A stretch of DNA of 64,000 bases, from the NCBI GenBank assembly GCA_020247305.1, contig JADCJE010000008.1:157016-221015 (forward strand), given 5' to 3'. The position numbers and the translations under genes were made by a program. The DNA comes from Phycisphaerales bacterium. Lineage in GTDB: Bacteria; Planctomycetota; UBA1135; UBA2386. Numbering within the stretch: the stretch's first letter is position 1; the number at the start of each line of letters is the position of its first letter. This document shows, in pieces, positions 1 through 64,000 of the stretch. The notes beneath the pieces were generated by a model. It saw nothing but the letters and a program-made list of their open reading frames with translations, was not told the origin of the DNA and ran no database searches.

Positions 1-376
1 CCTTCAGCAGGGAGGCCGCCAGCGCCACGTCGTCGACGCCCGCCGGCGCGGGCACGAGGCGCCACGCCGGCACGTTGCGGGCCGCGGCATAGCTGCCCGG
101 CGGCACGCCGCCGGCATAGGCGACGCGGCCGCCGATTGCGACGCCGTGCACGCCCTCGCCCACCGCTTCGACGCGGCCGACGCCCTCGCTGCCGAGCCCG
201 TGCGGCAGCGTCGGCAACGGGTAGAGCCCGCTGCGGTGGCAGCAGTCGACGAAGTTGACGCCGATCGCGGTGTGCGCGACGCGCACCTCACCGCGCGCCG
301 GCGGCGGCAGGTCGATGTCGTCGAGCGCCAGGACCTCCGGGCCGCCGGTGCGGTGCATGCGGATCGCGCGCGTCAT
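1..376 (-). CDS. NADPH:quinone oxidoreductase (zeta-crystallin / MDR family), N-terminal part, truncated by window edge
   Basis: Reverse translation from ATG at 376 reads MTRAIRMHRTGGPEVLALDDIDLPPPARGEVRVAHTAIGVNFVDCCHRSGLYPLP...GLGSEGVGRVEAVGEGV...LLK, the typical Qor N-terminus. It is absent from the ORF track because it runs off the window. Confidence 0.8.
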   Translation of the reverse strand, partial: MTRAIRMHRTGGPEVLALDDIDLPPPARGEVRVAHTAIGVNFVDCCHRSGLYPLPTLPHGLGSEGVGRVEAVGEGVHGVAIGGRVAYAGGVPPGSYAAARNVPAWRLVPAPAGVDDVALAASLLK

Positions 377-532
377 GGCGGTGCGATATCCGATCGCGGC
401 GCTCCGGGCGAGCCAAGCTCACGGCGGCGCCGTACGAGCGCTACGGGATCAGGACGCGACGCGGCGCGAGGCGGCGGCCCGCGCCCGCCGCGCGCTTCCG
501 TCGCCGCCGCGCCCGCCGTAGCGTCGCTGGCC

Positions 533-1768
533 GTGGACCTCCCGCTCGTGGTCTTCGCCGCCGTGTACGCGGTGATGCTGCTCGGCCGCGCGCCGGGCCT
601 CGCCCTCGACCGCTCCGGCGCGGCGGTCGTCGGCGCGACGACGCTGCTGCTCGGCGGCGCGCTGCCGAGCGCGGCCGCGTGGCAGGCGATCGACTTCGGC
701 ACGCTCGGGCTGCTGCTCGGCATGATGCTGGTGTCGGCGCAGTTCGTGCACAGCGGCTTCTACGCGCGCGCCACGGCGCGGCTGGCGGCGCGGCCGACGT
801 CGCCCGAGCGGCTGCTCGGCGAACTCGTCGCCGTCGTCGGCGCGCTGTCGGCGCTGCTGACCAACGACGTCGTCTGCGTCGCGTTCGCGCCGCCGCTCAT
901 CGACGTCTGCACGCGCCGCGGGCTCGATCCGGTGCCCTACCTGCTGGCGCTGTGCGGCGCCGCCAACGTCGGCTCGGCGGCGACGCTGATCGGCAACCCG
1001 CAGAACATGCTGATCGGGCAGCAGAAGGCGCTGTCGTTCACCGGGTACCTGCTGGACGGCGGCGTGCCGGCCGCGCTCGGTCTCGCGGTCGTCTGGCTCG
1101 TGCTCGCGCGCGCCTACCGCGGGCGCTTCGTGCGCACGCTGCCGAGCAGTCCCGACGGCGGTGCGCCGTTTGCGCGCTGGCAGACCAGCAAGGGCTTCGC
1201 CGTGCTCGCCGCGCTGGTCGCAGCGCTGCTTGCCACCGACGTGCCGCGCGAAGTGCTGGCCCTCGCCGCCGGCGCGCTGCTGCTGGTGTCGCGCACGACG
1301 ACGAGCCGCGCGCTGCTGGCCGAGGTCGACGGCGGCCTGCTGCTGCTCTTCGCCGGCCTCTTCGTGTGCAACGCGGCCTTCGCGCAGGCCGGCCATGCCG
1401 CCGCGGCGTTCGCTTGGCTGCGCAGCCACGGCGTCGACGTCGGCGACGCCGCGACGCTGTTCGGCGTCAGCGTGCTCGGCAGCAACCTCGTGTCGAACGT
1501 GCCGCTGACCATGCTGCTGCTGCCGGCGACGGCGCATCCGCTCGCCGGCCCGATCCTGGCGTTGGCGACGACGCTCGCCGGCAACCTGCTGCTGGTCGGT
1601 TCGATCGCCAACCTCATCGTCGTCGAAGCCGCCGCGCGGCGCGGCATCGCGCCGATCGGCCGCTCGTGGGCCGGCGAGCACTGGCGCACCGGCGTGCCGA
1701 TCACGCTGACGACGCTGGCGCTCGCCGCCGGCTGGTTGTGGCTGCGCCACGGCCTGCTGGCCGGTTGA
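533..1768 (+). CDS. ArsB/NhaD-superfamily anion permease (CitMHS/SLC13-like)
   Basis: The C-terminal ~410 aa of ORF 146..1768 is polytopic membrane protein, with motifs LLTNDVVCVAFAPPL, GSAATLIGNPQNMLIG and GSNLVSNVP. The upstream 129 codons are Arg-rich and non-membrane. GTG at 533 is the only in-frame start before the first TM helix. Confidence 0.75.
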   Translation: MDLPLVVFAAVYAVMLLGRAPGLALDRSGAAVVGATTLLLGGALPSAAAWQAIDFGTLGLLLGMMLVSAQFVHSGFYARATARLAARPTSPERLLGELVAVVGALSALLTNDVVCVAFAPPLIDVCTRRGLDPVPYLLALCGAANVGSAATLIGNPQNMLIGQQKALSFTGYLLDGGVPAALGLAVVWLVLARAYRGRFVRTLPSSPDGGAPFARWQTSKGFAVLAALVAALLATDVPREVLALAAGALLLVSRTTTSRALLAEVDGGLLLLFAGLFVCNAAFAQAGHAAAAFAWLRSHGVDVGDAATLFGVSVLGSNLVSNVPLTMLLLPATAHPLAGPILALATTLAGNLLLVGSIANLIVVEAAARRGIAPIGRSWAGEHWRTGVPITLTTLALAAGWLWLRHGLLAG

Positions 1769-1793
1769 ACGGCGGTGCGGCACGATCTGCGCC

Positions 1794-2918
1794 ATGCGCG
1801 CGTCGCTGGTCGTGATCGCCTTGGTCCTCGTCGTCGCCCTCGGCTTCTGGCTCGTGGGCGCCCCTGCGCCCGTGACGCCCCCCGACGCCGGCGGCGGCGC
1901 GACCGCGCCAGCACCCGTGCCGACGCCAGCGCCCGCGCAGGGCGGCAACCGCACCGAAGTCGACGCGCCGACGCCGCCGGTGGCGACGGCGCCGCCACCG
2001 GTGACGCCAGCGCCGCCGACGCCGCCCGTCATGGCCGCGGAACCCAACGTTCGGTTGACGGTGCGCGACATGGTCAGCCGGCAACCGGTCGCCGCCTTCC
2101 GCTGGCGCTTCCAGAACAGCCGCGTCAGGTCGAAGGGCGAAGGCGTCGACGGCAAGGCGGCGCTGACGCTCGAAGCGTCCGCCGTCGGCACGCTGCTCGT
2201 CGAGGCCGAAGGCCTGCAACCGCTGACCAAGGACGGCGTCATCGTGCCGACGCCGCCAGCACCGGCGCTGGCGCTCGACCTGTTCCTGGCGCCGCAGGGC
2301 GAAGCCACCGGCATCACGCTGATGGTGCACGACCTCGCGCTGCAGCCGCTCGCGCGCGTGCGCGTCGATGCGTTCCGGCTCGCCGATCCGCAGGCCGCCG
2401 ACTGGCACCTCGGCCCGGCGCTGTGGGCGCGCATGGCCGAGAACACGGACGGCCGCTACGCGCTGCCGCCGCTCGAACCGGCGAGCTACGGCCTGCAGGT
2501 CGTCGCGGTCGACGGCAACGGCGAACCGCTGCCGCTGCTGCCCTACCGCCGCGTGTTCGAGATCACCGGCAGCAACGGCTTCATCGACGACGTCCCGCTC
2601 GAGCCCGCCGCGCTGCTCGGCCTGGAGATCGTCGACAGCGCCGGCCAGGGTTTCGACCCGGCCAAGCACGGCACGACGCGGCTCAGCCTGCACTTCGCCG
2701 GCGCACCGCACGTGGCGCGCAAGTGGGTCGCGCGCCAAGGGACCGCCGCGGCCACCGCCGTCGACGTGCTGCCCGGCGTCGGCCGCGCGGAACTGGCCAC
2801 CGGCGTGCCGCCGGGTCCCTACGAACTCGAAGTCACCGTGCAGGGCGCCCTGCGCACCAAGCAACCGTTGTTCCTGCGCCCGGGCATCAAGAACGAAGAG
2901 CGCATCGTCGTGCCGTGA
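1794..2918 (+). CDS. hypothetical protein: N-terminal membrane anchor, Pro/Ala-rich linker, beta-rich ectodomain
   Basis: ORF 1794..2918. It has an N-terminal hydrophobic helix MRASLVVIALVLVVALGFWLV followed by a PAPVPTPAPA linker. Composition is non-artefactual (balanced D/E/K, aromatic residues). Confidence 0.6.
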   Translation: MRASLVVIALVLVVALGFWLVGAPAPVTPPDAGGGATAPAPVPTPAPAQGGNRTEVDAPTPPVATAPPPVTPAPPTPPVMAAEPNVRLTVRDMVSRQPVAAFRWRFQNSRVRSKGEGVDGKAALTLEASAVGTLLVEAEGLQPLTKDGVIVPTPPAPALALDLFLAPQGEATGITLMVHDLALQPLARVRVDAFRLADPQAADWHLGPALWARMAENTDGRYALPPLEPASYGLQVVAVDGNGEPLPLLPYRRVFEITGSNGFIDDVPLEPAALLGLEIVDSAGQGFDPAKHGTTRLSLHFAGAPHVARKWVARQGTAAATAVDVLPGVGRAELATGVPPGPYELEVTVQGALRTKQPLFLRPGIKNEERIVVP

Positions 2919-2948
2919 GACTGCCGGCGCCGCGCGCCCACCGCGCGG

Positions 2949-3818
2949 TCACTTCAGGTCGAAGCCGCCGGTGCGGCGTATCTCGCCGTCGAAGCCGAGC
3001 ACGGCCGCGCAGGCGGCGATGACGCACAGGTCGACCCAAGCCAGCGGGTGGCCGTCGCCACCCGCTGCCCACATCGCCAGCAGATGCGCGACGAAGAGGC
3101 ACGCCATGGCCGACAGCGGGTCCATGAAACGGTCCGGGCGCGTGTGTCGCCACCAGAGGCCGCAACAGACGCCGGCCCCGATCGTCGCGTGCCAGTAGGC
3201 CCCGGTGCCGGCGAAGATCGTCGCCACGCTGCAGGCGACCGCGGCGACGAAGCGGCGGTTGCGCTGACTGCTCTGCATGAGCACGCGCTTGCCACCGCGG
3301 GCACGGCGCTGCTGCCACTGGGCGCGCAAGCGCTCCTGCTCCGCCGGCGGCAGGCGCTGGAACCACTCGGACGTGGCGGCCGCGGCTTCGGGATCGACTT
3401 CGCCCGCATCGGCGGCTTCGGCGGCCGCGCCGGCCAGCAGTGCAACGGGCGTCGACGCGGCCGCGGGCGCGGCAGCAGCAGCCCACTCGCCGCGGCGCAG
3501 GACCACGGTCGTGGCGGGCGCATCGTCTGCGGCGGCGGCGGCGGCGGCGCGGTCAGCGCTCTTCCCGCCGGCGCTCGCCGGCGCCACGGGCGCGGCCTCG
3601 CCGGGACTCCACGCCGTCGCGCAGTACCCTTCGCGCGGCGGCGGGCCGCCGGTCGGGCCGATCGGCAGCGGCTTGCGCGGCAGCGGTGGCGGCGGCGTCC
3701 AGTCCGTGCGCGGCGGCGGCGGTCGCTGGCCCTCGACGACCTCGCCAGCGCGGTCGCTCCACAACGCCGCCGGCGGCAGCGGGGCCCACGGATCGTCGTC
3801 GTCGCTCGGCGCAGCCAT
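2949..3818 (-). CDS. hypothetical protein: Pro-rich cytoplasmic N-terminus, C-terminal multi-TM region
   Basis: From the internal Met (MAAPSDDDDPW) of ORF 2949..3968. The C-terminus has hydrophobic helices (FVAAVACSVATIFAGTG, GAGVCCGLWW, AMACLFVAHLLAMWAA, VDLCVIAACAAVLGF). The upstream 50 codons are Arg-rich and look non-coding. Confidence 0.5.
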   Translation of the reverse strand: MAAPSDDDDPWAPLPPAALWSDRAGEVVEGQRPPPPRTDWTPPPPLPRKPLPIGPTGGPPPREGYCATAWSPGEAAPVAPASAGGKSADRAAAAAAADDAPATTVVLRRGEWAAAAAPAAASTPVALLAGAAAEAADAGEVDPEAAAATSEWFQRLPPAEQERLRAQWQQRRARGGKRVLMQSSQRNRRFVAAVACSVATIFAGTGAYWHATIGAGVCCGLWWRHTRPDRFMDPLSAMACLFVAHLLAMWAAGGDGHPLAWVDLCVIAACAAVLGFDGEIRRTGGFDLK

Positions 3819-3946
3819 CGAAGTGTCCGTCGTATCGGCGTCCGCACCACGCCAGCGCCAAGGCCGGCGGATCCTGCCATGCCAGCGCGACTGCGGGCCA
3901 CGGCGACGGGACTTGGCGGCCACCGCGCCGCGCCTACGTTGGTCGC

Positions 3947-4420
3947 ATGCTCGCGTTCGCCCCCACACCGAGCCCGCCCCGCCGCCCGGCGCCGGACGGC
4001 GCGTTCTGGCGGCGCGTGCTGCTCGCGAGCGCGGCGGCGGCGGCGGTGGCGACCACGCAACCCTGGGTCGCAGTGCAGTTCGGACGGCTCTTCGGCCACC
4101 ACCTCGGTCCGCCGGGTTGGCAGTCGAACGCCGGGTTCACCTGCCTTTGCACCTGCCTGCTCGTCGCCATGCTCGCCGTCGCGGAGACCAGGGCGAAGAG
4201 CACGCGGGAAGCCACCCGTCCGGCGAGCGCGTTCCTGACCGCCTTGTGCGCGATCGCGCTCGCCGTCGAGTGGGGCGCCGGACCCGGCCAACTGCGCGGC
4301 GTCTCGGCGACCTGGACGGCCGCCTTCTGGCTGGCGGCGGTCAGCGTGCCCGCACTGCTCATCGCCTGCCTTGCGCGCTGCCCGCGCAACCCTTCGCACG
4401 GCGCGGCGGAAGCGACGTAA
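3947..4420 (+). CDS. hypothetical small membrane protein (about 4 TM)
   Basis: Tail of ORF 3440..4420 from MLAFAPTP. It has hydrophobic segments (VLLASAAAAAVATT, FTCLCTCLLVAMLAVA, FLTALCAIALAVEW, AAFWLAAVSVPALLIACLA). The preceding 169 codons are Arg/Ala junk. Confidence 0.45.
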   Translation: MLAFAPTPSPPRRPAPDGAFWRRVLLASAAAAAVATTQPWVAVQFGRLFGHHLGPPGWQSNAGFTCLCTCLLVAMLAVAETRAKSTREATRPASAFLTALCAIALAVEWGAGPGQLRGVSATWTAAFWLAAVSVPALLIACLARCPRNPSHGAAEAT

Positions 4421-4492
4421 CGCGACTGCAACTGCTTGGGATGGACCGACTTTGCATTGGCCTGCCCGCGGCGCACGTCGCTTGCTGAGGCG

Positions 4493-5917
4493 ATGTCCTA
4501 CGCCTTGCCCATGCGCCGTGCACTTCCCCTGTTCGTCACCATCGCCATCGCTGGCGCGGAAACGGTCGCCGCCCAGACGTGGACGCTGCAGACGCCGCCG
4601 CCGTACCCGACGACGCTGTCGCGCCGCACCGGCGGCATCGCGTGGCATCCCGCCGCGGGCGGTGTCGTGATGTACGGCGGCCTGCAGTCGGGCCCGACCC
4701 TCGTGCTCAACGACACGTGGTTGTGGAACGGCATCGCCTGGACGCAGCTGACGCCGGTCACCACGCCGCCGCCGCGCTGGGGCCACCGCATGGTCTACGA
4801 CAGCCGCCGCGGCCGCATCGTCACGTTCGGCGGCCGCTCGCCGACCACGACGGCGACGGCCAACGACACCTGGGAGTTCGACGGCCAGGATTGGCAGCGG
4901 GTGTTCCCGACGGCCTCGCCGACGGCGCGCGCGTTCTACAGCATGGCCTACGACGAACGCCGCGGTCAGGTGGTGATGTACGGCGTGCAGAGCGGATCTG
5001 CGGTGGCCGGCGGCAACCAGACGTGGCTGTACAACGGCACGACGTGGACGCAGGCGACGCCCGCGACCGTGCCGCCCGGCCTGGAAACGCCGGCGATGGC
5101 GTACGACAAGGGCCGCGGCGTCGTCGTCATGTTCGGCGGGTTCAACGGCACGCCGCCCGGCACCGACTACCGCACCACGTACGAGTGGGACGGCGGCAAC
5201 TGGACGCTGAAGCCGACAGCCAACGCGCCGCTGACGGGATACCGCACCGGCATGGTCTACGACGAGGCCCGCGGCCGCATGGTGCTCTACGGCGGCTTCG
5301 CCGGCGGCGCGGTGCAGCAGAAGACCTGGGAGTACGACGGCAACGACTGGACGCAGGTCGGCGCCGGCGGTCCCGGCCGCATCAGCGAGGGCTACATGGC
5401 CTACGTGCCCACCACCGGCCAGACCGTCTACTTCGGCGGCAGCGGCCCGGCGGTCGCCGGCACCGTGAACAACGAGACCTGGACGTACAGCGGCCCGACG
5501 AACGCGATCGCCAGCAAGTACGGCACGGGCTGCGCGACCAGCGCCGGCGTGCCGGACTTCGCCCCCGCGACAACGCCGGTGCTCGGCAGCAACTACGGCC
5601 TGACGCTGACCGGCGCCCCCGCTGCGTCGATCGCGGTGGTCGTGCACGGCCTCGACAACCTGGAGTTCGTCTCCGGCACCTACCTGCCGTTCGACTTGAC
5701 GCCGGCCGGCATCGCCGGCTGCCGCCTGGAAGTGCGCCCGGACGTGACCGCGGCCGAGTTGCCGATTGGCGGCACGTTCACCCACGTGATCACCGTGCCG
5801 GCCAACCCGGCGCTGACCGGCCTCGGCCTGTGGTCGCAGGCGATCGTGCTCGACGCCGCGGCGCCGAACGGCTTCGCCGGCATCAGCAACGGCGTGCACG
5901 GCGTGCTCGGCAGCTGA
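4493..5917 (+). CDS. secreted Kelch-repeat beta-propeller protein with an uncharacterised C-terminal domain
   Basis: A signal peptide (MRRALPLFVTIAIAGAETVAAQ) is followed by six repeats of roughly 50 aa. Each ends in a W-rich motif: NDTWLWNGIAWTQ, NDTWEFDGQDWQR, NQTWLYNGTTWTQ, TTYEWDGGNWTL, QKTWEYDGNDWTQ, NETWTYSG. Each also has the GG doublet (VMYGG, VTFGG, VMFGG, VLYGG, VYFGG). The alternative start is 4511. Confidence 0.8.
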   Translation: MSYALPMRRALPLFVTIAIAGAETVAAQTWTLQTPPPYPTTLSRRTGGIAWHPAAGGVVMYGGLQSGPTLVLNDTWLWNGIAWTQLTPVTTPPPRWGHRMVYDSRRGRIVTFGGRSPTTTATANDTWEFDGQDWQRVFPTASPTARAFYSMAYDERRGQVVMYGVQSGSAVAGGNQTWLYNGTTWTQATPATVPPGLETPAMAYDKGRGVVVMFGGFNGTPPGTDYRTTYEWDGGNWTLKPTANAPLTGYRTGMVYDEARGRMVLYGGFAGGAVQQKTWEYDGNDWTQVGAGGPGRISEGYMAYVPTTGQTVYFGGSGPAVAGTVNNETWTYSGPTNAIASKYGTGCATSAGVPDFAPATTPVLGSNYGLTLTGAPAASIAVVVHGLDNLEFVSGTYLPFDLTPAGIAGCRLEVRPDVTAAELPIGGTFTHVITVPANPALTGLGLWSQAIVLDAAAPNGFAGISNGVHGVLGS

Positions 5918-5946
5918 ACCCAGGGACCAACGGCCGGCTCCGCCTC

Positions 5947-5978
5947 GTTGGCCCCAGTCGGTGTTGGCCCCAGTCGGT
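5947..5978. repeat. perfect 16-bp tandem duplication (gttggccccagtcggt x2) in a convergent intergenic region
   Basis: Read directly: 5947..5962 and 5963..5978 are identical. Confidence 0.9.
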
Positions 5979-6005
5979 CGCGATTGCGGCCGCCGAGGCT
6001 TGCGG

Positions 6006-6029
6006 GACGGTCCGCCGCGGCGGACCGTC
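6006..6029. terminator. perfect 24-nt GC palindrome (gacggtccgccgcggcggaccgtc), candidate bidirectional terminator hairpin
   Basis: The sequence is self-complementary. It sits between the stop of the Kelch gene (5917, +) and the stop of the aconitase-family gene (6037, -). There is no U-tract. Confidence 0.35.
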
Positions 6030-6036
6030 TGGCCGC

Positions 6037-8001
6037 TCACAACTCCTCGGGGCCGCCGACGTAGCCGAGGAACGCGCTCGCGACGACTACGTACGGGCTC
6101 GCGAGGTAGACCTGCCCCGGGCCCGAACGGCCGGGGAAGTTGCGGTTGATCGCCGACACGGTGACCTCGTCCGGCGTGAACGACACGCCGGGGCCGGCCT
6201 TGATGCAGGCGCCGCAGCTCGGGTCGATCAGCTCGACGCCGGCCGATTCGAACAACTGCACGTAGCCCATCTTCTCGGCGTAGTCGCGGATGCGCTGGCT
6301 GCCGAACTGGATGTAGGTCTTGGCCTGCAGCGACCGGCCCTTGTCGAGCGCCTTGCGCACGACCTCGGCGTACATGTCCATGTCCGCCTTCTTGCCGCCG
6401 GTGCACGAGCCGCCGTAGGCGATGTGCACCTTGTGCTGGCCCTTCTGGCGCAGCGTGTGCAGCGGCACGCCGTTGCGCGGGTCGCCGGGCGTCGCGACCG
6501 TCGGCTCGACCTGCGCAAGGTCGATGTCGAAGGTCTTGCAGTACGAAGCGCCGGCATCGGCCACGACGATCTGGCTGCGCAGACGCGCGCGGTCGGCGCC
6601 GCGCTGGTTGGCGATGTACTCCACCACCACCTCGTCGGCCTCGATGATGCCAGTGAAGCCGCCGGCCTCGACCGCCATGTTGGTCAACGTCGCGCGCTCG
6701 TCGAGCGACATCGCCATCGTGCCCGCGCCGCCGAACTCCAGGACCTTGCCGATGCCGGCGCCGGTCTTGAAGAACTCGTCGCTGAGCAGGTGCAGCATGA
6801 CGTCCTTGGCGCACACGCCCGGACGCAGCGCGCCGCGCAGGTTCACGCGCACCGACTCCGGCACCTTGACGCGCACGTCCTTGGTGAACCAGCTGTTCGC
6901 CATGTCGGTCGAGCCGACGCCGAAGGCGAAGCACCCGATCGCGCCCGCCATGCAGGTGTGGCTGTCGGTGCCGATCACCAGCTGACCCGGCTCGGCGATG
7001 TCCTCGATGACGATGTTGTGGCAGATGCCCTCGCTGCCGACGAGCTGGCCGTCGCGATGGACCTCGCCGTAGAGCTTGATGCCCTGCTTCTTGGTGAACG
7101 CCTCCTGCACGGTGGCCAGCGAGGCCGCCTGCTCCTTGAGCCCCATCTTGACGTGGGCCTCGGGCATGATGCGGTCGAGGAACGTCAGGTGGTCGCGGAA
7201 GGCGAACACCGACGCCGGGTCGGTGATCTTCGCGCCTTCGCCAAGGCCCATGCGGAACAGCGCCTCGGCCATCGGCGTGACGTACTCGTGGCTGAAGCGC
7301 ACGTCGGTGCGCACGAACAGCGCGTCGCCGGGCTGCACCGCCGGGATGCCGGTGCGGCCGGTCTTGGCGTCGGCGATGGCGCGCTGGGCGATGATCTTCT
7401 CGCACAGGGTCATCGGCCGCGCCGCGGTGGCGACCGCCGGCGGGACCGTCGCGCCCTGCAGGCGCGCCTGGTTGTAGGCGAAGAGCCCGCCGTGGCGGAC
7501 GATCTCGGCGGCGATCGGGTCGAGGCCCTTGGTGAACTCCTCGATCGGGATCGCCTCGCCGCGCTCGATGCGCGGCAGCAGAGAGAAGTTGGTCGACGTC
7601 AGCAGGCCGATGTTCTGACAGTTCTGGCCGTAGATCTTCTCGATGTTCTTGGCGATCACGAGCCGGATGCCGGCCTTGAGCTCGCTGTACGGCGCCGTCT
7701 CGCGCGAGCTGCCGCAGCCCTTGCTGACGCCCGAGACGATGACCGAGAAGCCGCCGTTCTTGATCGCGTCCTGCTTGACGTTGCCGCCGCGCAGGCCGAC
7801 GAGGCAGTACCGCGCCAGCGTCTCGTCATAGTAGTAGCAGACCCAGCCCGGCGTCAGCTCGTCGGTCGAGATGTTGTCGATCAGCTTGCGCGCCGGGTCG
7901 TAGCCCAGCTTGTCGTGGCCGTAGAGCTGCGCCTTGAGCTGCTCCTGGTCCTCGCTGAGGTGCAGCACGCGGCCGGGGAACGTCACCGTCTTGGACTGCA
8001 T
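6037..8001 (-). CDS. aconitase-superfamily hydro-lyase with swivel (LeuD-like) domain N-terminal to the Fe-S catalytic (LeuC-like) domains
   Basis: The N-terminal ~190 aa carries the small-subunit signature SKGCGSSRETAP. The remainder carries GTDSHTCMAG, GGSCTGG and PSCGACIKAG (three Cys cluster ligands). Total length is 654 aa. Confidence 0.9.
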   Translation of the reverse strand: MQSKTVTFPGRVLHLSEDQEQLKAQLYGHDKLGYDPARKLIDNISTDELTPGWVCYYYDETLARYCLVGLRGGNVKQDAIKNGGFSVIVSGVSKGCGSSRETAPYSELKAGIRLVIAKNIEKIYGQNCQNIGLLTSTNFSLLPRIERGEAIPIEEFTKGLDPIAAEIVRHGGLFAYNQARLQGATVPPAVATAARPMTLCEKIIAQRAIADAKTGRTGIPAVQPGDALFVRTDVRFSHEYVTPMAEALFRMGLGEGAKITDPASVFAFRDHLTFLDRIMPEAHVKMGLKEQAASLATVQEAFTKKQGIKLYGEVHRDGQLVGSEGICHNIVIEDIAEPGQLVIGTDSHTCMAGAIGCFAFGVGSTDMANSWFTKDVRVKVPESVRVNLRGALRPGVCAKDVMLHLLSDEFFKTGAGIGKVLEFGGAGTMAMSLDERATLTNMAVEAGGFTGIIEADEVVVEYIANQRGADRARLRSQIVVADAGASYCKTFDIDLAQVEPTVATPGDPRNGVPLHTLRQKGQHKVHIAYGGSCTGGKKADMDMYAEVVRKALDKGRSLQAKTYIQFGSQRIRDYAEKMGYVQLFESAGVELIDPSCGACIKAGPGVSFTPDEVTVSAINRNFPGRSGPGQVYLASPYVVVASAFLGYVGGPEEL

Positions 8002-8008
8002 GGCGGCC

Positions 8009-9208
<1,200 letters not shown>

Positions 9209-9294
9209 CCGCAGAGCATCGAACAACGGTCCGACGGGCGCAAGTTCGGCGTCAGCAGCGCCCCGTCTGGGCGGGGCGCACGGCGCGCCGTACC

Positions 9295-10152
9295 ATGCGC
9301 CGCATGCGGAATTCCTGGCGATCCCTCGTGGCGGGAGCATTCGCGCTCGCCGGCGCGGCCTGCGGCAATCTCAACATCTACAGCGACGACCAGCTCGAAC
9401 CGCTGAGCGTGCAGGCCTACGAGGAGGCGACCAAGGAGACCAAGGGCGTCATCACCAGCGGACCGCAGTACGAAATGGTGCAGCGCGTGGCGAAGAAGAT
9501 CGCCGCCGCCTCGGGCGAGACGAAGTTCCCGTGGGAAGCGCGGCTGCTGAAGGCCGACGACGTGCCCAACGCCTTCTGCCTGCCCAACGGTCGCATCGCC
9601 ATCTACACCGGCATCCTGCCGGTGACGCAGAACGAGGACGGCCTCGCCATCGTCATGGGCCACGAGGTCGCGCACGCGATCCTGCGCCACGGCGGCAAGC
9701 GCATGACGCAGGGCACGTTCAGCGAGTTCACGATGGCCGCCGCGCAAGCGGGTCTCGACCTCACCAAGATGAGCGGCGAGGCGAAGGCGGGCACCATGGC
9801 CGTGCTCGGCATGGGCGCGCAGGTCGGCGTGCTGCTGCCGTACAGCCGCGACCACGAGTCCGAGGCCGACATCGAGGGCCTGCGCTACGCCGTCCGCGCC
9901 GGCTACGACCCCAACGAAGCGCCGAAGCTGTGGGAGCGCATGGCCGCGCTCGGCGGCGGCGACACGCCGGAGTGGCTCAGCACCCACCCCGCGTCGGCGG
10001 CGCGCGCGAAGAAGCTGCGCGAGATGATCCCGGTGATCGTCGAGCAGGAGAAGGGCTGGCAGGCCGCCCCGGCGCCGTCGGCGCCGACCAAGAAGGTCGC
10101 GCCCGGTGCAATCAAGACCGGCGCGACGAAGGCCGGCGCGACGAAGCAGTGA
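9295..10152 (+). CDS. M48-family zinc metalloprotease lipoprotein
   Basis: Lipobox FALAGAAC, HEVAH zinc motif, downstream ESEAD, and a C-terminal Lys/Ala/Thr-rich tail. Confidence 0.9.
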   Translation: MRRMRNSWRSLVAGAFALAGAACGNLNIYSDDQLEPLSVQAYEEATKETKGVITSGPQYEMVQRVAKKIAAASGETKFPWEARLLKADDVPNAFCLPNGRIAIYTGILPVTQNEDGLAIVMGHEVAHAILRHGGKRMTQGTFSEFTMAAAQAGLDLTKMSGEAKAGTMAVLGMGAQVGVLLPYSRDHESEADIEGLRYAVRAGYDPNEAPKLWERMAALGGGDTPEWLSTHPASAARAKKLREMIPVIVEQEKGWQAAPAPSAPTKKVAPGAIKTGATKAGATKQ

Positions 10153-10178
10153 GCGCGCCGCTGCGCTGACGACGGACC

Positions 10179-11261
10179 TCAGCGCGCGAGCACGGCGCGC
10201 ACGCCGCTGCGCGTCGGGACGGCCACGGGCGCAGCCAGCTCCTTGAGCACGCCCTTGGGTCCGGCTGCCCAGACCTCGAGCCGCTCGCGCCACGCCGCGC
10301 GGCGCGCCATCGCCGCAGCGTCGTCGCGCGGCGGCGGCGTCTGGTTGAGTCGTTCGATCGCCGCCTGGATCGCGGCGAGGGCTTCGTTCGCCGCGCGGCG
10401 CTGCTCGTCGCGTTCGGCCTCGCTGCGCGGGTCGCGCGGCGCGGCCGCCGCGTCGGCCGCGGGCGCCGTCTCCCCGAGCAGGACGTCGACACGGCCATCG
10501 CCGTCCCAGTCGCCGACCGCGAGCTGCGCCATGCCGCCGTCGCCGCGCACGTCGGCCAGGTCCTGGGGATCGCCGAGTCCGCCGCCGCGGCGGCAGCACA
10601 CCACGAGGCGCTGCCCCTCGACCCTCAGCACGTCGAGCCCGCCGTCGCGATCCCAGTCGGCGAACGCCGCTGCGCCCGCGCCGCCGTCGGCGAGCCGGAC
10701 GCCAACCGCCGCGAACCCGTCCGGGCCGCCGCGGTGCAGCCACGGCGACCGGCACGCGACCAGCAGGTCGGCCTTGCCGTCGCCGTCGAAGTCGCCGAGG
10801 TCGACCGCCGACAAGGGCCCCGGCCAGCGCACGGGTGCTGCGCCCCCGGCGAAGCGCAGCGGCTGCCAGGCCGCGAACGCGCCAGCGCGGTCGTTCTTCG
10901 CCCAGACGATGCGCTCGCCGGCGCCCAGCGGCGCATCGATGGCCAGCAGGTCGAGTCCGCCGTCGCCGTCGACGTCGCACAACCGCGGCTGGCCGGCGCT
11001 CTCGCAGCTGACGCCGAGCGCCAGACCGAGCGGCGCCTCCGGCGCGAACTGCCGCGGTCCGGCGCCGGGCGCCCCGCGGCGCATCGCCAACGCGCCGTTG
11101 CGGCCGATGACGAGGTCGGGCGTGCCGTCGCCGTCGACGTCCCCCAGCGCGGCGCTGACGCGGTGCGCATCGGGGCTGGCGGCGACGACCGCCGCGACCA
11201 CGGCCGGTGCGGGAGTCTGCGGCACGGCGAGCAGGAGGACGACGAGGGCGGCGAAGGCCAT
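10179..11261 (-). CDS. secreted FG-GAP/VCBS-repeat protein
   Basis: A signal peptide is followed by repeated Ca-binding-like motifs: GDVDGDGTPDLV, CDVDGDGGLDLL, GDFDGDGKADLL, ADWDRDGGLDVL, GDWDGDGRVDVL. Confidence 0.75.
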   Translation of the reverse strand: MAFAALVVLLLAVPQTPAPAVVAAVVAASPDAHRVSAALGDVDGDGTPDLVIGRNGALAMRRGAPGAGPRQFAPEAPLGLALGVSCESAGQPRLCDVDGDGGLDLLAIDAPLGAGERIVWAKNDRAGAFAAWQPLRFAGGAAPVRWPGPLSAVDLGDFDGDGKADLLVACRSPWLHRGGPDGFAAVGVRLADGGAGAAAFADWDRDGGLDVLRVEGQRLVVCCRRGGGLGDPQDLADVRGDGGMAQLAVGDWDGDGRVDVLLGETAPAADAAAAPRDPRSEAERDEQRRAANEALAAIQAAIERLNQTPPPRDDAAAMARRAAWRERLEVWAAGPKGVLKELAAPVAVPTRSGVRAVLAR

Positions 11262-11456
11262 GTTCGGCTCGAACGACGATGGCGCGGCAATGCTCCGCGA
11301 TGGGAACGGCTGCCGCTGCGGGGGCGTGTCGGCCCAGCGATCAGACCATGCGGGCGCTGGTCCGAGGGCGCGGATGCCGCTCGCCGTGGGCCGATCGGCG
11401 CGCCAAGCGGTGGCCGGCGCGCAGCCCCTGCGCGCCAGCAGCCGCGAAGACCAGCC

Positions 11457-12755
<1,299 letters not shown>

Positions 12756-12832
12756 CGCATCAGCGTCGTCGTCGACGGAAGGGTCGTTACTTGAGGCGAG
12801 AGACTAGGCCGTAGCCCGCCCCGTGGCCTCAG

Positions 12833-12862
12833 AAAAAACCCGGCTCCGGCGCGCCGCCGGCA
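12833..12862 (-). terminator. candidate intrinsic terminator downstream of the beta-lactamase/VanX fusion gene
   Basis: The minus-strand RNA after the stop at 12881 reads ...CUGCCGGCGGCGCGCCGGAGCCGGGUUUUUUC. A GC-rich stem-loop (CCGGC...GCCGG) is followed immediately by U6, an A-run on the plus strand at 12833..12838. Confidence 0.45.
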
Positions 12863-12880
12863 GCGGCCAGGACGTTCCGC

Positions 12881-15196
12881 TCACAAGGGCTCGTTGCCGA
12901 CCGCGTAGGACCGCCAGGTGCGGTGGTCGAAGTGCCACCATTCGCGGTCGTTGACGGTGAATCCCTCGGCCTCCATCGCCCGGCGCAGCGTCTCGCGGAG
13001 GAACCGCTCGCGGGCCGTGCCACCGGGGTAGTCCGGGTAGGCGCGCGGCGTGAACTCGTCGAAGCCGCTCGGCATCGCCACCGGTTCGCCCGTGGCGAGG
13101 TCGTAGAGCGTCAGATCGACCGCGCAGCCGCGGTTGTGCCGGGAACCCTGAGCCGGATCGGCGACGAAGTCGCGCTGCGCGTCCGGCGTGGCGTCCCAGA
13201 AGGCCTTGGTCACCCACCACGGCCGGTAGGCATCGAACACGAGCAGACCGTACCCGGCCGCCCGCAAGCGCGCATGGGCCCGCAGCAGCGCCTCTGCCGC
13301 TGGGCGCTGCATTTGCGCCGTCGCGTCCGCCGGATAGACGGGCGCGCCGAGGAAGTTGTCGGCGGTCGCGTAGACCAACTGGCAGCGCAGCGTGCGATCG
13401 AGGCTGTCGAGCCGGACGAGGTCGGACGGCACGCCGCCCGGCACGCTGGCGAGGCGCGGGTCCGGCGCGGCGGTGCGCGCGGCGGCGACGACCTCGGCGA
13501 TCGGCCGGCGCGGCGCGATGCGGAACGAGCCCGGCGCCGGATCGGGCCGGCGGGCGAAGCGGGCGCCGCCCACCAGCGCCGCCACCACCGCGCCGCTGGC
13601 GTCGCGCTGGAAACGCAGGCTGTCGCCGCCGTACATGCCCGGCGGGAAGACGTAGTGATCGGGGCCGACGCGTTCGGGCAGGTCGCGGACCACCCATTCG
13701 ATCAACACGCCGAGCCGCCCGCCGTCCTCGTAGACGATCAGGACGTTGTGGTCGCCCCCGTACTCGCCGAGCAGCGGCAGCAATTCCGCCGGCGGCGGCG
13801 GCGGCAGTTCATCGTCGCGCACGTAGGTCTCCTCGCCATCGAACAAGGCGCCGTCCGGGCGGACGGTCAACCGGCGGCCGCCGAGCGACAAGGCGTCGTC
13901 GCTGACCAGCTGGCCGTCGGCGGCGCGGCGCAGGCGGGTGCGCACGCCGATGTTGGGATCGTAGTAGAGGTCGCCGCCGCGCTCCGCGAGCTGGACCCAG
14001 TTGGCGCCGACGCGCCAACGGCCGGCGAGCGCCCGCGCCGCGTCGACGCCCAGCGGCTGCGGCGGTTCGGGCGGCGACAGGGCCTGGCCCGCGCGCGCCG
14101 CACGGGCAGCGCGCAGCGCGCGGAGGGCGATGGCCTCGGCGACCTCGTTGGCGAAGTCCTTGGTGCAGCAGACGGCGACGGCGAGGCCTTCGTCGGGCAT
14201 GGCGCGCACGGCCGTGGCGAAGCCGTAGACGGCGCCGTCGTGGCCGACGACGCGCGCGCCGTCGAGGCGCTGCACGAAGAAGCCGAGGCCGCAGCCCGCG
14301 GCGCCGCCGGCGGGAAGTTGCCACATCTGCTCCAGGCTGTCGCGCCGCAGCAGCGGGCGGCGGGCGCCGACGAACCAACTGCTGGCGAACACCGCGAGGT
14401 CGCCGACGGTGCTGCGCAGGTCGGCGGCCGGACCGACGCCGAAGGCGAAATCCGGCGTCGGCACGTCGCGCCCGTCGTACGTCCACATCACGCCCGCCGC
14501 CTGGCGCGCGCGCAGTCGCGGCGCTGGCGCGAAGTCGCTGTCGATGAGGCCGAGAGGCGCCAGCACGAGCTCGCGCGCGGCGACCTCGAACGGCTGCCGC
14601 CGGATGCGCGCGACGACCTCGCCGACGACGGCGAGTCCCGGGTTGCTGTACTTGAAGTCGCCGCCCGGCGCGTGCACCAGCGCGGTGTCGGCGAGGCTGG
14701 CGACCGTGGCAGCGAGCGTCGGCTCGCTCGGATCGAAGTAGTGGCCGACCGGCGACTCGCGCACGACGCCGCCGCGGTGCTGCAGCAGATGGCGCACGGT
14801 GACGTCGCCGCCGAAGCAGTTCGCCGGCGCGAACTCGGGGACGTAGTCGCGCACCGGCCGGTCGAGGTCGAGTTCGCCGCGCTCGACGAGGCGCATCGCC
14901 GCCGTGGCGGTGACGAGCTTGCTGACCGACGCGACGCGGAACACGGCGTCGTGCGGCATCGGGCCGCCGTCCGGCCGCCACTGCCCGAAGCCATGCTCCC
15001 AGCGCCGCACGCGGCCGCCGCGGACGTCGAGCACGGCGATCGCCGCGCCGGGAATGCCCTGCTCACGGAGGTTGCGCTCGACGAACGGCGCGAGGTCAAA
15101 GGCGACCAGCGGCAGATCGTCCGGCGGCCGGCGCGCCACGCCGGCGCATGCCGCGCCGAGGAACGCCAGGAGCACGACGCGCAGGGGAACCGCCAT
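12881..15196 (-). CDS. lipoprotein fusing a serine beta-lactamase/PBP-fold hydrolase (N-terminal) to a VanX/DdpX-type D-Ala-D-Ala dipeptidase (C-terminal)
   Basis: Lipobox LGAAC. N-domain motifs are SVSK (SxxK), YSN and GHDG. C-domain motifs are YATADNFLG, DAYRPWW, SRHNRGCAVD and EWWHFD (M15D zinc and catalytic motifs). An unassigned middle region of about 200 aa separates them. Confidence 0.85.
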   Translation of the reverse strand: MAVPLRVVLLAFLGAACAGVARRPPDDLPLVAFDLAPFVERNLREQGIPGAAIAVLDVRGGRVRRWEHGFGQWRPDGGPMPHDAVFRVASVSKLVTATAAMRLVERGELDLDRPVRDYVPEFAPANCFGGDVTVRHLLQHRGGVVRESPVGHYFDPSEPTLAATVASLADTALVHAPGGDFKYSNPGLAVVGEVVARIRRQPFEVAARELVLAPLGLIDSDFAPAPRLRARQAAGVMWTYDGRDVPTPDFAFGVGPAADLRSTVGDLAVFASSWFVGARRPLLRRDSLEQMWQLPAGGAAGCGLGFFVQRLDGARVVGHDGAVYGFATAVRAMPDEGLAVAVCCTKDFANEVAEAIALRALRAARAARAGQALSPPEPPQPLGVDAARALAGRWRVGANWVQLAERGGDLYYDPNIGVRTRLRRAADGQLVSDDALSLGGRRLTVRPDGALFDGEETYVRDDELPPPPPAELLPLLGEYGGDHNVLIVYEDGGRLGVLIEWVVRDLPERVGPDHYVFPPGMYGGDSLRFQRDASGAVVAALVGGARFARRPDPAPGSFRIAPRRPIAEVVAAARTAAPDPRLASVPGGVPSDLVRLDSLDRTLRCQLVYATADNFLGAPVYPADATAQMQRPAAEALLRAHARLRAAGYGLLVFDAYRPWWVTKAFWDATPDAQRDFVADPAQGSRHNRGCAVDLTLYDLATGEPVAMPSGFDEFTPRAYPDYPGGTARERFLRETLRRAMEAEGFTVNDREWWHFDHRTWRSYAVGNEPL

Positions 15197-15447
15197 GGCG
15201 ACACAGGATGCCTGCCGCAGCGACGCGGGTGAAGCGTCTGCCCGGCGCGCAGCCGATCGAAGCGGCCCGACGCCGAGGCGCTGGCCGGGCCGGGCAGCGC
15301 GGACTGCCGCGGCGCGGACTCCCGGATGTGGGGATTGCGGCGGGCGGTGCGTTCAGGCGACGATCCGACCGCCGCAGCGGTCTCCCTCCCGCCGCGGCGA
15401 ACGCCGCGTCCCTTGTGGCCCGCGCCGGCCGCCGCCCTCTCCCCATC

Positions 15448-16164
15448 GTGACCTTCCGCAACCGACACGAGTGCAAGTTCCTCGTGGACGAAGCGGTGGC
15501 GACGCGCGTCGTGCGCGCCGTCCAGCCCTTCACCGCGCCGGACCCGCACGGCGGCACGCGCCGCGACCCGCGCTACCCGGTGGTCAGCCTGTACCTCGAC
15601 GACGCGCGGCGCTCGCTCGGGCGCGAGACCGTCGAAGGCCTCGCCACCCGCTTCAAGCTGCGCGTGCGCAGCTACGGCGAACACGACCGCGTGTTCCTGG
15701 AGGTCAAGCGCCGGCACGACCGCGTCGTGCAGAAGCTGCGCTGCGCGTTGCCGCCGGCGCTGCTCGCCGACGCGCTGGCCGGCGCCCCAGTCCTGCCGCC
15801 GGACGGCGGCGCGGCGTCGGCGCTCGGCGAGTTCCAGCGCCTGCTGCTGCTGCGGCGGGCGCGGCCGGTGGCCGTCGTGCGCTACGACCGCGAAGCCTAC
15901 GTCGGTCGCGGCGACGACGAAGTGCGCGTGACGATCGACCGCGGCCTGCGCGCGCTGGCGACCGACGCCGCGGAACTCCCCGGCGACGACGCGCGCTACC
16001 GCCCGGTGCCGCTGCCGGGCGTCGTGCTGGAGCTGAAGTTCACCGAACGCATGCCGCACTGGATGCACGCCGCGATCGTCGCCAACGACCTGCGCCGCGT
16101 GTCGTGCTCGAAGTACTGTCGCGCGCTCGCCGCGATCTCCGCCGCCGACGATTGGATCTCCTGA
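15448..16164 (+). CDS. VTC-domain (polyphosphate-polymerase-like, CYTH-related) protein
   Basis: Tail of ORF 15148..16164 from a GTG start (VTFRNRHECKFLV). Features typical of bacterial VTC-domain proteins: RYPVVSLYLD, FKLRVRSYG, FLEVKRR, VLELKF. Confidence 0.8.
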   Translation: MTFRNRHECKFLVDEAVATRVVRAVQPFTAPDPHGGTRRDPRYPVVSLYLDDARRSLGRETVEGLATRFKLRVRSYGEHDRVFLEVKRRHDRVVQKLRCALPPALLADALAGAPVLPPDGGAASALGEFQRLLLLRRARPVAVVRYDREAYVGRGDDEVRVTIDRGLRALATDAAELPGDDARYRPVPLPGVVLELKFTERMPHWMHAAIVANDLRRVSCSKYCRALAAISAADDWIS

Positions 16165-16167
16165 CCG

Positions 16168-16875
16168 ATGACGACGCCCCAGTCCCCCGATCCGTTCGCC
16201 GGCCTCGCGGCCGCGGCGCCGGCCCTGCCGCCGCTGCCGGCCCTGCTGCTGCAATTGCTGCTGGCGCTCGCGCTCGCGCTGCCCGTGGCCTTCGTCTACG
16301 CGCGCACGCATCAGGGCACGAGCTACTCGCGCACATTCGTGCAGTCCCTGGTGCTGCTGCCGCTGGTCGTGACCATCGTCATGCTCGCGATCGGCGACAG
16401 CATGGCGCGCGCCTTCGGCTTGTTCGGCGCGCTGGCGCTGATCCGCTTCCGCACGCCCATCAAGGACAGCCGCGACACGATCTTCCTGTTCCTGGCGGTC
16501 GCCGTCGGCATCACCGTCGGCGTGGCGAACACGCTGCTCGCGGTCGCCGGCACCACGTTCGTGCTGGTCGTGGCGATCGCGCTCGCGCAGTCCGGCTTCG
16601 GCAGGCGCGTCGGCCATGACGGCGTGCTGCAGTTCACGGTGGCGGCGCCGACGTCGGACCAGGAAGAGCGGGTGCGCGCGGTGCTGGCGCAGCACTGCCG
16701 GCGCTTCGACCTCGTCAGCCTGCGCGACGCGCGCCAGGGCGGCGCAATGGACTACGCCTACCAACTGCGCCTGCGCGCGCCGCGCGGCCACGAGGCGCTG
16801 GTCAACGCGCTGCGCGCCGTGCCCGGCGCGCAGGACGTCAGCCTGCTCGTCGACGACGGCCGCGCCGAGTCGTGA
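16168..16875 (+). CDS. DUF4956-family membrane protein
   Basis: It starts 4 nt after the VTC gene. It has 3-4 TM helices and the family-typical LALIRFRTPIKDSRDTIFLFLAV motif. Confidence 0.8.
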   Translation: MTTPQSPDPFAGLAAAAPALPPLPALLLQLLLALALALPVAFVYARTHQGTSYSRTFVQSLVLLPLVVTIVMLAIGDSMARAFGLFGALALIRFRTPIKDSRDTIFLFLAVAVGITVGVANTLLAVAGTTFVLVVAIALAQSGFGRRVGHDGVLQFTVAAPTSDQEERVRAVLAQHCRRFDLVSLRDARQGGAMDYAYQLRLRAPRGHEALVNALRAVPGAQDVSLLVDDGRAES

Positions 16876-17001
16876 ACCGACGCCCGGCGGCGGCCGCGCG
16901 TCAGGGCAGGCGCCGCGACCGGTTCCGCAGGCCTTGCGTGGCTGCGCGGGCGACCACCAGGGGCGAGCCGTGGGCGCGCACCGTGAGTTCTCCGCGCGCC
17001 C

Positions 17002-20000
17002 TCAGGCGAAGCCGACCGCTTCCTCGCCGGCGATCCGGCGCTTGAGCGCCGCGTCGGGGCGGTCGTCGGGCGCATCGCCCTGCTGGATGCTGTCGACCTC
17101 CTGCAGCGACACGGCGATGCGCGAGCTGATGCCGCGGCGCTGCATCGTGATGCCGTAGAGCACCTGGCACTCGGCCATGGTGCGCTTGTGGTGCGTCACG
17201 ATGCAGAACTGCGTCTGCGCGGTGAAGTCGCGCAGCACGCGCAGGAAGCGCTCGACGTTGGTCTCGTCGAGCGCGGCGTCGACCTCGTCGAGGATGCAGA
17301 ACGGGCTCGGCCGCACCTTGAACAGCGCGAACAGGATGGCGACCGCGGTCAGCGACTGCTCGCCGCCCGAGAGCAGGCGGATCGACTGCAGCTGCTTGCC
17401 CGGCGGCTGAGCGACGATCTCGATGCCGGCTTCCAGCAGGTCCTCCTCCGTGTTGGAGAGGAACATGTCCGCCTTGCCGCCCTGGAACAGCTTGCGGAAG
17501 ATCTCCTGGAAGTTCTTGCGGGCCGCGTGAAACGTCTGCTCGAAGAGCGCGCGCGACTCCGCCTCGAGCTTGCGCATCGTCTCCATCAGGCTGCGGCGCG
17601 CTTCCTTGAGGTCGGCGACCTCGACCTCCAACGTCGAGAACTGGCCCTCTTCCTGGTCGAGTTCGCGCACGGCGTCGAGGTTGACCGCGCCCAGGCGCTC
17701 CTTCTGGCTCTGCAGCTGCTGGACCTCCTTGCGCGCGGCCTCCTGGTCGAAGTCGTCGTGCTGCCACAGCCGCTGCAGGCCGTGCCAGGCCTGCACCAGG
17801 TCGGGCGGCAAGGTCGGGCCGAACAACTGCTCGCACAGCGACAACGGCGCGATCGGGCCGTGCAGGGCCGACGCGTCCTCGAGGCCGATGCCGTCGATCT
17901 CGCCGAGGCACCGCCGCAGCTCGATGCCGGTGTCCTCGCGCAGGCGCTCCTCCAGCCGGAGGAAGCGGTGCTCGACGTCGGCCCGCAGCAGGCGCGTCTG
18001 GGTCAGCGCCTCGTTGGCGGCGCTGCGCCGCTGTTCCCACTGCTGCGCCTCGCGCTCGACGGCGATGCGGCCGTCGCGGGCGAGGTCGACGGCCGCCTGG
18101 GCCTCGGCCTTGGCGTCCTCGATGGCGACGAAACGGTCCTCGAGCACCGCCGCGAGTTCGGCGAGCCGCTCGTGCTCGCCAGCGGCGCGGGCGCGCGCCT
18201 CCTCGGCGTCGCGCTGCCGCTCGGCGACCTCGTCGAGCGCGCGCGCGAAGTCGCGCAGCGCGTCGTCATGCATGCGGATCGACCGCACGAGGCCCTCGCG
18301 CACCTCCGCCGTCTGTGCCTGCCGGATGCGCAGGTCCTGTTCGGCGCGCTGCTGCGCCTGCGCCGCCGCCTCGGCGGCCGCGATGCGCTCGCCGAACGAC
18401 TGCTCCTCGGCCTGCGCAACGGCTTCGCGCGTGCCGAGCAGGAACTGGTCGAACAGCGCCGCGCCGAGCCGGGCCAGCGCGCCGCCGCGGACGCCGCCGA
18501 GTTCCTCGGCCTCGGCCGCGAGTTCGCCGAGCTCGCGCGCGACGTCGACGCCGCGCGCCTGCAGCCGGACCACCTGGCCCTGCACGGCCTGCAGCGAACG
18601 CGTCGTCGCCGCCAGCGCGTCGCCGACCGCCTTCAACTCGCGCTTGAGGCGGTCGACGCGGCCGGTGGCCTGCTCGCGGCCGGCTTGCAGCGCGGCTAGC
18701 CGATGCTCGGCCGCGGCGATGGCGACGCCGAGCTCCTGGATGCGCGAACGGCGCACGACGAGGCCGCTGTGGCCCTCCGCCGCGGCGCCGCCTTCCATGC
18801 GCGGGCCGCAGACCAGCGTGCCGTCCGGGGTGACGAAGCACAGGTCGGCCCGCGAACTGTCGGCGATGTCGAAGTCGGCGACGACGACGCCGCGCAACAG
18901 CCAGCCGAGCAGGCGCCGGCTCGCAGCGTCGCTGCCATCGGCGACGACGTGGCGGACGAGTTCGGCGAGATGGTGCACGCCCTCGGGCGGCTGCAGCAGC
19001 GACGAGTGCGACGCGCACGGCGGCGCCTCGCCGAACGACTCCTCGACCAGCAGCAGCACGCGGCCAAGGCGCCGCGCGGCGAGGTCGCGCACGATCGCGG
19101 CGGCGTGCTCGCGCGTGTCGACGACGAGCGCCTGCACGTACGGGCCGAGCGCGGCTTCCAGCGCCGCGCCGTGCGCGCTGTCGATCTCGATCAGGTCGAG
19201 GAGCCGACCGCGCAGGCCTGCGGGCTTCTGCTGCAGCACGTGGCGCGGGCCGGCGTCGAAGCCCTCCATGTCGGCTTCCATGCCGAGCAACGCCTGCCGG
19301 CGGCCCTCGACCTCGTTGAGTTCGCGGCGCATGCCCGCTTCGCGCTCGGCGAGCGCCGCCGCGGCGGCGTCGGCGTCGGCGAGGTCGGCGAGGGCCGCCA
19401 GTTCGCGCTCCTGCAGCAGGCGCAGGCGCGTGCCGAGGTCGCGCTGGTCGCCCGCGAGGCCGGCGGCCTCGGCGTCGATGCGCGCCTGCTCGCCCGACAG
19501 CGTCGCCTGCCGCTCGCCAAGGCGCGCACTGCGCGCCGCGACCGCGCCGAGCGTCGCCTTGGCGTCGCCGGCGGCGTTGCGGCGGCGCGTGCGCGCGTGC
19601 AGCAGTTCCATCTGCCGCTCGCGCACGGCCTCGCGCTGCTTCTGCAACTCGCGCATCGCCGCGAGCGCCTGCTGGCTCGCGCCGCGCTGCTCGTCGAGGC
19701 TGCGGTGCAATTCGATCAGTTCGCCTTCCTTCGCGGCGAGATCGTCGCGGGCGATCGCCAGCGCGGTCGCGCGCTCGTCGCGCTGGTCGACGAGGCCCTG
19801 CGTGCGCTGGCGGCCGCGCTCCAGTTCGGCGGCGAGGTCGGCGGCGCGCTGCTGCTGCGCCTCGGCGCGCTCGCGGTGCGTCGTCAGCTCGCCCTGGCAC
19901 TGGCGCAACTCGTCCTGCACGCGGCCGAGCGCCTGCGCCGCCGCGCCGATCGCGGCATCGGCGTCGCGCAGCCGGTCGGCGGCGGCATCGCGGCCCTCCT

Positions 20001-20772
20001 CGGCGGCGGCAAGTCCGACCTGCAGGTCGGCGAGCCGCGCCTCGTGCACGGCGAGTTCGGCGCGCAGCGCCGTGCCGTCGATCGTCGACAACGCCGCGCG
20101 CAGGTCGCGCAGGGCCGCCTGCAGTTCCTGCCAACGCCGGGCCTTGCCGGCCTGGATGCGCAGGCTGCGGATGCGGCGCGCGCGCTCCTCGAGCAGGTCG
20201 GTGATGCGCGCGAGATTCTGGTCGGTGCGCTCCAGCTTGCGGAGCGTCTCCTTCTTCTGGATCTTGAAGCGCGAGACGCCGGCCGCCTCCTCGAAGATGG
20301 CGCGGCGCGCCTCGGGATCGGCGTGCAGGACCGCCGCGATGCGCCCCTGCTCCATCACCGAGTAACCGCCCGTGCCGAGCCCGGTGTCGAGCAGCACGTC
20401 GCGGATGTCCTTCAGCCGCACCTCGCTGCCGTTGAGCAGGTAGGTCGATTCCTTGTCGAGCGTCAACCGGCGCGAGATGTCGATCTCGGTGCGGCCGTCG
20501 AGCTTGCCGTCCGGATCCTCGAACGTGATCGTCACCTCGGCCATGCCCATGGCCTCGCGCCCCTCGGCGCCCTTGAAGATGACGTCGGTCATCTCGGCGC
20601 CGCGCAGGCTCTTCGCGCGCTGGTCGCCGAGCACCCACTTGATCGCGTCGACGACGTTCGACTTGCCGCAGCCGTTCGGGCCGATGATGCCCGTCAGGCG
20701 GTTGTCGAACTCGAACTCCGTCCGGTCGGCGAAGGACTTGAAGCCACGCGCGACGAGTCGCTTGAGGCGCAT
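17002..20772 (-). CDS. smc: chromosome segregation protein SMC
   Basis: From internal Met MRLKRLVARGFKSFADRTEFEF of ORF 17002..20901. It has Walker A GPNGCGKSN, long coiled coils, signature LSGGEQSL and Walker B FCILDEVDAALD. Confidence 0.95.
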   Translation of the reverse strand: MRLKRLVARGFKSFADRTEFEFDNRLTGIIGPNGCGKSNVVDAIKWVLGDQRAKSLRGAEMTDVIFKGAEGREAMGMAEVTITFEDPDGKLDGRTEIDISRRLTLDKESTYLLNGSEVRLKDIRDVLLDTGLGTGGYSVMEQGRIAAVLHADPEARRAIFEEAAGVSRFKIQKKETLRKLERTDQNLARITDLLEERARRIRSLRIQAGKARRWQELQAALRDLRAALSTIDGTALRAELAVHEARLADLQVGLAAAEEGRDAAADRLRDADAAIGAAAQALGRVQDELRQCQGELTTHRERAEAQQQRAADLAAELERGRQRTQGLVDQRDERATALAIARDDLAAKEGELIELHRSLDEQRGASQQALAAMRELQKQREAVRERQMELLHARTRRRNAAGDAKATLGAVAARSARLGERQATLSGEQARIDAEAAGLAGDQRDLGTRLRLLQERELAALADLADADAAAAALAEREAGMRRELNEVEGRRQALLGMEADMEGFDAGPRHVLQQKPAGLRGRLLDLIEIDSAHGAALEAALGPYVQALVVDTREHAAAIVRDLAARRLGRVLLLVEESFGEAPPCASHSSLLQPPEGVHHLAELVRHVVADGSDAASRRLLGWLLRGVVVADFDIADSSRADLCFVTPDGTLVCGPRMEGGAAAEGHSGLVVRRSRIQELGVAIAAAEHRLAALQAGREQATGRVDRLKRELKAVGDALAATTRSLQAVQGQVVRLQARGVDVARELGELAAEAEELGGVRGGALARLGAALFDQFLLGTREAVAQAEEQSFGERIAAAEAAAQAQQRAEQDLRIRQAQTAEVREGLVRSIRMHDDALRDFARALDEVAERQRDAEEARARAAGEHERLAELAAVLEDRFVAIEDAKAEAQAAVDLARDGRIAVEREAQQWEQRRSAANEALTQTRLLRADVEHRFLRLEERLREDTGIELRRCLGEIDGIGLEDASALHGPIAPLSLCEQLFGPTLPPDLVQAWHGLQRLWQHDDFDQEAARKEVQQLQSQKERLGAVNLDAVRELDQEEGQFSTLEVEVADLKEARRSLMETMRKLEAESRALFEQTFHAARKNFQEIFRKLFQGGKADMFLSNTEEDLLEAGIEIVAQPPGKQLQSIRLLSGGEQSLTAVAILFALFKVRPSPFCILDEVDAALDETNVERFLRVLRDFTAQTQFCIVTHHKRTMAECQVLYGITMQRRGISSRIAVSLQEVDSIQQGDAPDDRPDAALKRRIAGEEAVGFA

Positions 20773-20776
20773 CAGG

Positions 20777-21184
20777 TCACTCCGACAGGCGGCGCTCGCG
20801 CACCGCGAGGAGGGCGTCGGCGCGGGCCGCCGGCTCGGCGGCGCCCGGCACCATCCGCGAGATGGCGGCGCGCCGGCGCGAACGCTCGGCGGCGACCGCA
20901 CCGAAGGCGACCGCGGCGCTGGCCTGCCCGGTGACCACGAGCAGGTGCTGCACCGCGTCCGCGATCTCGGCCGTCGACAGCAGCGCCGGATCGACGTCCT
21001 CGGCGGCGCCGCGCTTCTGGCGCAGCGCCTGCAGCGTCACGTTCGCCAGTTCGAGCGCGCGCCAATCCTCGTCCACGCCGACGCTGTGCAGCGCCAGATG
21101 GATCGAACGCGCCAGCTTCGTCGCCCGCAGGAACTCGCGCCTGCCGTCACGCTTCTGGACCAGATGTTCCGCTCGCCGCTTCAT
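20777..21184 (-). CDS. stand-alone ATP-cone domain protein
   Basis: From internal Met of ORF 20777..21286. MKRRAEHLVQKRDGRREFLRATKLARSIHLAL...LSTAEIADAVQHLL matches the ATP-cone pattern (V-KRDGR-E-F---K---SI--AL ... ST-EI-D-V). It overlaps the nrdR 3' end by 38 nt and stops 4 nt before the smc ATG. Confidence 0.6.
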   Translation of the reverse strand: MKRRAEHLVQKRDGRREFLRATKLARSIHLALHSVGVDEDWRALELANVTLQALRQKRGAAEDVDPALLSTAEIADAVQHLLVVTGQASAAVAFGAVAAERSRRRAAISRMVPGAAEPAARADALLAVRERRLSE

Positions 21185-21650
21185 GACCGCCCTCCCGCTT
21201 CTTCTCCAGCATGGGCTTGAGCTCCTCGAGGAACTGCGTGACGTCCTTGAACTCGCGGTAGACCGACGCGAAACGGACGTACGCAACCTGATCGAGTTGC
21301 CTCAGCTCCTGCATGATGAGGTTGCCGATCACCTTGCTCGGCACCTCCTTGTCGAAGGCCTCCATGCACTGGCGTTCGATGCGGTCGGCGATCGACTCGA
21401 GTTGTTCGAGCGACACCGGCCGTTTCTCGCACGCGCGCAGCATGCCGCCGAGGACCTTCTGACGATCGAACGCGACGCGCTCGCCGTCCTTCTTCACCAC
21501 GCGCAACGGCGCCGTCTCCGTGCGTTCGTACGTCGTGTAACGACGAGCGCAGTCCGCGCAGACGCGGCGACGACGGATCGCGAAGCCGTCCGCGCTGGCG
21601 CGCGAATCGATGACGCGGTCGTTGTCGGCCTTGCAGTACGGACAGCGCAT
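21147..21650 (-). CDS. nrdR: transcriptional repressor NrdR
   Basis: MRCPYCKADNDRVIDSR...CADCARRYTTYER zinc ribbon followed by an ATP-cone (VVKKDGERVAFDRQKV...YVRFASVYREF). Confidence 0.95.
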   Translation of the reverse strand: MRCPYCKADNDRVIDSRASADGFAIRRRRVCADCARRYTTYERTETAPLRVVKKDGERVAFDRQKVLGGMLRACEKRPVSLEQLESIADRIERQCMEAFDKEVPSKVIGNLIMQELRQLDQVAYVRFASVYREFKDVTQFLEELKPMLEKKREGGHEAASGTSGPEA

Positions 21651-21896
21651 GGCAAATGAGACCGACCGGCAGCACCGTCACACACGGGCCCCGGCCAGGG
21701 GTTCTCGGCGGAGGTTCACCTGGCTGACCCCAGGCGGACCGACCCGCAGACGGCGCGACCATACGCACCCAAGCGGTTGTGTGTCAAAGGGTCTCGCCGT
21801 GGAAGATCCTGCACTGCCAAGGCTTCCGGCGAACGCCCCACGCCCGACCCCAGCTCGGGCGCATTGCCCGATCGGCCGCGGCCGGGCACAGCGGCA

Positions 21897-23210
21897 TCAC
21901 TTGCCCAAGCAGAAGCGCGCGTAGATGCGGTCGAGCAATTGCTCGGGCGAATGCGTCGGGCCGATGGCATCGAGCGCACGCAGTGCGGCCTGCAGGTCCA
22001 GCGCCGCGAGTTCCGCGCCGCCGGCGTTGGCGATCGCGCGGTCGAGACCAGCCAGGGCGTCGGCCAGCGCCTGCCGCAGCGGCCCACCGGCGTCGACGAC
22101 GCCCGCCGCTGCTGCGCGACCGAGGTGCATGCGCAAGGCGGCGACGCCCGCGCCGGTGCGCGCGCTGGTCGCGAACACCGGCGCGCCGGCGGTCCGTTCC
22201 GCCAGCGCGGGCGGCAGGTCGGGAACGGCGGCGAGGTCGCACTTGGTCACCGCGACGGCGACCACCGGCAACGCCGTCAGCAGCGCCGACGCCGGCGCGA
22301 CCGGCGCATCGGCGGCCAGCACCACGAGGCAACCGGCGGCGGCGCCGCCGAGCCGTTCGCGCAGCGCGAGCGCGGCGGCGTCGACCTCGCCGGGCGCGGC
22401 GAGGTCGCCGGGCGCGTCCCAGAGCACCCCGCCGCCGGGCAACGGCACGCGCACGAGGTCGCGCGTCGTGCCCGGCGCGGCGCCGACGATGGCGACCTCG
22501 GCTGCGGCCAGCGCGTTGGCGAGCGACGACTTGCCGGCATTGGCCGCGCCCAACAACAGCGCCTCGCCGCCCGGCCGCGCCGCCGGCACGGTCGCCAACA
22601 GCGCCGCAAGGTCGGGCCGCGCCCCGGCGAGCAGATCGCGCCAGCCAGCGGCGGCGAGGGCGCCGGCTTCGCCGTCGTCGAAGTCGAGGCCGGCTTCGAG
22701 CAGCGCCAGGGCGTCCTGGAGGCGACCGCGCAGGCGGCCCGCCGCGTCGGCCGACGCGCCGCTGAGCCAGGCGCGGGCATGCGCCGTCGCGCGCGCGTCC
22801 TCGGCGTGCAACAGCAGCAGCAGGCCCTCGGCGGCAGCGCCGTCCATCCGGCCGTTGCACACGGCGCGGGCGGTGAACTCACCGGCGACCGCGAGGCGTA
22901 CGCCGGTGGCTTCACCATCGGCGACGAGCGCTGCAAGCACAGCATCGACCAGGGCCATGCTGCCGGGAACGTGCAATTCGACCACGTCCTCGCCGGTGAA
23001 CGACGCCGGCCCCGGCATCGCGAGCGCCATCGCCGGCACGCGATGGCCGAGCACGTCGACGGCGCCGGCGACGGCGGCGCGCTGCCGCGGCAGCGCCGGC
23101 GTAAACACGCGTGCGGCGGCCGCGAACGCCTGCGGCCCGGAGACGCGCACGACGGCGCGCTCGCTGCCGCCCGCCGCCGACGCCCGCGCTGCGATCGTGT
23201 CGCCGAGCAT
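21897..23210 (-). CDS. mnmE: tRNA modification GTPase MnmE
   Basis: From internal Met MLGDTIAARASAAGGSERAVVRVSG of ORF 21897..23897. G motifs: GAANAGKSSL, PGTTRD, DAPG, TKCD. C-terminal CLGK. Confidence 0.85.
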   Translation of the reverse strand: MLGDTIAARASAAGGSERAVVRVSGPQAFAAAARVFTPALPRQRAAVAGAVDVLGHRVPAMALAMPGPASFTGEDVVELHVPGSMALVDAVLAALVADGEATGVRLAVAGEFTARAVCNGRMDGAAAEGLLLLLHAEDARATAHARAWLSGASADAAGRLRGRLQDALALLEAGLDFDDGEAGALAAAGWRDLLAGARPDLAALLATVPAARPGGEALLLGAANAGKSSLANALAAAEVAIVGAAPGTTRDLVRVPLPGGGVLWDAPGDLAAPGEVDAAALALRERLGGAAAGCLVVLAADAPVAPASALLTALPVVAVAVTKCDLAAVPDLPPALAERTAGAPVFATSARTGAGVAALRMHLGRAAAAGVVDAGGPLRQALADALAGLDRAIANAGGAELAALDLQAALRALDAIGPTHSPEQLLDRIYARFCLGK

Positions 23211-23212
23211 GC

Positions 23213-24478
23213 TCAGGCGTGCAGACCGGCGAGCCGCCCGGTGGCGAACGCCGCCTGGAAGTTGAAGCCGCCGATCGGGCCGTCGACGTCGAGCAGCTCG
23301 CCGCACACGAACAGCCCCGGCCGCACCTTGCTCTGCATCGTGCGCGCGTCGATCTCGCCGAGCGCGACGCCGCCGCGCGTGACCTCCGCGTGGTCGTAGC
23401 CGAGGCTCCTGGCGACGGGAACGACTAGGTTTTTGGTGGCGGCGACGAGCGCGCGGCGCTGCGGCCGCGGCCAGTTGGCCAACAGGACGTCGCCGCCGGC
23501 GTGCGCGCACAGCGCCGCGCGCACGCGCTCGGGCAGGGCCGCCGGCAGCACGCTGCTGGCGCGGCGGCCGCCGTGCGCCGCGGCCAGTGCCAGCCACTCG
23601 GCCTCCAGTTCGTCGTCGCGGCGGTCCGGCGCGAAGTCGAAGCGCACGGCGGCCGCGCCATGCGCTTCCTCGACGTCGCCGGCGAGGTCCATCGGGGCCG
23701 GGCCCGACAGGCCCTTGTGCGTGAACAGGATCGGCCGGACGCGCGTCGTCACCGGCCGCCGCGCGGCGTCGAGCGACGTCAGCGCGACGCCGTGCAGCAC
23801 GATGCCCTGCAGTTCGCGCACCCATGGCTCGGCGACGGCGAGCGGCGCCAGCGCGGGCCACGTCGCAGTGACCGTGTGGCCGAGCGCCCGGCACCACGGA
23901 TAGCCGTCGCCGGTCGCACCGGTCTTGGGATAGCTCAAGCCGCCGGTCGCCAGCACGACGCTCGCCGCCTGCACGTCGCCGCGATCGGTGCGCACGGTGA
24001 AGCCGCCGCCCGCGTGCGCCGCGACGTCGCGCACCGGCGTGCCGAGCGCCAACCGGGCGCCGGATTGCGCCAACACCCGCAGCAGGGCGTCGACGACGTC
24101 GCGCGCCTTCTGGCTGACGGGGAAGAGTTTGTCGAGGTCCTCCTCCTGCAGCGGCACGCCGGCCTGCTCGACGAAAGCGCGCAGCGCCTTCGGCGGGAAC
24201 GCGCGCAGAGCGTGCCGCAGGAAGCGGCCGCGGGCCGCGCCGTACTGCGCTTCGAGGTCCGACCCGGCGCGCGTGGTCGTCAGATTGCAGCGCCCGCCGC
24301 CGCTGATCAGGATCTTGAGCCCGGGGCGCTGCTGCTTCTCCAGCAGCAGCGTGCGGCGGCCGCGCCGGCTGGCCTGGATGGCGGCCATCAAGCCGGCAGC
24401 GCCGGCCCCGACGACGACCACGTCGACGTCGGACGGCAGCGCCGGGGCACCGTCGCGCTCACGCCGCGGTGCGTCCAT
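23213..24478 (-). CDS. HI0933/BaiN-family FAD-dependent flavoprotein
   Basis: VVVVGAGAAGLMAA dinucleotide fold, family signature ISGGGRCNLT, C-terminal GELLDVDGPIGGFNFQ. Confidence 0.9.
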   Translation of the reverse strand: MDAPRRERDGAPALPSDVDVVVVGAGAAGLMAAIQASRRGRRTLLLEKQQRPGLKILISGGGRCNLTTTRAGSDLEAQYGAARGRFLRHALRAFPPKALRAFVEQAGVPLQEEDLDKLFPVSQKARDVVDALLRVLAQSGARLALGTPVRDVAAHAGGGFTVRTDRGDVQAASVVLATGGLSYPKTGATGDGYPWCRALGHTVTATWPALAPLAVAEPWVRELQGIVLHGVALTSLDAARRPVTTRVRPILFTHKGLSGPAPMDLAGDVEEAHGAAAVRFDFAPDRRDDELEAEWLALAAAHGGRRASSVLPAALPERVRAALCAHAGGDVLLANWPRPQRRALVAATKNLVVPVARSLGYDHAEVTRGGVALGEIDARTMQSKVRPGLFVCGELLDVDGPIGGFNFQAAFATGRLAGLHA

Positions 24479-24496
24479 GCCGGCGCGGCGGGGCGA

Positions 24497-24676
24497 TCAG
24501 CCCTTCGCCGACTTGGCGGCGGCCGTCTTGGCGTCGGCCGACTCGGTCTCGGTGATGCGCAGCACCGGGCGGCTGCCCTGGGTCTCGCGGTTGTTCTCGG
24601 TGTAGCCCTTGCCGAGCTTCTTGCGCTTGAAGGTGCCGCGACGCGGACCACCGTGCTTGCGACGGGAACGTGCCAT
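24497..24676 (-). CDS. hypothetical 59-aa highly basic protein (not in ORF track, below size cutoff)
   Basis: Reverse translation gives MARSRRKHGGPRRGTFKRKKLGKGYTENNRETQGSRPVLRITETESADAKTAAAKSAKG. It lies 53 nt downstream of rplC on the same strand. It uses CGT/GGT codons, which also appear in rplC. Confidence 0.5.
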   Translation of the reverse strand: MARSRRKHGGPRRGTFKRKKLGKGYTENNRETQGSRPVLRITETESADAKTAAAKSAKG

Positions 24677-24729
24677 GGGATGACTCTGTGGGATGCGGTT
24701 GGGGTTGGGTGGGGATCAGCGCGCGCGGC

Positions 24730-25542
24730 TCACTTCTTTCCGCCCTTCGCGGCCATCGCCTTCTGGGCGGCGGCGCGCACGACCAGGCCGGGCTTGAACT
24801 CGACCTTGCGCTCGTTCTTGACCGTCTTCTTGAGGGTCAGGTAGCCGTTGACGTGGCCCGGGACCGCGCCCTTCAGGTAGACGAGGTTGCGCTCGCTGTC
24901 GATCTTGACAACCTCGAGGCGCTGCATCGTCACCTGCTCGACGCCGTAGTGACCGGCCATGCGCTTGCCCTTCGGCACGCCGCTGCTGATCGAGTGCTGG
25001 CGACCGAGGCCACCACCGGTGCGGTGGTTGAGCGAGTTGCCGTGCGACGTCGGCTGGCGGCTGAAGTTGTAGCGCTTGATCGTGCCGGCCCAGCCGCGAC
25101 CCTTGGTCACGCCGGTGACGTCGACGAACTTGACGCCGTCGAGCACGCCGACCTTCACCTCGTCGCCCGGCTTCTGCGCCGGCGCGGCGTCGAGACGGAA
25201 CTCCTTGACGCAGCGCATGGCGTGGTCGAGGCCCGCCTTCTTGTAGTTGCCCATCTCGGCGCCGGTGACCGTGCGCGCCGGCCGCGGGTCGAAGCCCAGC
25301 TGCACGGCGTAGTAGCCGTCGCCGGCCTTGGCGCGCGCGATCTTGCCGCGCTTCTTGCCGAGGTTCTGGTTGACCTGGCGATGGCCCTCGGGGTGCTCGG
25401 CCGCGGTCGCCATCTTGATGGCGAGGACCTTGCAGGGGCCGGCTTGGACGACGGTGACGGGGATGCAGTTGCCGTCGGGATTGAAGATCTGGGTCATCCC
25501 CAGCTTCTTGCCGAGGATTCCGATGGTACGGGTACCGGTCAT
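24730..25542 (-). CDS. rplC: 50S ribosomal protein L3 (long form, ~270 aa)
   Basis: From internal Met MTGTRTIGILGKKLGMTQIF of ORF 24730..25737. Motifs: VDVTGVTKGRGWAGTIKRYNF, SHGNSLNHRTGG, KGKRMAGHYG, YLKGAVPG. It has an internal ~25-aa insertion and a Lys-rich C-terminal tail. Confidence 0.92.
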   Translation of the reverse strand: MTGTRTIGILGKKLGMTQIFNPDGNCIPVTVVQAGPCKVLAIKMATAAEHPEGHRQVNQNLGKKRGKIARAKAGDGYYAVQLGFDPRPARTVTGAEMGNYKKAGLDHAMRCVKEFRLDAAPAQKPGDEVKVGVLDGVKFVDVTGVTKGRGWAGTIKRYNFSRQPTSHGNSLNHRTGGGLGRQHSISSGVPKGKRMAGHYGVEQVTMQRLEVVKIDSERNLVYLKGAVPGHVNGYLTLKKTVKNERKVEFKPGLVVRAAAQKAMAAKGGKK

Positions 25543-25781
25543 GGCGATCGTGCGGATGCGACGCCGCAGGCGGCGTCTGGTCAGGTGCGAAGAGGTCGGC
25601 GTCGGATCGCACGTGGCGCCGGCGCATACATTCGCTGTTTGGGGGCGGGAACGGTACGGACCGTCGCGCGCTGACGCAAGGGTCGGGTATCGCCCGCCCG
25701 CCCCGACCGGCTGGACCAGGACCGCCCCGACACCCACGCGACGGTCGATCGCACGGGCGCAACGACCCCGCCCACCCTAAG

Positions 25782-27002
25782 GTGCGCGGCGTGAACGACG
25801 ACCGCCGCCGCCGCCTGCTGGCCTTGGCCGATCGCCTGGGTACGCCCTGCTTCGTGTACTTCCTCGACGAGGCGCGGGCGCGCATCGCCGCGGTGCGGCA
25901 GGCCTTCGGCGGCGCCTTCGCGATCACCTACGCCATCAAGGCCAACCCCGCCCCCGCCCTGCTGCGCGGCCTGCGCGACGCCGTCGACGGCATGGACGTC
26001 AGTTCGGGCGGCGAGTTGGCACGGGCGCTCGCCGCCGGCTGTCCAGCCGCGGCGATCCACTTCACCGGTCCCGGCAAACGCACGGCGGAACTCGCCGCCG
26101 CGGTCGCCGCCGGCGTCGGCGCCGTCGTGCTCGAATCGCGCGAGGAAGCCGCCGTGCTCGCCGACCTCGCGCGCGCCGCGGGCGTCCGCCAACGCGTGCT
26201 CGTCCGCATCGCGCCCGACCGCGTGCCCGCCGGCTTCGGCGACACCATGAGCGGCAAGCCGGTCGCGTTCGGCATCGACGAAGAGGACGTGCCGGCGTTC
26301 CTCGCCGACCTGCGGCGCCGGCCCGAACTCGCGCTGGCCGGCTTCCACGCCTACTCCGGCACGCAGTGCCTCAAGCCCGACGCGATCGCCGCCAACTGGG
26401 CGATCTTCGCGCGCGTGTTCGCCGCCGCGGCCGACGCCGCCGGCACGTCGCCGGAGCAGTTGGTGCTCGGCGCCGGCCTCGGCCTTGCCTACCACGACGA
26501 CCAGCGGCCGCTCGACCTCGCCGAGGTCGCCCGCCACGCTGCGCCGGTGCTCGCCGACCTGCGCGCGCGCTTCCCGCGGGCGCAGCTGGCGTTGGAGACC
26601 GGCCGCTACCTCGTCGGCGACGCCGGCGCGTACCTGCTGCGCGTGCTGCGCACCAAGGACTCGCGCGGCGTGCGCATCGGCATCTGCGACGGCGGCTTCC
26701 ACCACCACCTCGCCGCCGCAGGCATGTTCGGCATGGTGCTCAAGCGCAACTTCCGGTTGGCGAACGTCAGCGTCGCCGACGGTCCCGCCGCCGGCACGTT
26801 CCAACTCTCCGGTCCGCTGTGCACGTCGCTCGACGTGCTCGGCCGCGCCGTGCCGCTGCCGCGGCTGCAACAAGGCGACGTGATCGCGATTGCAGCCAGC
26901 GGCGCGTACGGACCGACGGCGAGTCCGACGGGGTTCCTGTCGCATCCGCCCGCTGGCGAATGGCTCGTCGACGGCGATCAGATCGTCGACGCGCGCGCCT
27001 GA
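25782..27002 (+). CDS. fold-type III PLP-dependent decarboxylase (Orn/DAP/Arg decarboxylase family 2, LysA-like)
   Basis: YAIKANP (PLP lysine), HAYSGTQ, ETGRYLVGDAG, GPLCTSLDVLG. 406 aa. Confidence 0.85.
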   Translation: MRGVNDDRRRRLLALADRLGTPCFVYFLDEARARIAAVRQAFGGAFAITYAIKANPAPALLRGLRDAVDGMDVSSGGELARALAAGCPAAAIHFTGPGKRTAELAAAVAAGVGAVVLESREEAAVLADLARAAGVRQRVLVRIAPDRVPAGFGDTMSGKPVAFGIDEEDVPAFLADLRRRPELALAGFHAYSGTQCLKPDAIAANWAIFARVFAAAADAAGTSPEQLVLGAGLGLAYHDDQRPLDLAEVARHAAPVLADLRARFPRAQLALETGRYLVGDAGAYLLRVLRTKDSRGVRIGICDGGFHHHLAAAGMFGMVLKRNFRLANVSVADGPAAGTFQLSGPLCTSLDVLGRAVPLPRLQQGDVIAIAASGAYGPTASPTGFLSHPPAGEWLVDGDQIVDARA

Positions 27003-27043
27003 CGGCGCGAACCGACGCGCGATCCTGCACCCGCGGCGCGCGC

Positions 27044-28630
27044 TCAGCGCACGAACGCGCGCAACGCCACCGCGGCAAGCGCCAGCAGCACGCACCACGG
27101 CGCGAGGTCGAGCTCCGGCGTCGCGAACGGCGGCAGCGCCACGTCGTCACCCAACGCAGCGACGCGCAGATCGCGCTCGCCGGCAGGCGGCTGCTCGCTG
27201 CGCACGCGCGGCGCAGCACCTTCGCCGTAGCTGCGCACGAAGGCGCGGCGCAGCAACTGCGGGAACGCCGCCAGCAGCGGCAGATTGCCGTCCTGCAGCC
27301 GGAACGCGAAGTGCACCGACGCAATGCCGCCAGTGCCGGCGACGACGACGGCGAGGGGCGTGCGTACGCCGGCGTCGTCGGCCCACAGGAACGGCTCCCC
27401 CGCCGGCAGCACGCCGCGCCATGCCCGCTGCAGGCGCAGCTCGGAAAGGTCGAGGCCCCTCGTCAGCGCGCCCTGACGGTCCCAATCGGCGACGACGGGC
27501 ATCGGCCACGCCGTCGCTTCGGCCGCGCCGCGCATGCGTGCGCCGAACGCGACCGCGCGCGCCGCCCCGGGCGCGAGGTCGATCGCGCCGCCCTCGACGA
27601 GCACGACGCCGACCGGTTGGTCGCCGGCGGCGGCGACGACGCTGCCGCCGACCTCGGCCGCGAGTGCTTCGGCGGCGACCGCCGCAAACGGGCCGGCTTC
27701 GGCGTCGGCGAGCACGGCGATGCGCGGCGCTGGCAGCGGCGGCAGTTCGGCGCGCCAGACGTCGTCGCCAGCGAGCACGTCACCAGGCAGTTCGATGCGC
27801 ACCCCCAACTCGCCGCCGGCGGCGAGCCGTTCGAGCGCGAAGACCTCGGTGCGCACGGCCGACGGCGCAAGTTCGACGGCCCGTTCGCTCGGCGCCGCGA
27901 TCGCGCCGCTGACGCGCAGCGCGGCGATCCCCGGCGCATCGACGAAGGCGGCGACGTCGACCTCGAGGTCGAGCGCCGGCAGCGGCCAGCGGTCGACGAG
28001 GCGCACGGCGAGCACCGCGGCGTTGCTGCCGGCAGCGCGCAGCACCGTGCGCGCGCCTGCGGTCGGCAGCGGACGGCCGCCTTGGCCGTCGGTCAGCGTC
28101 CAAACGGCCGCGCCCGGCTGCCGGCCGGCGTCGGCGGCTAGCGTGGCGAGATCGGCGTCGAGTTCCCCCGCCGGGTCGCCGAGGTCGTGCAGCGCGCGGG
28201 CCGACGCGCCATGTCGGCGCAGCAGCGGGCCGCCGGCGCGCAGCAGCGTGACTTCGACGTCGGCGGGCACGGTCGGCAACGTCGTGCGCAGCGCGTCGGT
28301 CGCGCGCGCCCAGGCGGTGCGGCCGTCCGGGCCGCGCGCCGCCATGCTGGCGGACGCGTCGAGCACGACGACGAGGCGCGACGGCCCTGGTTCACCCGGC
28401 ACGGTCGGACCCGCGAACGCGAGCGCGGCGAACGCCGCGGCCAGCGCGAGCAGCAGGAAGCGCCAGCGCGACCAGCGCGGCGGCCGCCGACGCAGTGCGG
28501 CCAACGCCAACTGCCACTGCTGCAGGTGCGGCGTCAGCACGGCGGTCTGCGGGCGGCTCGGCAGCGACAGCCACCACAGCACCGGCACGACGAGCAGCGC
28601 CAGCAGCCGCCAGGGTTCGGCAAGCGTCAC
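27044..28630 (-). CDS. BatA-like aerotolerance-regulator N-terminal domain / VWA-domain membrane protein
   Basis: GTG start (VTLAEPWRLLALLVVPVLWWLSLP) overlaps the DUF58 stop by 4 nt. It has a MIDAS motif VVVLDASASM and a C-terminal TM helix. The upstream 464 codons of ORF 27044..30022 are out-of-frame read-through of neighbouring genes. Confidence 0.8.
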   Translation of the reverse strand: MTLAEPWRLLALLVVPVLWWLSLPSRPQTAVLTPHLQQWQLALAALRRRPPRWSRWRFLLLALAAAFAALAFAGPTVPGEPGPSRLVVVLDASASMAARGPDGRTAWARATDALRTTLPTVPADVEVTLLRAGGPLLRRHGASARALHDLGDPAGELDADLATLAADAGRQPGAAVWTLTDGQGGRPLPTAGARTVLRAAGSNAAVLAVRLVDRWPLPALDLEVDVAAFVDAPGIAALRVSGAIAAPSERAVELAPSAVRTEVFALERLAAGGELGVRIELPGDVLAGDDVWRAELPPLPAPRIAVLADAEAGPFAAVAAEALAAEVGGSVVAAAGDQPVGVVLVEGGAIDLAPGAARAVAFGARMRGAAEATAWPMPVVADWDRQGALTRGLDLSELRLQRAWRGVLPAGEPFLWADDAGVRTPLAVVVAGTGGIASVHFAFRLQDGNLPLLAAFPQLLRRAFVRSYGEGAAPRVRSEQPPAGERDLRVAALGDDVALPPFATPELDLAPWCVLLALAAVALRAFVR

Positions 28631-29532
28631 GGCTCGCACCTCGCGGCGAAGACGGCGAACGCGGCGGCCGAGTGGTCGTCGAGCGCGGGCGCGCGCCAGC
28701 GCACCAGCCGCGCGCCGGCCTGTGCGAACAGCCGGTCCTGGCGGGCTGCGAGCAGAGCGAGTTGGCGACGGAGCTCGGCGACGAACGCCTCGTCGACCGG
28801 CAGCGTCAGTTCCTCCCCGGTCTCGGGATCGGTTACGCGCAGGTACCCGGACGGCTGCGGCGCACGATCGGTGGGCAGTTCGGGCAGCCAGCCCGTGACG
28901 ACGGCGCCGCGGCGGCGCAGCGCGTGCAGCGGCCGTTCGCACGCGCTCGGCACGGCGAAGTCGGAGAACCAGTGCACGCGGCCAGGCAGGCCGCGCTGCA
29001 GCAGCAGCCCGACGGCGTCGCCGACGCCGGCAGCTACGACCGGCAGCGCGGCCAGGTGGGCCAGCAGTTCGGGCACGGCCGCGACGCCGGTGAAGGTGCG
29101 TTCGGCGAGCGCGCCAGCGCCGGGCGCGAGCACGGTCAGGCCGTCGAGTTGCGCCAGCGCGAAGCCGCCGACGACGGCTGCCCCGCGCAGCAGCGGCACG
29201 CGCCGCGGCGGCTCGCCGGCGTGCAGGCTGGCGGTCAGATCGAGCAACAGCGCCGCGGTGCGGCGCTGCTCCTGTTCGAGCTGCTTGACGTACAGCTGGC
29301 CCGTGCGCGCGTACGCCGACCAGTCGATGCGGCGCAGGTCGTCGCCGTGCTCGTACGGGCGATGGCCGACGAACGTGCCGCTCTGGCTGAGCACGCTGCG
29401 GCGCGCGCGCTGGCGCGCGTCCGGCGCGCCGCGGAAGCCGGCGCGCTGGCCGATGAGCGCGTGCAGCCGCTCGCGAAAGGCCGGCGGAAACGGCAGCGGC
29501 AACGCTGGCAGGCTCGGCGGGCGCGCGGCCAT
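28627..29532 (-). CDS. DUF58-domain protein
   Basis: HRPYEHGDDLRRIDWSAYARTGQLYVKQ is the DUF58 signature. The ATG at 29532 overlaps the upstream stop (TGATG); an alternative GTG lies at 29535. Confidence 0.85.
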   Translation of the reverse strand: MAARPPSLPALPLPFPPAFRERLHALIGQRAGFRGAPDARQRARRSVLSQSGTFVGHRPYEHGDDLRRIDWSAYARTGQLYVKQLEQEQRRTAALLLDLTASLHAGEPPRRVPLLRGAAVVGGFALAQLDGLTVLAPGAGALAERTFTGVAAVPELLAHLAALPVVAAGVGDAVGLLLQRGLPGRVHWFSDFAVPSACERPLHALRRRGAVVTGWLPELPTDRAPQPSGYLRVTDPETGEELTLPVDEAFVAELRRQLALLAARQDRLFAQAGARLVRWRAPALDDHSAAAFAVFAARCEP

Positions 29533-30575
29533 CACTTGCCCGCCTGCTGCAGGCGATCGAAGTAACGCTGCACGAACGGCCGTTCGGCCGCCGGCACGTG
29601 GCGCGTGCCGAGCGCTTGCTCGGCCGCGCGCGCGAACGTCTCGGGCCGCATCGGCGGCAGTTCGGGGCGCAAGTCGGCGCCGCCGACCGCCGTCGGCGCC
29701 GGGGCCTGTGGCGCCCCCTGCTCGATCTCGACGGCGCGCACCTTCGCGCGGCGCGTCGGTCCGTCGCCGACGAAGTCCGGCACGACGAAGCGCTGCTGCG
29801 CCGGCAATTCGAGCAGCGGCGCGGGTTCTTCCGGCGTGCCGTCGAGTGGCGGTTGGTCCTGACCCTGGGGCGGCGGCGGCACGGCGCCCTCGGCAGGCGG
29901 TCGCTGGCCGTCGTCAGGCGGTGCGGGCGAAGGCTCGCCGTCGCCTCGTCCCTCGCCCTGGCCAGAACCACCGCCAGCACCGCCGCCGAGGCTCGGCGCG
30001 TTGCTGCGACCACCGAGCACACCCGACCACGGCGGCGACAGCAGGTCGGCGACGATCCATGCGAGCAGCAGCAACAGCGCGAGCGGCAGCGCCCACAAGA
30101 GGCCGCCGAGCCGCCGGCGGCCGACGGCGGCCACCGCCCGAGGCGACAGGGCCGGCAACTTGCTGCGGACGTCGGCTTCGAGCCAAGCCGTCATCGCATC
30201 GGTGCGCGCGCCGCGGCGTTCGAGCCACGTCGCCAGTTCGTCGCCGACCTCGGCGAGCAGGCGCGGCGACGCCGCACCGCCGGCGGCTGCGGCAGCGACC
30301 TCGTCGCCGGCGAGCAGCTCCGCGTCGGGCGTGCGACCCGCGCGGCGAACGGCGGCGGCGGCGGCGACGGCGACCGCGAGCAGCGAAAACGCGGCGAGCC
30401 CCAAACGCCAAGCCGGCAGCAACCACGCCAACGCGAGCCCGGGCACGGCGAAGGCGAGCACGACGCGCACGGCGGCGTCCACGGCCGCCGCGCGCACGCG
30501 GCGGCGCCGCAGCGCCGCGGCGAACGCCTCGAGGTCGCCGAGCTCGTACTGCTGGATGGGCCACGCTGCCGCCAC
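29532..30575 (-). CDS. hypothetical membrane protein (4 predicted TM, Gly/Pro-rich spacer, conserved-looking C-terminus)
   Basis: ORF 29532..30575. TM helices: AVRVVLAFAVPGLALAWLL, LAAFSLLAVAVAAAAAV, LLWALPLALLLLLAWIVADLL. C-terminal ERPFVQRYFDRLQQ. Confidence 0.6.
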   Translation of the reverse strand: MAAAWPIQQYELGDLEAFAAALRRRRVRAAAVDAAVRVVLAFAVPGLALAWLLPAWRLGLAAFSLLAVAVAAAAAVRRAGRTPDAELLAGDEVAAAAAGGAASPRLLAEVGDELATWLERRGARTDAMTAWLEADVRSKLPALSPRAVAAVGRRRLGGLLWALPLALLLLLAWIVADLLSPPWSGVLGGRSNAPSLGGGAGGGSGQGEGRGDGEPSPAPPDDGQRPPAEGAVPPPPQGQDQPPLDGTPEEPAPLLELPAQQRFVVPDFVGDGPTRRAKVRAVEIEQGAPQAPAPTAVGGADLRPELPPMRPETFARAAEQALGTRHVPAAERPFVQRYFDRLQQAGK

Positions 30576-30629
30576 GGCGTCATCATGCGACGCCCGGGCA
30601 GCGATGCAAAGCCGGCGCGCGGCGCGACG

Positions 30630-31922
30630 TCAGCCGCCGCCGCCCGGACCGCTGGCCGGCGGCGTCACCGGCTTCGTCGCGTCGGACTTCGCCGGATCCT
30701 TCTTCTCCACCGGCTTGCCGTCCACCGGTTTGCCGTCCGCCGGCTTCGCCTCGAGGGGCTTCTCGCCGCCCGGCGACGTCGCCGCCGGGGCGCCGTCGGC
30801 CGGCTTCTTGTCGCCGTCCTGCGGCGCGGTGGTCGGCGCAGCCGGATCGAAGCACTGCGCCGGCACGTCGAGTTCGAACTGCGTCACCGTGCCCTGCGGC
30901 CACGTCATGACGAAGCCCGACTCGTTGGTCATCAGGTAGTGCTCGTTCTTGCCTTCGAGCTGGTTGCCGACGGCGATCTTCAGCTTGCGCTCGCGATCGC
31001 CCTCCTGCACCACGAGGTCGATCTCGATGCGCGGCGGCGCGAGGCCGAGCACGGCCAGGTTGCCGGCGCGCGCGGTCGGCAGCCGGTAGTCCTGGGCAGC
31101 GACGTAGCGCAGCCGCTGCACGAGGTTCTCGACCTCGGTCTGGCGTACCGCACCGAGGCCCGCCGGCGCATCGACCGCCACCCACGATGCCTTGCCGGCC
31201 GGCCGCTCGAACGTGAACGCCGCGCCGAGCGTGGCGGCGTTGCGGATCGACAGCCGCCGCACCTTGTCGGGCTCGATGCGGGCGAGCACCTTGTCGAGCC
31301 AGAGGTCCTGCTGCACCGAACGCAGCCAGGCCTTGTCGACCTCGTAGAGGATCACGTCGTTCGAGTCGCTCTTGCGCACGAACACGCCGCGCACCGCCTC
31401 GGTGCCGATCTGGCCCTGGCCGGCGTCGCGACCGACCAGCAGTTCGGCCACGACGTTGCGCTGCGTCGCGTCCGTGGCGCGGACGACGAACGCCTGCTTC
31501 TCGTCGAGCCCGAACTCCGCCAGTTGCTCCGGCGTCGCGTCGGGCTGGACCAGCACGTCGCGGTCGGCGCGGATGCTGCGCAGGTGCTGGAACACCTGCT
31601 GCTCCAGCTGGTCCTTGCCGACCGGCGCGCCGGCCAGGTCGCCCTGCGCCAGCGCGAAGCCCTTGTCCGTGCGCTGGAACACCAGCTGGTCGTAGGCGAC
31701 CTTGGGCGCCTGCGGGTTGCCCGGGTCGGGTTGCGGCTGCTCCTTCTTCGGCTGCCCCAGCGTCACGAACATGACGTTGTCGGCGGTGAAGCCGTCGAAC
31801 AGCAGCGGCACGCTGCCGATGTCGACGAAGGTCTCGGCGTCGCGCCGCAGCTGCAGGAAGGTCGGGATCGCGAGCGCGGCCGCGAGCGCGGCGAGCAGGA
31901 CGTTGCGTTGGGCGAGGTTCAT
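30630..31922 (-). CDS. DUF4340-like protein (partner of GldG-type ABC auxiliary proteins)
   Basis: N-terminal anchor MNLAQRNVLLAALAAALAIPTFL, a beta-rich body and a Lys/Pro/Asp-rich tail. It sits directly downstream of the GldG-like gene, as is usual for this family. The assignment rests on context and general pattern. Confidence 0.7.
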   Translation of the reverse strand: MNLAQRNVLLAALAAALAIPTFLQLRRDAETFVDIGSVPLLFDGFTADNVMFVTLGQPKKEQPQPDPGNPQAPKVAYDQLVFQRTDKGFALAQGDLAGAPVGKDQLEQQVFQHLRSIRADRDVLVQPDATPEQLAEFGLDEKQAFVVRATDATQRNVVAELLVGRDAGQGQIGTEAVRGVFVRKSDSNDVILYEVDKAWLRSVQQDLWLDKVLARIEPDKVRRLSIRNAATLGAAFTFERPAGKASWVAVDAPAGLGAVRQTEVENLVQRLRYVAAQDYRLPTARAGNLAVLGLAPPRIEIDLVVQEGDRERKLKIAVGNQLEGKNEHYLMTNESGFVMTWPQGTVTQFELDVPAQCFDPAAPTTAPQDGDKKPADGAPAATSPGGEKPLEAKPADGKPVDGKPVEKKDPAKSDATKPVTPPASGPGGGG

Positions 31923-31935
31923 CGGCGGGTCCTCA

Positions 31936-34050
31936 TCAGCCGATCGACGACAGGAAGGTCCGCTTCTGCGCGCGGCGGACGAAGTACACGCAGAGGCCCA
32001 GCGCCGCGAGCAGCGCGCCGGGCAACACGACGTTGAGCGCGCGCAGCCACGTCGTCTTGCGCCGCAGCGCCTGCTCGTGCAGGCGCGGGTCGGCGTTCGG
32101 ATCGCGCGTCTCCTCCAACAGCTTCAGCGAGCGGTCGGTGGCGACCTTCGACTGCAGCGCGACGAGGTCCTTGTCCTCGGCCAGCCAGTCGAGCATCTGG
32201 GCGAAGAACGGCGCCGCCGAGCGGCCCGAAACCGGACCGCCGGCTTGGGCGTGATCGCCACGCACGATGTCGTCGCGCAGGAAGTCGGCGTCGCCAACCA
32301 CGACGATGCGGCCGGGTCGATCGCCACGCTCAGCCGCCGGGGCCTCGGTCGCGACGGCGGCGGCGTCGTCCTCGGCGCGCTTGTCGGCCGGCGGCGTCTG
32401 CTCGCCGTCCTTCTGCTTCGCCGCAGCTTCGGCCTGCTTGGCTTCTTCCTCGGCCTTCTTGGCCTCCGCCTCCTTGATCTCGCTCGGGCGCTTGGGCCGC
32501 TCGCGGCCGGCGAAGAACGACACGAAGCGGCCGCGGACCTCCGCCATCAGCGGGGCCTGCTGGCGCGGCTCGGCGGCGAGGCGTTCACGCAACTTGCCGG
32601 CGAACTTCTGGTAGGCGTCGAGCCGCTGCTGGCCGTCGCCGAAGCCGATCGGGTTGAGCGACTGCGGCGGGTCCTCGACCAGGGCCAGCGGGCTCGACCA
32701 CAGCAGCACGCGGCCGGCGACGTCGGGCGGCAGGTCCGGCGCGCCGCCGGCCTTGGTGCGCACGCCGACCCACGTCGGCCAGTAGAAGCCCGGCCCGCGC
32801 TTCTGCTGCTTCCAGGCCTGGAAGACGAACTCGTCGCTCGGCATGCCGGGCACGAAGAGCTTGCGGTACTGCTCGGCGAGGTCCTTGTCGACCTGGCCAC
32901 GCGCGTCCTTGGCGAGGTCGTTGGCTGCGTCCTTCCAGTCGATGGCGACGGGATGGAAGAAGTACGGATACTCGATCGGGCTCAGCTGCTGGCCGAATGG
33001 CGTCAACTGCGGCACGGCGAAGTACTCGAAGCGCCCCTGGACAGGATCGCGCGGCTGAAAGGCGTCGCGGCTGAGGTCGGCGACGAGGCGCGGCTTCCAG
33101 TCGATGCCGTAGTGCAGCAGTTGGTCGGTCAGCTTCTGCGAGCTGCCGGCGGCGTCGAGCGCGAGCGGCGCCCTGGTCATCGTGCGCTGCGGGCCGACCA
33201 TGTACTCGGCGGCGTCGACGAAGGCGACGAGCGTGCCGCCCTTCACGACGAACTGGTCGAGCACGTACTTCTGCCGGTCGGTCAGGTCCTTCGGCCGGAA
33301 CAGGAACAGCGTCTGCAGGTCGTCCGGCAGCAGCGCCCCATCCTCGTCCTTGAGGTTCTGGAACTCGTAGCGCTTGGCGATGCCGTCCAGCGTGCGCAGC
33401 ACGTTCCAGCCGAGCGGGCCGGCCTGCGCCCCCTGCGGGTTCGTCGCCGGCCATTCCATGTAGCCGATGCGGCGCTTCTGCGAGGTGATGACCTCCTTGA
33501 TCGCCGGCGTGATCACCGCCTCGGCCAGGAACGAGCTCCCGGGCGCGAACTGCGGCACGACCTTGTTCTTGTCGCCGCCGTAGACGAAGCGCAGCCCCTG
33601 CCAGTGCACGTCGACCGACAGCGAGGTCGACGACTGGCTGCGCAGCTCCAGCGGCTTGACGCCGACGCGCGTCGCCTTGTCCTTCACCGCCTTGTCGGCG
33701 TTGGGGTCGAAACGCTGCACGACGACGTTGCCCTTGCCGAGCTGCACCAGCTCGTCGAGGAAGCTGTCGGCCCAGGCGCGCGTCTCGCGCACGGCGACGG
33801 GCAGCTTCTCCTTCGGGCTGAAGTAGGCCTCGACGACGAGGCGCTTGTCGAGCCTGGCCAGCAGGTCGCGCGTCGACGACGTCGTCGACCACAGGCCGTC
33901 GGACGTCAGGTCGACCCGCGCGCGGTGGCGCGACGCGAGGTAGACAACCTGCGCCAGCACGACGAGCAGCAGCAGCACGTGCAGGACGAGCGCCGGCGCG
34001 GAGCCGCGCTCGCGGGAACGGGAATCGGTGCGGACGTGGGGAGTCGCCAT
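31936..34050 (-). CDS. GldG-like ABC-transport auxiliary component
   Basis: 704 aa with N- and C-terminal TM anchors. DLTSDGLWSTTSSTRDLLARLDKRLVVEAYFS is typical of the family N-terminus. An internal Lys/Glu/Ala-rich spacer is present. Confidence 0.85.
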   Translation of the reverse strand: MATPHVRTDSRSRERGSAPALVLHVLLLLVVLAQVVYLASRHRARVDLTSDGLWSTTSSTRDLLARLDKRLVVEAYFSPKEKLPVAVRETRAWADSFLDELVQLGKGNVVVQRFDPNADKAVKDKATRVGVKPLELRSQSSTSLSVDVHWQGLRFVYGGDKNKVVPQFAPGSSFLAEAVITPAIKEVITSQKRRIGYMEWPATNPQGAQAGPLGWNVLRTLDGIAKRYEFQNLKDEDGALLPDDLQTLFLFRPKDLTDRQKYVLDQFVVKGGTLVAFVDAAEYMVGPQRTMTRAPLALDAAGSSQKLTDQLLHYGIDWKPRLVADLSRDAFQPRDPVQGRFEYFAVPQLTPFGQQLSPIEYPYFFHPVAIDWKDAANDLAKDARGQVDKDLAEQYRKLFVPGMPSDEFVFQAWKQQKRGPGFYWPTWVGVRTKAGGAPDLPPDVAGRVLLWSSPLALVEDPPQSLNPIGFGDGQQRLDAYQKFAGKLRERLAAEPRQQAPLMAEVRGRFVSFFAGRERPKRPSEIKEAEAKKAEEEAKQAEAAAKQKDGEQTPPADKRAEDDAAAVATEAPAAERGDRPGRIVVVGDADFLRDDIVRGDHAQAGGPVSGRSAAPFFAQMLDWLAEDKDLVALQSKVATDRSLKLLEETRDPNADPRLHEQALRRKTTWLRALNVVLPGALLAALGLCVYFVRRAQKRTFLSSIG

Positions 34051-34053
34051 GGC

Positions 34054-34788
34054 TCAGCCCCGCTGGCGCCGGGACTCGAGCACCAGCGCGTTGGCGTAGA
34101 GGAAGAACCCGCAGAAGCAGGCAAAGTAGACGATGTCGCGCGAGTCGAGGACGCCGCGCGCGATGCTGACGAAGTACTTGTGCGGGCTGAGCCCGCTGAC
34201 GAGGTCGACGAGCCACGCCGGCATCCAGTCCGACGCGTACTCGACGTTCTGGGGATTGCCGAGCTGGTAGAGCACGAACAGCGACACCAGCGAGAGCAAC
34301 ATCGCCACCATCTGGTCGCGCGTCGTGCTCGACCAGAACATGCCGACCGCGACGAAGCTGCTGGCGAACAGCAGCGACGCGAGGTAGCTGCCGAGGACCG
34401 GCGACCAGTCGAGCTTGCCATAGGCGCCGAGCGTCAGCGGCAGGCCGAGCGTCAGCGCCAGCACGCACGCGAGATAGACGACACAGGCGAGGAACTTGCC
34501 GAACACCAGCTGGCCGATGCGCACGGGGAACGTCATCAGCAACTCCAGCGTGCCGAGCTTGCGCTCCTCCGCCCACATGCGCATGGTCAGCCCGGGCAGG
34601 AACAGCACGAGCATCAACGGCAGCGTGGCGAACAGACCCTCCGCGCTGGCGCGCGCGCCGTTCTGCAGTGCACCCTCGCTGACGTAGTAGAGCAGCACCG
34701 ACACCAGCAGGATGCCGAACACGTACGCGATCGGCGACAGGAAGAAGCTGCGCAGCTCGCGCCGGAACACGACGAGGGTCTCACGCAT
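34054..34788 (-). CDS. ABC-2 type transporter permease (GldF-like)
   Basis: MRETLVVFRRELRSFFLSPIAYVF N-terminus and six hydrophobic segments. It overlaps the ATPase gene by 8 nt. Confidence 0.85.
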   Translation of the reverse strand: MRETLVVFRRELRSFFLSPIAYVFGILLVSVLLYYVSEGALQNGARASAEGLFATLPLMLVLFLPGLTMRMWAEERKLGTLELLMTFPVRIGQLVFGKFLACVVYLACVLALTLGLPLTLGAYGKLDWSPVLGSYLASLLFASSFVAVGMFWSSTTRDQMVAMLLSLVSLFVLYQLGNPQNVEYASDWMPAWLVDLVSGLSPHKYFVSIARGVLDSRDIVYFACFCGFFLYANALVLESRRQRG

Positions 34789-35737
34789 GGACGGCCTCCT
34801 GCGCCTTGGCGCCGGTCAGCTTGCGGAAGATGTCCTCCAGCGAAGCGTGCTCGACGGCGAGTTCGAGCAACTGCCAGCCGTGGCGGCAGGCCTGGGCGGC
34901 GACCGCCGCGGGGAACTCGCTCGCCGCGGACGGCAGGCCGAATCGCCACGTGGTGACGCCATTGCCGCCGCCTTCGGCCGCGAGCGGCGCGCCGGGCGGC
35001 AGCAGTTGCAGCAATTGTGCGCGCACCGAGTCGGCCGGACCGCGCACGCGCACACGCAGTGCCGCGCCGCCGTGCGCGGCCGCGATCTGCGCCTGCGTGC
35101 CGTCGGCGACGATGCGGCCCTGGTCGATGATCACGACGCGCGTGCAGGACTTCTCGACTTCCTGCAGGTAGTGCGTGCTGAGGATGACCGTGTGCTCCTT
35201 GCCCAGCTGCTCGATCAGGGTGCGAACCTCGACGATCTGGTTGGGGTCCAGGCCCGAGGTCGGCTCGTCGAGGATCAGCACGGGCGGCTCGTGCACGATC
35301 GCCTGGGCCAGGCCGACGCGCTGCTTGAAGCCCTTGCTGAGCTCGACGATGTTCTTGCCGAGCACGCGCTGCAACACGCAGCGCTCGACCGCGCGGCCGA
35401 TGGCGGCGCGTTGCCGACCGGCCGGGATGCCGCGAATCTCGGCGCAGAAGCGCAGGTACTCGTCGACCCGCATCTCGCCGTAGAGCGGCGTCGTTTCCGG
35501 CAAGTAGCCGATGCAGCGTCGCGCCGCGACGCTGGCGGCGACGACGTCGTGGCCGGCGACCGACGCGCGGCCGGACGTCGGCAGCAGGTAGCCGGTCAGG
35601 ATCTTCATCGTCGTCGACTTCCCGGCGCCGTTGGGGCCGAGGAAGCCGACCACTTCGCCCTTCTGCACCGTGAAGGAGACGCCCTTCAGGGCCCGGGCGA
35701 AGCCGTAGGACTTCGCGAGTTGTTCGACTTCGATCAT
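34781..35737 (-). CDS. ABC transporter ATP-binding protein (GldA-like)
   Basis: From internal Met MIEVEQLAKSYG of ORF 34781..35863. Walker A GPNGAGKST, signature LSKGFKQRV, Walker B LILDEPTSGLD. Confidence 0.93.
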   Translation of the reverse strand: MIEVEQLAKSYGFARALKGVSFTVQKGEVVGFLGPNGAGKSTTMKILTGYLLPTSGRASVAGHDVVAASVAARRCIGYLPETTPLYGEMRVDEYLRFCAEIRGIPAGRQRAAIGRAVERCVLQRVLGKNIVELSKGFKQRVGLAQAIVHEPPVLILDEPTSGLDPNQIVEVRTLIEQLGKEHTVILSTHYLQEVEKSCTRVVIIDQGRIVADGTQAQIAAAHGGAALRVRVRGPADSVRAQLLQLLPPGAPLAAEGGGNGVTTWRFGLPSAASEFPAAVAAQACRHGWQLLELAVEHASLEDIFRKLTGAKAQEAVHA

Positions 35738-35909
35738 GGGACGATGCACGGGGCGCCGCCGCTGGCGACGGCGGCGAGGGGAACGGGCGCGCACCGTCCG
35801 ACGGCCGGCGCGCGGACGCCAGACGGCACAGGGTGGCGCACGACGGACGGGGCGGCAAGACACTCCGTCCGCTGCGCCGCAACGGACTCAATCCTCCTGG
35901 CAGTTCACT

Positions 35910-35965
35910 CAGAGAGCGAGAAACAAGCGGTTTCTCGCTCTCTGCGCGGCCGCGAAGGCGGCCGC
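35910..35965 (-). terminator. two adjacent strong hairpins downstream of rho
   Basis: 35910..35944 is a 15-bp perfect stem (cagagagcgagaaac / gtttctcgctctctg) with loop aagcg. 35946..35965 is gcggccgc-gaag-gcggccgc (8-bp stem). They lie 46-101 nt after the rho stop. There is no U-tract. Confidence 0.4.
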
Positions 35966-36010
35966 CAGCGGCATCCTGAGATGCCCGTAGAATGATGGCT
36001 TCTCGGGCTC

Positions 36011-37552
36011 TCAGTCCTCCAGGCGGAACGAATCGAGGAACTGCTTGTTGCTGTCGGTCTTCATCAGGCGGTCGATCAGCAGCGGCATGGCGTCGAGCGC
36101 GTTCATGCGCGCGAGCACCCGCCGCAGCGTGTAGAGGCGCTTGGTGACGTCCGCGCCGAGGAGCAGCTCCTCCTTGCGCGTGCCGGACAGCTCGATGTCG
36201 ATCGCCGGGAAGATACGGCGCTCGGCGAGCTGGCGATTGAGCACCAGCTCCATGTTGCCGGTGCCCTTGAACTCCTCGAAGATGACCTGATCCATGCGCG
36301 AGCCGGTGTCGACCAGCGTCGTGGCCAGGATCGTCAGCGAGCCGCCCTCTTCGCAGTTGCGGGCCGCGCCGAAGAACTTCTTCGGCACCTCGAGCACCTT
36401 GGCGCCGAGGCCGCCGGACATCGTGCCGCCGCCGCGGCCGCCGAGGAAGCTGTTGTAGGCGCGCGTCAGGCGCGTGATCGAGTCGAGCAGGATGACGACG
36501 TCGCGGCCGGTCTCGACGAGGCGCTGCGCGCGCTTCATCGCCATCTCGCTGACGGCGATGTGGTGCTTGGGGCCTTCGTCGAGCGTCGAGACGAGGACCT
36601 CGCGGTTCGGGCCTTCGACGGTGCGCTTCCAGCCGGTCGCCTCCTCGGGGCGCTCGTCGATCAGCAGCACCATCATGTGGACGTCCGGATAGTGCGTCGA
36701 AAGCGACTGGCAGATCTGCTGCATCAGCACCGTCTTGCCGGAGCGCGGCGGCGCGACCACGAGGCCGCGCTGGCCGTAGCCGAGCGGGCACAGCAGGTCG
36801 ACGATGCGCAGCGAGATGTTCTCGTCGCTGCCCGGCGCCAGCACGAATTGCGGCTCCGGGTCGATGACCGTCATGTCGCGGAACGACTTGAGTTCGCGGC
36901 GCTCCTCCGGCGGCAAGCCGTCGACCGACTCGATCGACGCCAGCGTGAAGCGCTGCGGACCGCGGTTGGGCAGTCCGGCCTGACCGACGATCTCGCTGCC
37001 CTCCAGCAGGCGGTGCTGGCGGATCATCGTCATCGGCACGAACGTGTCGCCGTTGGGGATCGAGTCGGGCTGGTAGCTGTTTTGCTTCTTGCGCAGCCAG
37101 CCGTTGCCCTCCTTGGTGTACTCCAGCACGCCGGTGGCCTGCTCGGTCGGGCCTTCGACCAGCGGCCGGAAGTCGCCGCCGCCGCCCTGGCCACCGCCGC
37201 CGTTGCCGCCGCCACCGTAGCCGCCGCCACCGTAGCCGCCGCCGCCGTTGCCGCCGCCGCCACCACCGTAGCCACCGCCCTGGCCGCCGCCCTGGCCGCC
37301 GCCGCCGCCGAAGTTGCCTTGGCCGACGTCGTACGCGCCGGCTTGGCTGCTGCCACCGCCGAAGCCACCGCCTTGGCCGCCGCCGCCGTAGCCGCCGCCG
37401 CCGCCCTGGCCGCCGCCGCCACCGCCTTGGCCACCGCGCCGCCGCCGGCGACGACGACCGCCGCGCCAACGCCGCCGCTCAGGGCCGCCGTCGCCGCCGC
37501 CACCACCACCTGCGTCGAAGCCGCCGGAGAAATCGCCGTCCGAAATGCTCAT
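36011..37552 (-). CDS. rho: transcription termination factor Rho with Gly/Arg/Tyr-rich low-complexity N-terminus
   Basis: From internal Met MSISDGDF of ORF 36011..38014. It has a CSD-like RNA-binding segment GVLEYTKEGNGWLRK, Walker A APPRSGKT, LLIDERPEE, ILLDSITRL and GTGNMELVL. Residues 1-128 are G/R/Y/Q low complexity. Confidence 0.93.
   Translation of the reverse strand: MSISDGDFSGGFDAGGGGGGDGGPERRRWRGGRRRRRRRGGQGGGGGGQGGGGGYGGGGQGGGFGGGSSQAGAYDVGQGNFGGGGGQGGGQGGGYGGGGGGNGGGGYGGGGYGGGGNGGGGQGGGGDFRPLVEGPTEQATGVLEYTKEGNGWLRKKQNSYQPDSIPNGDTFVPMTMIRQHRLLEGSEIVGQAGLPNRGPQRFTLASIESVDGLPPEERRELKSFRDMTVIDPEPQFVLAPGSDENISLRIVDLLCPLGYGQRGLVVAPPRSGKTVLMQQICQSLSTHYPDVHMMVLLIDERPEEATGWKRTVEGPNREVLVSTLDEGPKHHIAVSEMAMKRAQRLVETGRDVVILLDSITRLTRAYNSFLGGRGGGTMSGGLGAKVLEVPKKFFGAARNCEEGGSLTILATTLVDTGSRMDQVIFEEFKGTGNMELVLNRQLAERRIFPAIDIELSGTRKEELLLGADVTKRLYTLRRVLARMNALDAMPLLIDRLMKTDSNKQFLDSFRLED
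37169..37552 (-). repeat. coding low-complexity tract (GGN/CGN codon runs) encoding the Rho N-terminal Gly/Arg-rich region
   Basis: The plus strand shows long runs of gccgcc/accgcc triplets. Translation includes [16 protein letters not shown] and repeated GGGGY/GGGGQ/GGGGN units. Confidence 0.85.
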
Positions 37553-38196
37553 GCCTTGCGTTCGTCGCCGCGCCGGAGCGCGGCTCCTTCCTGGGGCGAC
37601 GCCGACCATGCGGCGACGCCTGCTGATTGGCGACTGCCAGCGGCGTCGGCCTCCGCGATGGCGGCGGCCGCGTGCACACTGCGTTTCGCCCCTGCATCGT
37701 CCGCCAGTCGCGCCGGAGCCTTCCGGCGCGCGGTTTCCTCGCGGACTTCGGCGCCGGAACCACCCGACACCGAATGCGACGGTTGGCCGTCGCCCACTCG
37801 CAGCTGCCCTGCGGCCGCAGGCGGCGCCGGATCGGCGCATCGCCCGACGGATGCTGTGGCGCGCGCCGGCAACCTGACCAGCGGCGCGGGGCGCGACCCG
37901 GCGCACCGATACATTCGGCGACACCAGATCGGCGGCGAGCGTCGCCAGCGCGCTGTTTCCACCAGCGCCACCAACGACGGCGATGACGCTAACGGCACCC
38001 TCCCACCGGCGCAAGCAGCAGGTGCCCGAATCCGACGCCGCGCCGACCGGACCGCCCGGATCCGCCGTTGCGGGCCGCCGTCACGCACGCTATCCACGGC
38101 AAGGACGCGAACGACGGTCGGGACTCAACTTCCTGGCCGCTGCGCTCCGAAACACGCCTTGGCACCGGCCTTGCCGGCGCCGGACAACGACCACGC

Positions 38197-38859
38197 ATGC
38201 CGAACCCTCTCGACCTGGATCCCCGCCCCCTGCACCTCGGCGACGACGACGACGACGAGCACGACGACCACGAGTGCGACAAGCAAGGCGGCGAGAAGGA
38301 AGCCGCTGGCCCGAATCCGTTCGAGAAGGCGCTGCTGGATTCGCGCACGCTGCTGCTCAGCGGTCCCGTCGACGACAAGATGCTCAAGGAGGCGACCGTC
38401 CGTTGCTTCGCCATGGAGCAGAAGGATGCGAAGAAGCCGATCACGGTGATGATCAACTCGCCGGGCGGCAGCGCCGACGCCGGCTTCGCGATCTACGATC
38501 TGCTGCGCTTCATCAAGCCGCCGGTCGTCACCGTGGTGAACGGCCTCTGCGCGTCGGCCGGCATCCTGATCCACCTCGCCGCGGACAAGAAGCGTCGCTT
38601 CTGCCTCAGCGAGAGCCGCTTCATGATCCACCAGCCTTCGACGATGGGCCGCGGCACCGCCAGCGACCTCGACATCACGGCCAAGGAGATCCTCAAGCTG
38701 CGCGACCGCTACAACCGCATCATCGCGGAGCAGTGCAACAAGACGCTGGAGCAGGTCACCGAGTCGGCGCGCCGCGACTTCTGGCTCGACGCCGGCCAGG
38801 CGCTGGAGTACGGCCTCGTGCACAAGGTCGTCACCCGCCGCGACGAATTGCCGAACTGA
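38197..38859 (+). CDS. clpP: ATP-dependent Clp protease proteolytic subunit (ClpP family) with acidic N-terminal extension
   Basis: From internal Met MPNPLDLDPRP of ORF 38068..38859. Motifs: MINSPGGSADAG, GLCASAG (Ser), FMIHQP (His), RDFWLDA (Asp). The N-terminus contains GDDDDDEHDDHECD. Confidence 0.85.
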   Translation: MPNPLDLDPRPLHLGDDDDDEHDDHECDKQGGEKEAAGPNPFEKALLDSRTLLLSGPVDDKMLKEATVRCFAMEQKDAKKPITVMINSPGGSADAGFAIYDLLRFIKPPVVTVVNGLCASAGILIHLAADKKRRFCLSESRFMIHQPSTMGRGTASDLDITAKEILKLRDRYNRIIAEQCNKTLEQVTESARRDFWLDAGQALEYGLVHKVVTRRDELPN

Positions 38860-38959
38860 CGCCGCGAGCGGCCGACGCCGGCGGACCACGGCTGGCCGGG
38901 CGACGCCGCTGCGGCAGGCAGTCGCGCGGGGCTTGAACCCGCGCCGCCCGTCGACGTTG

Positions 38960-40651
38960 ATGGCCGCCATGCTGCGCGCCGCCTGCCTGCTCGCCGCCTG
39001 CCTGCTCGCCTTGGTCGCCGCACCGGCGATCGGCCAGTCCGGAGACCCGTCGCCGGGCGCGCGCTTCACGCTGTTGCTGCGCGATCCCGCCGGTGCGCCC
39101 GTCGCCGACGCCGCGGTCGAACTGGTCGTCACCAGCGCTGGTGCCCTGCCGGCGCTTGCGTGGTTCGCGGACCGGGCGCGCGCCGACGCGGCCGAACTGG
39201 CGCCGCTGCAGCCGGCGGCGCGCTTGCTGCTGCGCAGCGATGCGCGCGGCCTCGCGAGCGCGTCCTTGTCCGCCGCGGTCGCCGGCAGCGGCAGCAGCGC
39301 GGCGGGCATGGTGACGACGGCGAGCGGCCTTGGCGCCGTGGTGATCGACCTGCAGGCCGACCGGCCGCAGCGGCTCGCGCTCGCGCCGCTCGCCGCCATC
39401 GCGAGCGCGCGCGGCGACGAACTGCTGCGCGTGCATGCGCGCATCCGCACGCCGTCCGGCGCCGTCGCCCTGACGCTGCCGCCGGGCGCCAACGTCCGCC
39501 TGCCGGCCGGCGACCACGACGCGTGGATCCGCACGCCGCGCGGCTGGCAGTGGCGCCGGCTCGCGCTCGCCGCCGGACAGTCGGTGGTTCTCGCCGACGA
39601 ACCAGCCGTGCGCCGCGTGCGCCGCCCCGGCCCCGGCTGGCAGGTCCTGCCCGCTGGGCGCGCCGACGTGGCGCTGTTCGCCGCCGGCGAAGACGAGCTC
39701 TCGCTGTGCGGCGATGCGGCGACCGCGACGTTCATGGCGTGGCATGCCGCGAGCGGACGGTTGTCGCCGCCGCAGGCGCTGCCCACGGCAGCCGGAGGTG
39801 GCACGTTCGACTGGCCGCTCGCCGAAGACACGGCGAATGCGGTGGCAGTCGCCGGGCTCGGCGCCGCGCAGGGGACCACGACGGCCGACGAGGCGCTGAC
39901 GCTCGTGCAGCGGACGGCCGCCGGTGATTGGCTGCCGCTGGGCATCGCCGTGCGCCGCACGAGCGGAGCAGCCGCGAGCACAGGCTTCCTGCTGCCGTCG
40001 CCGCCGCCGGGCGACTGCTGGTTGGTGCACCTTGGCGCCGGCCTGGCACCGTGCGCCGCCCCCTACCGCGTCCAGGCCGCCCCGGCGGACGCCGCTGGGG
40101 GATCCGATCGCGCACTGGCCGTGCTGGTCCGCGACGCCGCCGGCGCGCCTGTCGCCGACGTCGCCATCGCCTACGAACCGGACGGCATGCCGCCCGCGGC
40201 CGCGCACGGGCGCACCGACGACCGCGGCCGCGCCGGCCTCGGGCTGGTGCGCACGCCTGGCGCGCTGCGCGTCGTCGACGCGCGCTTCGCCAACCAGACG
40301 CTCGCGGTCCCGGCGGCAGCGACTACGGCGATCGAAGTCGTCGTCGACACCGGCGCGCGCCTGCGCGGCATCGCGCGCTGGCCAGACGGCGCGCCAGCGC
40401 GCGGCGCCGTGGTCACGCTGCGCGACCCGCGCGGCCAGCTCGCGCCGCCGACCCGCACGACGACCACCGCAGACGACGGCAGCTTCGCCTTCCCAGGCCT
40501 CGCGGACGGCGGCGCGTACGTCGTCTTCGCCACCGCCCGCCGCGATGGCCGCACGTGGTCGGGGCGCGCCGAGACCATGGCCGGCAGCGACGCGCCGATC
40601 GCCCTGGTGGTGCGCGACGAAGATCCCGAGTTCGCGCCACCGCGGCGCTGA
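38960..40651 (+). CDS. hypothetical secreted protein
   Basis: ATG at codon 10 of ORF 38933..40651, followed by a signal peptide MAAMLRAACLLAACLLALVAAPAIGQ. Segments of the type LLLRDPAGAPVADAAVELV / VLVRDAAGAPVADVAIAY / GAVVTLRDPRG recur. Confidence 0.6.
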   Translation: MAAMLRAACLLAACLLALVAAPAIGQSGDPSPGARFTLLLRDPAGAPVADAAVELVVTSAGALPALAWFADRARADAAELAPLQPAARLLLRSDARGLASASLSAAVAGSGSSAAGMVTTASGLGAVVIDLQADRPQRLALAPLAAIASARGDELLRVHARIRTPSGAVALTLPPGANVRLPAGDHDAWIRTPRGWQWRRLALAAGQSVVLADEPAVRRVRRPGPGWQVLPAGRADVALFAAGEDELSLCGDAATATFMAWHAASGRLSPPQALPTAAGGGTFDWPLAEDTANAVAVAGLGAAQGTTTADEALTLVQRTAAGDWLPLGIAVRRTSGAAASTGFLLPSPPPGDCWLVHLGAGLAPCAAPYRVQAAPADAAGGSDRALAVLVRDAAGAPVADVAIAYEPDGMPPAAAHGRTDDRGRAGLGLVRTPGALRVVDARFANQTLAVPAAATTAIEVVVDTGARLRGIARWPDGAPARGAVVTLRDPRGQLAPPTRTTTTADDGSFAFPGLADGGAYVVFATARRDGRTWSGRAETMAGSDAPIALVVRDEDPEFAPPRR

Positions 40652-40834
40652 CGCCTAGGAATCTGCGCCACGGCAGGCCACGCCGCCCGCCACGCGTCTT
40701 CGCGCCCGGGGACTCGCCGCCCAGCGTTGGCGGATTAGCTGCTCGGCGAATCCAACGATTCGCTTGCGGTCGTCAGCTTCGCCCCGGACGGCAATCCACG
40801 CACCGGATCGGCGCGCGTCCCGTGACGCCGACTC

Positions 40835-41821
40835 CTAGACGCGGGCCTTGGCCGGCAGGCGGCCCTCGCACGCGGCGACGAGCGCTGCCCCAAGTTGCGC
40901 CAGCGGGTACTCGCGCTCGACGGCGCCCAACTGCATGGCCGCGCGCGGCATGCCGTAGATGGCGCAACTCGCCTCGTCCTGGCCGATCGTCGTCCAACCG
41001 GCTTGACGCAGCGCCAGCAGGCCGGAGGCCCCGTCCTGGCCCATGCCGGTCATGATCACGCCGACGCCGCGGCCCGCCAGCGACAGGCAGCTCTCGAACA
41101 GCACGTCGGCCGCAGGCCGGTGGCCGCGGCGCGGCGGCTCGTCGTTCCACACCACGCGGAGCGGAGCGCCGCCGATGACCTTCACGTGGTGGTCGCCGGG
41201 CGCGATGTAGGCGACGCCGCGCGCGAGCGCGAGGCCGTCCTTCGCCAGTTCGACGCGATAACCAGTCTCGCGCGCGAGCCGACCGATCAGGTCCGCGACG
41301 AACGCCGGCGGGATGTGCTGCACGATGACCATCGGCGGCAGGTCGCGGCCGCGCAGCGCCGCGAGGAACTCGCGCAGCGCCACGGGGCCGCCGGTCGAGA
41401 TGCCGACGGCGATCAACTGCGGCGGCGTGCGATCGCCGCGCTCCGCCGGGTTCGCCGCGGGCGCAACCGCGGTCGGCCGCGCCGGCGGCAGGACAGCCCC
41501 GCACGCCTGCCGCAGCGCCTGCGCGCACGCCGTCGACCAGCCGAGCAGGCTGCGCACGTCGCTCGCGTCGGGCCACTCCAACGCGCGAGCGGCAGCGAAG
41601 ACCCCTTCGCGCGGCGGCAGCGCGCCCTTGTCGTGGCAGACGACGAGCGGCGCCGCAACGGCCGCGAGTTCGCCCGCGTACGGCCAGCGCGCGAGCACGG
41701 CGGCCTCGCCCTGTCCCGGCTGCACCGGCTCGAAGCCGGCGGCGCGCAACCACTCTGTCAGCATCGCGGCATCGGCGGCGGCCGCGACGACCGCGATCCG
41801 GGAGCGCACCAGCGTGCTCAT
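40835..41821 (-). CDS. cheB: chemotaxis protein-glutamate methylesterase CheB with divergent receiver domain
   Basis: From internal Met MSTLVRSRIAVV. The catalytic domain is intact: GISTGGP (Ser), VQHIPP (His), GMGQDG (Asp). The ATG overlaps the cheD stop (ATGA). Confidence 0.85.
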   Translation of the reverse strand: MSTLVRSRIAVVAAAADAAMLTEWLRAAGFEPVQPGQGEAAVLARWPYAGELAAVAAPLVVCHDKGALPPREGVFAAARALEWPDASDVRSLLGWSTACAQALRQACGAVLPPARPTAVAPAANPAERGDRTPPQLIAVGISTGGPVALREFLAALRGRDLPPMVIVQHIPPAFVADLIGRLARETGYRVELAKDGLALARGVAYIAPGDHHVKVIGGAPLRVVWNDEPPRRGHRPAADVLFESCLSLAGRGVGVIMTGMGQDGASGLLALRQAGWTTIGQDEASCAIYGMPRAAMQLGAVEREYPLAQLGAALVAACEGRLPAKARV

Positions 41822-42345
41822 GGCGGCGTCAGGTCCTTGAGGATGCGCTGCCACGCGGCGTCGTCGAGCGCGCCGGCCGCGAGCCGTTGCACGCTGATGC
41901 GGCCCTTCGCCGGGTCCACCACCACGACACAGCCACCGTCGGTCGCGCCGCCGACCTGACCACCGAACGCCATGCCGGCGGCCGGCGTCGCCGCCTTGAT
42001 CGCGGCGAGGTTGCGCGCCCCGATCGCCAGCCCGCCACCGACCATGCTGCCGCCGCCGACGACGCGGACGAGCAGTTTGCGCGGATCGGCGCCAGCCTGG
42101 ATCGCGAGGTCGCGCGCGCGCGGCACCGCCCGATCGGCGAAGTAGCCGGGCCCCATGCCATCGCCGACACCGCTCGGCCGCACGACGTGCGCAAGCACCG
42201 CCACCTGACGACCGAGGTCCTGCACCACGAGGCCGACGCAGGAACCGAGCAGCGCGCCGAGCACCTGCCCGGGCCCGCCGACCGCGATGCCGCCGATCGG
42301 CACCTGCACGGCGTCGGCCAAACGAAGGCGGCGACTGCCGCTCAT
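41818..42345 (-). CDS. cheD: chemoreceptor glutamine deamidase CheD
   Basis: Tail of ORF 41818..44127 from MSGSRRLRLADAVQVPIGG. LGSCVGLVV (catalytic Cys) and LAHVVRP are present. ATGA overlaps occur at both ends. Confidence 0.85.
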   Translation of the reverse strand: MSGSRRLRLADAVQVPIGGIAVGGPGQVLGALLGSCVGLVVQDLGRQVAVLAHVVRPSGVGDGMGPGYFADRAVPRARDLAIQAGADPRKLLVRVVGGGSMVGGGLAIGARNLAAIKAATPAAGMAFGGQVGGATDGGCVVVVDPAKGRISVQRLAAGALDDAAWQRILKDLTPP

Positions 42346-44303
42346 CGGCTGCCCGCCGGCGCCAGCGCGTGATGGCGGGCCGCGGCGAACTCCGCGAAGC
42401 CCGTCGGGTCGAGGATCAGCGTGACCTTGCCGTCGCCGCGGATCGCCATGCCGGCGAGGCCGGGCACGCCGGCCAACTCCGCGCACAGCGGCTTGATGAC
42501 GAGGTCCTCCTTGCCGACGAGGCGGTCGACGCCGAGCGCCACCTCGCTGCCGGGGAAGCCGAACACGACCGCATGGGCCGGCGCGTCGCCGCCGGCGCGC
42601 CCCGCGCCAGTCGCCGCGTCGGCGGCGAACCGGTAGGCCTCGGGCAGGCGCACGAGCGGCACCGGCCGCTGGCGCACGAGGATGACCGGCCGCTGCTGCA
42701 CCTGCTGCACCTGCGCGCGCGCCAACTCGACGATCTCGCGCGCCTCCGTGAGCGGCAGTGCGAACATCGTGCCGCGCACCTCCAGCAGCAGGCTGGTGAG
42801 GATCGACATGCTGGGCGGCAGTTGCACGGTGATCGTCGTGCCGACGCCGACTTCGGAACGCAGTTCGAGCGAGCCGCGCAGCTTCTTGATCGCGGCCGCG
42901 ACGATGTCCATGCCCATGCCGCGGCCGGACACCTCGGTGACCTGCTTCGCCGTCGAGAAGCCCGGCGCGAAGATCAGCCGCTGCGCCTCCTGCGGCGCCA
43001 TCACCGCAGCCTCCTCGCGGGTGACGAGGCCGAGGTCGATCGCCTTCGCCAGCACGCGCGCCGGATCGATGCCGGCGCCGTCGTCGCGCACCTCGATGAC
43101 GACGGAACTGCCGCGCTGGAAGCTCCGAACCGCGACGTGACCGCGCTCGCTCTTGCCGGCCTTGCGCCGCTGCTCGGCCGGTTCGAGACCGTGATCGACG
43201 GCGTTGCGCAGCACGTGCACCAGCGGATTGACCAGTTCGTCGGCGACGCGCTTGTCGATCTGCGTCTCCCCGCCCGCGACCTGGAAGTCCACCTGCTTGC
43301 CGACGACCTCCGCCGTGTCGCGCACCGCACGCTGCAGGCGGCGGAAGACCGTGTCGAGCGGCACCATGCGCAGTTGCAACACCGCCTCGTGGATGCCGCC
43401 GACGACGCCGTCGAAGTCGTAGGTGACGTCGTCGACGTCGCGCAGCACGCGGCCGATGCCCGACAGTTCCTCCAGGCCGGCGTGCAGGCGGCGCGCCGTC
43501 TCGTCGAGCCGTTCGAGCAGTTCGCCCGCGCCCGCCGCGGCATGGCCGGCGCGCAGACCGGCAAGGCCGCGGGCCAGTTCGGCCCCGGCGACGCCGAGTT
43601 CGCGCAGCCGCTGCAGCGGCCGGAGTTGGCGCGCGACCAGTTGCACCCGCGAACGGGCGACGACCAGTTCGCCGGTCAGGTTGACGAGGTTGTCGAGGCG
43701 CTCCATGCGCACGCGCACGGTCTCGTTGGCGTCGGCGCCACCGCCGGCCTCGGTCGGCTTGTCGGCAGCCGGCTTGCCCGCGGTCGCGGCGGGCTTCGCC
43801 GCCGCAGCGGGCGCCGGCGCCGCGTCGCCGGCGGGCAGCGGCGGCGGGTCCGCGACCACGGGCGCTGCCGCCGCGGCGGCGAGCGCCGCCGGCAGCGCCG
43901 CGTCCGGCGCCGCCAACTGCCGCTGCAGGTCGTCCAGCACGCCGATGATCGACTTCTGCTCGCCGCCGCCGGCGGCGATCTCCGCCGTCAGGCTGGTGAC
44001 GAGGTCGATCGCGTCGAACATCGTGCGCACGATCGCCGAGGTCGGCGCGAGCTTGCCGTCGCGCACGAGGCTCATCAGCGACTCCAGCTGGTGCGTCACC
44101 TTGTTGGTGCGCTCGAACCCGAAGCATGCCGACAGGCCCTTAAGCGAGTGCGCGCTGCGGAACAGCTCGTTGACCTTGTCGGCCGGCCACGCGCCGTCCT
44201 GGTCGGAGAGCGCGAGCAGGACGCGGTTCAGCTGTTCGAGGTAGTCGTGCGCCTCGCCCAGGTAGTCCGCGATCAGGTCTTCGTTGCCGTTGTTGTCGCC
44301 CAT
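42342..44303 (-). CDS. cheA: chemotaxis histidine kinase CheA
   Basis: HPt RSAHSLKG, Ala/Pro-rich linker, dimerisation segment RVRMERLDNLVNLTGELV, HATPase motifs (HVLRNAVDHG, DDGAGI, GRGMGMD), C-terminal CheW-like domain. Confidence 0.93.
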   Translation of the reverse strand: MGDNNGNEDLIADYLGEAHDYLEQLNRVLLALSDQDGAWPADKVNELFRSAHSLKGLSACFGFERTNKVTHQLESLMSLVRDGKLAPTSAIVRTMFDAIDLVTSLTAEIAAGGGEQKSIIGVLDDLQRQLAAPDAALPAALAAAAAAPVVADPPPLPAGDAAPAPAAAAKPAATAGKPAADKPTEAGGGADANETVRVRMERLDNLVNLTGELVVARSRVQLVARQLRPLQRLRELGVAGAELARGLAGLRAGHAAAGAGELLERLDETARRLHAGLEELSGIGRVLRDVDDVTYDFDGVVGGIHEAVLQLRMVPLDTVFRRLQRAVRDTAEVVGKQVDFQVAGGETQIDKRVADELVNPLVHVLRNAVDHGLEPAEQRRKAGKSERGHVAVRSFQRGSSVVIEVRDDGAGIDPARVLAKAIDLGLVTREEAAVMAPQEAQRLIFAPGFSTAKQVTEVSGRGMGMDIVAAAIKKLRGSLELRSEVGVGTTITVQLPPSMSILTSLLLEVRGTMFALPLTEAREIVELARAQVQQVQQRPVILVRQRPVPLVRLPEAYRFAADAATGAGRAGGDAPAHAVVFGFPGSEVALGVDRLVGKEDLVIKPLCAELAGVPGLAGMAIRGDGKVTLILDPTGFAEFAAARHHALAPAGSR

Positions 44304-44416
44304 GCCAGCACCGACTGCGAACCGCCAACTCCTTAGCCCTCGACGCGTCGGGCGAGGCGCCGCCGCAGCAACGCCCCGCCCGGCGACGCCTGCGGCGCCG
44401 CGTCGTCCGCCCCCGG

Positions 44417-44438
44417 CCCGCGCGGCGCGCCGCGCGGG
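44417..44438. other. perfect 22-nt GC palindrome between mcp and cheA
   Basis: cccgcgcggcgcgccgcgcggg is self-complementary. It starts 10 nt after the MCP stop codon on the transcribed strand. Confidence 0.3.
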
Positions 44439-44447
44439 CGAACCGGC

Positions 44448-46205
44448 TCAGATCTGGAACCGGCGGACCAGTTCCTTCATCGCGATCGCCTGCGCCGACA
44501 GCTCCTCGGCCGACGCCGCCATGTTGGTGGCGTTGCCCGAGTTGTTCTCGGTCAGCTTGGCGACGTTCTGGATCGCGCGGCCGACCTCCTGCGCCGTCGC
44601 CGACTGCTCGTCGGTGGCGCTGGCGATCTGGGAGATCGACTGCGCCGTGCTCTGCACGCCATCGATGATCTGACGCAGGGCGTTGCCCGTCTCCTCGGAG
44701 AGCTTCGTGCCCTCGACGACGCGCTGCGTCGACTCGCGGATCAGGCCGGTGATCTGCTTCGCCGCCTCGCTGCTGCGCTCGGCCAGCTTGCGGACCTCGT
44801 CGGCGACGACCGCGAAGCCCAGGCCGTGCTCGCCGGCGCGAGCGGCCTCGATCGCAGCGTTCAGGGCCAGCAGGTTGGTCTGGCTGGCGATCTCGCTGAT
44901 GACCTGGATGATCTCGCTGATGCGCTCGCTGGAGCGGTTGATCTCCTTCATCGCGGTGATCGACCGGTCGACGGCCTGGCCGCCCGCCGTGGCGCGCTTG
45001 CTCGTCTCGTCGGCGATCGAGTTGGCCTCGCTCGCGTTCTTGGCGATCAGGCGGATGCTCTCGGTCAGCTGGTCGACCGACGCGGTCATCTCCTCGACCG
45101 TCGCGGCGTTGGTCTGCGACGCCTCCGACAGGCTGCTGGAGGCGTTGCTGATCGTGCCGGCGCTGGCGCTGAACTGCTCGGCGCCCTCCTTGATCTGCAC
45201 GATGATGCCGCGCAGGTCCTTGATCATGCGACCGAGGCCCTCGCCCAGCTGGCCGACCGGGTCGGCGCCGGCGACCTCGTGCGTCACGGTCAGGTCGCCC
45301 TTGGCGGCGGCGTCGACGACGCGCAGCAGCACGTCGACCTTGGCGCGCAGGTCGGCCGCGGACTTCGCCTCGGCGGCGGCGCGGTGCTCGATCTCGGCCG
45401 CGAGCTTCTTCTGCTGCGTGACGACCTCCCAGTTGACCACCGCGCCGGCGAACTGGCCATCGGCGGTCCACAGCCCGGAGGCCGACAGCGAGATCGTCTC
45501 CGCGCCGAGCTGGAACTCGGCCGTGTGGTTGCGGCCGCGCAGCGCCGACAGCAGGTTGCGCTGGTGCGCCGGGTTCTTGTGGAACCGGTCGATGTTGATG
45601 CCCAACACGTCCTCGGCCCGGACGCCGAACTTCTCGACGAGCACCGGCTCCAGCGTGCGCAGGGTCTGCGCGGACTTCTTGTTGCCGTAGACGACCTTGA
45701 AGTCGGCGTCGCACACGAGCACGTTCGTCGCGATCGCGTCCATCGCGTCGATCGCGCGCTTGGCGCCGGCGGCGGCCGTGCGGCGGGCGGTGATGTCGGT
45801 GGCGAACTTGACCACCTTGGACAGCCGGCCGGCGTCGTCCTTCAGGGGGAAGTAGGTCGCCTCGATCCAGATCTCCTTGCCGCCCTTGCCGAATCGCTGG
45901 AACTCGCCGCGCTGGGGAAGGCCCAGATTGAGGTTGGCCCAGAGTTCGCGGTACTCGGCGCTGCGGGCGTGCTCCGGCGACACGAACATGCTGTGGTGAC
46001 GCCCCTTGATCTCGTCGATCGTGTAGCCGACCGCGCGCTGGAAGTTCTCGTTCGCGGTGACGATCGTGCCGTCGAGCTGGAACTCGATCATCGCCATCTG
46101 CTGGCCGACGGCCGCGACGAGCTTGGCGCTCTCGCCGCCGTTCGCCGTCCGATTGCCGCCGTTGCCGCCGCGCGCGGCGGCCTTCTTCGTCGTCGTGGTG
46201 GTCAT
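44448..46205 (-). CDS. soluble methyl-accepting chemotaxis protein with two N-terminal PAS domains
   Basis: No hydrophobic TM segment is present. PAS-like [39 protein letters not shown] is followed by a second PAS-like block and a HAMP-like segment. The conserved hairpin tip is [41 protein letters not shown]. Confidence 0.93.
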
Positions 46206-46783
46206 TGTGATTGTCCTTGCTTGCCGTTGCCCTGGGTGGATGCCTTCGCCCCGTCACCGTGGTCGCCCTCGACCAGCAGCCGCGACATGTCGAGCAGGAT
46301 CAGCAGGCGCTCCTTGCGCCGCGCCAATCCCGTCACGTAGTCCTTGCCCGCGCGCAGCAGCGAGGGCGGCGCCGGCGAGATGTCCTCGTGCGAGAGCCGC
46401 AGCACCTCGCTGACGCCGTCCACGACGACGCCGACGGTGCGGCCCTGCAGGTCCATCACCACGATGCGCGTGGCGTCGTTCGCCGGCTGGTCGGGCATGC
46501 CGAAGCGCCGGCGCAGGTTGAGGATCGGGATGACGTTGCCGCGCAGGTTGATCACGCCGAGCACGTGCTCGGGGACCTCGGGCACCTGCGTGATGCAGCC
46601 GTACAGGATGATCTCCTGCACGGTCATGATGTCGACGCCGTACTCCTCGTCGGCCAGTCGGAAGCTCACGACCTGGAAGGTCCGGCCGTCCTGATGGCGC
46701 AGGCCGCCGGTGACCGGCGCCGGGGCCGGCTTCTCCGGCGCCGCGGCCTTGCTGGGCGCCTTCGGCGCATCGATCGTCGTCAT
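46202..46783 (-). CDS. cheW: chemotaxis coupling protein CheW
   Basis: From internal Met MTTIDAPK of ORF 46202..46837. Motifs: [38 protein letters not shown]. The stop overlaps the MCP ATG. Confidence 0.9.
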
Positions 46784-47064
46784 CGCGTCCTGTCCTCGCT
46801 TGCGGTGATGGGTTCGCCGACGTGCGTCGGCTCCCATGTGTCGACGCGCAGGCGACGAGGACTGGTCAGGACGTTCCCCTACGATGCTTCGGAGACGCCG
46901 ATCCGAACGGCGGCGTAGGCGACGAGTTGCCGCAGCGTCAATCCACGGACCGCGTGCGCCCAGCCATGGCGGTCGCGGCGCGTGGCCGCGAGCCCGTCGC
47001 GGCGCCGGTCAACCGGCGCGCGCGGCAGCGCCCGACTGCGCCCTGACGCGGCCGTCGCAGCGAC

Positions 47065-52095
<5,031 letters not shown>

Positions 52096-52133
52096 GGCGT
52101 TGGCTCGCGAGCGGACGATGGTAGTCTCGCGCC

Positions 52134-53552
52134 ATGGAACGCTCCACGGCGATCCTCGCGGCCCTGATCGTCTACCTCGTCGCGCTGCTCGCGCTCGGCT
52201 TCGTCGCCCAGCGCCGCACGCGCGACGCCGCCGGCTTCTACCTGGGCGGCCGCACGCTCGGTCCGTGGGTCGCGGCCCTGGCCGCCAACGCCAGTTCGTC
52301 GTCGGCGTGGAGCCTCGTCGGCACCAGCGGCTTCGCCTACAAGAACGGCCTCGCGGCGCTGTGGCTGATCCCGGGCTGCGTCGGCGGCTTCGTGCTGAAC
52401 TGGTGGTTCGTGGCCCCGCGCCTGCGGTCGCAGACCGGGGCGGCGATCACGCTGACCGACTTCCTCGCCGGTCCGGACGGCGCGCCGGGCCGCCGGCCGC
52501 TCGCGCTGTTCGCCTCGCTGCTCACCGTCGCATCGCTCGCCACGTACGTCGCCGCGCAGATGCAGGCGGCCGGCGGCGCGTTCCGCCATGCCTTCGATGC
52601 CGACCTCTCGCTCGGCATCGTGATCGGCGCCGGCGTGACGATCGCCTACACCCTGCTCGGCGGTTACCTCGCCGCCAGCATCACCGACACGCTGCAAGGC
52701 CTGCTGATGGTCGCCGTCGCCGTGCTCGTGCCGGCCGTCGCCGTCGCCAATCTGGGCGGCGTCGACGCCACCCTCGCCGCGGTCGCCGCCGTCGACGCGC
52801 CGGGCTTCCACGACCTCGCGGGCGGCCGCGCCGGCGCCGCCGGCCTCGCGTTCGCGTTCGGCCTCGTCGGCATCGGGCTCGGCTACCCAGGCCAACCGCA
52901 CGCGGTGAACAAGTTCATGGGCATGGACCCGAACGCCTCGATGACGGTCGCGCGCGCGGTCGGCATCGGCTGGGCGGTGCTGCTCTACGGCGGCATGCTC
53001 GTGCTCGGTTGGACATGGCGCGCCACCGCGACGCTGCCGGCCGGCCAACACGAGGACGTGCTGTACGCGGCGAGCGCGCAGTTGTTCCCGCCGCTGGTCG
53101 ACGGCGTGATCCTGGCGTCGGTGCTGGCGGCGATCATGTCGACCGTCGACAGCCAGTTGCTGGTGTGCGCCAGCAGCGCGACGCACGACCTCGGCCTGCG
53201 GCCGCGCACCGAGCGCGGCATGCTGCGGCTGGCGCGCGGCGCCGTGCTCGCCGTCGGCGTCGCGGCGACCGGCACGGCGCTCTGCCTGCCGGCCGACGTG
53301 TTCGACAACGTCATGTTTGCCTGGGCGGCGCTGGGCTCGGGCTTCGGCCCGCTGCTGCTCGTCCGTCTCGCGGTGGGACCCGTCGCTCCCGGCCACGCCC
53401 TGGCCGCGATGCTGGTCGGCGGACTCGGTGCGATTGGTCTCTACTACGCGCCGCTCGTCCAGGGCGGCTTCGACGAGCGCGTGCTGGCATGGCTGGCGGC
53501 CGGGGCGATCGCGTGGCGCGGGGCCCGGCGTGCCGCCGGCGTGTTAGGCTGA
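52134..53552 (+). CDS. sodium:solute symporter family (SSS) transporter, PutP/PanF-like
   Basis: 472 aa, about 13 TM. N-terminal FYLGGRTLGPWVAALAANASSSSAWSLVG is typical of the SSS family. Confidence 0.9.
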   Translation: MERSTAILAALIVYLVALLALGFVAQRRTRDAAGFYLGGRTLGPWVAALAANASSSSAWSLVGTSGFAYKNGLAALWLIPGCVGGFVLNWWFVAPRLRSQTGAAITLTDFLAGPDGAPGRRPLALFASLLTVASLATYVAAQMQAAGGAFRHAFDADLSLGIVIGAGVTIAYTLLGGYLAASITDTLQGLLMVAVAVLVPAVAVANLGGVDATLAAVAAVDAPGFHDLAGGRAGAAGLAFAFGLVGIGLGYPGQPHAVNKFMGMDPNASMTVARAVGIGWAVLLYGGMLVLGWTWRATATLPAGQHEDVLYAASAQLFPPLVDGVILASVLAAIMSTVDSQLLVCASSATHDLGLRPRTERGMLRLARGAVLAVGVAATGTALCLPADVFDNVMFAWAALGSGFGPLLLVRLAVGPVAPGHALAAMLVGGLGAIGLYYAPLVQGGFDERVLAWLAAGAIAWRGARRAAGVLG

Positions 53553-53577
53553 TGCACGTCGCCTCGGGGAGGCAGCC

Positions 53578-54747
53578 TTGTCGAACCACCGCACCGTGAG
53601 AGCCAGCTACCTCGTCTTCGGCCAGCCGAAGATCGAACAAGCCGAGATCGAAGAGGTCCTCGCCTGCCTGCGCAGCGCGTGGCTCGGCACCGGTCCGAAG
53701 GCCGCCGAGTTCGAACGCCGCGTCGCCGCCTACAAGGGCGTGCCGTACGCCGTGGGACTCAACTCCTGCACGGCCGGCCTCCACCTCGCCTGCGTCGTGC
53801 TCGGGCTGCAGCCCGGGGACGAGGTCATCACCACGCCGATGACCTTCTGCGCGACGGTCAACGCCATCGTGCACGCCGGCGCAGTGCCGGTGCTCGCCGA
53901 CGTCGATCCGCGCACGATGAACATCGACCCGGCCGAGGTCCGCCGCCGCATCACGCCGCGCACGCGGGCGCTGCTGCCGGTGCACTTCGCCGGCCGGCCG
54001 TGCGACATGGACGCGCTGATGGCGATCGCGCGCGAGCACGGGCTCAAGGTCATCGAGGACTGCGCGCACGCAATCGAGACCGAGCACCGCGGCCGCAAGG
54101 CCGGCACGATCGGCGACCTCGGCGTGCTGTCGTTCTACTCGACCAAGAACATCGTCACCGGCGAGGGCGGCATGGTGCTGACGCGCGACGAGGGCCTCGC
54201 CCGCCGCGTCAAGCGCGCCGGCCTGCACGGCATGTCGGCCGACGCGTGGAAACGCTTCACCGACGACGGCTACAAGCACTACGACGTCGAGGAGATCGGC
54301 TTCAAGTACAACATGATGGACCTGCAGGCCGCGATCGGCATGCACCAGATCACGCGCGTCGAGGCCTACTGGCGGCGGCGGCAGGAGATCTGGCAGCGCT
54401 ACCTGCGCGAGTTCGCCGACCTGCCGCTCGAACTGCCGGCGCCGTGGTCGGCGCACGAGCGCCACGCGCTGCACCTGTTCACCGTGCTCGTCGACCCGGC
54501 CCGCTGCGGCGCCAGCCGCGACGACATGCTGATGCGCCTGCACCAGCGCAACATCGGCACCGGCGTGCACTACCGCTCGATTCCGAACATGACCGTGTAC
54601 CGGCAGCGCTTCGGCTGGAGGCCCGAGGACTTCCCGCACAGCCAGCGCATCGGCGACCAGACGCTGTCGCTGCCGATCTCGGCCAAGCTCAGCGACGACG
54701 ACGTCAGCGACGTGATCGCCGCGGTGCGCGACGCGATCGGGCGGTGA
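53578..54747 (+). CDS. DegT/DnrJ/EryC1/StrS-family PLP-dependent sugar aminotransferase
   Basis: TTG start. Motifs: TPMTFCATVNAI, SFYSTKNIVTGEGG (PLP Lys), GVHYRS. Confidence 0.9.
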   Translation: MSNHRTVRASYLVFGQPKIEQAEIEEVLACLRSAWLGTGPKAAEFERRVAAYKGVPYAVGLNSCTAGLHLACVVLGLQPGDEVITTPMTFCATVNAIVHAGAVPVLADVDPRTMNIDPAEVRRRITPRTRALLPVHFAGRPCDMDALMAIAREHGLKVIEDCAHAIETEHRGRKAGTIGDLGVLSFYSTKNIVTGEGGMVLTRDEGLARRVKRAGLHGMSADAWKRFTDDGYKHYDVEEIGFKYNMMDLQAAIGMHQITRVEAYWRRRQEIWQRYLREFADLPLELPAPWSAHERHALHLFTVLVDPARCGASRDDMLMRLHQRNIGTGVHYRSIPNMTVYRQRFGWRPEDFPHSQRIGDQTLSLPISAKLSDDDVSDVIAAVRDAIGR

Positions 54748-54825
54748 GCGCGCAAGCGATCGGCCCGTAAACGAAGACGGGGCGCACCAGCGCCCCGCGA
54801 GGATGCCATCGACCGGACCCGGCGA

Positions 54826-56091
<1,266 letters not shown>

Positions 56092-56348
56092 GGAACCCTC
56101 CAGGCCTCTTGGCGGACGGGACCGTGGGAGACCCGCACCGCCAACCACACGAAACAAGGGACGATGCCGACGCGCCGCAGACATGCGCCTGGATCGGTCT
56201 GTGGAGTGTTCTCCACAAGCCGGGGGCAGGCAAGACCGGAATGCCTACGTAACCGCCTCGACAGACACCGTCTTAGCGATCGTTCGCGCCGGCGCAAGCG
56301 CACGTCCAAAAGTTTTTCACAACGGCGCAAAGACCCCTGCGCCAGCGA

Positions 56349-57200
56349 TCAATGGGCGGGCGGCGGCGGCGCGCTCGCCGGCGCAATCGCAGCGACCTCG
56401 CCGTCGCAGCGACCGTCGGTTTGGTAGCGGCGAACGACCTCCCCCGCGCGGTCGAGGACGTAGAGGCGGTCCTCCCGGTCGACCGCGAGTGCCAACGCAT
56501 CGCTTGCGGCCCCCTCGAGGTCCCCCGCCAGCGGCAACTCCGCCCCCGCGCTCGTCACGTGGCACACGCGACCGCTGGCGATGCACCACAGCGAACCGTC
56601 GCGGGCCCGCGCGACGGCCGTCGGCGGCCCCGCCGCGACCGGCACGGCCCGCAGGTAGGTGCCGTCGCCGCGGAAGATCGCCAACTCGCCGCGAAGGGTG
56701 TCCGCGACGAGGATGCCCGCCGCATCCGCCGCCAGCGCGCGCGGCGCGCTCCACGCCACGGCGGCATCGCCGCGGCAGCGCAGCGGCCGCAGCACCGTGC
56801 CCTTCGGCGTGAAGCGCTGCACGCCGCAACGGCGCGGTTGTTCGCCGGCCGCGACGACGACGACGTCGCCGCGCACGGCCACGGCGTGCGGCCGATCGAG
56901 CACGCCGACGCGATCGCGCCCGGCGTCGCCGCGCGCCGGCGCGGGCGCGCCGTAGCTGCGCACGAGGCGACCGAATGGGTCGAACTGCAGCACGCGGTCG
57001 TTGCATGGGTCAGCGACGTAGACGTGGTATCGTCCGTCGAGCGCCACGCCGGCGGCGTCGGACCAGCCCGACGGTCCATCGGGCAACTGCCACGACGCGA
57101 GCGGCCGCCGTGCGGCGACATCGACGAGGAACACATGCCCTTTCGCCGCGCTCCACGCGATCGCCACCATGTCGCCGCGCACCGCGATGCCACCGCCCAT
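56349..57200 (-). CDS. NHL-repeat beta-propeller protein
   Basis: NHL-like blades: HVYVADPCNDRVLQFDPFGRLV, GILVADTLRGELAIFRGDGTYL, RLYVLDRAGEVVRRYQTDG. No signal peptide is evident. The start is uncertain because it lies only 6 bp from the divergent lipoprotein start. Confidence 0.65.
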   Translation of the reverse strand: MGGGIAVRGDMVAIAWSAAKGHVFLVDVAARRPLASWQLPDGPSGWSDAAGVALDGRYHVYVADPCNDRVLQFDPFGRLVRSYGAPAPARGDAGRDRVGVLDRPHAVAVRGDVVVVAAGEQPRRCGVQRFTPKGTVLRPLRCRGDAAVAWSAPRALAADAAGILVADTLRGELAIFRGDGTYLRAVPVAAGPPTAVARARDGSLWCIASGRVCHVTSAGAELPLAGDLEGAASDALALAVDREDRLYVLDRAGEVVRRYQTDGRCDGEVAAIAPASAPPPPAH

Positions 57201-57206
57201 CGGCGC

Positions 57207-57566
57207 ATGCTAGCAACGGTCGCGCTGGCCGCGATCGCGGCGTCCGCCGGGTGCTCGCACCTGCCGGTCGAACCGGCGATCGGCCACTGCGACCACGACG
57301 TCACCGCGGAGTTCGTGGTCGCCGCCGACGGGCGCCTCGGCCTGCCGACCAGCGACCGCCGGCTGCGCATCGACGCGCTCGAACTCGCGCCCGCGCCGGC
57401 GGACGAACGCTTCGACGACGGCGGCCGGTGGTTCCCGTACGCGCCGGGCACGCGCGTGGCCGTGCGCATGCGCTTTCGCGCGTTCGCCGTCGACGGCGCC
57501 GCGCCGTGCCCGCCCGAACGCGCGCTGCCCGGCGCGCTGCGCGTACGACCGACGTCACCGCCGTGA
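57207..57566 (+). CDS. hypothetical small lipoprotein
   Basis: Tail of ORF 56352..57566 from MLATVALAAIAASAGCSH (lipobox SAGC). 119 aa. Confidence 0.5.
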   Translation: MLATVALAAIAASAGCSHLPVEPAIGHCDHDVTAEFVVAADGRLGLPTSDRRLRIDALELAPAPADERFDDGGRWFPYAPGTRVAVRMRFRAFAVDGAAPCPPERALPGALRVRPTSPP

Positions 57567-57621
57567 CGGCGCGCCCACGGCGCGGTGGCGACGCCGCGCC
57601 TGCGGGCTACAGTCCGGCGCG

Positions 57622-58545
57622 ATGACGGCGCCCGAAGGCAACGAACCGCGCACGGTGCACGATCCGACGACGGGCCGACCCATCCTGCTGGCGCCGCGCC
57701 GCCAGCAACGGCCGATGCACACTGGCCCGCAGGCGCACGCCGGTGAGTGCCCGTTCTGCCAAGGCCAGGAAGCCCAGACCCCGCCCGAGGTCGGCGCCGT
57801 GCGCGACGCCGGGACCACCGCCGACGCGCCGGGTTGGCGCGCGCGCGCGTTCCCCAACAAGTATCCGGCCAACCACCACCACGAGGTGATCGCCGAGGGC
57901 CGTGCGCACCGCGAACAGCCGTGCGAACTGTCGGTCGCCGAGTGGCGCGCGAGCCTCGCGCTGTGCCGCGACCGCATCGCCGCGATCGAAGCCCGGCCCG
58001 GCGTCGCCTGCGCCTTCCTGTTCAAGAACGTCGGCGCGCTCGCCGGCGCGTCGATCGCGCACAACCACAGCCAGGTGCTCGGCCTGCACGCCCTGCCGCC
58101 GCGCCTGCAGCTCGAATTGCAGCAGGCGCAGGCGCTCGCGCAGTGTCCGTGGTGCGCGACGCTGGCGAACGCCGCAGCGGACGGCCGCCTCGTGCACCGC
58201 AGCGCCCAGCACGCCGTGATCGCGCCCGAGCCGCCGAAGCTGCCGCACGAGACGTGGCTGCTGCCGACGCACTGCGACGACGACTTCCTGACCACCGACC
58301 TCGACTCGCTGGCCGCCGCGCTGCACGCGCTGTTCACCGCGGTGGCGCACGGCCTCGGCCGGCCGGCGTTCAACCTGTGGTTGCACCGCGTGCCCGGCGC
58401 ACGGTTCCACTGGCACTTCGAACTGCAGCCGCGCACCGGCCAGCTCGCCGGCCTCGAACTCGGCGGCGACATGTACATCAACGCGCTGCCGGCGACGACA
58501 TCGGCGGCGAAGCTGCGCGCCGGCCTCGCCGCCGCGCGCGCCTGA
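57622..58545 (+). CDS. GalT-family (HIT superfamily branch III) nucleotidyltransferase/phosphorylase
   Basis: CPFCQG zinc-knuckle, FPNKYPA, active-site HNHSQV (HxHxQ). 307 aa. Confidence 0.8.
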   Translation: MTAPEGNEPRTVHDPTTGRPILLAPRRQQRPMHTGPQAHAGECPFCQGQEAQTPPEVGAVRDAGTTADAPGWRARAFPNKYPANHHHEVIAEGRAHREQPCELSVAEWRASLALCRDRIAAIEARPGVACAFLFKNVGALAGASIAHNHSQVLGLHALPPRLQLELQQAQALAQCPWCATLANAAADGRLVHRSAQHAVIAPEPPKLPHETWLLPTHCDDDFLTTDLDSLAAALHALFTAVAHGLGRPAFNLWLHRVPGARFHWHFELQPRTGQLAGLELGGDMYINALPATTSAAKLRAGLAAARA

Positions 58546-58584
58546 CCGACGCGGACTTGCGCCCTGCGCGCCGCCGCGCTCAGT

Positions 58585-59040
58585 TTGCCAGCGGGAATGA
58601 GTCCTCCATGCACAGGTGGCGCCACGCGCGGCCGCGCGGCAGTTCAGGCCGTCGGCCTCGCCGCGATCCTCGCCGCAGCCGCAACGGCGCACGTCGGCGC
58701 CGACGCCGCGCGCTGGTTCGGCGTGCGCGGCCCGCGCTGCCTCGCCGGCGCCTGCCTCGATCCGATCGGCTGCCCCGCCTGCGGCCTCGTGCGCAGCGTC
58801 GCCAGCGCCGTGCAGGGCGACCTCGCGGCGGCCTGCCGCTTCCATCCCGGCGGCGCCCTGTGCGCTGCCGCGCTGTTCGCCGGCTTCGTCGCCGCCGCGA
58901 GCCGCGCTGGCCGCCGCCGCCCGCTGCCCTGGTCGCAGCCGCTCGCGACCGTCGCGCGCCGCGCCTTCGTCGCCGCCATCGTGCTCGGCTGGCTGGTCCG
59001 TATCGCGTTGCACGCGACACCCCTGATCCACGCTCCATGA
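58585..59040 (+). CDS. DUF2752-family membrane protein
   Basis: CLDPIGCPACGLVRSVASAVQGDLAAACRFHPGG matches the DUF2752 C-x-x-x-x-CPxCG-x-R ... NP/HP pattern and is flanked by TM helices. Confidence 0.7.
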   Translation: MPAGMSPPCTGGATRGRAAVQAVGLAAILAAAATAHVGADAARWFGVRGPRCLAGACLDPIGCPACGLVRSVASAVQGDLAAACRFHPGGALCAAALFAGFVAAASRAGRRRPLPWSQPLATVARRAFVAAIVLGWLVRIALHATPLIHAP

Positions 59041-59615
59041 CCTCGATGCTCGCCCAAGGTGACGGCGTCCGCGTCGTCCAGTTCGTCATCGCCCTGGCGT
59101 TCGGCATCGTCTCGGCGGTGATCGCCAACGGCCGCGGCCGCAGCGCCGCAGCCTGGTTCTTCCTCGGCTTCATCTTCTCGTGCTTCGGCCTGATCCTGCT
59201 GCTGTGCCTGCCGGACCTGAAGGCGCAGCAGGAACGCGAAGACCAGCTGCGGCAGGAGAACCGTCGCCTCAGCGAACGGATCGCCAAGGACCGCATGGTC
59301 GCCGACGCGCGGCACAACCAGGTGGCGCAGCGCCTGGGCGCGCACGACCAGGCGCTCGGGCTCGACACCGGGGCGACGGCGCAGGTGGCCGACGCGCCGC
59401 CGCCGCTGGCGCCGCCGCGCTTGGCCGCCGACGCCACCGCCAGCCGCTGGTTCTACGCACGGGACGGCCAGCGCCAAGGCCCCGTGAGCAGCGAGACCAT
59501 CCGCCACCTGCGCGCCGCCAACGGCATCACGGGCGAGTCGCTCGTCTGGCGCCAGGGCATGGTCGATTGGACGCCCCTGCAGGACGTGCCGGAACTCGCC
59601 GGAGACGACGCATGA
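59037..59615 (+). CDS. membrane protein with coiled-coil and C-terminal GYF_2 (DUF4339) domain
   Basis: Tail of ORF 57747..59615 from MTSMLAQG. Two TM helices are followed by the charged helix DLKAQQEREDQLRQENRRLSERIAKDR. The C-terminus WFYARDGQRQGPVSSETIRHLRAANGITGESLVWRQGMVDWTPLQDVPEL is the GYF_2 pattern. The ATG overlaps the upstream stop. Confidence 0.7.
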   Translation: MTSMLAQGDGVRVVQFVIALAFGIVSAVIANGRGRSAAAWFFLGFIFSCFGLILLLCLPDLKAQQEREDQLRQENRRLSERIAKDRMVADARHNQVAQRLGAHDQALGLDTGATAQVADAPPPLAPPRLAADATASRWFYARDGQRQGPVSSETIRHLRAANGITGESLVWRQGMVDWTPLQDVPELAGDDA

Positions 59616-60517
59616 ACACGACCGAACCACCGCCGGAAGGCCCGCCGGTTGCGATCGAATGGGGCGGCATCGTCGAAGGGCGCGTGGCGGCGGCCAACGA
59701 CGTGCTGGCCGCCGCGGCGGCGATGTCGGCGTGCGGCGGCGGCGCCTTCGCGTGCGACGTGCAGGGCGGCCGCTTCTCGCTGATCTCGCGTGTGACCAAC
59801 GTCGCTGGCGGCGACTTCGACGTCGATGCGCAGGCGCGGTTCCTGGCGGCGCTGGCGCGATTGCTCGCCGCAGCGCAGCCGAACTCGGTCGAGTCGACGC
59901 TGCGCAACCGGATGCTCTACGGCGATCGCGTCGCCGAGACGCTGTTCACGGTGCGGGGCGCGGCGATCGAACCGGTGACGCGCGTGCGGCCGCGCCAACC
60001 CGGCGACGGCGCCGGCCCGACGGACGCCGCCGCCCGGCCCGCCGTCGGCCGGCGCGAACTGCTGCTGCTGGCGCCGCTGCTGCTCGGCGCGGGCGGCATC
60101 CTCGCGTGGCAGAACGGGCTGTTCGACCGCATCCTGGCGGCGCGCGCCGACAAGCTGGCGCTCGACACCGGTCCCTTCGGGGCGCTGCTGCAAGTGGCGA
60201 TCGAGCCCGTGTTCGGCGGCTACGAACTGCGCGTGCGGCGCGGCCCCGACTATCCGCAGGACCCGGCCGCGCTCGGCCGCCTGCGCGACGGCGCGACGTC
60301 GCTGGTGGCGCGCGCCGCGTGCGACGCCGTCGGGGACGGCGGCAAGGCGTGGGCGCAAGTGCTCGGCGACGCAGCGCGCGTGCGCTCGGCGACGGCGTTC
60401 GAGTTGCGCGAGTTGCTGGCGCGCCCCGACGGCGCGGTCGTGGTGCGCGTGCCGGGAGCGATCGACGCGGCGACCATCCGCCTGTCGCTCACCAAGGACG
60501 AGCCAGCCCCCCGATGA
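59612..60517 (+). CDS. hypothetical protein with one central TM helix
   Basis: Tail of ORF 59180..60517 from MNTTEPPPEG. It has a central helix RRELLLLAPLLLGAGGILAWQ and ATGA overlaps at both ends. I recognise no motif. Confidence 0.55.
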   Translation: MNTTEPPPEGPPVAIEWGGIVEGRVAAANDVLAAAAAMSACGGGAFACDVQGGRFSLISRVTNVAGGDFDVDAQARFLAALARLLAAAQPNSVESTLRNRMLYGDRVAETLFTVRGAAIEPVTRVRPRQPGDGAGPTDAAARPAVGRRELLLLAPLLLGAGGILAWQNGLFDRILAARADKLALDTGPFGALLQVAIEPVFGGYELRVRRGPDYPQDPAALGRLRDGATSLVARAACDAVGDGGKAWAQVLGDAARVRSATAFELRELLARPDGAVVVRVPGAIDAATIRLSLTKDEPAPR

Positions 60518-61566
60518 GCGCGGACGACGGCCACGACCCAGCACCCGCCGACGTCGACAACGCCGACGACGGCGCGCGCACGTGGCCGCGCGGCCGGCCG
60601 CTGGCGGCGGACGAAGCGCTCGCGGCGACGTGCGAGGGGTGCGGCGCGCCGTGGCGCGTACACCAGAGCATGGCCGGCTTCCGGCTGCGCTGCGACTGCG
60701 GCGGCTGGGTCGCCGTCGCCGGCGTCCGACGCGACGACGGCCCGAAGTCGCTCGCCGACGCGCGCCCGCCCGCGCTGCGCGCCGGCGACGACGACGCGGC
60801 GCGCCTGCAAACGATGCAGCCGGCCGCCGGCGGCCTGCTGCGTCCTCCGGTGGCCATCGGCGAGGTCTATGACGCCCCCATCCCGACCTCCTTGCCGATG
60901 GCGCCCGGAGCGCTGCAGTCGGGCCGGGTCGAATGGCGCGCGCGCTGGACCAACGTCGCGCTGCTGGAGGTGACGGCGGTGCTGGCAGCGATCCTGCTGC
61001 CGCAGATCGCGGTGTTCGCCTTCGCTTCGGGGCGCGAGGCCGTGCTGTTGCTGCCGTTCGCGAGCATGGTCGGCGGCGTCGGCGTGCTGGCGATCGCGGC
61101 CTGGTCGGGTCCGTACGGCAAGATCGGCATGCGCCGGCCGGCGTGGCGCCACGTCGTCGAGGCGCTGGTGGCGCCGCTGCTGGGCCTCGCCTACGCGGCG
61201 GCGTGGCGGCGCCTGCTGCTGCAGGCCATGCCGCGCCTGGCCGACGAATCGCCGGAAGGCGAACTGACGACGCGCCTTGGCCTCGGCCTCGCGATCTTCA
61301 CCATGGCCGTGGTGCCCGCGATCGTCGAAGAGGTCGCCTTCCGCGGCATGCTCCAGGGCCGCCTGATGGCCTTGCTCGGCGCCACGCAAGGCCTCGTCGT
61401 GACGGCCATGGCCTTCACGCTCGTGCACATGTCGCCGGCGACGCTGCCGATCCACCTGGCGCTCGGGCTGTACCTCGGCTGGCTGCGCGAGCGCAGTGGC
61501 AGCCTGTGGCCCGGCATCTTCGTGCACTTCGCCTACAACACGCTGGTCCTCTGCTGGCTGCGCTGA
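60514..61566 (+). CDS. CPBP-family (CAAX/Abi) intramembrane glutamic protease with N-terminal zinc-ribbon-like segment
   Basis: Tail of ORF 59659..61566 from MSADDGHD. It has CEGCGAPW...RLRCDCGGW (CxxC...CxC), multi-TM, catalytic motif VPAIVEEVAFRG, and later FTLVHM and FVHFAYN. Confidence 0.8.
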   Translation: MSADDGHDPAPADVDNADDGARTWPRGRPLAADEALAATCEGCGAPWRVHQSMAGFRLRCDCGGWVAVAGVRRDDGPKSLADARPPALRAGDDDAARLQTMQPAAGGLLRPPVAIGEVYDAPIPTSLPMAPGALQSGRVEWRARWTNVALLEVTAVLAAILLPQIAVFAFASGREAVLLLPFASMVGGVGVLAIAAWSGPYGKIGMRRPAWRHVVEALVAPLLGLAYAAAWRRLLLQAMPRLADESPEGELTTRLGLGLAIFTMAVVPAIVEEVAFRGMLQGRLMALLGATQGLVVTAMAFTLVHMSPATLPIHLALGLYLGWLRERSGSLWPGIFVHFAYNTLVLCWLR

Positions 61567-61570
61567 GCGT

Positions 61571-61612
61571 GCCGGCTGCACGATGTTTGCCGGCTGCGCG
61601 GTGTTCGCCGGC
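61571..61612. repeat. imperfect 18-bp tandem repeat (gccggctgcacgatgttt / gccggctgcgcggtgttc / gccggc...)
   Basis: Read directly, 5 nt after the CPBP stop. There are two full copies with three transitions plus a partial third copy. Confidence 0.8.
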
Positions 61613-61645
61613 AACCGGCAACTGGCGCGCCCCCGCGATGCGCGC

Positions 61646-62131
61646 TCAGCCGTCGCCGGCCGCAGGGGGCGGCGGCGCTTCCACCGGCGAGTAGAACACC
61701 AGCCGGTAGCCGTCGAGGTCGGCGACCTGCAGTTCGCGCAGGCCGTAGAACTGCGTCTTCGGCGCCAGCAGGGCCTTGGTGCGCCGCTTCTTGAGCTTGC
61801 GCGCGAAGGCGTCGACGTCGGCGACGGCGACGTACACCGACGCGCCGACGCCGAGCGGGCCGCGGGCGAAAGCGCGCGCGTCCTGCTTGAGCACCTCGAT
61901 CTCCTCCTGGTCCATGCCGAACTGCCGCGCCTCGACCAGCGACGGCAGTTCCGCCAGCGTCACCGACTGGCCTTCGAGCACGAGGCTCGCCCACACCGGC
62001 TTGTCGGCGGGATGGCGCTCGGCGAGCTGGAAGCCGAGCCGCTCCTCGTAGAAGCGGATCGCGCGCGGCACGCTCGCGACGGTGAGTTGGATGAAGCTCG
62101 GGTGGCGTTGCTTCTGCTTGCGTGCGGCCAT
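61646..62131 (-). CDS. VOC-family (glyoxalase/bleomycin-resistance fold) protein
   Basis: Tail of ORF 61646..63613 from MAARKQKQRHPSF. AIRFYEERLGFQL and FYGLRELQVADLDGYRLVF are typical VOC beta-alpha-beta-beta-beta elements. Confidence 0.8.
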   Translation of the reverse strand: MAARKQKQRHPSFIQLTVASVPRAIRFYEERLGFQLAERHPADKPVWASLVLEGQSVTLAELPSLVEARQFGMDQEEIEVLKQDARAFARGPLGVGASVYVAVADVDAFARKLKKRRTKALLAPKTQFYGLRELQVADLDGYRLVFYSPVEAPPPPAAGDG

Positions 62132-62269
62132 GGCGGGGAACGCGCATTGGAGCGCGCCGACGCGCGCGAGGAAAGGCCGTGCTGCATCGCGCATTCCCCG
62201 GACGCCGTCGTTGCGACCCTCCGCACGCCGTGCGACAGTTGCGCCGTCGACCCTCGTTTCGCTCCGCGC

Positions 62270-63892
62270 ATGACGAACCAGACCCAGCAGTCCCCCGCCC
62301 CGACGCAGCAGTGGGGCTCGCGCCTCGGCGTGATCCTCGCGGTCGCCGGCTCCGCCGTCGGCCTCGGCAACTTCCTGCGCTTCCCCGGCAACGCCGCGGA
62401 GAACGGCGGCGGCGCCTTCATGATCCCCTACTTCCTCGCCCTCGTGCTGCTCGGCATCCCGATCGGCTGGGCGGAGTGGGCGATGGGCCGCTACGGCGGC
62501 CGCAAGGGCTTCCACGGCGCGCCGGCGATCCTCGGCGTGTGGTGCAAGGGACCGGCCGGCCGCTACCTCGGCGTGCTCGGCGTGCTGATCCCGCTCGGCG
62601 TCTACTTCTACTACGTGCTGATCGAGAGCTGGTGCCTGTACTACGTCTTCCAGTACCTGGGCGGCGGCATCGGCATCGACCCGGCGGCGGCGGTCGAGGC
62701 GCAGGTGAAGACGACGCACGGCTTCTTCGCCGAGGTCACCGGAGCGAACGCCAACGGCGCGCTGTTGACGAACGGCGTGCACCCGATCGTCTGGACGTTC
62801 CTGGTCACGGCGGCGGCGAACGTGTGGTTCGTCTACCGCGGCCTGTCGAAGGGCATCGAGACGGTCTGCAAGTACGCGATGCCGGTGATGGCGATCCTCG
62901 GCCTCGTCATCCTGGCGCGCGTGCTGACGCTCGATCCGCCGGCCGGCACGACCGGCCAGACCGTCAGCGACGGGCTGGGCTTCCTGTGGAACCCGAACTT
63001 CGACAAGCTCGCCGACTTCAAGACGTGGCTGGCGGCCGCCGGCCAGATCTTCTTCAGCCTGTCGGTCGGCTTCGGCGTGATCATCAACTACGCCAGCTAC
63101 ATGAAGAAGAAGGACGACGTCGTGCTGTCGGGGCTCACGGCCTCGGCAACCAACGAGTTCTTCGAGGTCGTGCTCGGCGGCCTGATCACCATCACCGCGT
63201 CGGTCGTCTTCGTCGGCGTCGCGCTGACGATGCAGGGCACCGGCGGCACGATGAGCCTCGGCTTCAAGACGCTGCCGATGGTGTTCGCGCAGATGCCGGC
63301 CGGCAACCTGTTCGGCGCCGCGTTCTTCCTGATCCTGTTCCTCGCCGCGATCACCAGTTCGCTGTCGATGCTGCAGCCGACCAAGGCCTGGCTCGAGGAG
63401 AGCCTCGGCGTCGGCGCCAAGACGTCGACGACGATCGTCACGTTCTGGGGCCTGCTCGGCAACGCGTTCGTGCTGTGGCACAGCCGCAACCTGATCGCGC
63501 TCGACACGATCGACTTCTGGGTTGGCACGTTCTTCATCCTGGTCGTCGCCGCCGTGCAGATCATCGCCTTCGGCTGGATCTTCGGCGTCGACAAGGGCCT
63601 CGCCGAGGCCCACGAAGGCGCGACGATGCGCATCCCGCCGATCTTCCGCTTCGTCATCAAGTACGTCGCGCCGCTCTACCTCGGCGTCGTCATCGCCGGC
63701 TTCTGCGTGTTCAACCTGCCGGGCTACCTGACGACGCTGTTCGGCGACGGCGCCGACGCCGCCGACGCGCGGCTGACCTGGCTGTTCCTGCTGGCCACGA
63801 TCGCGGGCCTCGTCGCGGTCACCTACGTCGGCGCCGGCCGCATGCGCCGGCTCGGCATGGACATCGACGGCCGCCTGCCCGCCAAGGACTGA
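62270..63892 (+). CDS. neurotransmitter:sodium symporter (NSS/SNF, LeuT-like) family transporter
   Basis: Tail of ORF 61496..63892 from MTNQTQQ. Motifs: AVGLGNFLRFPGNAAENGGGAFMIPY (NSS signature), FFSLSVGFGVIINYASY. About 12 TM. Confidence 0.93.
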   Translation: MTNQTQQSPAPTQQWGSRLGVILAVAGSAVGLGNFLRFPGNAAENGGGAFMIPYFLALVLLGIPIGWAEWAMGRYGGRKGFHGAPAILGVWCKGPAGRYLGVLGVLIPLGVYFYYVLIESWCLYYVFQYLGGGIGIDPAAAVEAQVKTTHGFFAEVTGANANGALLTNGVHPIVWTFLVTAAANVWFVYRGLSKGIETVCKYAMPVMAILGLVILARVLTLDPPAGTTGQTVSDGLGFLWNPNFDKLADFKTWLAAAGQIFFSLSVGFGVIINYASYMKKKDDVVLSGLTASATNEFFEVVLGGLITITASVVFVGVALTMQGTGGTMSLGFKTLPMVFAQMPAGNLFGAAFFLILFLAAITSSLSMLQPTKAWLEESLGVGAKTSTTIVTFWGLLGNAFVLWHSRNLIALDTIDFWVGTFFILVVAAVQIIAFGWIFGVDKGLAEAHEGATMRIPPIFRFVIKYVAPLYLGVVIAGFCVFNLPGYLTTLFGDGADAADARLTWLFLLATIAGLVAVTYVGAGRMRRLGMDIDGRLPAKD

Positions 63893-63907
63893 ACGGAGCC
63901 CACCCCC

Positions 63908-64000
63908 ATGCTCGCGACCCTGACTGCCCTCGGCTGGACATTCATGCTGCTGTCAATCGGCAGCGTGTGCGTGCTGACGTTCTGGTGCTTCAAGAAGGTG
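63908..64000 (+). CDS. small hydrophobic protein (possible NSS-transporter small subunit), truncated by window edge
   Basis: ATG 15 nt after the NSS stop. The translation MLATLTALGWTFMLLSIGSVCVLTFWCFKKV is a single TM helix followed by basic residues. Confidence 0.45.
   Translation, partial: MLATLTALGWTFMLLSIGSVCVLTFWCFKKV

What the first reader, a model, noticed from the sequence alone, without database searches (positions are those of the whole stretch)
36011..37552. Rho factor whose N-terminal helical domain is replaced by a 128-aa Gly/Arg/Tyr/Gln low-complexity region
The protein aligns by eye with E. coli Rho from the CSD-like RNA-binding segment (GVLEYTKEGNGWLRK versus GVLEILQDGFGFLRS) to the C-terminus. 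Residues 1-128 have no counterpart to the Rho_N helical bundle. They consist of [16 protein letters not shown] followed by repeated GGGGY, GGGGQ, GGGGN and GGGF units, an RGG/FUS-like composition. Disordered or prion-like insertions in Rho are known in some lineages and have been linked to aggregation or condensate formation. This tract is unusually pure, terminal rather than inserted, and carries a poly-Arg block that could itself bind RNA.
Basis: partly seen in the sequence, partly recalled or inferred. Interest (0 to 1): 0.55.

Follow-up and report, generated by a model that had tools for sequence, protein, structure and literature searches.

The report
Rho factor with glycine-arginine disordered head
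This is a real transcription-termination factor Rho from an uncultured planctomycete that lacks the usual N-terminal helical bundle and instead has a conserved arginine-rich motif followed by a variable polyglycine tract; this architecture is already catalogued as Rho 'subtype 2d', so it is a clean new example, not a new kind of protein.

Summary
Window 36011-37552 (minus strand) encodes a 513-aa Rho. It has a CSD-like RNA-binding domain (residues 140-216) and a RecA-type ATPase, but no Rho_N helix bundle. Residues 1-139 are predicted disordered.

The head is not uniform low complexity. It has four parts:
- an acidic leader (1-25);
- a nearly invariant motif, R(K/R)[12 protein letters not shown] (26-39);
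- a Gly tract (40-124; 72% Gly, with Y/F/Q/N);
- a conserved linker (125-139).

Over 60 distinct orthologues from independent Planctomycetota assemblies keep this module in frame. In the motif, third codon positions vary more than ten times as much as first and second positions, so it is translated. The Gly tract ranges from 18 to 105 aa and is absent in more distant relatives. Near-identical sequences differ by a few Gly.

Rho without Rho_N but with a disordered pre-domain region is already published as subtype 2d / 'Group B' (Moreira et al. 2024), and is common in the PVC group.

The most likely role is an arginine-rich RNA anchor on a flexible tether that substitutes for the basic helix bundle. 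Condensate formation is possible but is not the conserved feature. Whether the genome also encodes a canonical Rho could not be tested.

The parts
36011..37552 (-). rho coding sequence, 513 aa plus TGA stop (36011-36013)
   Evidence: ORF and sequence; Pfam domains; E. coli Rho alignment, E=7e-102; 64-99% identical orthologues named Rho in Planctomycetota MAGs.
37478..37552 (-). Acidic leader, residues 1-25 (MSISDGDFSGGFDAGGGGGGDGGPE; net charge -5), beginning at the conserved ATG
   Evidence: The consensus MSISENDFxGG..PDxGGP(D/E) is conserved in 50 distinct sequences. The ATG is invariant in 35 loci, while the sequence upstream diverges. Codon-position variability over the first 8 codons is 0.07/0.09/0.29.
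37436..37477 (-). Arginine-rich motif, residues 26-39 ([14 protein letters not shown]; 11 Arg and 1 Trp)
   Evidence: R(K/R)[12 protein letters not shown] (in some sublineages RKWRRGG...) is nearly invariant in 61 distinct N-termini. Over 17 codons in 27 distinct DNA sequences, variability at codon positions 1/2/3 is 0.035/0.013/0.377, with mixed CGC/CGT/CGG codons. A (K/R)RWR..RRRRR motif persists in 70-76%-identical relatives that have no Gly tract.
37181..37435 (-). Glycine tract, residues 40-124 (61 of 85 Gly; 5 Y, 2 F, 8 Q, 3 N; units GGGGY/GGGGQ/GGGGN/GGGF)
   Evidence: Composition and codon use, GGC 51 and GGT 10; period-3 tandem array. Length is 18-105 aa among orthologues, median 40. 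Near-identical sequences differ by 1-3 Gly. AF2 pLDDT <50 with no secondary structure.
37136..37180 (-). Conserved linker, residues 125-139 (GGDFRPLVEGPTEQA), joining the tract to the RNA-binding domain
   Evidence: (D)FRPxVEGPTE is conserved across the clade. G134 and E137 are nearly invariant. AF2 confidence rises from residue ~131.
36905..37135 (-). CSD-like (OB-fold) primary RNA-binding domain, residues 140-216
   Evidence: PF07497, E=6e-11. Alignment to E. coli residues 52-130: F64->W152, R66->R154, D78->D169 and Y80->F171 are kept; F62->N150, E108->P199, R109->Q200 and Y110->R201 are changed. R154 and D169 are invariant in the clade, W152 nearly so.
36185..36811 (-). RecA-type ATPase/translocase domain, residues 248-456
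   Evidence: PF00006, E=1.3e-25. The Walker A APPRSGKT, LLIDERPEE, LLDSITRL, FFGAARN, TGSRMD and SGTRKEELL segments align to E. coli Rho and are invariant or nearly invariant in 52 sequences. AF2 pLDDT is 84-97.
37553..38193 (.). Divergent clpP-rho intergenic region, presumed to hold the rho promoter and 5' leader (boundary on the clpP side is approximate)
   Evidence: A ClpP domain is encoded from ~38194 on the + strand. The same clpP / rho / ABC-transporter synteny is seen in L001. No Rfam family, sigma-70-like promoter or terminator-like site was found.

Best explanation
This is a functional Rho of the NHB-less, N-terminally disordered type (Rho Type 2, subtype 2d). It belongs to an uncultured, high-GC Planctomycetota lineage.

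The RNA-binding OB fold and the ATPase motor are intact. In place of the basic three-helix bundle, each protomer carries a translated, selectively maintained head. The head consists of an acidic leader, an invariant Trp-containing arginine-rich motif, and an uncharged polyglycine tether of evolutionarily labile length.

Proposed mechanism (inferred):
- The six arginine-rich motifs per hexamer act as sequence-nonspecific RNA anchors.
- They replace the electrostatic RNA-recruiting role of the helix bundle.
- They help capture structured, G+C-rich nascent transcripts and deliver them to the primary binding sites.
- The Gly tract is mainly a flexible spacer whose length drifts by (GGC)n slippage.
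- In the window's sublineage the spacer has gained Tyr/Phe/Gln/Asn units. These could add self-association or condensate-forming capacity.

Shown: the domain anatomy, absence of the helix bundle, predicted disorder, translation and purifying selection of the leader and arginine motif, and tract-length variability. Inferred: RNA binding by the motif, the tether role, and condensation.
For: Rho identity and intact motor.

No helix bundle: Pfam; NHB profile in 0 of 120 clade members against 101 of 150 outgroup representatives; no hit in the six-frame window or in the loci, apart from the positive control L056.

Head is disordered: AF2 pLDDT <50 and no secondary structure.

Head is translated and constrained:
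- ATG invariant.
- No internal start codon before residue 142.
- Third-position variability is 10-30 times that of first and second positions in the arginine motif.
- The module stays in frame in 61 distinct N-termini from independent assemblies.

The arginine motif is the conserved core. It is retained in relatives that have no Gly tract. Still more distant NHB-less Planctomycetota Rho also start with Arg runs.

The tract is labile: 18-105 aa, with aromatic residues present only in the long versions, and 1-3 Gly differences between near-identical sequences.

Published analogues:
- The E. coli helix bundle is basic and aids RNA loading; deleting its first 27 residues abolishes RNA binding (PMC11347177).
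- The Arg/Gly-rich disordered insertion of M. tuberculosis Rho is needed to engage structured Rut sites in a GC-rich genome: 1759 sites with it against 47 without (PMC13650167).
- phmmer extends the M. tuberculosis Rho alignment (7oqh_A) back to query residue 30, which I read as compositional similarity.
Against: - There is no biochemical or expression evidence for this protein or any orthologue.
- The arginine motif could bind other polyanions (DNA, polyphosphate, membranes) or a protein partner.
- The acidic leader next to it hints at autoinhibition or a specific docking role that the simple anchor model does not explain.
- The primary RNA-binding pocket is itself remodelled (F62N, E108P, Y110R), so RNA recognition may differ more broadly.
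- It is unknown whether this is the cell's only Rho. If a canonical Rho coexists, the helix-bundle function need not be replaced at all.
- One relative (L036) shows a truncated motif, although this may be an assembly collapse.
Confidence: 0.6

Rival explanations
1. The head is primarily a condensate scaffold. Arg (cation) and Tyr/Phe (pi) stickers, separated by Gly spacers on a hexavalent ring, would drive stress-responsive phase separation that tunes Rho activity, as in Bacteroides thetaiotaomicron.
For: In the window protein, 11 Arg plus 7 Tyr/Phe and 11 Gln/Asn lie in a Gly-rich disordered region, multiplied six-fold in a hexamer. Phase separation through an IDR is documented for B. thetaiotaomicron Rho, and a preprint suggests it for mycobacterial Rho. 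Rho additional regions, including 2d regions, are predicted to form droplets.
Against: Aromatic and Q/N residues are not conserved. Orthologues with 18-31-aa tracts have 0 Tyr/Phe and are 81-100% Gly. Relatives at 70-76% identity have no tract at all. Condensation through these stickers therefore cannot be the conserved function of the module. No phase-separation predictor or experiment was run here.
Confidence: 0.2
2. The Gly tract itself has no selected function. It is a neutral by-product of (GGC)n replication slippage next to an Arg-coding CGN run in a 73% G+C genome, tolerated because it is disordered. Only the leader and arginine motif matter.
For: The tract is a period-3 array dominated by GGC. 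Its length ranges from 18 to 105 aa with no conserved internal positions. Near-identical sequences show single-Gly indels. The tract is absent in more distant relatives with an intact core.
Against: A tract of at least 18 aa is present in all 61 orthologues with the full module, and it stays uncharged: 0-3 acidic and almost no basic residues. This suggests selection for a neutral spacer. Within the clade, head length does not track G+C (Spearman -0.07 to -0.17, n=33).
Confidence: 0.3
3. The gene is an accessory 'Group B' paralogue. A canonical Rho with a helix bundle is encoded elsewhere in the genome, and this protein acts as a specialised second terminator or in hetero-hexamers.
For: Published surveys report 30 PVC-group genomes with two rho genes, the second mostly being subtype 2d. 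The NHB-less Planctomycetota sequences form one clade of 37 tips in an NJ tree. Phycisphaerae MAGs encode a Rho_N-containing Rho. Its core is closer to E. coli Rho (58%) than to the NHB-less clade (46-52%), a paralogue-like pattern. The RNA-binding domain has a small insertion while the catalytic residues are kept, as described for Group B.
Against: No second rho is present in the 64-kb window or in the flanks of related loci. No contig length is shared between the two hit lists. The core is under strong constraint, and synteny is stable. NHB-less Rho can be the sole, essential Rho, as in Fusobacterium nucleatum. Co-occurrence in one genome could not be tested with these tools.
Confidence: 0.45
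4. The head is not part of the protein. Either translation starts downstream, or the tract is an assembly artefact.
For: Gene callers start several orthologues at an internal Met at the tract/linker junction (385-387-aa calls). About a dozen public contigs end inside the tract DNA, and a few show frame breaks there. The window has only a weak, closely spaced AAGG upstream of the ATG.
Against: The window has no in-frame ATG/GTG/TTG between codon 1 and GTG142, and GTG142 lies inside the first strand of the OB fold. The 'short' orthologue P0047 has the complete module in frame upstream. The codon-position pattern shows protein-level selection on the leader and arginine motif. More than 60 distinct versions from independent assemblies of lakes, wastewater, soil and marine samples keep the frame.
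Confidence: 0.03

Closest known systems
Rho Type 2, subtype 2d (Moreira, Chyou, Wade & Brown, NAR 2024, PMC11347177); largely equivalent to the 'Group B' Rho of D'Heygere et al. 2013
   Same: [quoted passage not shown] This type is reported as frequent in the PVC group. Arg-rich motifs are noted as likely extra RNA-binding sites. High-GC, large genomes are associated with Type 2.
   Different: [quoted passage not shown] In the text I could read, it does not describe a near-pure polyglycine tract or the conserved MSISENDF...(K/R)[12 protein letters not shown] head. Its dataset was complete RefSeq genomes, whereas this clade is known only from MAGs. Whether this gene is a second copy, as for most Group B members, is untested.
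[quoted passage not shown]
   Same: Both are Arg/Gly-rich and intrinsically disordered, lie next to the primary RNA-binding domain, and occur in high-G+C organisms. The NID is required to engage structured Rut sites (PMC13650167). phmmer extends the 7oqh alignment into the window's Arg/Gly region.
   Different: The actinobacterial NID is inserted between an intact helix bundle and the OB fold. Here there is no helix bundle and the region is terminal. Here Arg is concentrated in one 14-aa block and the rest is uncharged Gly, rather than mixed R/G/D/N.
Bacteroides thetaiotaomicron Rho IDR (Krypotou et al. 2023) and Clostridium botulinum Rho prion domain (Yuan & Hochschild 2017)
   Same: These are lineage-specific disordered regions N-terminal of the Rho RNA-binding domain that confer phase separation or prion-like aggregation and modulate termination.
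   Different: Those regions are inserted after a helix bundle and are E/K- plus Q/N-rich or N-rich. The window's region is 72% Gly with few Q/N, and its aromatic and Q/N content is not conserved among orthologues.
Glycine-rich RNA-binding proteins of plants (for example NtGR-RBP1; RRM plus Gly/Tyr/Arg-rich tail)
   Same: A small RNA-binding fold is joined to a disordered GGYGG-type Gly-rich region containing Arg and Tyr. That region contributes to RNA binding and chaperoning (PMC4117745; title and abstract seen).
   Different: These proteins are unrelated in fold, position (C-terminal tail) and function. The resemblance is compositional only.
Viral arginine-rich motifs (HIV Rev TRQARRNRRRRWRERQR, Tat, lambda N); recalled from my own knowledge
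   Same: A short Arg run with an embedded Trp is a classic structured-RNA-binding peptide.
   Different: No homology is implied. No target RNA is known here. This is a lead from memory, not a test.

Membership tests
Transcription termination factor Rho (functional Rho as defined by Moreira et al. 2024: RNA-binding plus Rho ATPase domains) | CSD-like Rho RNA-binding domain (PF07497) | tested here: met
   PF07497 at residues 140-216, E=6e-11, 42.4 bits against a cut-off of 27. It aligns to E. coli Rho from residue 52 on. AF2 predicts a beta-rich fold with pLDDT 84-97.
Transcription termination factor Rho | RecA-type ATPase with Rho-specific motifs (Walker A/B, catalytic Glu-Arg, Q- and R-loops, Arg finger, bicyclomycin-pocket residues) | tested here: met
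   APPRSGKT, LLIDERPEE, LLDSITRL, TGSRMD and SGTRKEELL align to E. coli Rho and are invariant or nearly invariant across 52 clade members. The R-loop Lys is replaced by Arg.
Transcription termination factor Rho | Hexameric ring with RNA-dependent ATPase and termination activity | not testable with these tools
   This requires biochemistry.
Typical (Type 1) Rho | N-terminal helix bundle (Rho_N, PF07498) | tested here: not met
   No PF07498 hit at E<=0.1 in the called ORF or in the longest ORF. A jackhmmer NHB profile finds it in 0 of 120 clade members but in 101 of 150 outgroup representatives. The six-frame search of the window and of the loci is negative apart from the positive control. AF2 predicts no helices before residue 132.
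Rho Type 2, subtype 2d | No detectable N-terminal domain, but an additional region of more than 25 aa before the RNA-binding domain | tested here: met
   139 residues precede the RNA-binding domain, with no NHB.
Rho Type 2, subtype 2d | The additional region is intrinsically disordered or compositionally biased | tested here: met
   pLDDT <50 for residues 1-30 and 35-126, with no secondary structure. The region is 55% Gly overall. Low AF2 confidence is a proxy for disorder; no dedicated disorder predictor was available.
'Group B' duplicated Rho (D'Heygere 2013; Moreira 2024) | Co-occurs with a complete, helix-bundle-containing 'Group A' rho in the same genome | tested here: inconclusive
   There is no second rho in the window or in related flanks. 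A Rho_N-containing Rho exists in Phycisphaerae MAGs, but no contig is shared between the two hit lists. Whole genomes of the clade could not be scanned.
'Group B' duplicated Rho | Divergent RNA-binding domain with small insertions, and conserved catalytic residues | tested here: met
   There is a 3-residue insertion (QPDSIPNGD against AG-P-DD), and RNP1 GFGF is changed to GNGW. The core is 47% identical to E. coli, whereas the Phycisphaerae Rho_N-type core is 58%.
RGG/RG-motif domain (di-/tri-RGG as defined by Thandapani et al. 2013; recalled from my own knowledge) | Two or more RGG triplets spaced by 0-4 residues, usually several repeats | tested here: not met
   There are only two RGG triplets (WRGG and RRGG), separated by six Arg. 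The 85-aa Gly tract contains no Arg.
FUS-like / prion-like low-complexity domain | S/Y/G/Q (or Q/N)-rich composition with regularly spaced aromatic residues, scored by PLAAC | tested here: inconclusive
   The tract is 72% Gly, 8% Y/F, 13% Q/N and 2% Ser. Aromatic and Q/N content is absent from orthologues with short tracts. PLAAC and FuzDrop were not available.
Actinobacterial / Bacteroidetes Rho N-terminal insertion domain (NID) | Insertion located between the helix bundle and the RNA-binding domain | tested here: not met
   No helix bundle precedes the region; it is N-terminal.

The most novel reading that the evidence does not exclude
The ~40-residue head (acidic leader plus the Trp-containing R(K/R)[12 protein letters not shown] block) is a discrete, previously undescribed functional motif that replaces the Rho helix bundle in a whole Planctomycetota lineage. 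On this reading the polyglycine tether behind it is a slippage-driven 'tuning knob'. Its length (18-105 aa between species, with 1-3-Gly polymorphism among near-identical sequences) and its acquired Tyr/Gln/Asn stickers would set RNA-capture range or condensation. That would adjust genome-wide termination on evolutionary, and possibly population, timescales.
Probability: 0.2. Interest if true: 0.55.

Novelty: new member of a known kind. Interest (0 to 1): 0.3.

Why it matters
It adds a well-defined natural example to the growing picture that Rho's N-terminus is an evolvable, disordered RNA-recruitment and regulation module.

The clade provides three things that could be used experimentally:
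- an invariant arginine-rich motif;
- a ready-made natural series of tether lengths, from 0 to about 105 residues, on an otherwise conserved motor;
- complete loss of the helix bundle.

Together these could be used to test what the helix bundle and the disordered heads actually do in high-G+C bacteria.

There is also a practical point. The tract breaks short-read assemblies and misleads gene callers, so Rho is often truncated or mis-started in Planctomycetota MAG annotations.

Tried and rejected
1. A profile of the 43-column leader-plus-arginine-motif alignment (A2) was searched against 5.8 billion proteins to see whether the head occurs on non-Rho proteins. Nothing reached E<=0.01, not even the Rho orthologues themselves, so the search was uninformative.

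2. The window's exact protein is not on record in the contig index, so the source assembly could not be identified.

3. Finding a second, canonical rho in the same genome:
- Cluster look-ups of helix-bundle-containing representatives gave no usable Planctomycetota names.
- P0130 turned out to come from a 49% G+C metagenome contig.
The question stays open.

4. The supplementary tables of Moreira et al. are not held, and D'Heygere 2013 is not held.

5. A mutational-bias explanation was tested as head length against G+C; there is no correlation.

6. No Rfam family anywhere in the window, and no sigma-70 or terminator consensus near rho.

7. Rejected: a hidden or separately encoded helix bundle; an upstream start at ATG 37609, which is not conserved because L003 has Thr there; and an internal start near residue 128, because no start codon exists there.
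Full report
**Observation**

The feature lies on the minus strand: ATG at 37552, TGA at 36011-36013, 513 codons. Pfam finds Rho_RNA_bind at residues 140-216 and the RecA-type ATP-synt_ab domain at 248-456. It finds no Rho_N, either in this ORF or in the longest possible upstream extension.

phmmer against all PDB chains aligns residues 140-509 to E. coli Rho residues 52-416 (E=7e-102). Nothing corresponds to E. coli residues 1-51.

The pre-domain region is 139 residues long, not 128. It contains 77 Gly, 12 Arg, 5 Tyr, 5 Phe, 9 Gln and 3 Asn, and its DNA is a period-3 array. Among about 30 likely genes in this 68-78% G+C window, only rho has such a tract.

**Anatomy of the head**

Comparison with orthologues shows that the head is not one homogeneous low-complexity region. 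It has four parts:

- Residues 1-25: an acidic leader, consensus MSISENDFxGG..PDxGGP(D/E), net charge -5 here.
- Residues 26-39: [14 protein letters not shown]. The motif R(K/R)[12 protein letters not shown] (in some sublineages RKWRRGG...) is essentially invariant in 61 distinct N-termini.
- Residues 40-124: an uncharged Gly tract. It is 72% Gly and built of GGGGY, GGGGQ, GGGGN and GGGF units.
- Residues 125-139: a conserved linker, (D)FRPxVEGPTE, leading into the OB fold.

AlphaFold2, run with a 52-sequence alignment, gives pLDDT <50 and no secondary structure for residues 1-30 and 35-126. It gives 84-97 for the RNA-binding and ATPase domains. No helical bundle is predicted.

**Is the head real and translated?**

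The best 120 homologues are all from uncultured Planctomycetota. They are 64-99% identical in the core, and none has PF07498.

Fifty-four GTDB species-representative genomes and 31 metagenome contigs carry the gene. These come from lakes, wastewater, soil and marine samples. Wherever the contig reaches far enough upstream, the full module is in frame with the core.

- The ATG is invariant in 35 loci, and sequence conservation collapses immediately upstream of it.
- Across 27 distinct DNA versions of the 17 codons around the arginine motif, variability at codon positions 1, 2 and 3 is 0.035, 0.013 and 0.377. For the first eight codons it is 0.07, 0.09 and 0.29. That is the signature of purifying selection on the protein in this frame.
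- The Arg run uses mixed CGC, CGT and CGG codons.
- The window has no in-frame ATG, GTG or TTG between codon 1 and GTG142, which lies inside the first strand of the OB fold. The upstream ATG at 37609 is not conserved.
- 'Short' database orthologues of 385-387 aa are gene-calling errors. The P0047 locus has MSIDNDYSGG...[19 protein letters not shown]...GGM|DFVPE in frame upstream of the called start.

However, about a dozen contigs do end inside the tract, and a few show frame breaks there. The tract is genuinely hard to assemble.

**What varies**

The Gly tract ranges from 18 to 105 residues, with a median of 40. The window's 85 is near the top of that range.

Tyr and Phe content scales with length, from 0 in the tracts of 31 residues or fewer up to 9 in the longest. 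Short tracts are 81-100% Gly.

Orthologues 96-99% identical in the core have heads of about 105-153 residues. Near-identical sequences differ by 1-3 Gly (P0028-P0033; L057 against L058).

Relatives at 70-76% core identity keep a (K/R)RWR..RRRRR motif but have no Gly tract (P0063, P0065, P0077). Still more distant NHB-less Planctomycetota Rho proteins begin with other Arg runs followed by other low-complexity regions.

Head length does not correlate with G+C within the clade.

So the conserved element is the arginine motif with its leader. The polyglycine is a later, labile expansion, and the Tyr/Gln/Asn 'stickers' are specific to the window's sublineage.

**Evolutionary placement**

An exhaustive HMMER search of 1.84 billion cluster representatives gave nearest representatives only 51-55% identical. 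These also lack the helix bundle.

An NHB profile seeded with E. coli Rho residues 1-50 detects the bundle in 0 of 120 clade members, but in 101 of 150 outgroup representatives. It finds nothing in six-frame translations of the window or of the loci, apart from the positive control.

In an NJ tree of core regions, the window protein sits in a 37-tip clade that is entirely NHB-less (no bootstrap support was computed).

Phycisphaerae MAGs encode a different Rho that has Rho_N preceded by a long initial IDR. Its core is 58% identical to E. coli Rho but only 46-52% identical to the NHB-less clade. The window core is 47% identical to E. coli. This fits either an old paralogous 'Group B' lineage or a fast-evolving orthologue after loss of the bundle.

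**Comparison with what is known**

Moreira et al. (NAR 2024, PMC11347177) already classify this architecture as Type 2, subtype 2d:

- It is defined as Rho without a detectable N-terminal domain but with an additional region of more than 25 aa before the RNA-binding domain.
- 2d regions occur in 7.8% of Rho sequences.
- Initial or 2d regions occur in nearly half of the PVC-group sequences.
- Such regions are predicted to be disordered and droplet-forming.
- 'Group B' second copies in 30 PVC genomes are mostly 2d.

Schumbera et al. surveyed IDRs in Rho from 135 Planctomycetota (PMC10284900).

The window protein meets every defining feature of subtype 2d that I could test. It fails the test for a typical Rho (no helix bundle) and for an actinobacterial-type insertion domain (it is terminal, not inserted). 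It also fails a strict RGG-repeat definition, because it has two RGG triplets six Arg apart and no Arg in the tract.

I did not find the specific combination of the conserved MSISENDF...[13 protein letters not shown] head with near-pure polyglycine described in the texts I could search. I regard it as a new member of a known kind.

**Mechanism**

These points are established by others:

- The E. coli helix bundle is basic and aids RNA loading. Deleting its first 27 residues abolishes RNA binding.
- The Arg/Gly-rich disordered insertion of M. tuberculosis Rho is required to engage structured Rut sites in a GC-rich genome: 1759 sites with it against 47 without (PMC13650167).
- The B. thetaiotaomicron Rho IDR drives phase separation.

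These points are shown here:

- The motor and the 3'-cytosine subsite of the primary binding pocket are conserved (W152, R154 and D169, corresponding to F64, R66 and D78).
- The 5' subsite and RNP1 are remodelled (F62N, E108P, R109Q, Y110R).

My inference is that six arginine-rich motifs per hexamer act as nonspecific RNA anchors that stand in for the basic helix bundle. They would help capture structured G+C-rich transcripts. The Gly tract would be an uncharged flexible tether. The acidic leader next to the Arg block is conserved and unexplained; it may shield or regulate the motif.

Condensate formation through Arg-Tyr contacts is plausible for the window's long aromatic tract. It cannot be the conserved function, because the stickers are absent from many orthologues.

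**Surroundings**

rho is transcribed divergently from clpP (about 38194-38859, + strand). It is followed by an ABC transporter set (ABC_tran, ABC-2 permease, ABC_transp_aux, DUF4340). CheA and an MCP lie further away. The clpP / rho / ABC-transporter order is conserved in L001.

The 641-bp intergenic region has no Rfam hit, sigma-70-like promoter or terminator-like site. Nothing in the neighbourhood bears on the function of the head.

**Open question and verdict**

I could not determine whether the genome also encodes a canonical Rho. This matters for whether 'replaced' is the right word, or 'accessory paralogue' is.

The finding is real and correctly read in outline. It belongs to an already published class, so its interest is modest (0.3). 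Its value is as a clean natural system: an invariant arginine motif, a natural series of tether lengths, and no helix bundle.

Noticed in passing
L002, L006, L008, L016, L030, L031, L033; L059, L065, L066, L071, L075; frame breaks or a truncated motif in L013, L014, L023, L036, L063: About a dozen public contigs of related genomes end inside the (GGC)n Gly-tract DNA of rho, and a few more show frame shifts or a collapsed Arg/Gly segment there. The tract is a recurrent assembly break-point in Planctomycetota MAGs.
   Followed up: partly
P0045, P0047-P0050, P0052 and similar; L001 2700-3045: Gene callers start this rho at an internal Met at the tract/linker junction, giving 385-387-aa 'Rho' entries. 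The DNA upstream encodes the complete leader, arginine motif and Gly tract in frame. Database lengths for this family are therefore unreliable.
   Followed up: yes
P0164 family; P0164 residues ~200-300: Phycisphaerae MAGs carry a Rho_N-containing Rho with a long initial disordered region. That region also contains a Lys/Arg run followed by Gly-rich repeats (..NKKRRRKKKKGGGGMPGMPGMSGG..) upstream of the helix bundle. This is a similar basic-block-plus-Gly theme in a different Rho lineage of the same phylum.
   Followed up: partly
window 37553-38193: A 641-bp divergent clpP-rho intergenic region has no Rfam family, no sigma-70-like promoter and no terminator-like hairpin. Many relatives have a semi-conserved GGGATGCAC just upstream of the rho ATG, whereas the window has only AAGG one base from the ATG. 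A long rho leader could be regulatory, as in E. coli rho autoregulation (recalled from my own knowledge), but this was not tested.
   Followed up: partly
window 34614-37469 (-), 36560-38449 (+), 37030-37509 (-): Very long 'shadow' ORFs overlap rho in other frames and on the opposite strand. They translate to Ala/Arg/Pro-rich strings, and one is 951 aa long. They are by-products of the 72% G+C content and the GGC repeat, not genes.
   Followed up: partly
window 24730-25776 (-): A 348-aa ORF matches Ribosomal_L3 only over residues 216-294 (E=7e-11). This is an unusually partial match that I did not examine.
   Followed up: no
window 36905-37135 (residues 140-216): The primary RNA-binding pocket is partly remodelled relative to E. 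coli: RNP1 GFGF is GNGW, and E108/R109/Y110 are P/Q/R, with R201 nearly invariant in the clade. The cytosine-contacting Arg and Asp are invariant and the stacking aromatic (Trp) nearly so. This suggests altered dinucleotide preference.
   Followed up: partly

Follow-up and report, generated by a model that had tools for sequence, protein, structure and literature searches.

The window, i.e. the whole 64-kb stretch of DNA analysed here, which comes from a bacterium of the Phycisphaerales (Planctomycetota), contains a chemosensory cluster of five co-oriented genes that runs on the minus strand from position 46783 to 40835 in the order cheW, mcp, cheA, cheD, cheB. The first gene, cheW (46202..46783, with the ATG at 46783 and the stop codon at 46202), encodes a coupling protein of 193 aa and shares an ATGA overlap with mcp (44448..46205), the gene of a soluble methyl-accepting receptor of 585 aa; overlaps of the same type join cheA (42342..44303; 653 aa) to cheD (41818..42345; 175 aa), and cheD to cheB (40835..41821; 328 aa). 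The sole non-overlapping junction is the gap of 144 nt between mcp and cheA (44304..44447). This is the layout proposed in the first-pass annotation, and the flanks also are as described there: the upstream gene is guaA, being 86% identical to a gene carrying GATase and GMP_synt_C at a related locus (L001), and the convergent downstream gene (38933-40651) encodes a Big_1/CarboxypepD_reg protein.

None of the five proteins has a hydrophobic segment long enough for a transmembrane helix (Kyte-Doolittle, 19 residues), the maximum in the receptor being 1.1. Together with Pfam matches to PAS families, this supports the initial description of the receptor as a soluble double-PAS protein. The first PAS domain (45771..46088, residues ~40-145) is Aer/MmoS-like, with PDB sequence matches to the PAS domains of MmoS (3ewk, E 1.6e-14) and E. 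coli Aer (8dik, E 1.2e-10), and is probably of the flavin type. The second one (45417..45758, residues ~150-263) is by sequence an Aer2-type haem PAS, with a PDB sequence match to the P. aeruginosa Aer2 PAS (3vol, E 6.6e-16). Two of its motifs, a 12-residue segment and VVNWE, align, respectively, to a 12-residue segment and AVQWT of Aer2, and both are kept in the family of related loci described below; we take them to contain the His that binds haem and the Trp that stabilises O2 in Aer2. The PAS domains are followed by a HAMP-like linker (45201..45344, residues ~288-335) that contains AAAKGDLT; its Pfam HAMP score of 18.1 bits is below the cut-off of 25, and it aligns to the HAMP region of Tar. 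The kinase-control domain (44451..45200; MCPsignal, 167.8 bits) is a 36-heptad signalling domain, and the receptor aligns without gaps to residues 230-515 of E. coli Tar and 218-517 of Tsr. Methylation sites 1-4 were assigned by alignment to Tar positions 295, 302, 309 and 491: the window receptor retains the canonical site 2 (E371-E372 in VEEMTAS), has D378-Q379 at site 3 and has lost sites 1 and 4. As site 2 is encoded as EE and hence needs no deamidase, Q379 is the only obvious deamidation substrate left.

In CheW (Pfam CheW, 139.6 bits), the N-terminus is extended by about 50 aa rich in Ala and Pro. In CheA, the Pfam domains Hpt, H-kinase_dim, HATPase_c and CheW are present, the protein consisting of P1, whose His lies in FRSAHSLKG, followed by a low-complexity linker, P3 with a long hairpin, P4, in which the N, G1, F and G2 boxes are intact, and P5. 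The linker, of about 60 aa, takes the position of P2, which is deleted in the alignment with CheA of E. coli, six CheAs from proteobacterial Aer2 clusters and that of a complete cluster considered below (L089). The lack of P2, suspected from the beginning, extends to all ~77 CheA clusters of the family, none of which has PF07194.

CheD, a homologue of the receptor glutamine deamidase (Pfam CheD, 34.6 bits with the cut-off of 25; E 2.5e-13 with T. maritima CheD, 2f9z), has Cys35 and His53; the Thr of the triad, six residues before the Cys, is replaced by Gly in the window copy. The methylesterase/deamidase domain of CheB (40835..41425, residues 133-328) matches 6ymz, 1a2o and 1chd in Foldseek (E 1e-23 to 3e-19), the Pfam CheB_methylest match (181.4 bits) covering residues 148-325 only. 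Its triad Ser142-His169-Asp263, originally reported as intact, is indeed invariant in 34 family members.

The N-terminal domain of CheB (41492..41821, residues 1-110) is formed by five strands and two helices and has no phospho-acceptor. It is matched neither by Response_reg (PF00072), even at E<0.1, nor by a REC HMM that was based on 33 canonical CheB receivers together with CheB and CheY of E. coli and applied with all filters off. Its AF2 model (pLDDT 90.3) has a receiver-like fold, about 45 of the 50 best Foldseek matches being receiver domains (TM 0.5-0.67); the domain is colinear with REC in hhalign (E 0.043), and an alpha4-beta5-KP remnant is visible in the BLAST alignment to Azospirillum CheB. 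Three of the five receiver helices, alpha2-alpha4, are missing. The first-pass annotation considered this domain to be non-canonical, with one acidic pocket residue lost and no conserved Lys. The domain is non-canonical, and the end of beta5 is occupied by W, L or V instead of Lys, but the extent of the loss was underestimated: the acidic pair is lost entirely, the acceptor Asp and the Thr/Ser are gone as well, and hence not one of the five active-site residues of a receiver is left in the window CheB. At the true acceptor position, the sequence is L-[A/V]-R-W-P. At the same time, A27, A28, G29, P84 and W95 are invariant, W24, W46 and the SLLxWS motif are nearly so, and a search of 1.84 billion representatives with a profile of the domain retrieves this CheB family alone. 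The domain is a pseudo-receiver, not merely a divergent REC, and, judging by the pattern of its conserved residues, it is under selection.

Pseudo-receivers, having a CheY-like fold without the acceptor Asp, are found in plant PRR clock proteins and cyanobacterial KaiA. Similarly to the window CheB domain, they have lost the acceptor Asp and presumably act via protein contacts, whereas in the window domain three of the five helices are missing as well; to our knowledge, no pseudo-receiver of this type is joined to the catalytic domain of CheB.

If the N-terminal domain could still be phosphorylated, D64, as was initially suggested, or another acidic residue would be the acceptor. Position 64 is acidic in 82% of the family, which, together with the receiver-like fold, would agree with this suggestion. 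However, it is situated just after strand beta4 (the Thr/Ser87 region), and not at the end of beta3, Glu (about half of members) is more common there than Asp, and Gly, Pro, Gln or a gap is observed in 6 of the 34 members. Given also that the window protein has no metal-binding acidic pair, that the Lys and helices alpha2-alpha4 are missing, and that the REC profile scores nothing, phosphorylation of this domain is hardly credible, and D64 was rejected as the acceptor.

No REC domain was found at E<=0.1 by the same HMM in the six-frame translation of the whole 64 kb; similarly, E. coli CheR, CheY and CheZ yielded no match within the window, and it contains no motility genes. As CheY, the docking domain of CheA, the receiver site of CheB and CheR are all missing, the window's own genes cannot provide for textbook signalling or adaptation.

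The same five genes are present in the window and at 14 other loci (L001-L008, L087, L088, L091-L094), the carriers of the latter being uncultured Planctomycetota. These loci occur in three contexts (guaBA...clpP; aminotransferase...hybrid kinase; pterin-binding...TonB receptor), with neither cheY nor cheR within up to 10 kb. Thus, the five-gene neighbourhood is conserved, and the original claim that no cheY or cheR is attached holds for the window locus and the 14 related ones alike. In contrast, cheR belongs to the same cluster at about 70 of 75 non-family CheB loci, where it immediately precedes cheB or is separated from it by cheD alone; the few without cheR are mostly short or truncated, or have different gene orders. 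The best conserved protein is the receptor, with identity of about 76% to the window protein, compared to 70% for CheW, 62% for CheA, 60% for CheD and 50% for CheB. The His and the ATP-binding boxes of CheA, the Cys and His of CheD, and the Ser, His and Asp of CheB are kept across the family, and the mcp/cheA gap at the family loci is 30-134 nt.

The loss of several components and methylation sites, as well as the Thr to Gly replacement in the CheD triad of the window copy, could be explained by decay, the cluster being a non-functional leftover heading for loss. However, every locus has five intact ORFs (some loci being contig-truncated) with ATGA translational coupling, the proteins retain 50-76% identity across lineages whose CheB differs by half, the catalytic residues are invariant, and about 58 CheB and 77 CheA clusters of the family are present in public data. 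Hence, decay is strongly disfavoured, and we assign it a very low probability.

The nearest non-family CheA comes from the closest complete relative of the window cluster, found in Phycisphaerales (loci L089/L090, assembly GCA_022360095.1), where the order at L089 is cheW-mcp-cheR-cheA(P2)-cheC/X-cheD-cheY-cheB(REC). This cluster is known from sequence and is experimentally uncharacterised. CheW, MCP, CheA and CheD of the window each have their best pairwise score against this cluster (50%, 47%, 34% and 32%, respectively). The shared genes have the same order in both clusters, both receptors are soluble and feature the Aer2-type haem PAS, the same HAMP-like segment and the gapless 36-heptad domain, and both CheAs have the long P3 hairpin. 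However, the window cluster has no cheR, cheC/X, cheY, second Hpt, P2 or CheB phospho-site, and its receptor combines one haem PAS with the Aer/MmoS-like PAS, compared to four haem PAS in L089/L090. The 144-nt gap between mcp and cheA is exactly the place of cheR in L089. Thus, the same gene order identifies the window cluster, at the level of sequence comparison, as a reduced derivative that has lost cheR, cheC/X, cheY, P2 and the CheB phospho-site. This loss is coherent, as CheY/CheB phosphotransfer is the common purpose of P2, cheY, cheC/X and the CheB acceptor, none of which is left. The L089 receptor retains methylation sites 2 (EQ) and 4 (EE). Within the family, the basal member L003 has EQ at site 2 and is alone in having EE at site 4; the loss of site 4 in the others, the window receptor included, fits relaxed methylation after the loss of cheR.

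Alternatively, the cluster could belong to an ordinary split pathway, that is, to the main flagellar chemotaxis with cheY and cheR elsewhere on the chromosome, as in Campylobacterota. Split che sets are known, CheB lacking the receiver domain being the defining trait of class F3 of Campylobacterota (PMC9321776), and cheR and flagellar genes have been found in some Phycisphaerales MAGs (PMC9119077). As in F3, CheB of the window is not controllable by phosphorylation, and cheY is outside the core operon. However, the receiver is simply absent in F3, whereas the window CheB keeps a conserved 110-aa remnant; the defining features of F3, cheVAW and a fusion of CheA to REC, are both absent from the window cluster; and F3 genomes carry cheR, which the window cluster does not. 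Moreover, the same lineage has the complete cluster of the same order, with cheR, cheC/X, cheY, P2 and a normal CheB, hence the reduced form is derived and is not the normal layout of the lineage. The degenerate rather than absent CheB receiver, the deletion of P2 in CheA, the sole receptor being a soluble PAS protein of the putative haem/flavin type, and the lack of motility genes in the window also argue against a split pathway, making it improbable.

We are somewhat inclined to derive the cluster, as a reduced version of the paralogue type, from the complete Phycisphaerales cluster, and to consider it a receptor-kinase module that is self-contained and responds to O2/redox signals in the cytoplasm. 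Its most likely role would be that of such a module with phosphorylation-independent CheB/CheD and a regulator encoded elsewhere. The soluble receptor would sense O2 or another haem ligand via the Aer2-type PAS, and the Aer/MmoS-like PAS would probably read the redox state, both cofactors being predicted by homology; the signal would be relayed from the PAS domains via HAMP to the 36-heptad domain. The receptor and CheW would control CheA, catalytically intact by sequence, with kinase activity and array formation expected by homology. Since CheA has no P2 and no receiver is encoded beside it, P1 would hand the phosphoryl group straight to a regulator whose gene lies elsewhere, possibly a CheY of a complete pathway or another REC protein. 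A partner acting in trans is plausible, as canonical cheR, cheY and flagellar genes are present in other Phycisphaerae/Phycisphaerales (L011, L043, L089; PMC9119077); so far, neither CheY nor CheR encoded in trans has been found for any genome with the module. The receptor feedback would no longer be under phosphorylation control: the receiver remnant of CheB is dead but conserved, hence the esterase/deamidase would be either constitutive or gated by protein contacts. CheD and CheB would act on the one or two Glx sites that are left, E371/E372 and Q379, and receptor methylation, if any, would depend on CheR supplied in trans.

The recurrence of the five genes in three unrelated contexts, never with a REC gene, could equally mean a module that needs no CheY. 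Such an autonomous system would require neither a response regulator nor CheR, its output would not involve REC phosphorylation, and the role of effector could be played, via protein-protein contacts, by the CheB pseudo-receiver, by CheD or by the long P3 hairpin in CheA, while CheD and CheB would perform irreversible deamidation only, or read the receptor state. The joint loss of all local phospho-acceptors, P2 and the CheY-P phosphatase would be consistent with this, as would a pseudo-receiver under selection and confined to this CheB family, and the loss of methylation site 4 in most members. On the other hand, the phosphorylatable His and all ATP-binding boxes kept in CheA are hard to explain without a phosphoryl acceptor, and no conserved alternative effector gene adjoins the module. 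The invariant CheB triad and the retained canonical EEMTAS site suggest methyl-ester turnover, and hence CheR somewhere; an intact CheB esterase without a nearby CheR would be hard to explain if no CheR existed. Thus, a CheY-independent system is possible but rather unlikely, and we prefer the module with a regulator encoded elsewhere.

Among known systems, this module resembles the proteobacterial F7 'stage 1/2' Aer2 systems, namely Che2 of P. aeruginosa, cluster III of V. cholerae and Che1 of S. oneidensis (Ortega et al. 2020, PMC7184735), in the Aer2-like haem-PAS receptor of the 36H type, in cheD directly ahead of cheB, and in that their function is non-flagellar or unclear. Unlike the window cluster, F7 clusters comprise cheY, cheR, CheA with P2 and CheB with a normal receiver, in the order cheY-cheA-cheW-aer2-cheR-cheD-cheB, and their Aer2 carries poly-HAMP modules but lacks an Aer-like PAS. 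F7 Aer2-type clusters also contain the canonical CheBs with the closest catalytic domains, those of Azospirillum (43-44%).

The module comprises five genes read from the minus strand of the window (G+C = 73%), namely cheW (46783-46202), the gene of a 585-aa receptor (mcp, 46205-44448), cheA (44303-42342), cheD (42345-41818) and cheB (41821-40835), all scoring above the curated Pfam cut-offs. ATGA overlaps join cheW to mcp, cheA to cheD and cheD to cheB, and mcp is separated from cheA by 144 nt; the minus-strand reading and Pfam hence bear out the map and the overlaps proposed in the first-pass annotation. The guaB and guaA genes are situated upstream, and a convergent gene for a Big_1/CarboxypepD_reg protein, clpP and rho downstream. 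The chemosensory core is present, consisting of an MCPsignal receptor, a CheW adaptor and a CheA in which the Hpt, dimerisation, HATPase and CheW-like domains are all recognised, and these three proteins align to Tar, CheW and CheA of E. coli.

Chemosensory pathways are defined by the phosphotransfer from CheA to CheY and by the methylation feedback of CheR and CheB, with CheB being switched on by CheA. An HMM of the receiver domain (REC), built from 33 canonical CheB receivers together with E. coli CheB and CheY and run with filters off on every stop-to-stop frame of the 64 kb, had no match in the whole window, the CheB N-domain included. E. coli CheY, CheR and CheZ likewise had no match in the window by tblastn or phmmer, and in the same search CheA, CheW, CheB and Tar recovered the expected genes. 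Thus, as had been claimed, no cheY or cheR is attached to the module; CheV and a receiver on CheA are also absent according to Pfam and to the REC HMM across the window. By Pfam, the other plausible genes of the window are housekeeping only (citrate transporter, aconitase, thiolase, citrate synthase, SMC, an ABC-2/GldG-like transporter, PGI, EPSP synthase, symporters), and Rfam, promoter and terminator scans of the region yielded nothing informative.

No membrane-helix-like hydrophobic stretch was observed in any of the five module proteins. PAS1 of the receptor matches the FAD-binding PAS domains of MmoS (E = 1.6e-14) and E. coli Aer (E = 1.2e-10), and PAS2 matches the haem PAS of P. aeruginosa Aer2 (3vol, E = 6.6e-16), in agreement with the soluble double-PAS receptor described earlier. 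The FHKNPAHQR motif of PAS2 and the Trp of VVNWE are in register with Aer2, and both motifs are conserved in the family (the module and its relatives). From what is known of Aer2, we take the His of FHKNPAHQR to be the haem ligand and the Trp to be the O2-stabilising residue; PAS2 carries both marks of an Aer2-type haem PAS (the His of DxFHKNPxHQR and the distal Trp), and haem binding is accordingly a prediction from sequence. The poly-HAMP arrangement of Aer2, with three HAMP domains before the PAS and two after it, is not found in the window receptor, which has a single weak HAMP after PAS2 and an Aer/MmoS-like PAS ahead of it. The C-terminal 286 residues (300-585) align without gaps to Tar 230-515, and residues 286-585 to Tsr 218-517; from the gapless alignment to Tar, this is a 36-heptad (36H) receptor. 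Compared with Tar, the receptor retains methylation site 2 (VEEMTAS), has DQ at site 3 and has lost sites 1 and 4; in the most divergent locus of the family, L003, site 2 is EQ, and site 4 is EE in this locus only. The receptor of another locus, L002 (5360-7429, 689 aa), has a third PAS at the N-terminus, an extra Aer2-type copy 31% identical to window residues 154-275, hence the number of haem PAS domains varies within the family.

Across the family, CheA conserves the His that can be phosphorylated (FRSAHSLKG) as well as the N, G1, F and G2 boxes. P1 and P3 are joined by a low-complexity linker whose length varies (30-60 residues), and the P2 domains of E. coli CheA and of six CheAs from proteobacterial Aer2-type clusters align to a gap or to this linker. 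Pfam finds no P2 domain (PF07194) in the window CheA, nor is it found in any of approximately 77 family CheA clusters (at least 51% identity), mostly 600-665 aa long with a few truncated entries; below these clusters the scores fall abruptly to planctomycetal CheAs of 940-1100 aa. The lack of P2 suspected from the window CheA alone can hence be extended to the family. The P3 hairpin of the window CheA is approximately 54 residues longer than that of E. coli. We considered this hairpin as a trait of the reduced family and rejected it, as the long planctomycetal CheA of the complete cluster at locus L089 has the same hairpin, which is therefore a trait of the lineage.

The window CheB is 100% identical to MCA3006995.1 from a Phycisphaerales (Planctomycetota) MAG; MBK8099792.1 is among the other accessions recorded for the family. 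Approximately 58 protein clusters (317-359 aa) match it over the full length with PF01339 as the sole domain, and canonical CheBs match it in the C-terminal half only. The methylesterase domain (PF01339, 181.4 bits) superimposes on 1chd with TM = 0.90 (Foldseek), and the residues S142, H169 and D263 do not vary among the 34 aligned members, so the catalytic triad is intact, as had been read from the window protein. When the whole protein was used as the Foldseek query, full-length CheB structures were retrieved (6ymz, 1a2o; E ~1e-23).

The N-domain, noted at first pass as divergent, departs from a receiver still further than was then described. It has no PF00072 match at E < 0.1 in Pfam, and it has conserved motifs of its own in the 34-member alignment (MLxEWLxAAGF, LxRWP, PVVLL, xPDxxDVxSLLxWS). 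In the AlphaFold2 model (pLDDT 85.7 for the whole CheB, 90.3 for the N-domain alone) it forms five parallel strands in the receiver order with just two helices, the elements corresponding to beta1, alpha1, beta2, beta3, beta4, beta5 and alpha5 of a receiver. Approximately 45 of the top 50 Foldseek matches of the N-domain alone are receivers, although these matches are modest (E = 4e-3 to 3e-2, TM 0.5-0.67), and hhalign pairs it colinearly with a receiver alignment along 91 columns, with low significance (E = 0.043, probability 1%). The BLAST alignment with Azospirillum CheB extends upstream past the catalytic domain, reaches into the N-domain and pairs REGVFAAARALEW--------PDASD with REGSDAAIRALELGAVDCLAKPGGSD; this is the alpha4-beta5-Lys-Pro segment of the receiver, where an 8-residue deletion takes out the Lys. 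In the receiver columns of the window CheB, the acidic pair is A13/A14, the acceptor site is L43-A44-R45-W46, the Thr/Ser position is H63 and the Lys position is W83, so that the cis-Pro, P84, is the sole receiver residue to survive.

An acceptor role had been suggested for D64. This position follows beta4 and has Glu more often than Asp, while six of the 34 members show Gly, Pro, Gln or a gap there; we therefore reject it as the phospho-acceptor.

A profile of the N-domain matched 12 of 1.84 billion representative proteins; ten are this CheB family or its fragments, the other two matches are weak and repetitive, and there is no canonical receiver among the 12. Judging from the model, the N-domain is best read as a reduced remnant of a receiver. 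Given the conserved motifs, the confident model and the restriction of the profile matches to the family, it is best taken as a conserved, lineage-restricted pseudo-receiver rather than a decaying linker. One related JGI protein (P0059, 250 aa), 95% identical to the window CheB over one third of its length, combines CheW and CheB_methylest Pfam domains, and is probably either a chimeric gene call or a deletion fusing the P5 domain of cheA to cheB.

CheD scores above the cut-off for PF03975 and matches 2f9z (E = 2.5e-13). Cys35 and His53 are invariant in the family, so that the CheD fold is accompanied by the catalytic Cys and His, and the protein is a predicted deamidase. Six residues before the Cys most members have Thr (VLTTLLGSC), as at the third triad position of T. 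maritima CheD; in the window (residue 29, 42259-42261) and in its close relative L004 it is Gly (VLGALLGSC).

Gene neighbourhood is conserved beyond the window. The same five genes follow in the same order in 14 further loci (L001-L008, L087, L088 and L091-L094), with identities to the window of approximately 76% for the receptor, 70% for CheW, 62% for CheA, 60% for CheD and 50% for CheB. Assemblies with the module include GCA_964543795.1, GCA_016713175.1, JACKIC01 and JBKDXM01. The five genes occur in three genomic contexts unrelated to each other: with guaBA upstream and the secreted protein and clpP downstream; with an aminotransferase upstream and a hybrid kinase-REC downstream (L003 only); and with a pterin-binding protein upstream and a TonB-dependent receptor downstream. 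No CheR was found in the available flanks, and no receiver except that of the L003 hybrid kinase. This PAS-PAS-HisKA-HATPase-REC protein (11040-12899), encoded 86 nt past cheB on the same strand, contains the sole receiver next to any copy of the module; as a cognate partner it was rejected, since it adjoins the module in no other locus, including the similarly divergent L091-L094.

For comparison, genome contigs were scanned with the full CheB alignment, using patterns from the catalytic domain; the matches listed include at least five family loci, and 75 non-family (canonical) CheB loci among them formed the control set. Approximately 70 of the 75 control loci have cheR in the same cluster, either directly upstream of cheB or separated from it by cheD, the exceptions being for the most part loci that are short or truncated, or clusters with another gene order. 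A scan of metagenome contigs with eight N-domain sequences yielded two loci. A protein search with a Phycisphaeraceae CheR from locus L011, a fragment being the only query, gave no match attributable to a module-bearing assembly, and neither did two accession look-ups.

The best CheA outside the family (P0375, from a Phycisphaerales MAG) belongs to a complete cluster, cheW-mcp-cheR-cheA-cheC/X-cheD-cheY-cheB(REC), in which the genes shared with the window have the same order and three more are present. The sole non-overlapping junction of the window cluster is exactly at the position of cheR in this cluster. The window proteins have their best scores there (identity 50% for CheW, 47% for the MCP, 34% for CheA and 32% for CheD), and these four score lower against proteobacterial F7-like loci; CheB, alone of the five, scores slightly higher against the latter. 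The receptor of the complete cluster is also soluble, with four tandem Aer2-type haem PAS domains, a HAMP and a gapless 36H domain as in the window, and it retains methylation sites 2 (EQ) and 4 (EE); its CheA combines a pair of Hpt domains with a P2-like region and the long P3 hairpin. Given the shared gene order, the 144-nt gap at the cheR site, the best scores and the shared traits of the receptor and CheA, the window cluster is best read as a reduced derivative that lost cheR, cheC/X, cheY, P2 and the phospho-site of CheB, and later most of the methylation sites.

In the two loci with the complete cluster, the receptors (L089, 6590-8989; L090, 2572-5010) have FH(K/Q)(D/N)PxYQR and the Trp of VTWE in each haem PAS, the middle two of the four copies being nearly identical. 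The L089 CheA (10001-13087, 1028 aa) carries its two Hpt (P1) domains side by side, in tandem, and its linkers are very long and acidic/Pro-rich.

The proteobacterial F7 stage 1/2 Aer2 clusters, ordered cheY-cheA-cheW-aer2-cheR-cheD-cheB (PMC7184735), are a more distant analogue than the complete Phycisphaerales cluster. The F7 gene set (cheY-cheA-cheW-mcp-cheR-cheD-cheB) differs from that of the window, which has neither cheY nor cheR and another gene order; we rejected the F7 class for the module, as CheW, the MCP, CheA and CheD are nearer to the planctomycetal cluster and only CheB is marginally nearer to the F7-like loci. Class F3 has a cheVAW operon and a CheA-REC fusion, and the window has neither, although the F3 CheB, not phosphorylatable since it has no receiver, is a precedent for an unphosphorylatable CheB (PMC9321776). 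A non-flagellar output, suggested at first pass, and with it the alternative cellular function (ACF) class, may apply to the module, for which no output gene was identified. Neither this cluster type nor a CheB pseudo-receiver was found described in the searchable literature, within which the cluster is a previously undescribed variant.

The window thus contains an intact receptor, adaptor and kinase and two receptor-modifying enzymes, with no local acceptor, no local methyltransferase and a dead CheB receiver. The receptor would sense O2 or another haem ligand, possibly also the redox state, in the cytoplasm, and would act on CheA via CheW. The phosphate of P1 would then go to a receiver encoded elsewhere, without P2 docking; CheB and CheD would work on E371/E372 and Q379 free of phosphorylation control, and any methylation would depend on a CheR acting in trans. 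Such a trans partner is plausible by analogy, because other Phycisphaerae do have canonical cheR, cheY and flagellar genes (loci L011, L043 and L089; PMC9119077). If cheY and cheR come from another, complete cluster of these same genomes, the module is an accessory sensor with a degenerate CheB, of specialist interest and unsurprising.

The main alternative to a partner in trans is an autonomous module that no longer uses the phosphorelay. In its favour are the joint loss of all parts of the phosphotransfer and the mobility of the five genes as a unit; against it, both the kinase and the esterase are intact, and we consider it unlikely. Quite unlikely, in our estimate, is the more specific possibility of a complete signalling device without response regulator or methyltransferase, in which the pseudo-receiver of CheB would have taken on a new role as a sensor or docking element independent of phosphorylation, one that perhaps reads the state of CheA or of the receptor, and the output of the O2/redox-controlled CheA would be other than CheY phosphorylation. 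Were it true, this would be a natural chemosensory pathway minus the two-component phosphorelay.

From the module, the lineage has jointly and cleanly shed CheY, the CheY phosphatase, the docking domain of CheA, the phospho-site of CheB and CheR. The conservation pattern clearly points to purifying selection on the receptor, CheW, the apparently active kinase, CheD and the apparently active CheB. Hence the family is a natural experiment on how much of the pathway a working receptor-kinase module needs, on the role of a CheB receiver incapable of phosphorylation, and on the purpose of CheD and CheB with no methyltransferase at hand. The putative Aer2-type haem sensor combined with an Aer-like PAS would extend the range of cytoplasmic O2/redox receptors already known, and it belongs to a phylum, Planctomycetota, whose signalling is to our knowledge almost unstudied.

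Several genes near the module have features of their own. The product of the convergent gene (38933-40651, plus strand) is probably secreted and contains Big_1 and CarboxypepD_reg domains; the gene adjoins cheB in the guaBA context (36-70% identity) and is missing from the other two. Beyond rho and clpP, as seen from the module, there is an ABC-2 transporter set (30630-35887, minus strand) comprising an ATPase, a permease, a GldG-like ABC_transp_aux/DUF7088 protein and a DUF4340 protein; the set shows synteny with the che module in one of the three contexts (the window, L001, L002, L004, L005 and L087). Rho itself (36011-38014, minus strand) has a very long N-terminal insertion before the conserved ATPase core, rich in Gly and Gln/Tyr repeats (GGGQGGG, GGYGGGG) and Arg-rich stretches.
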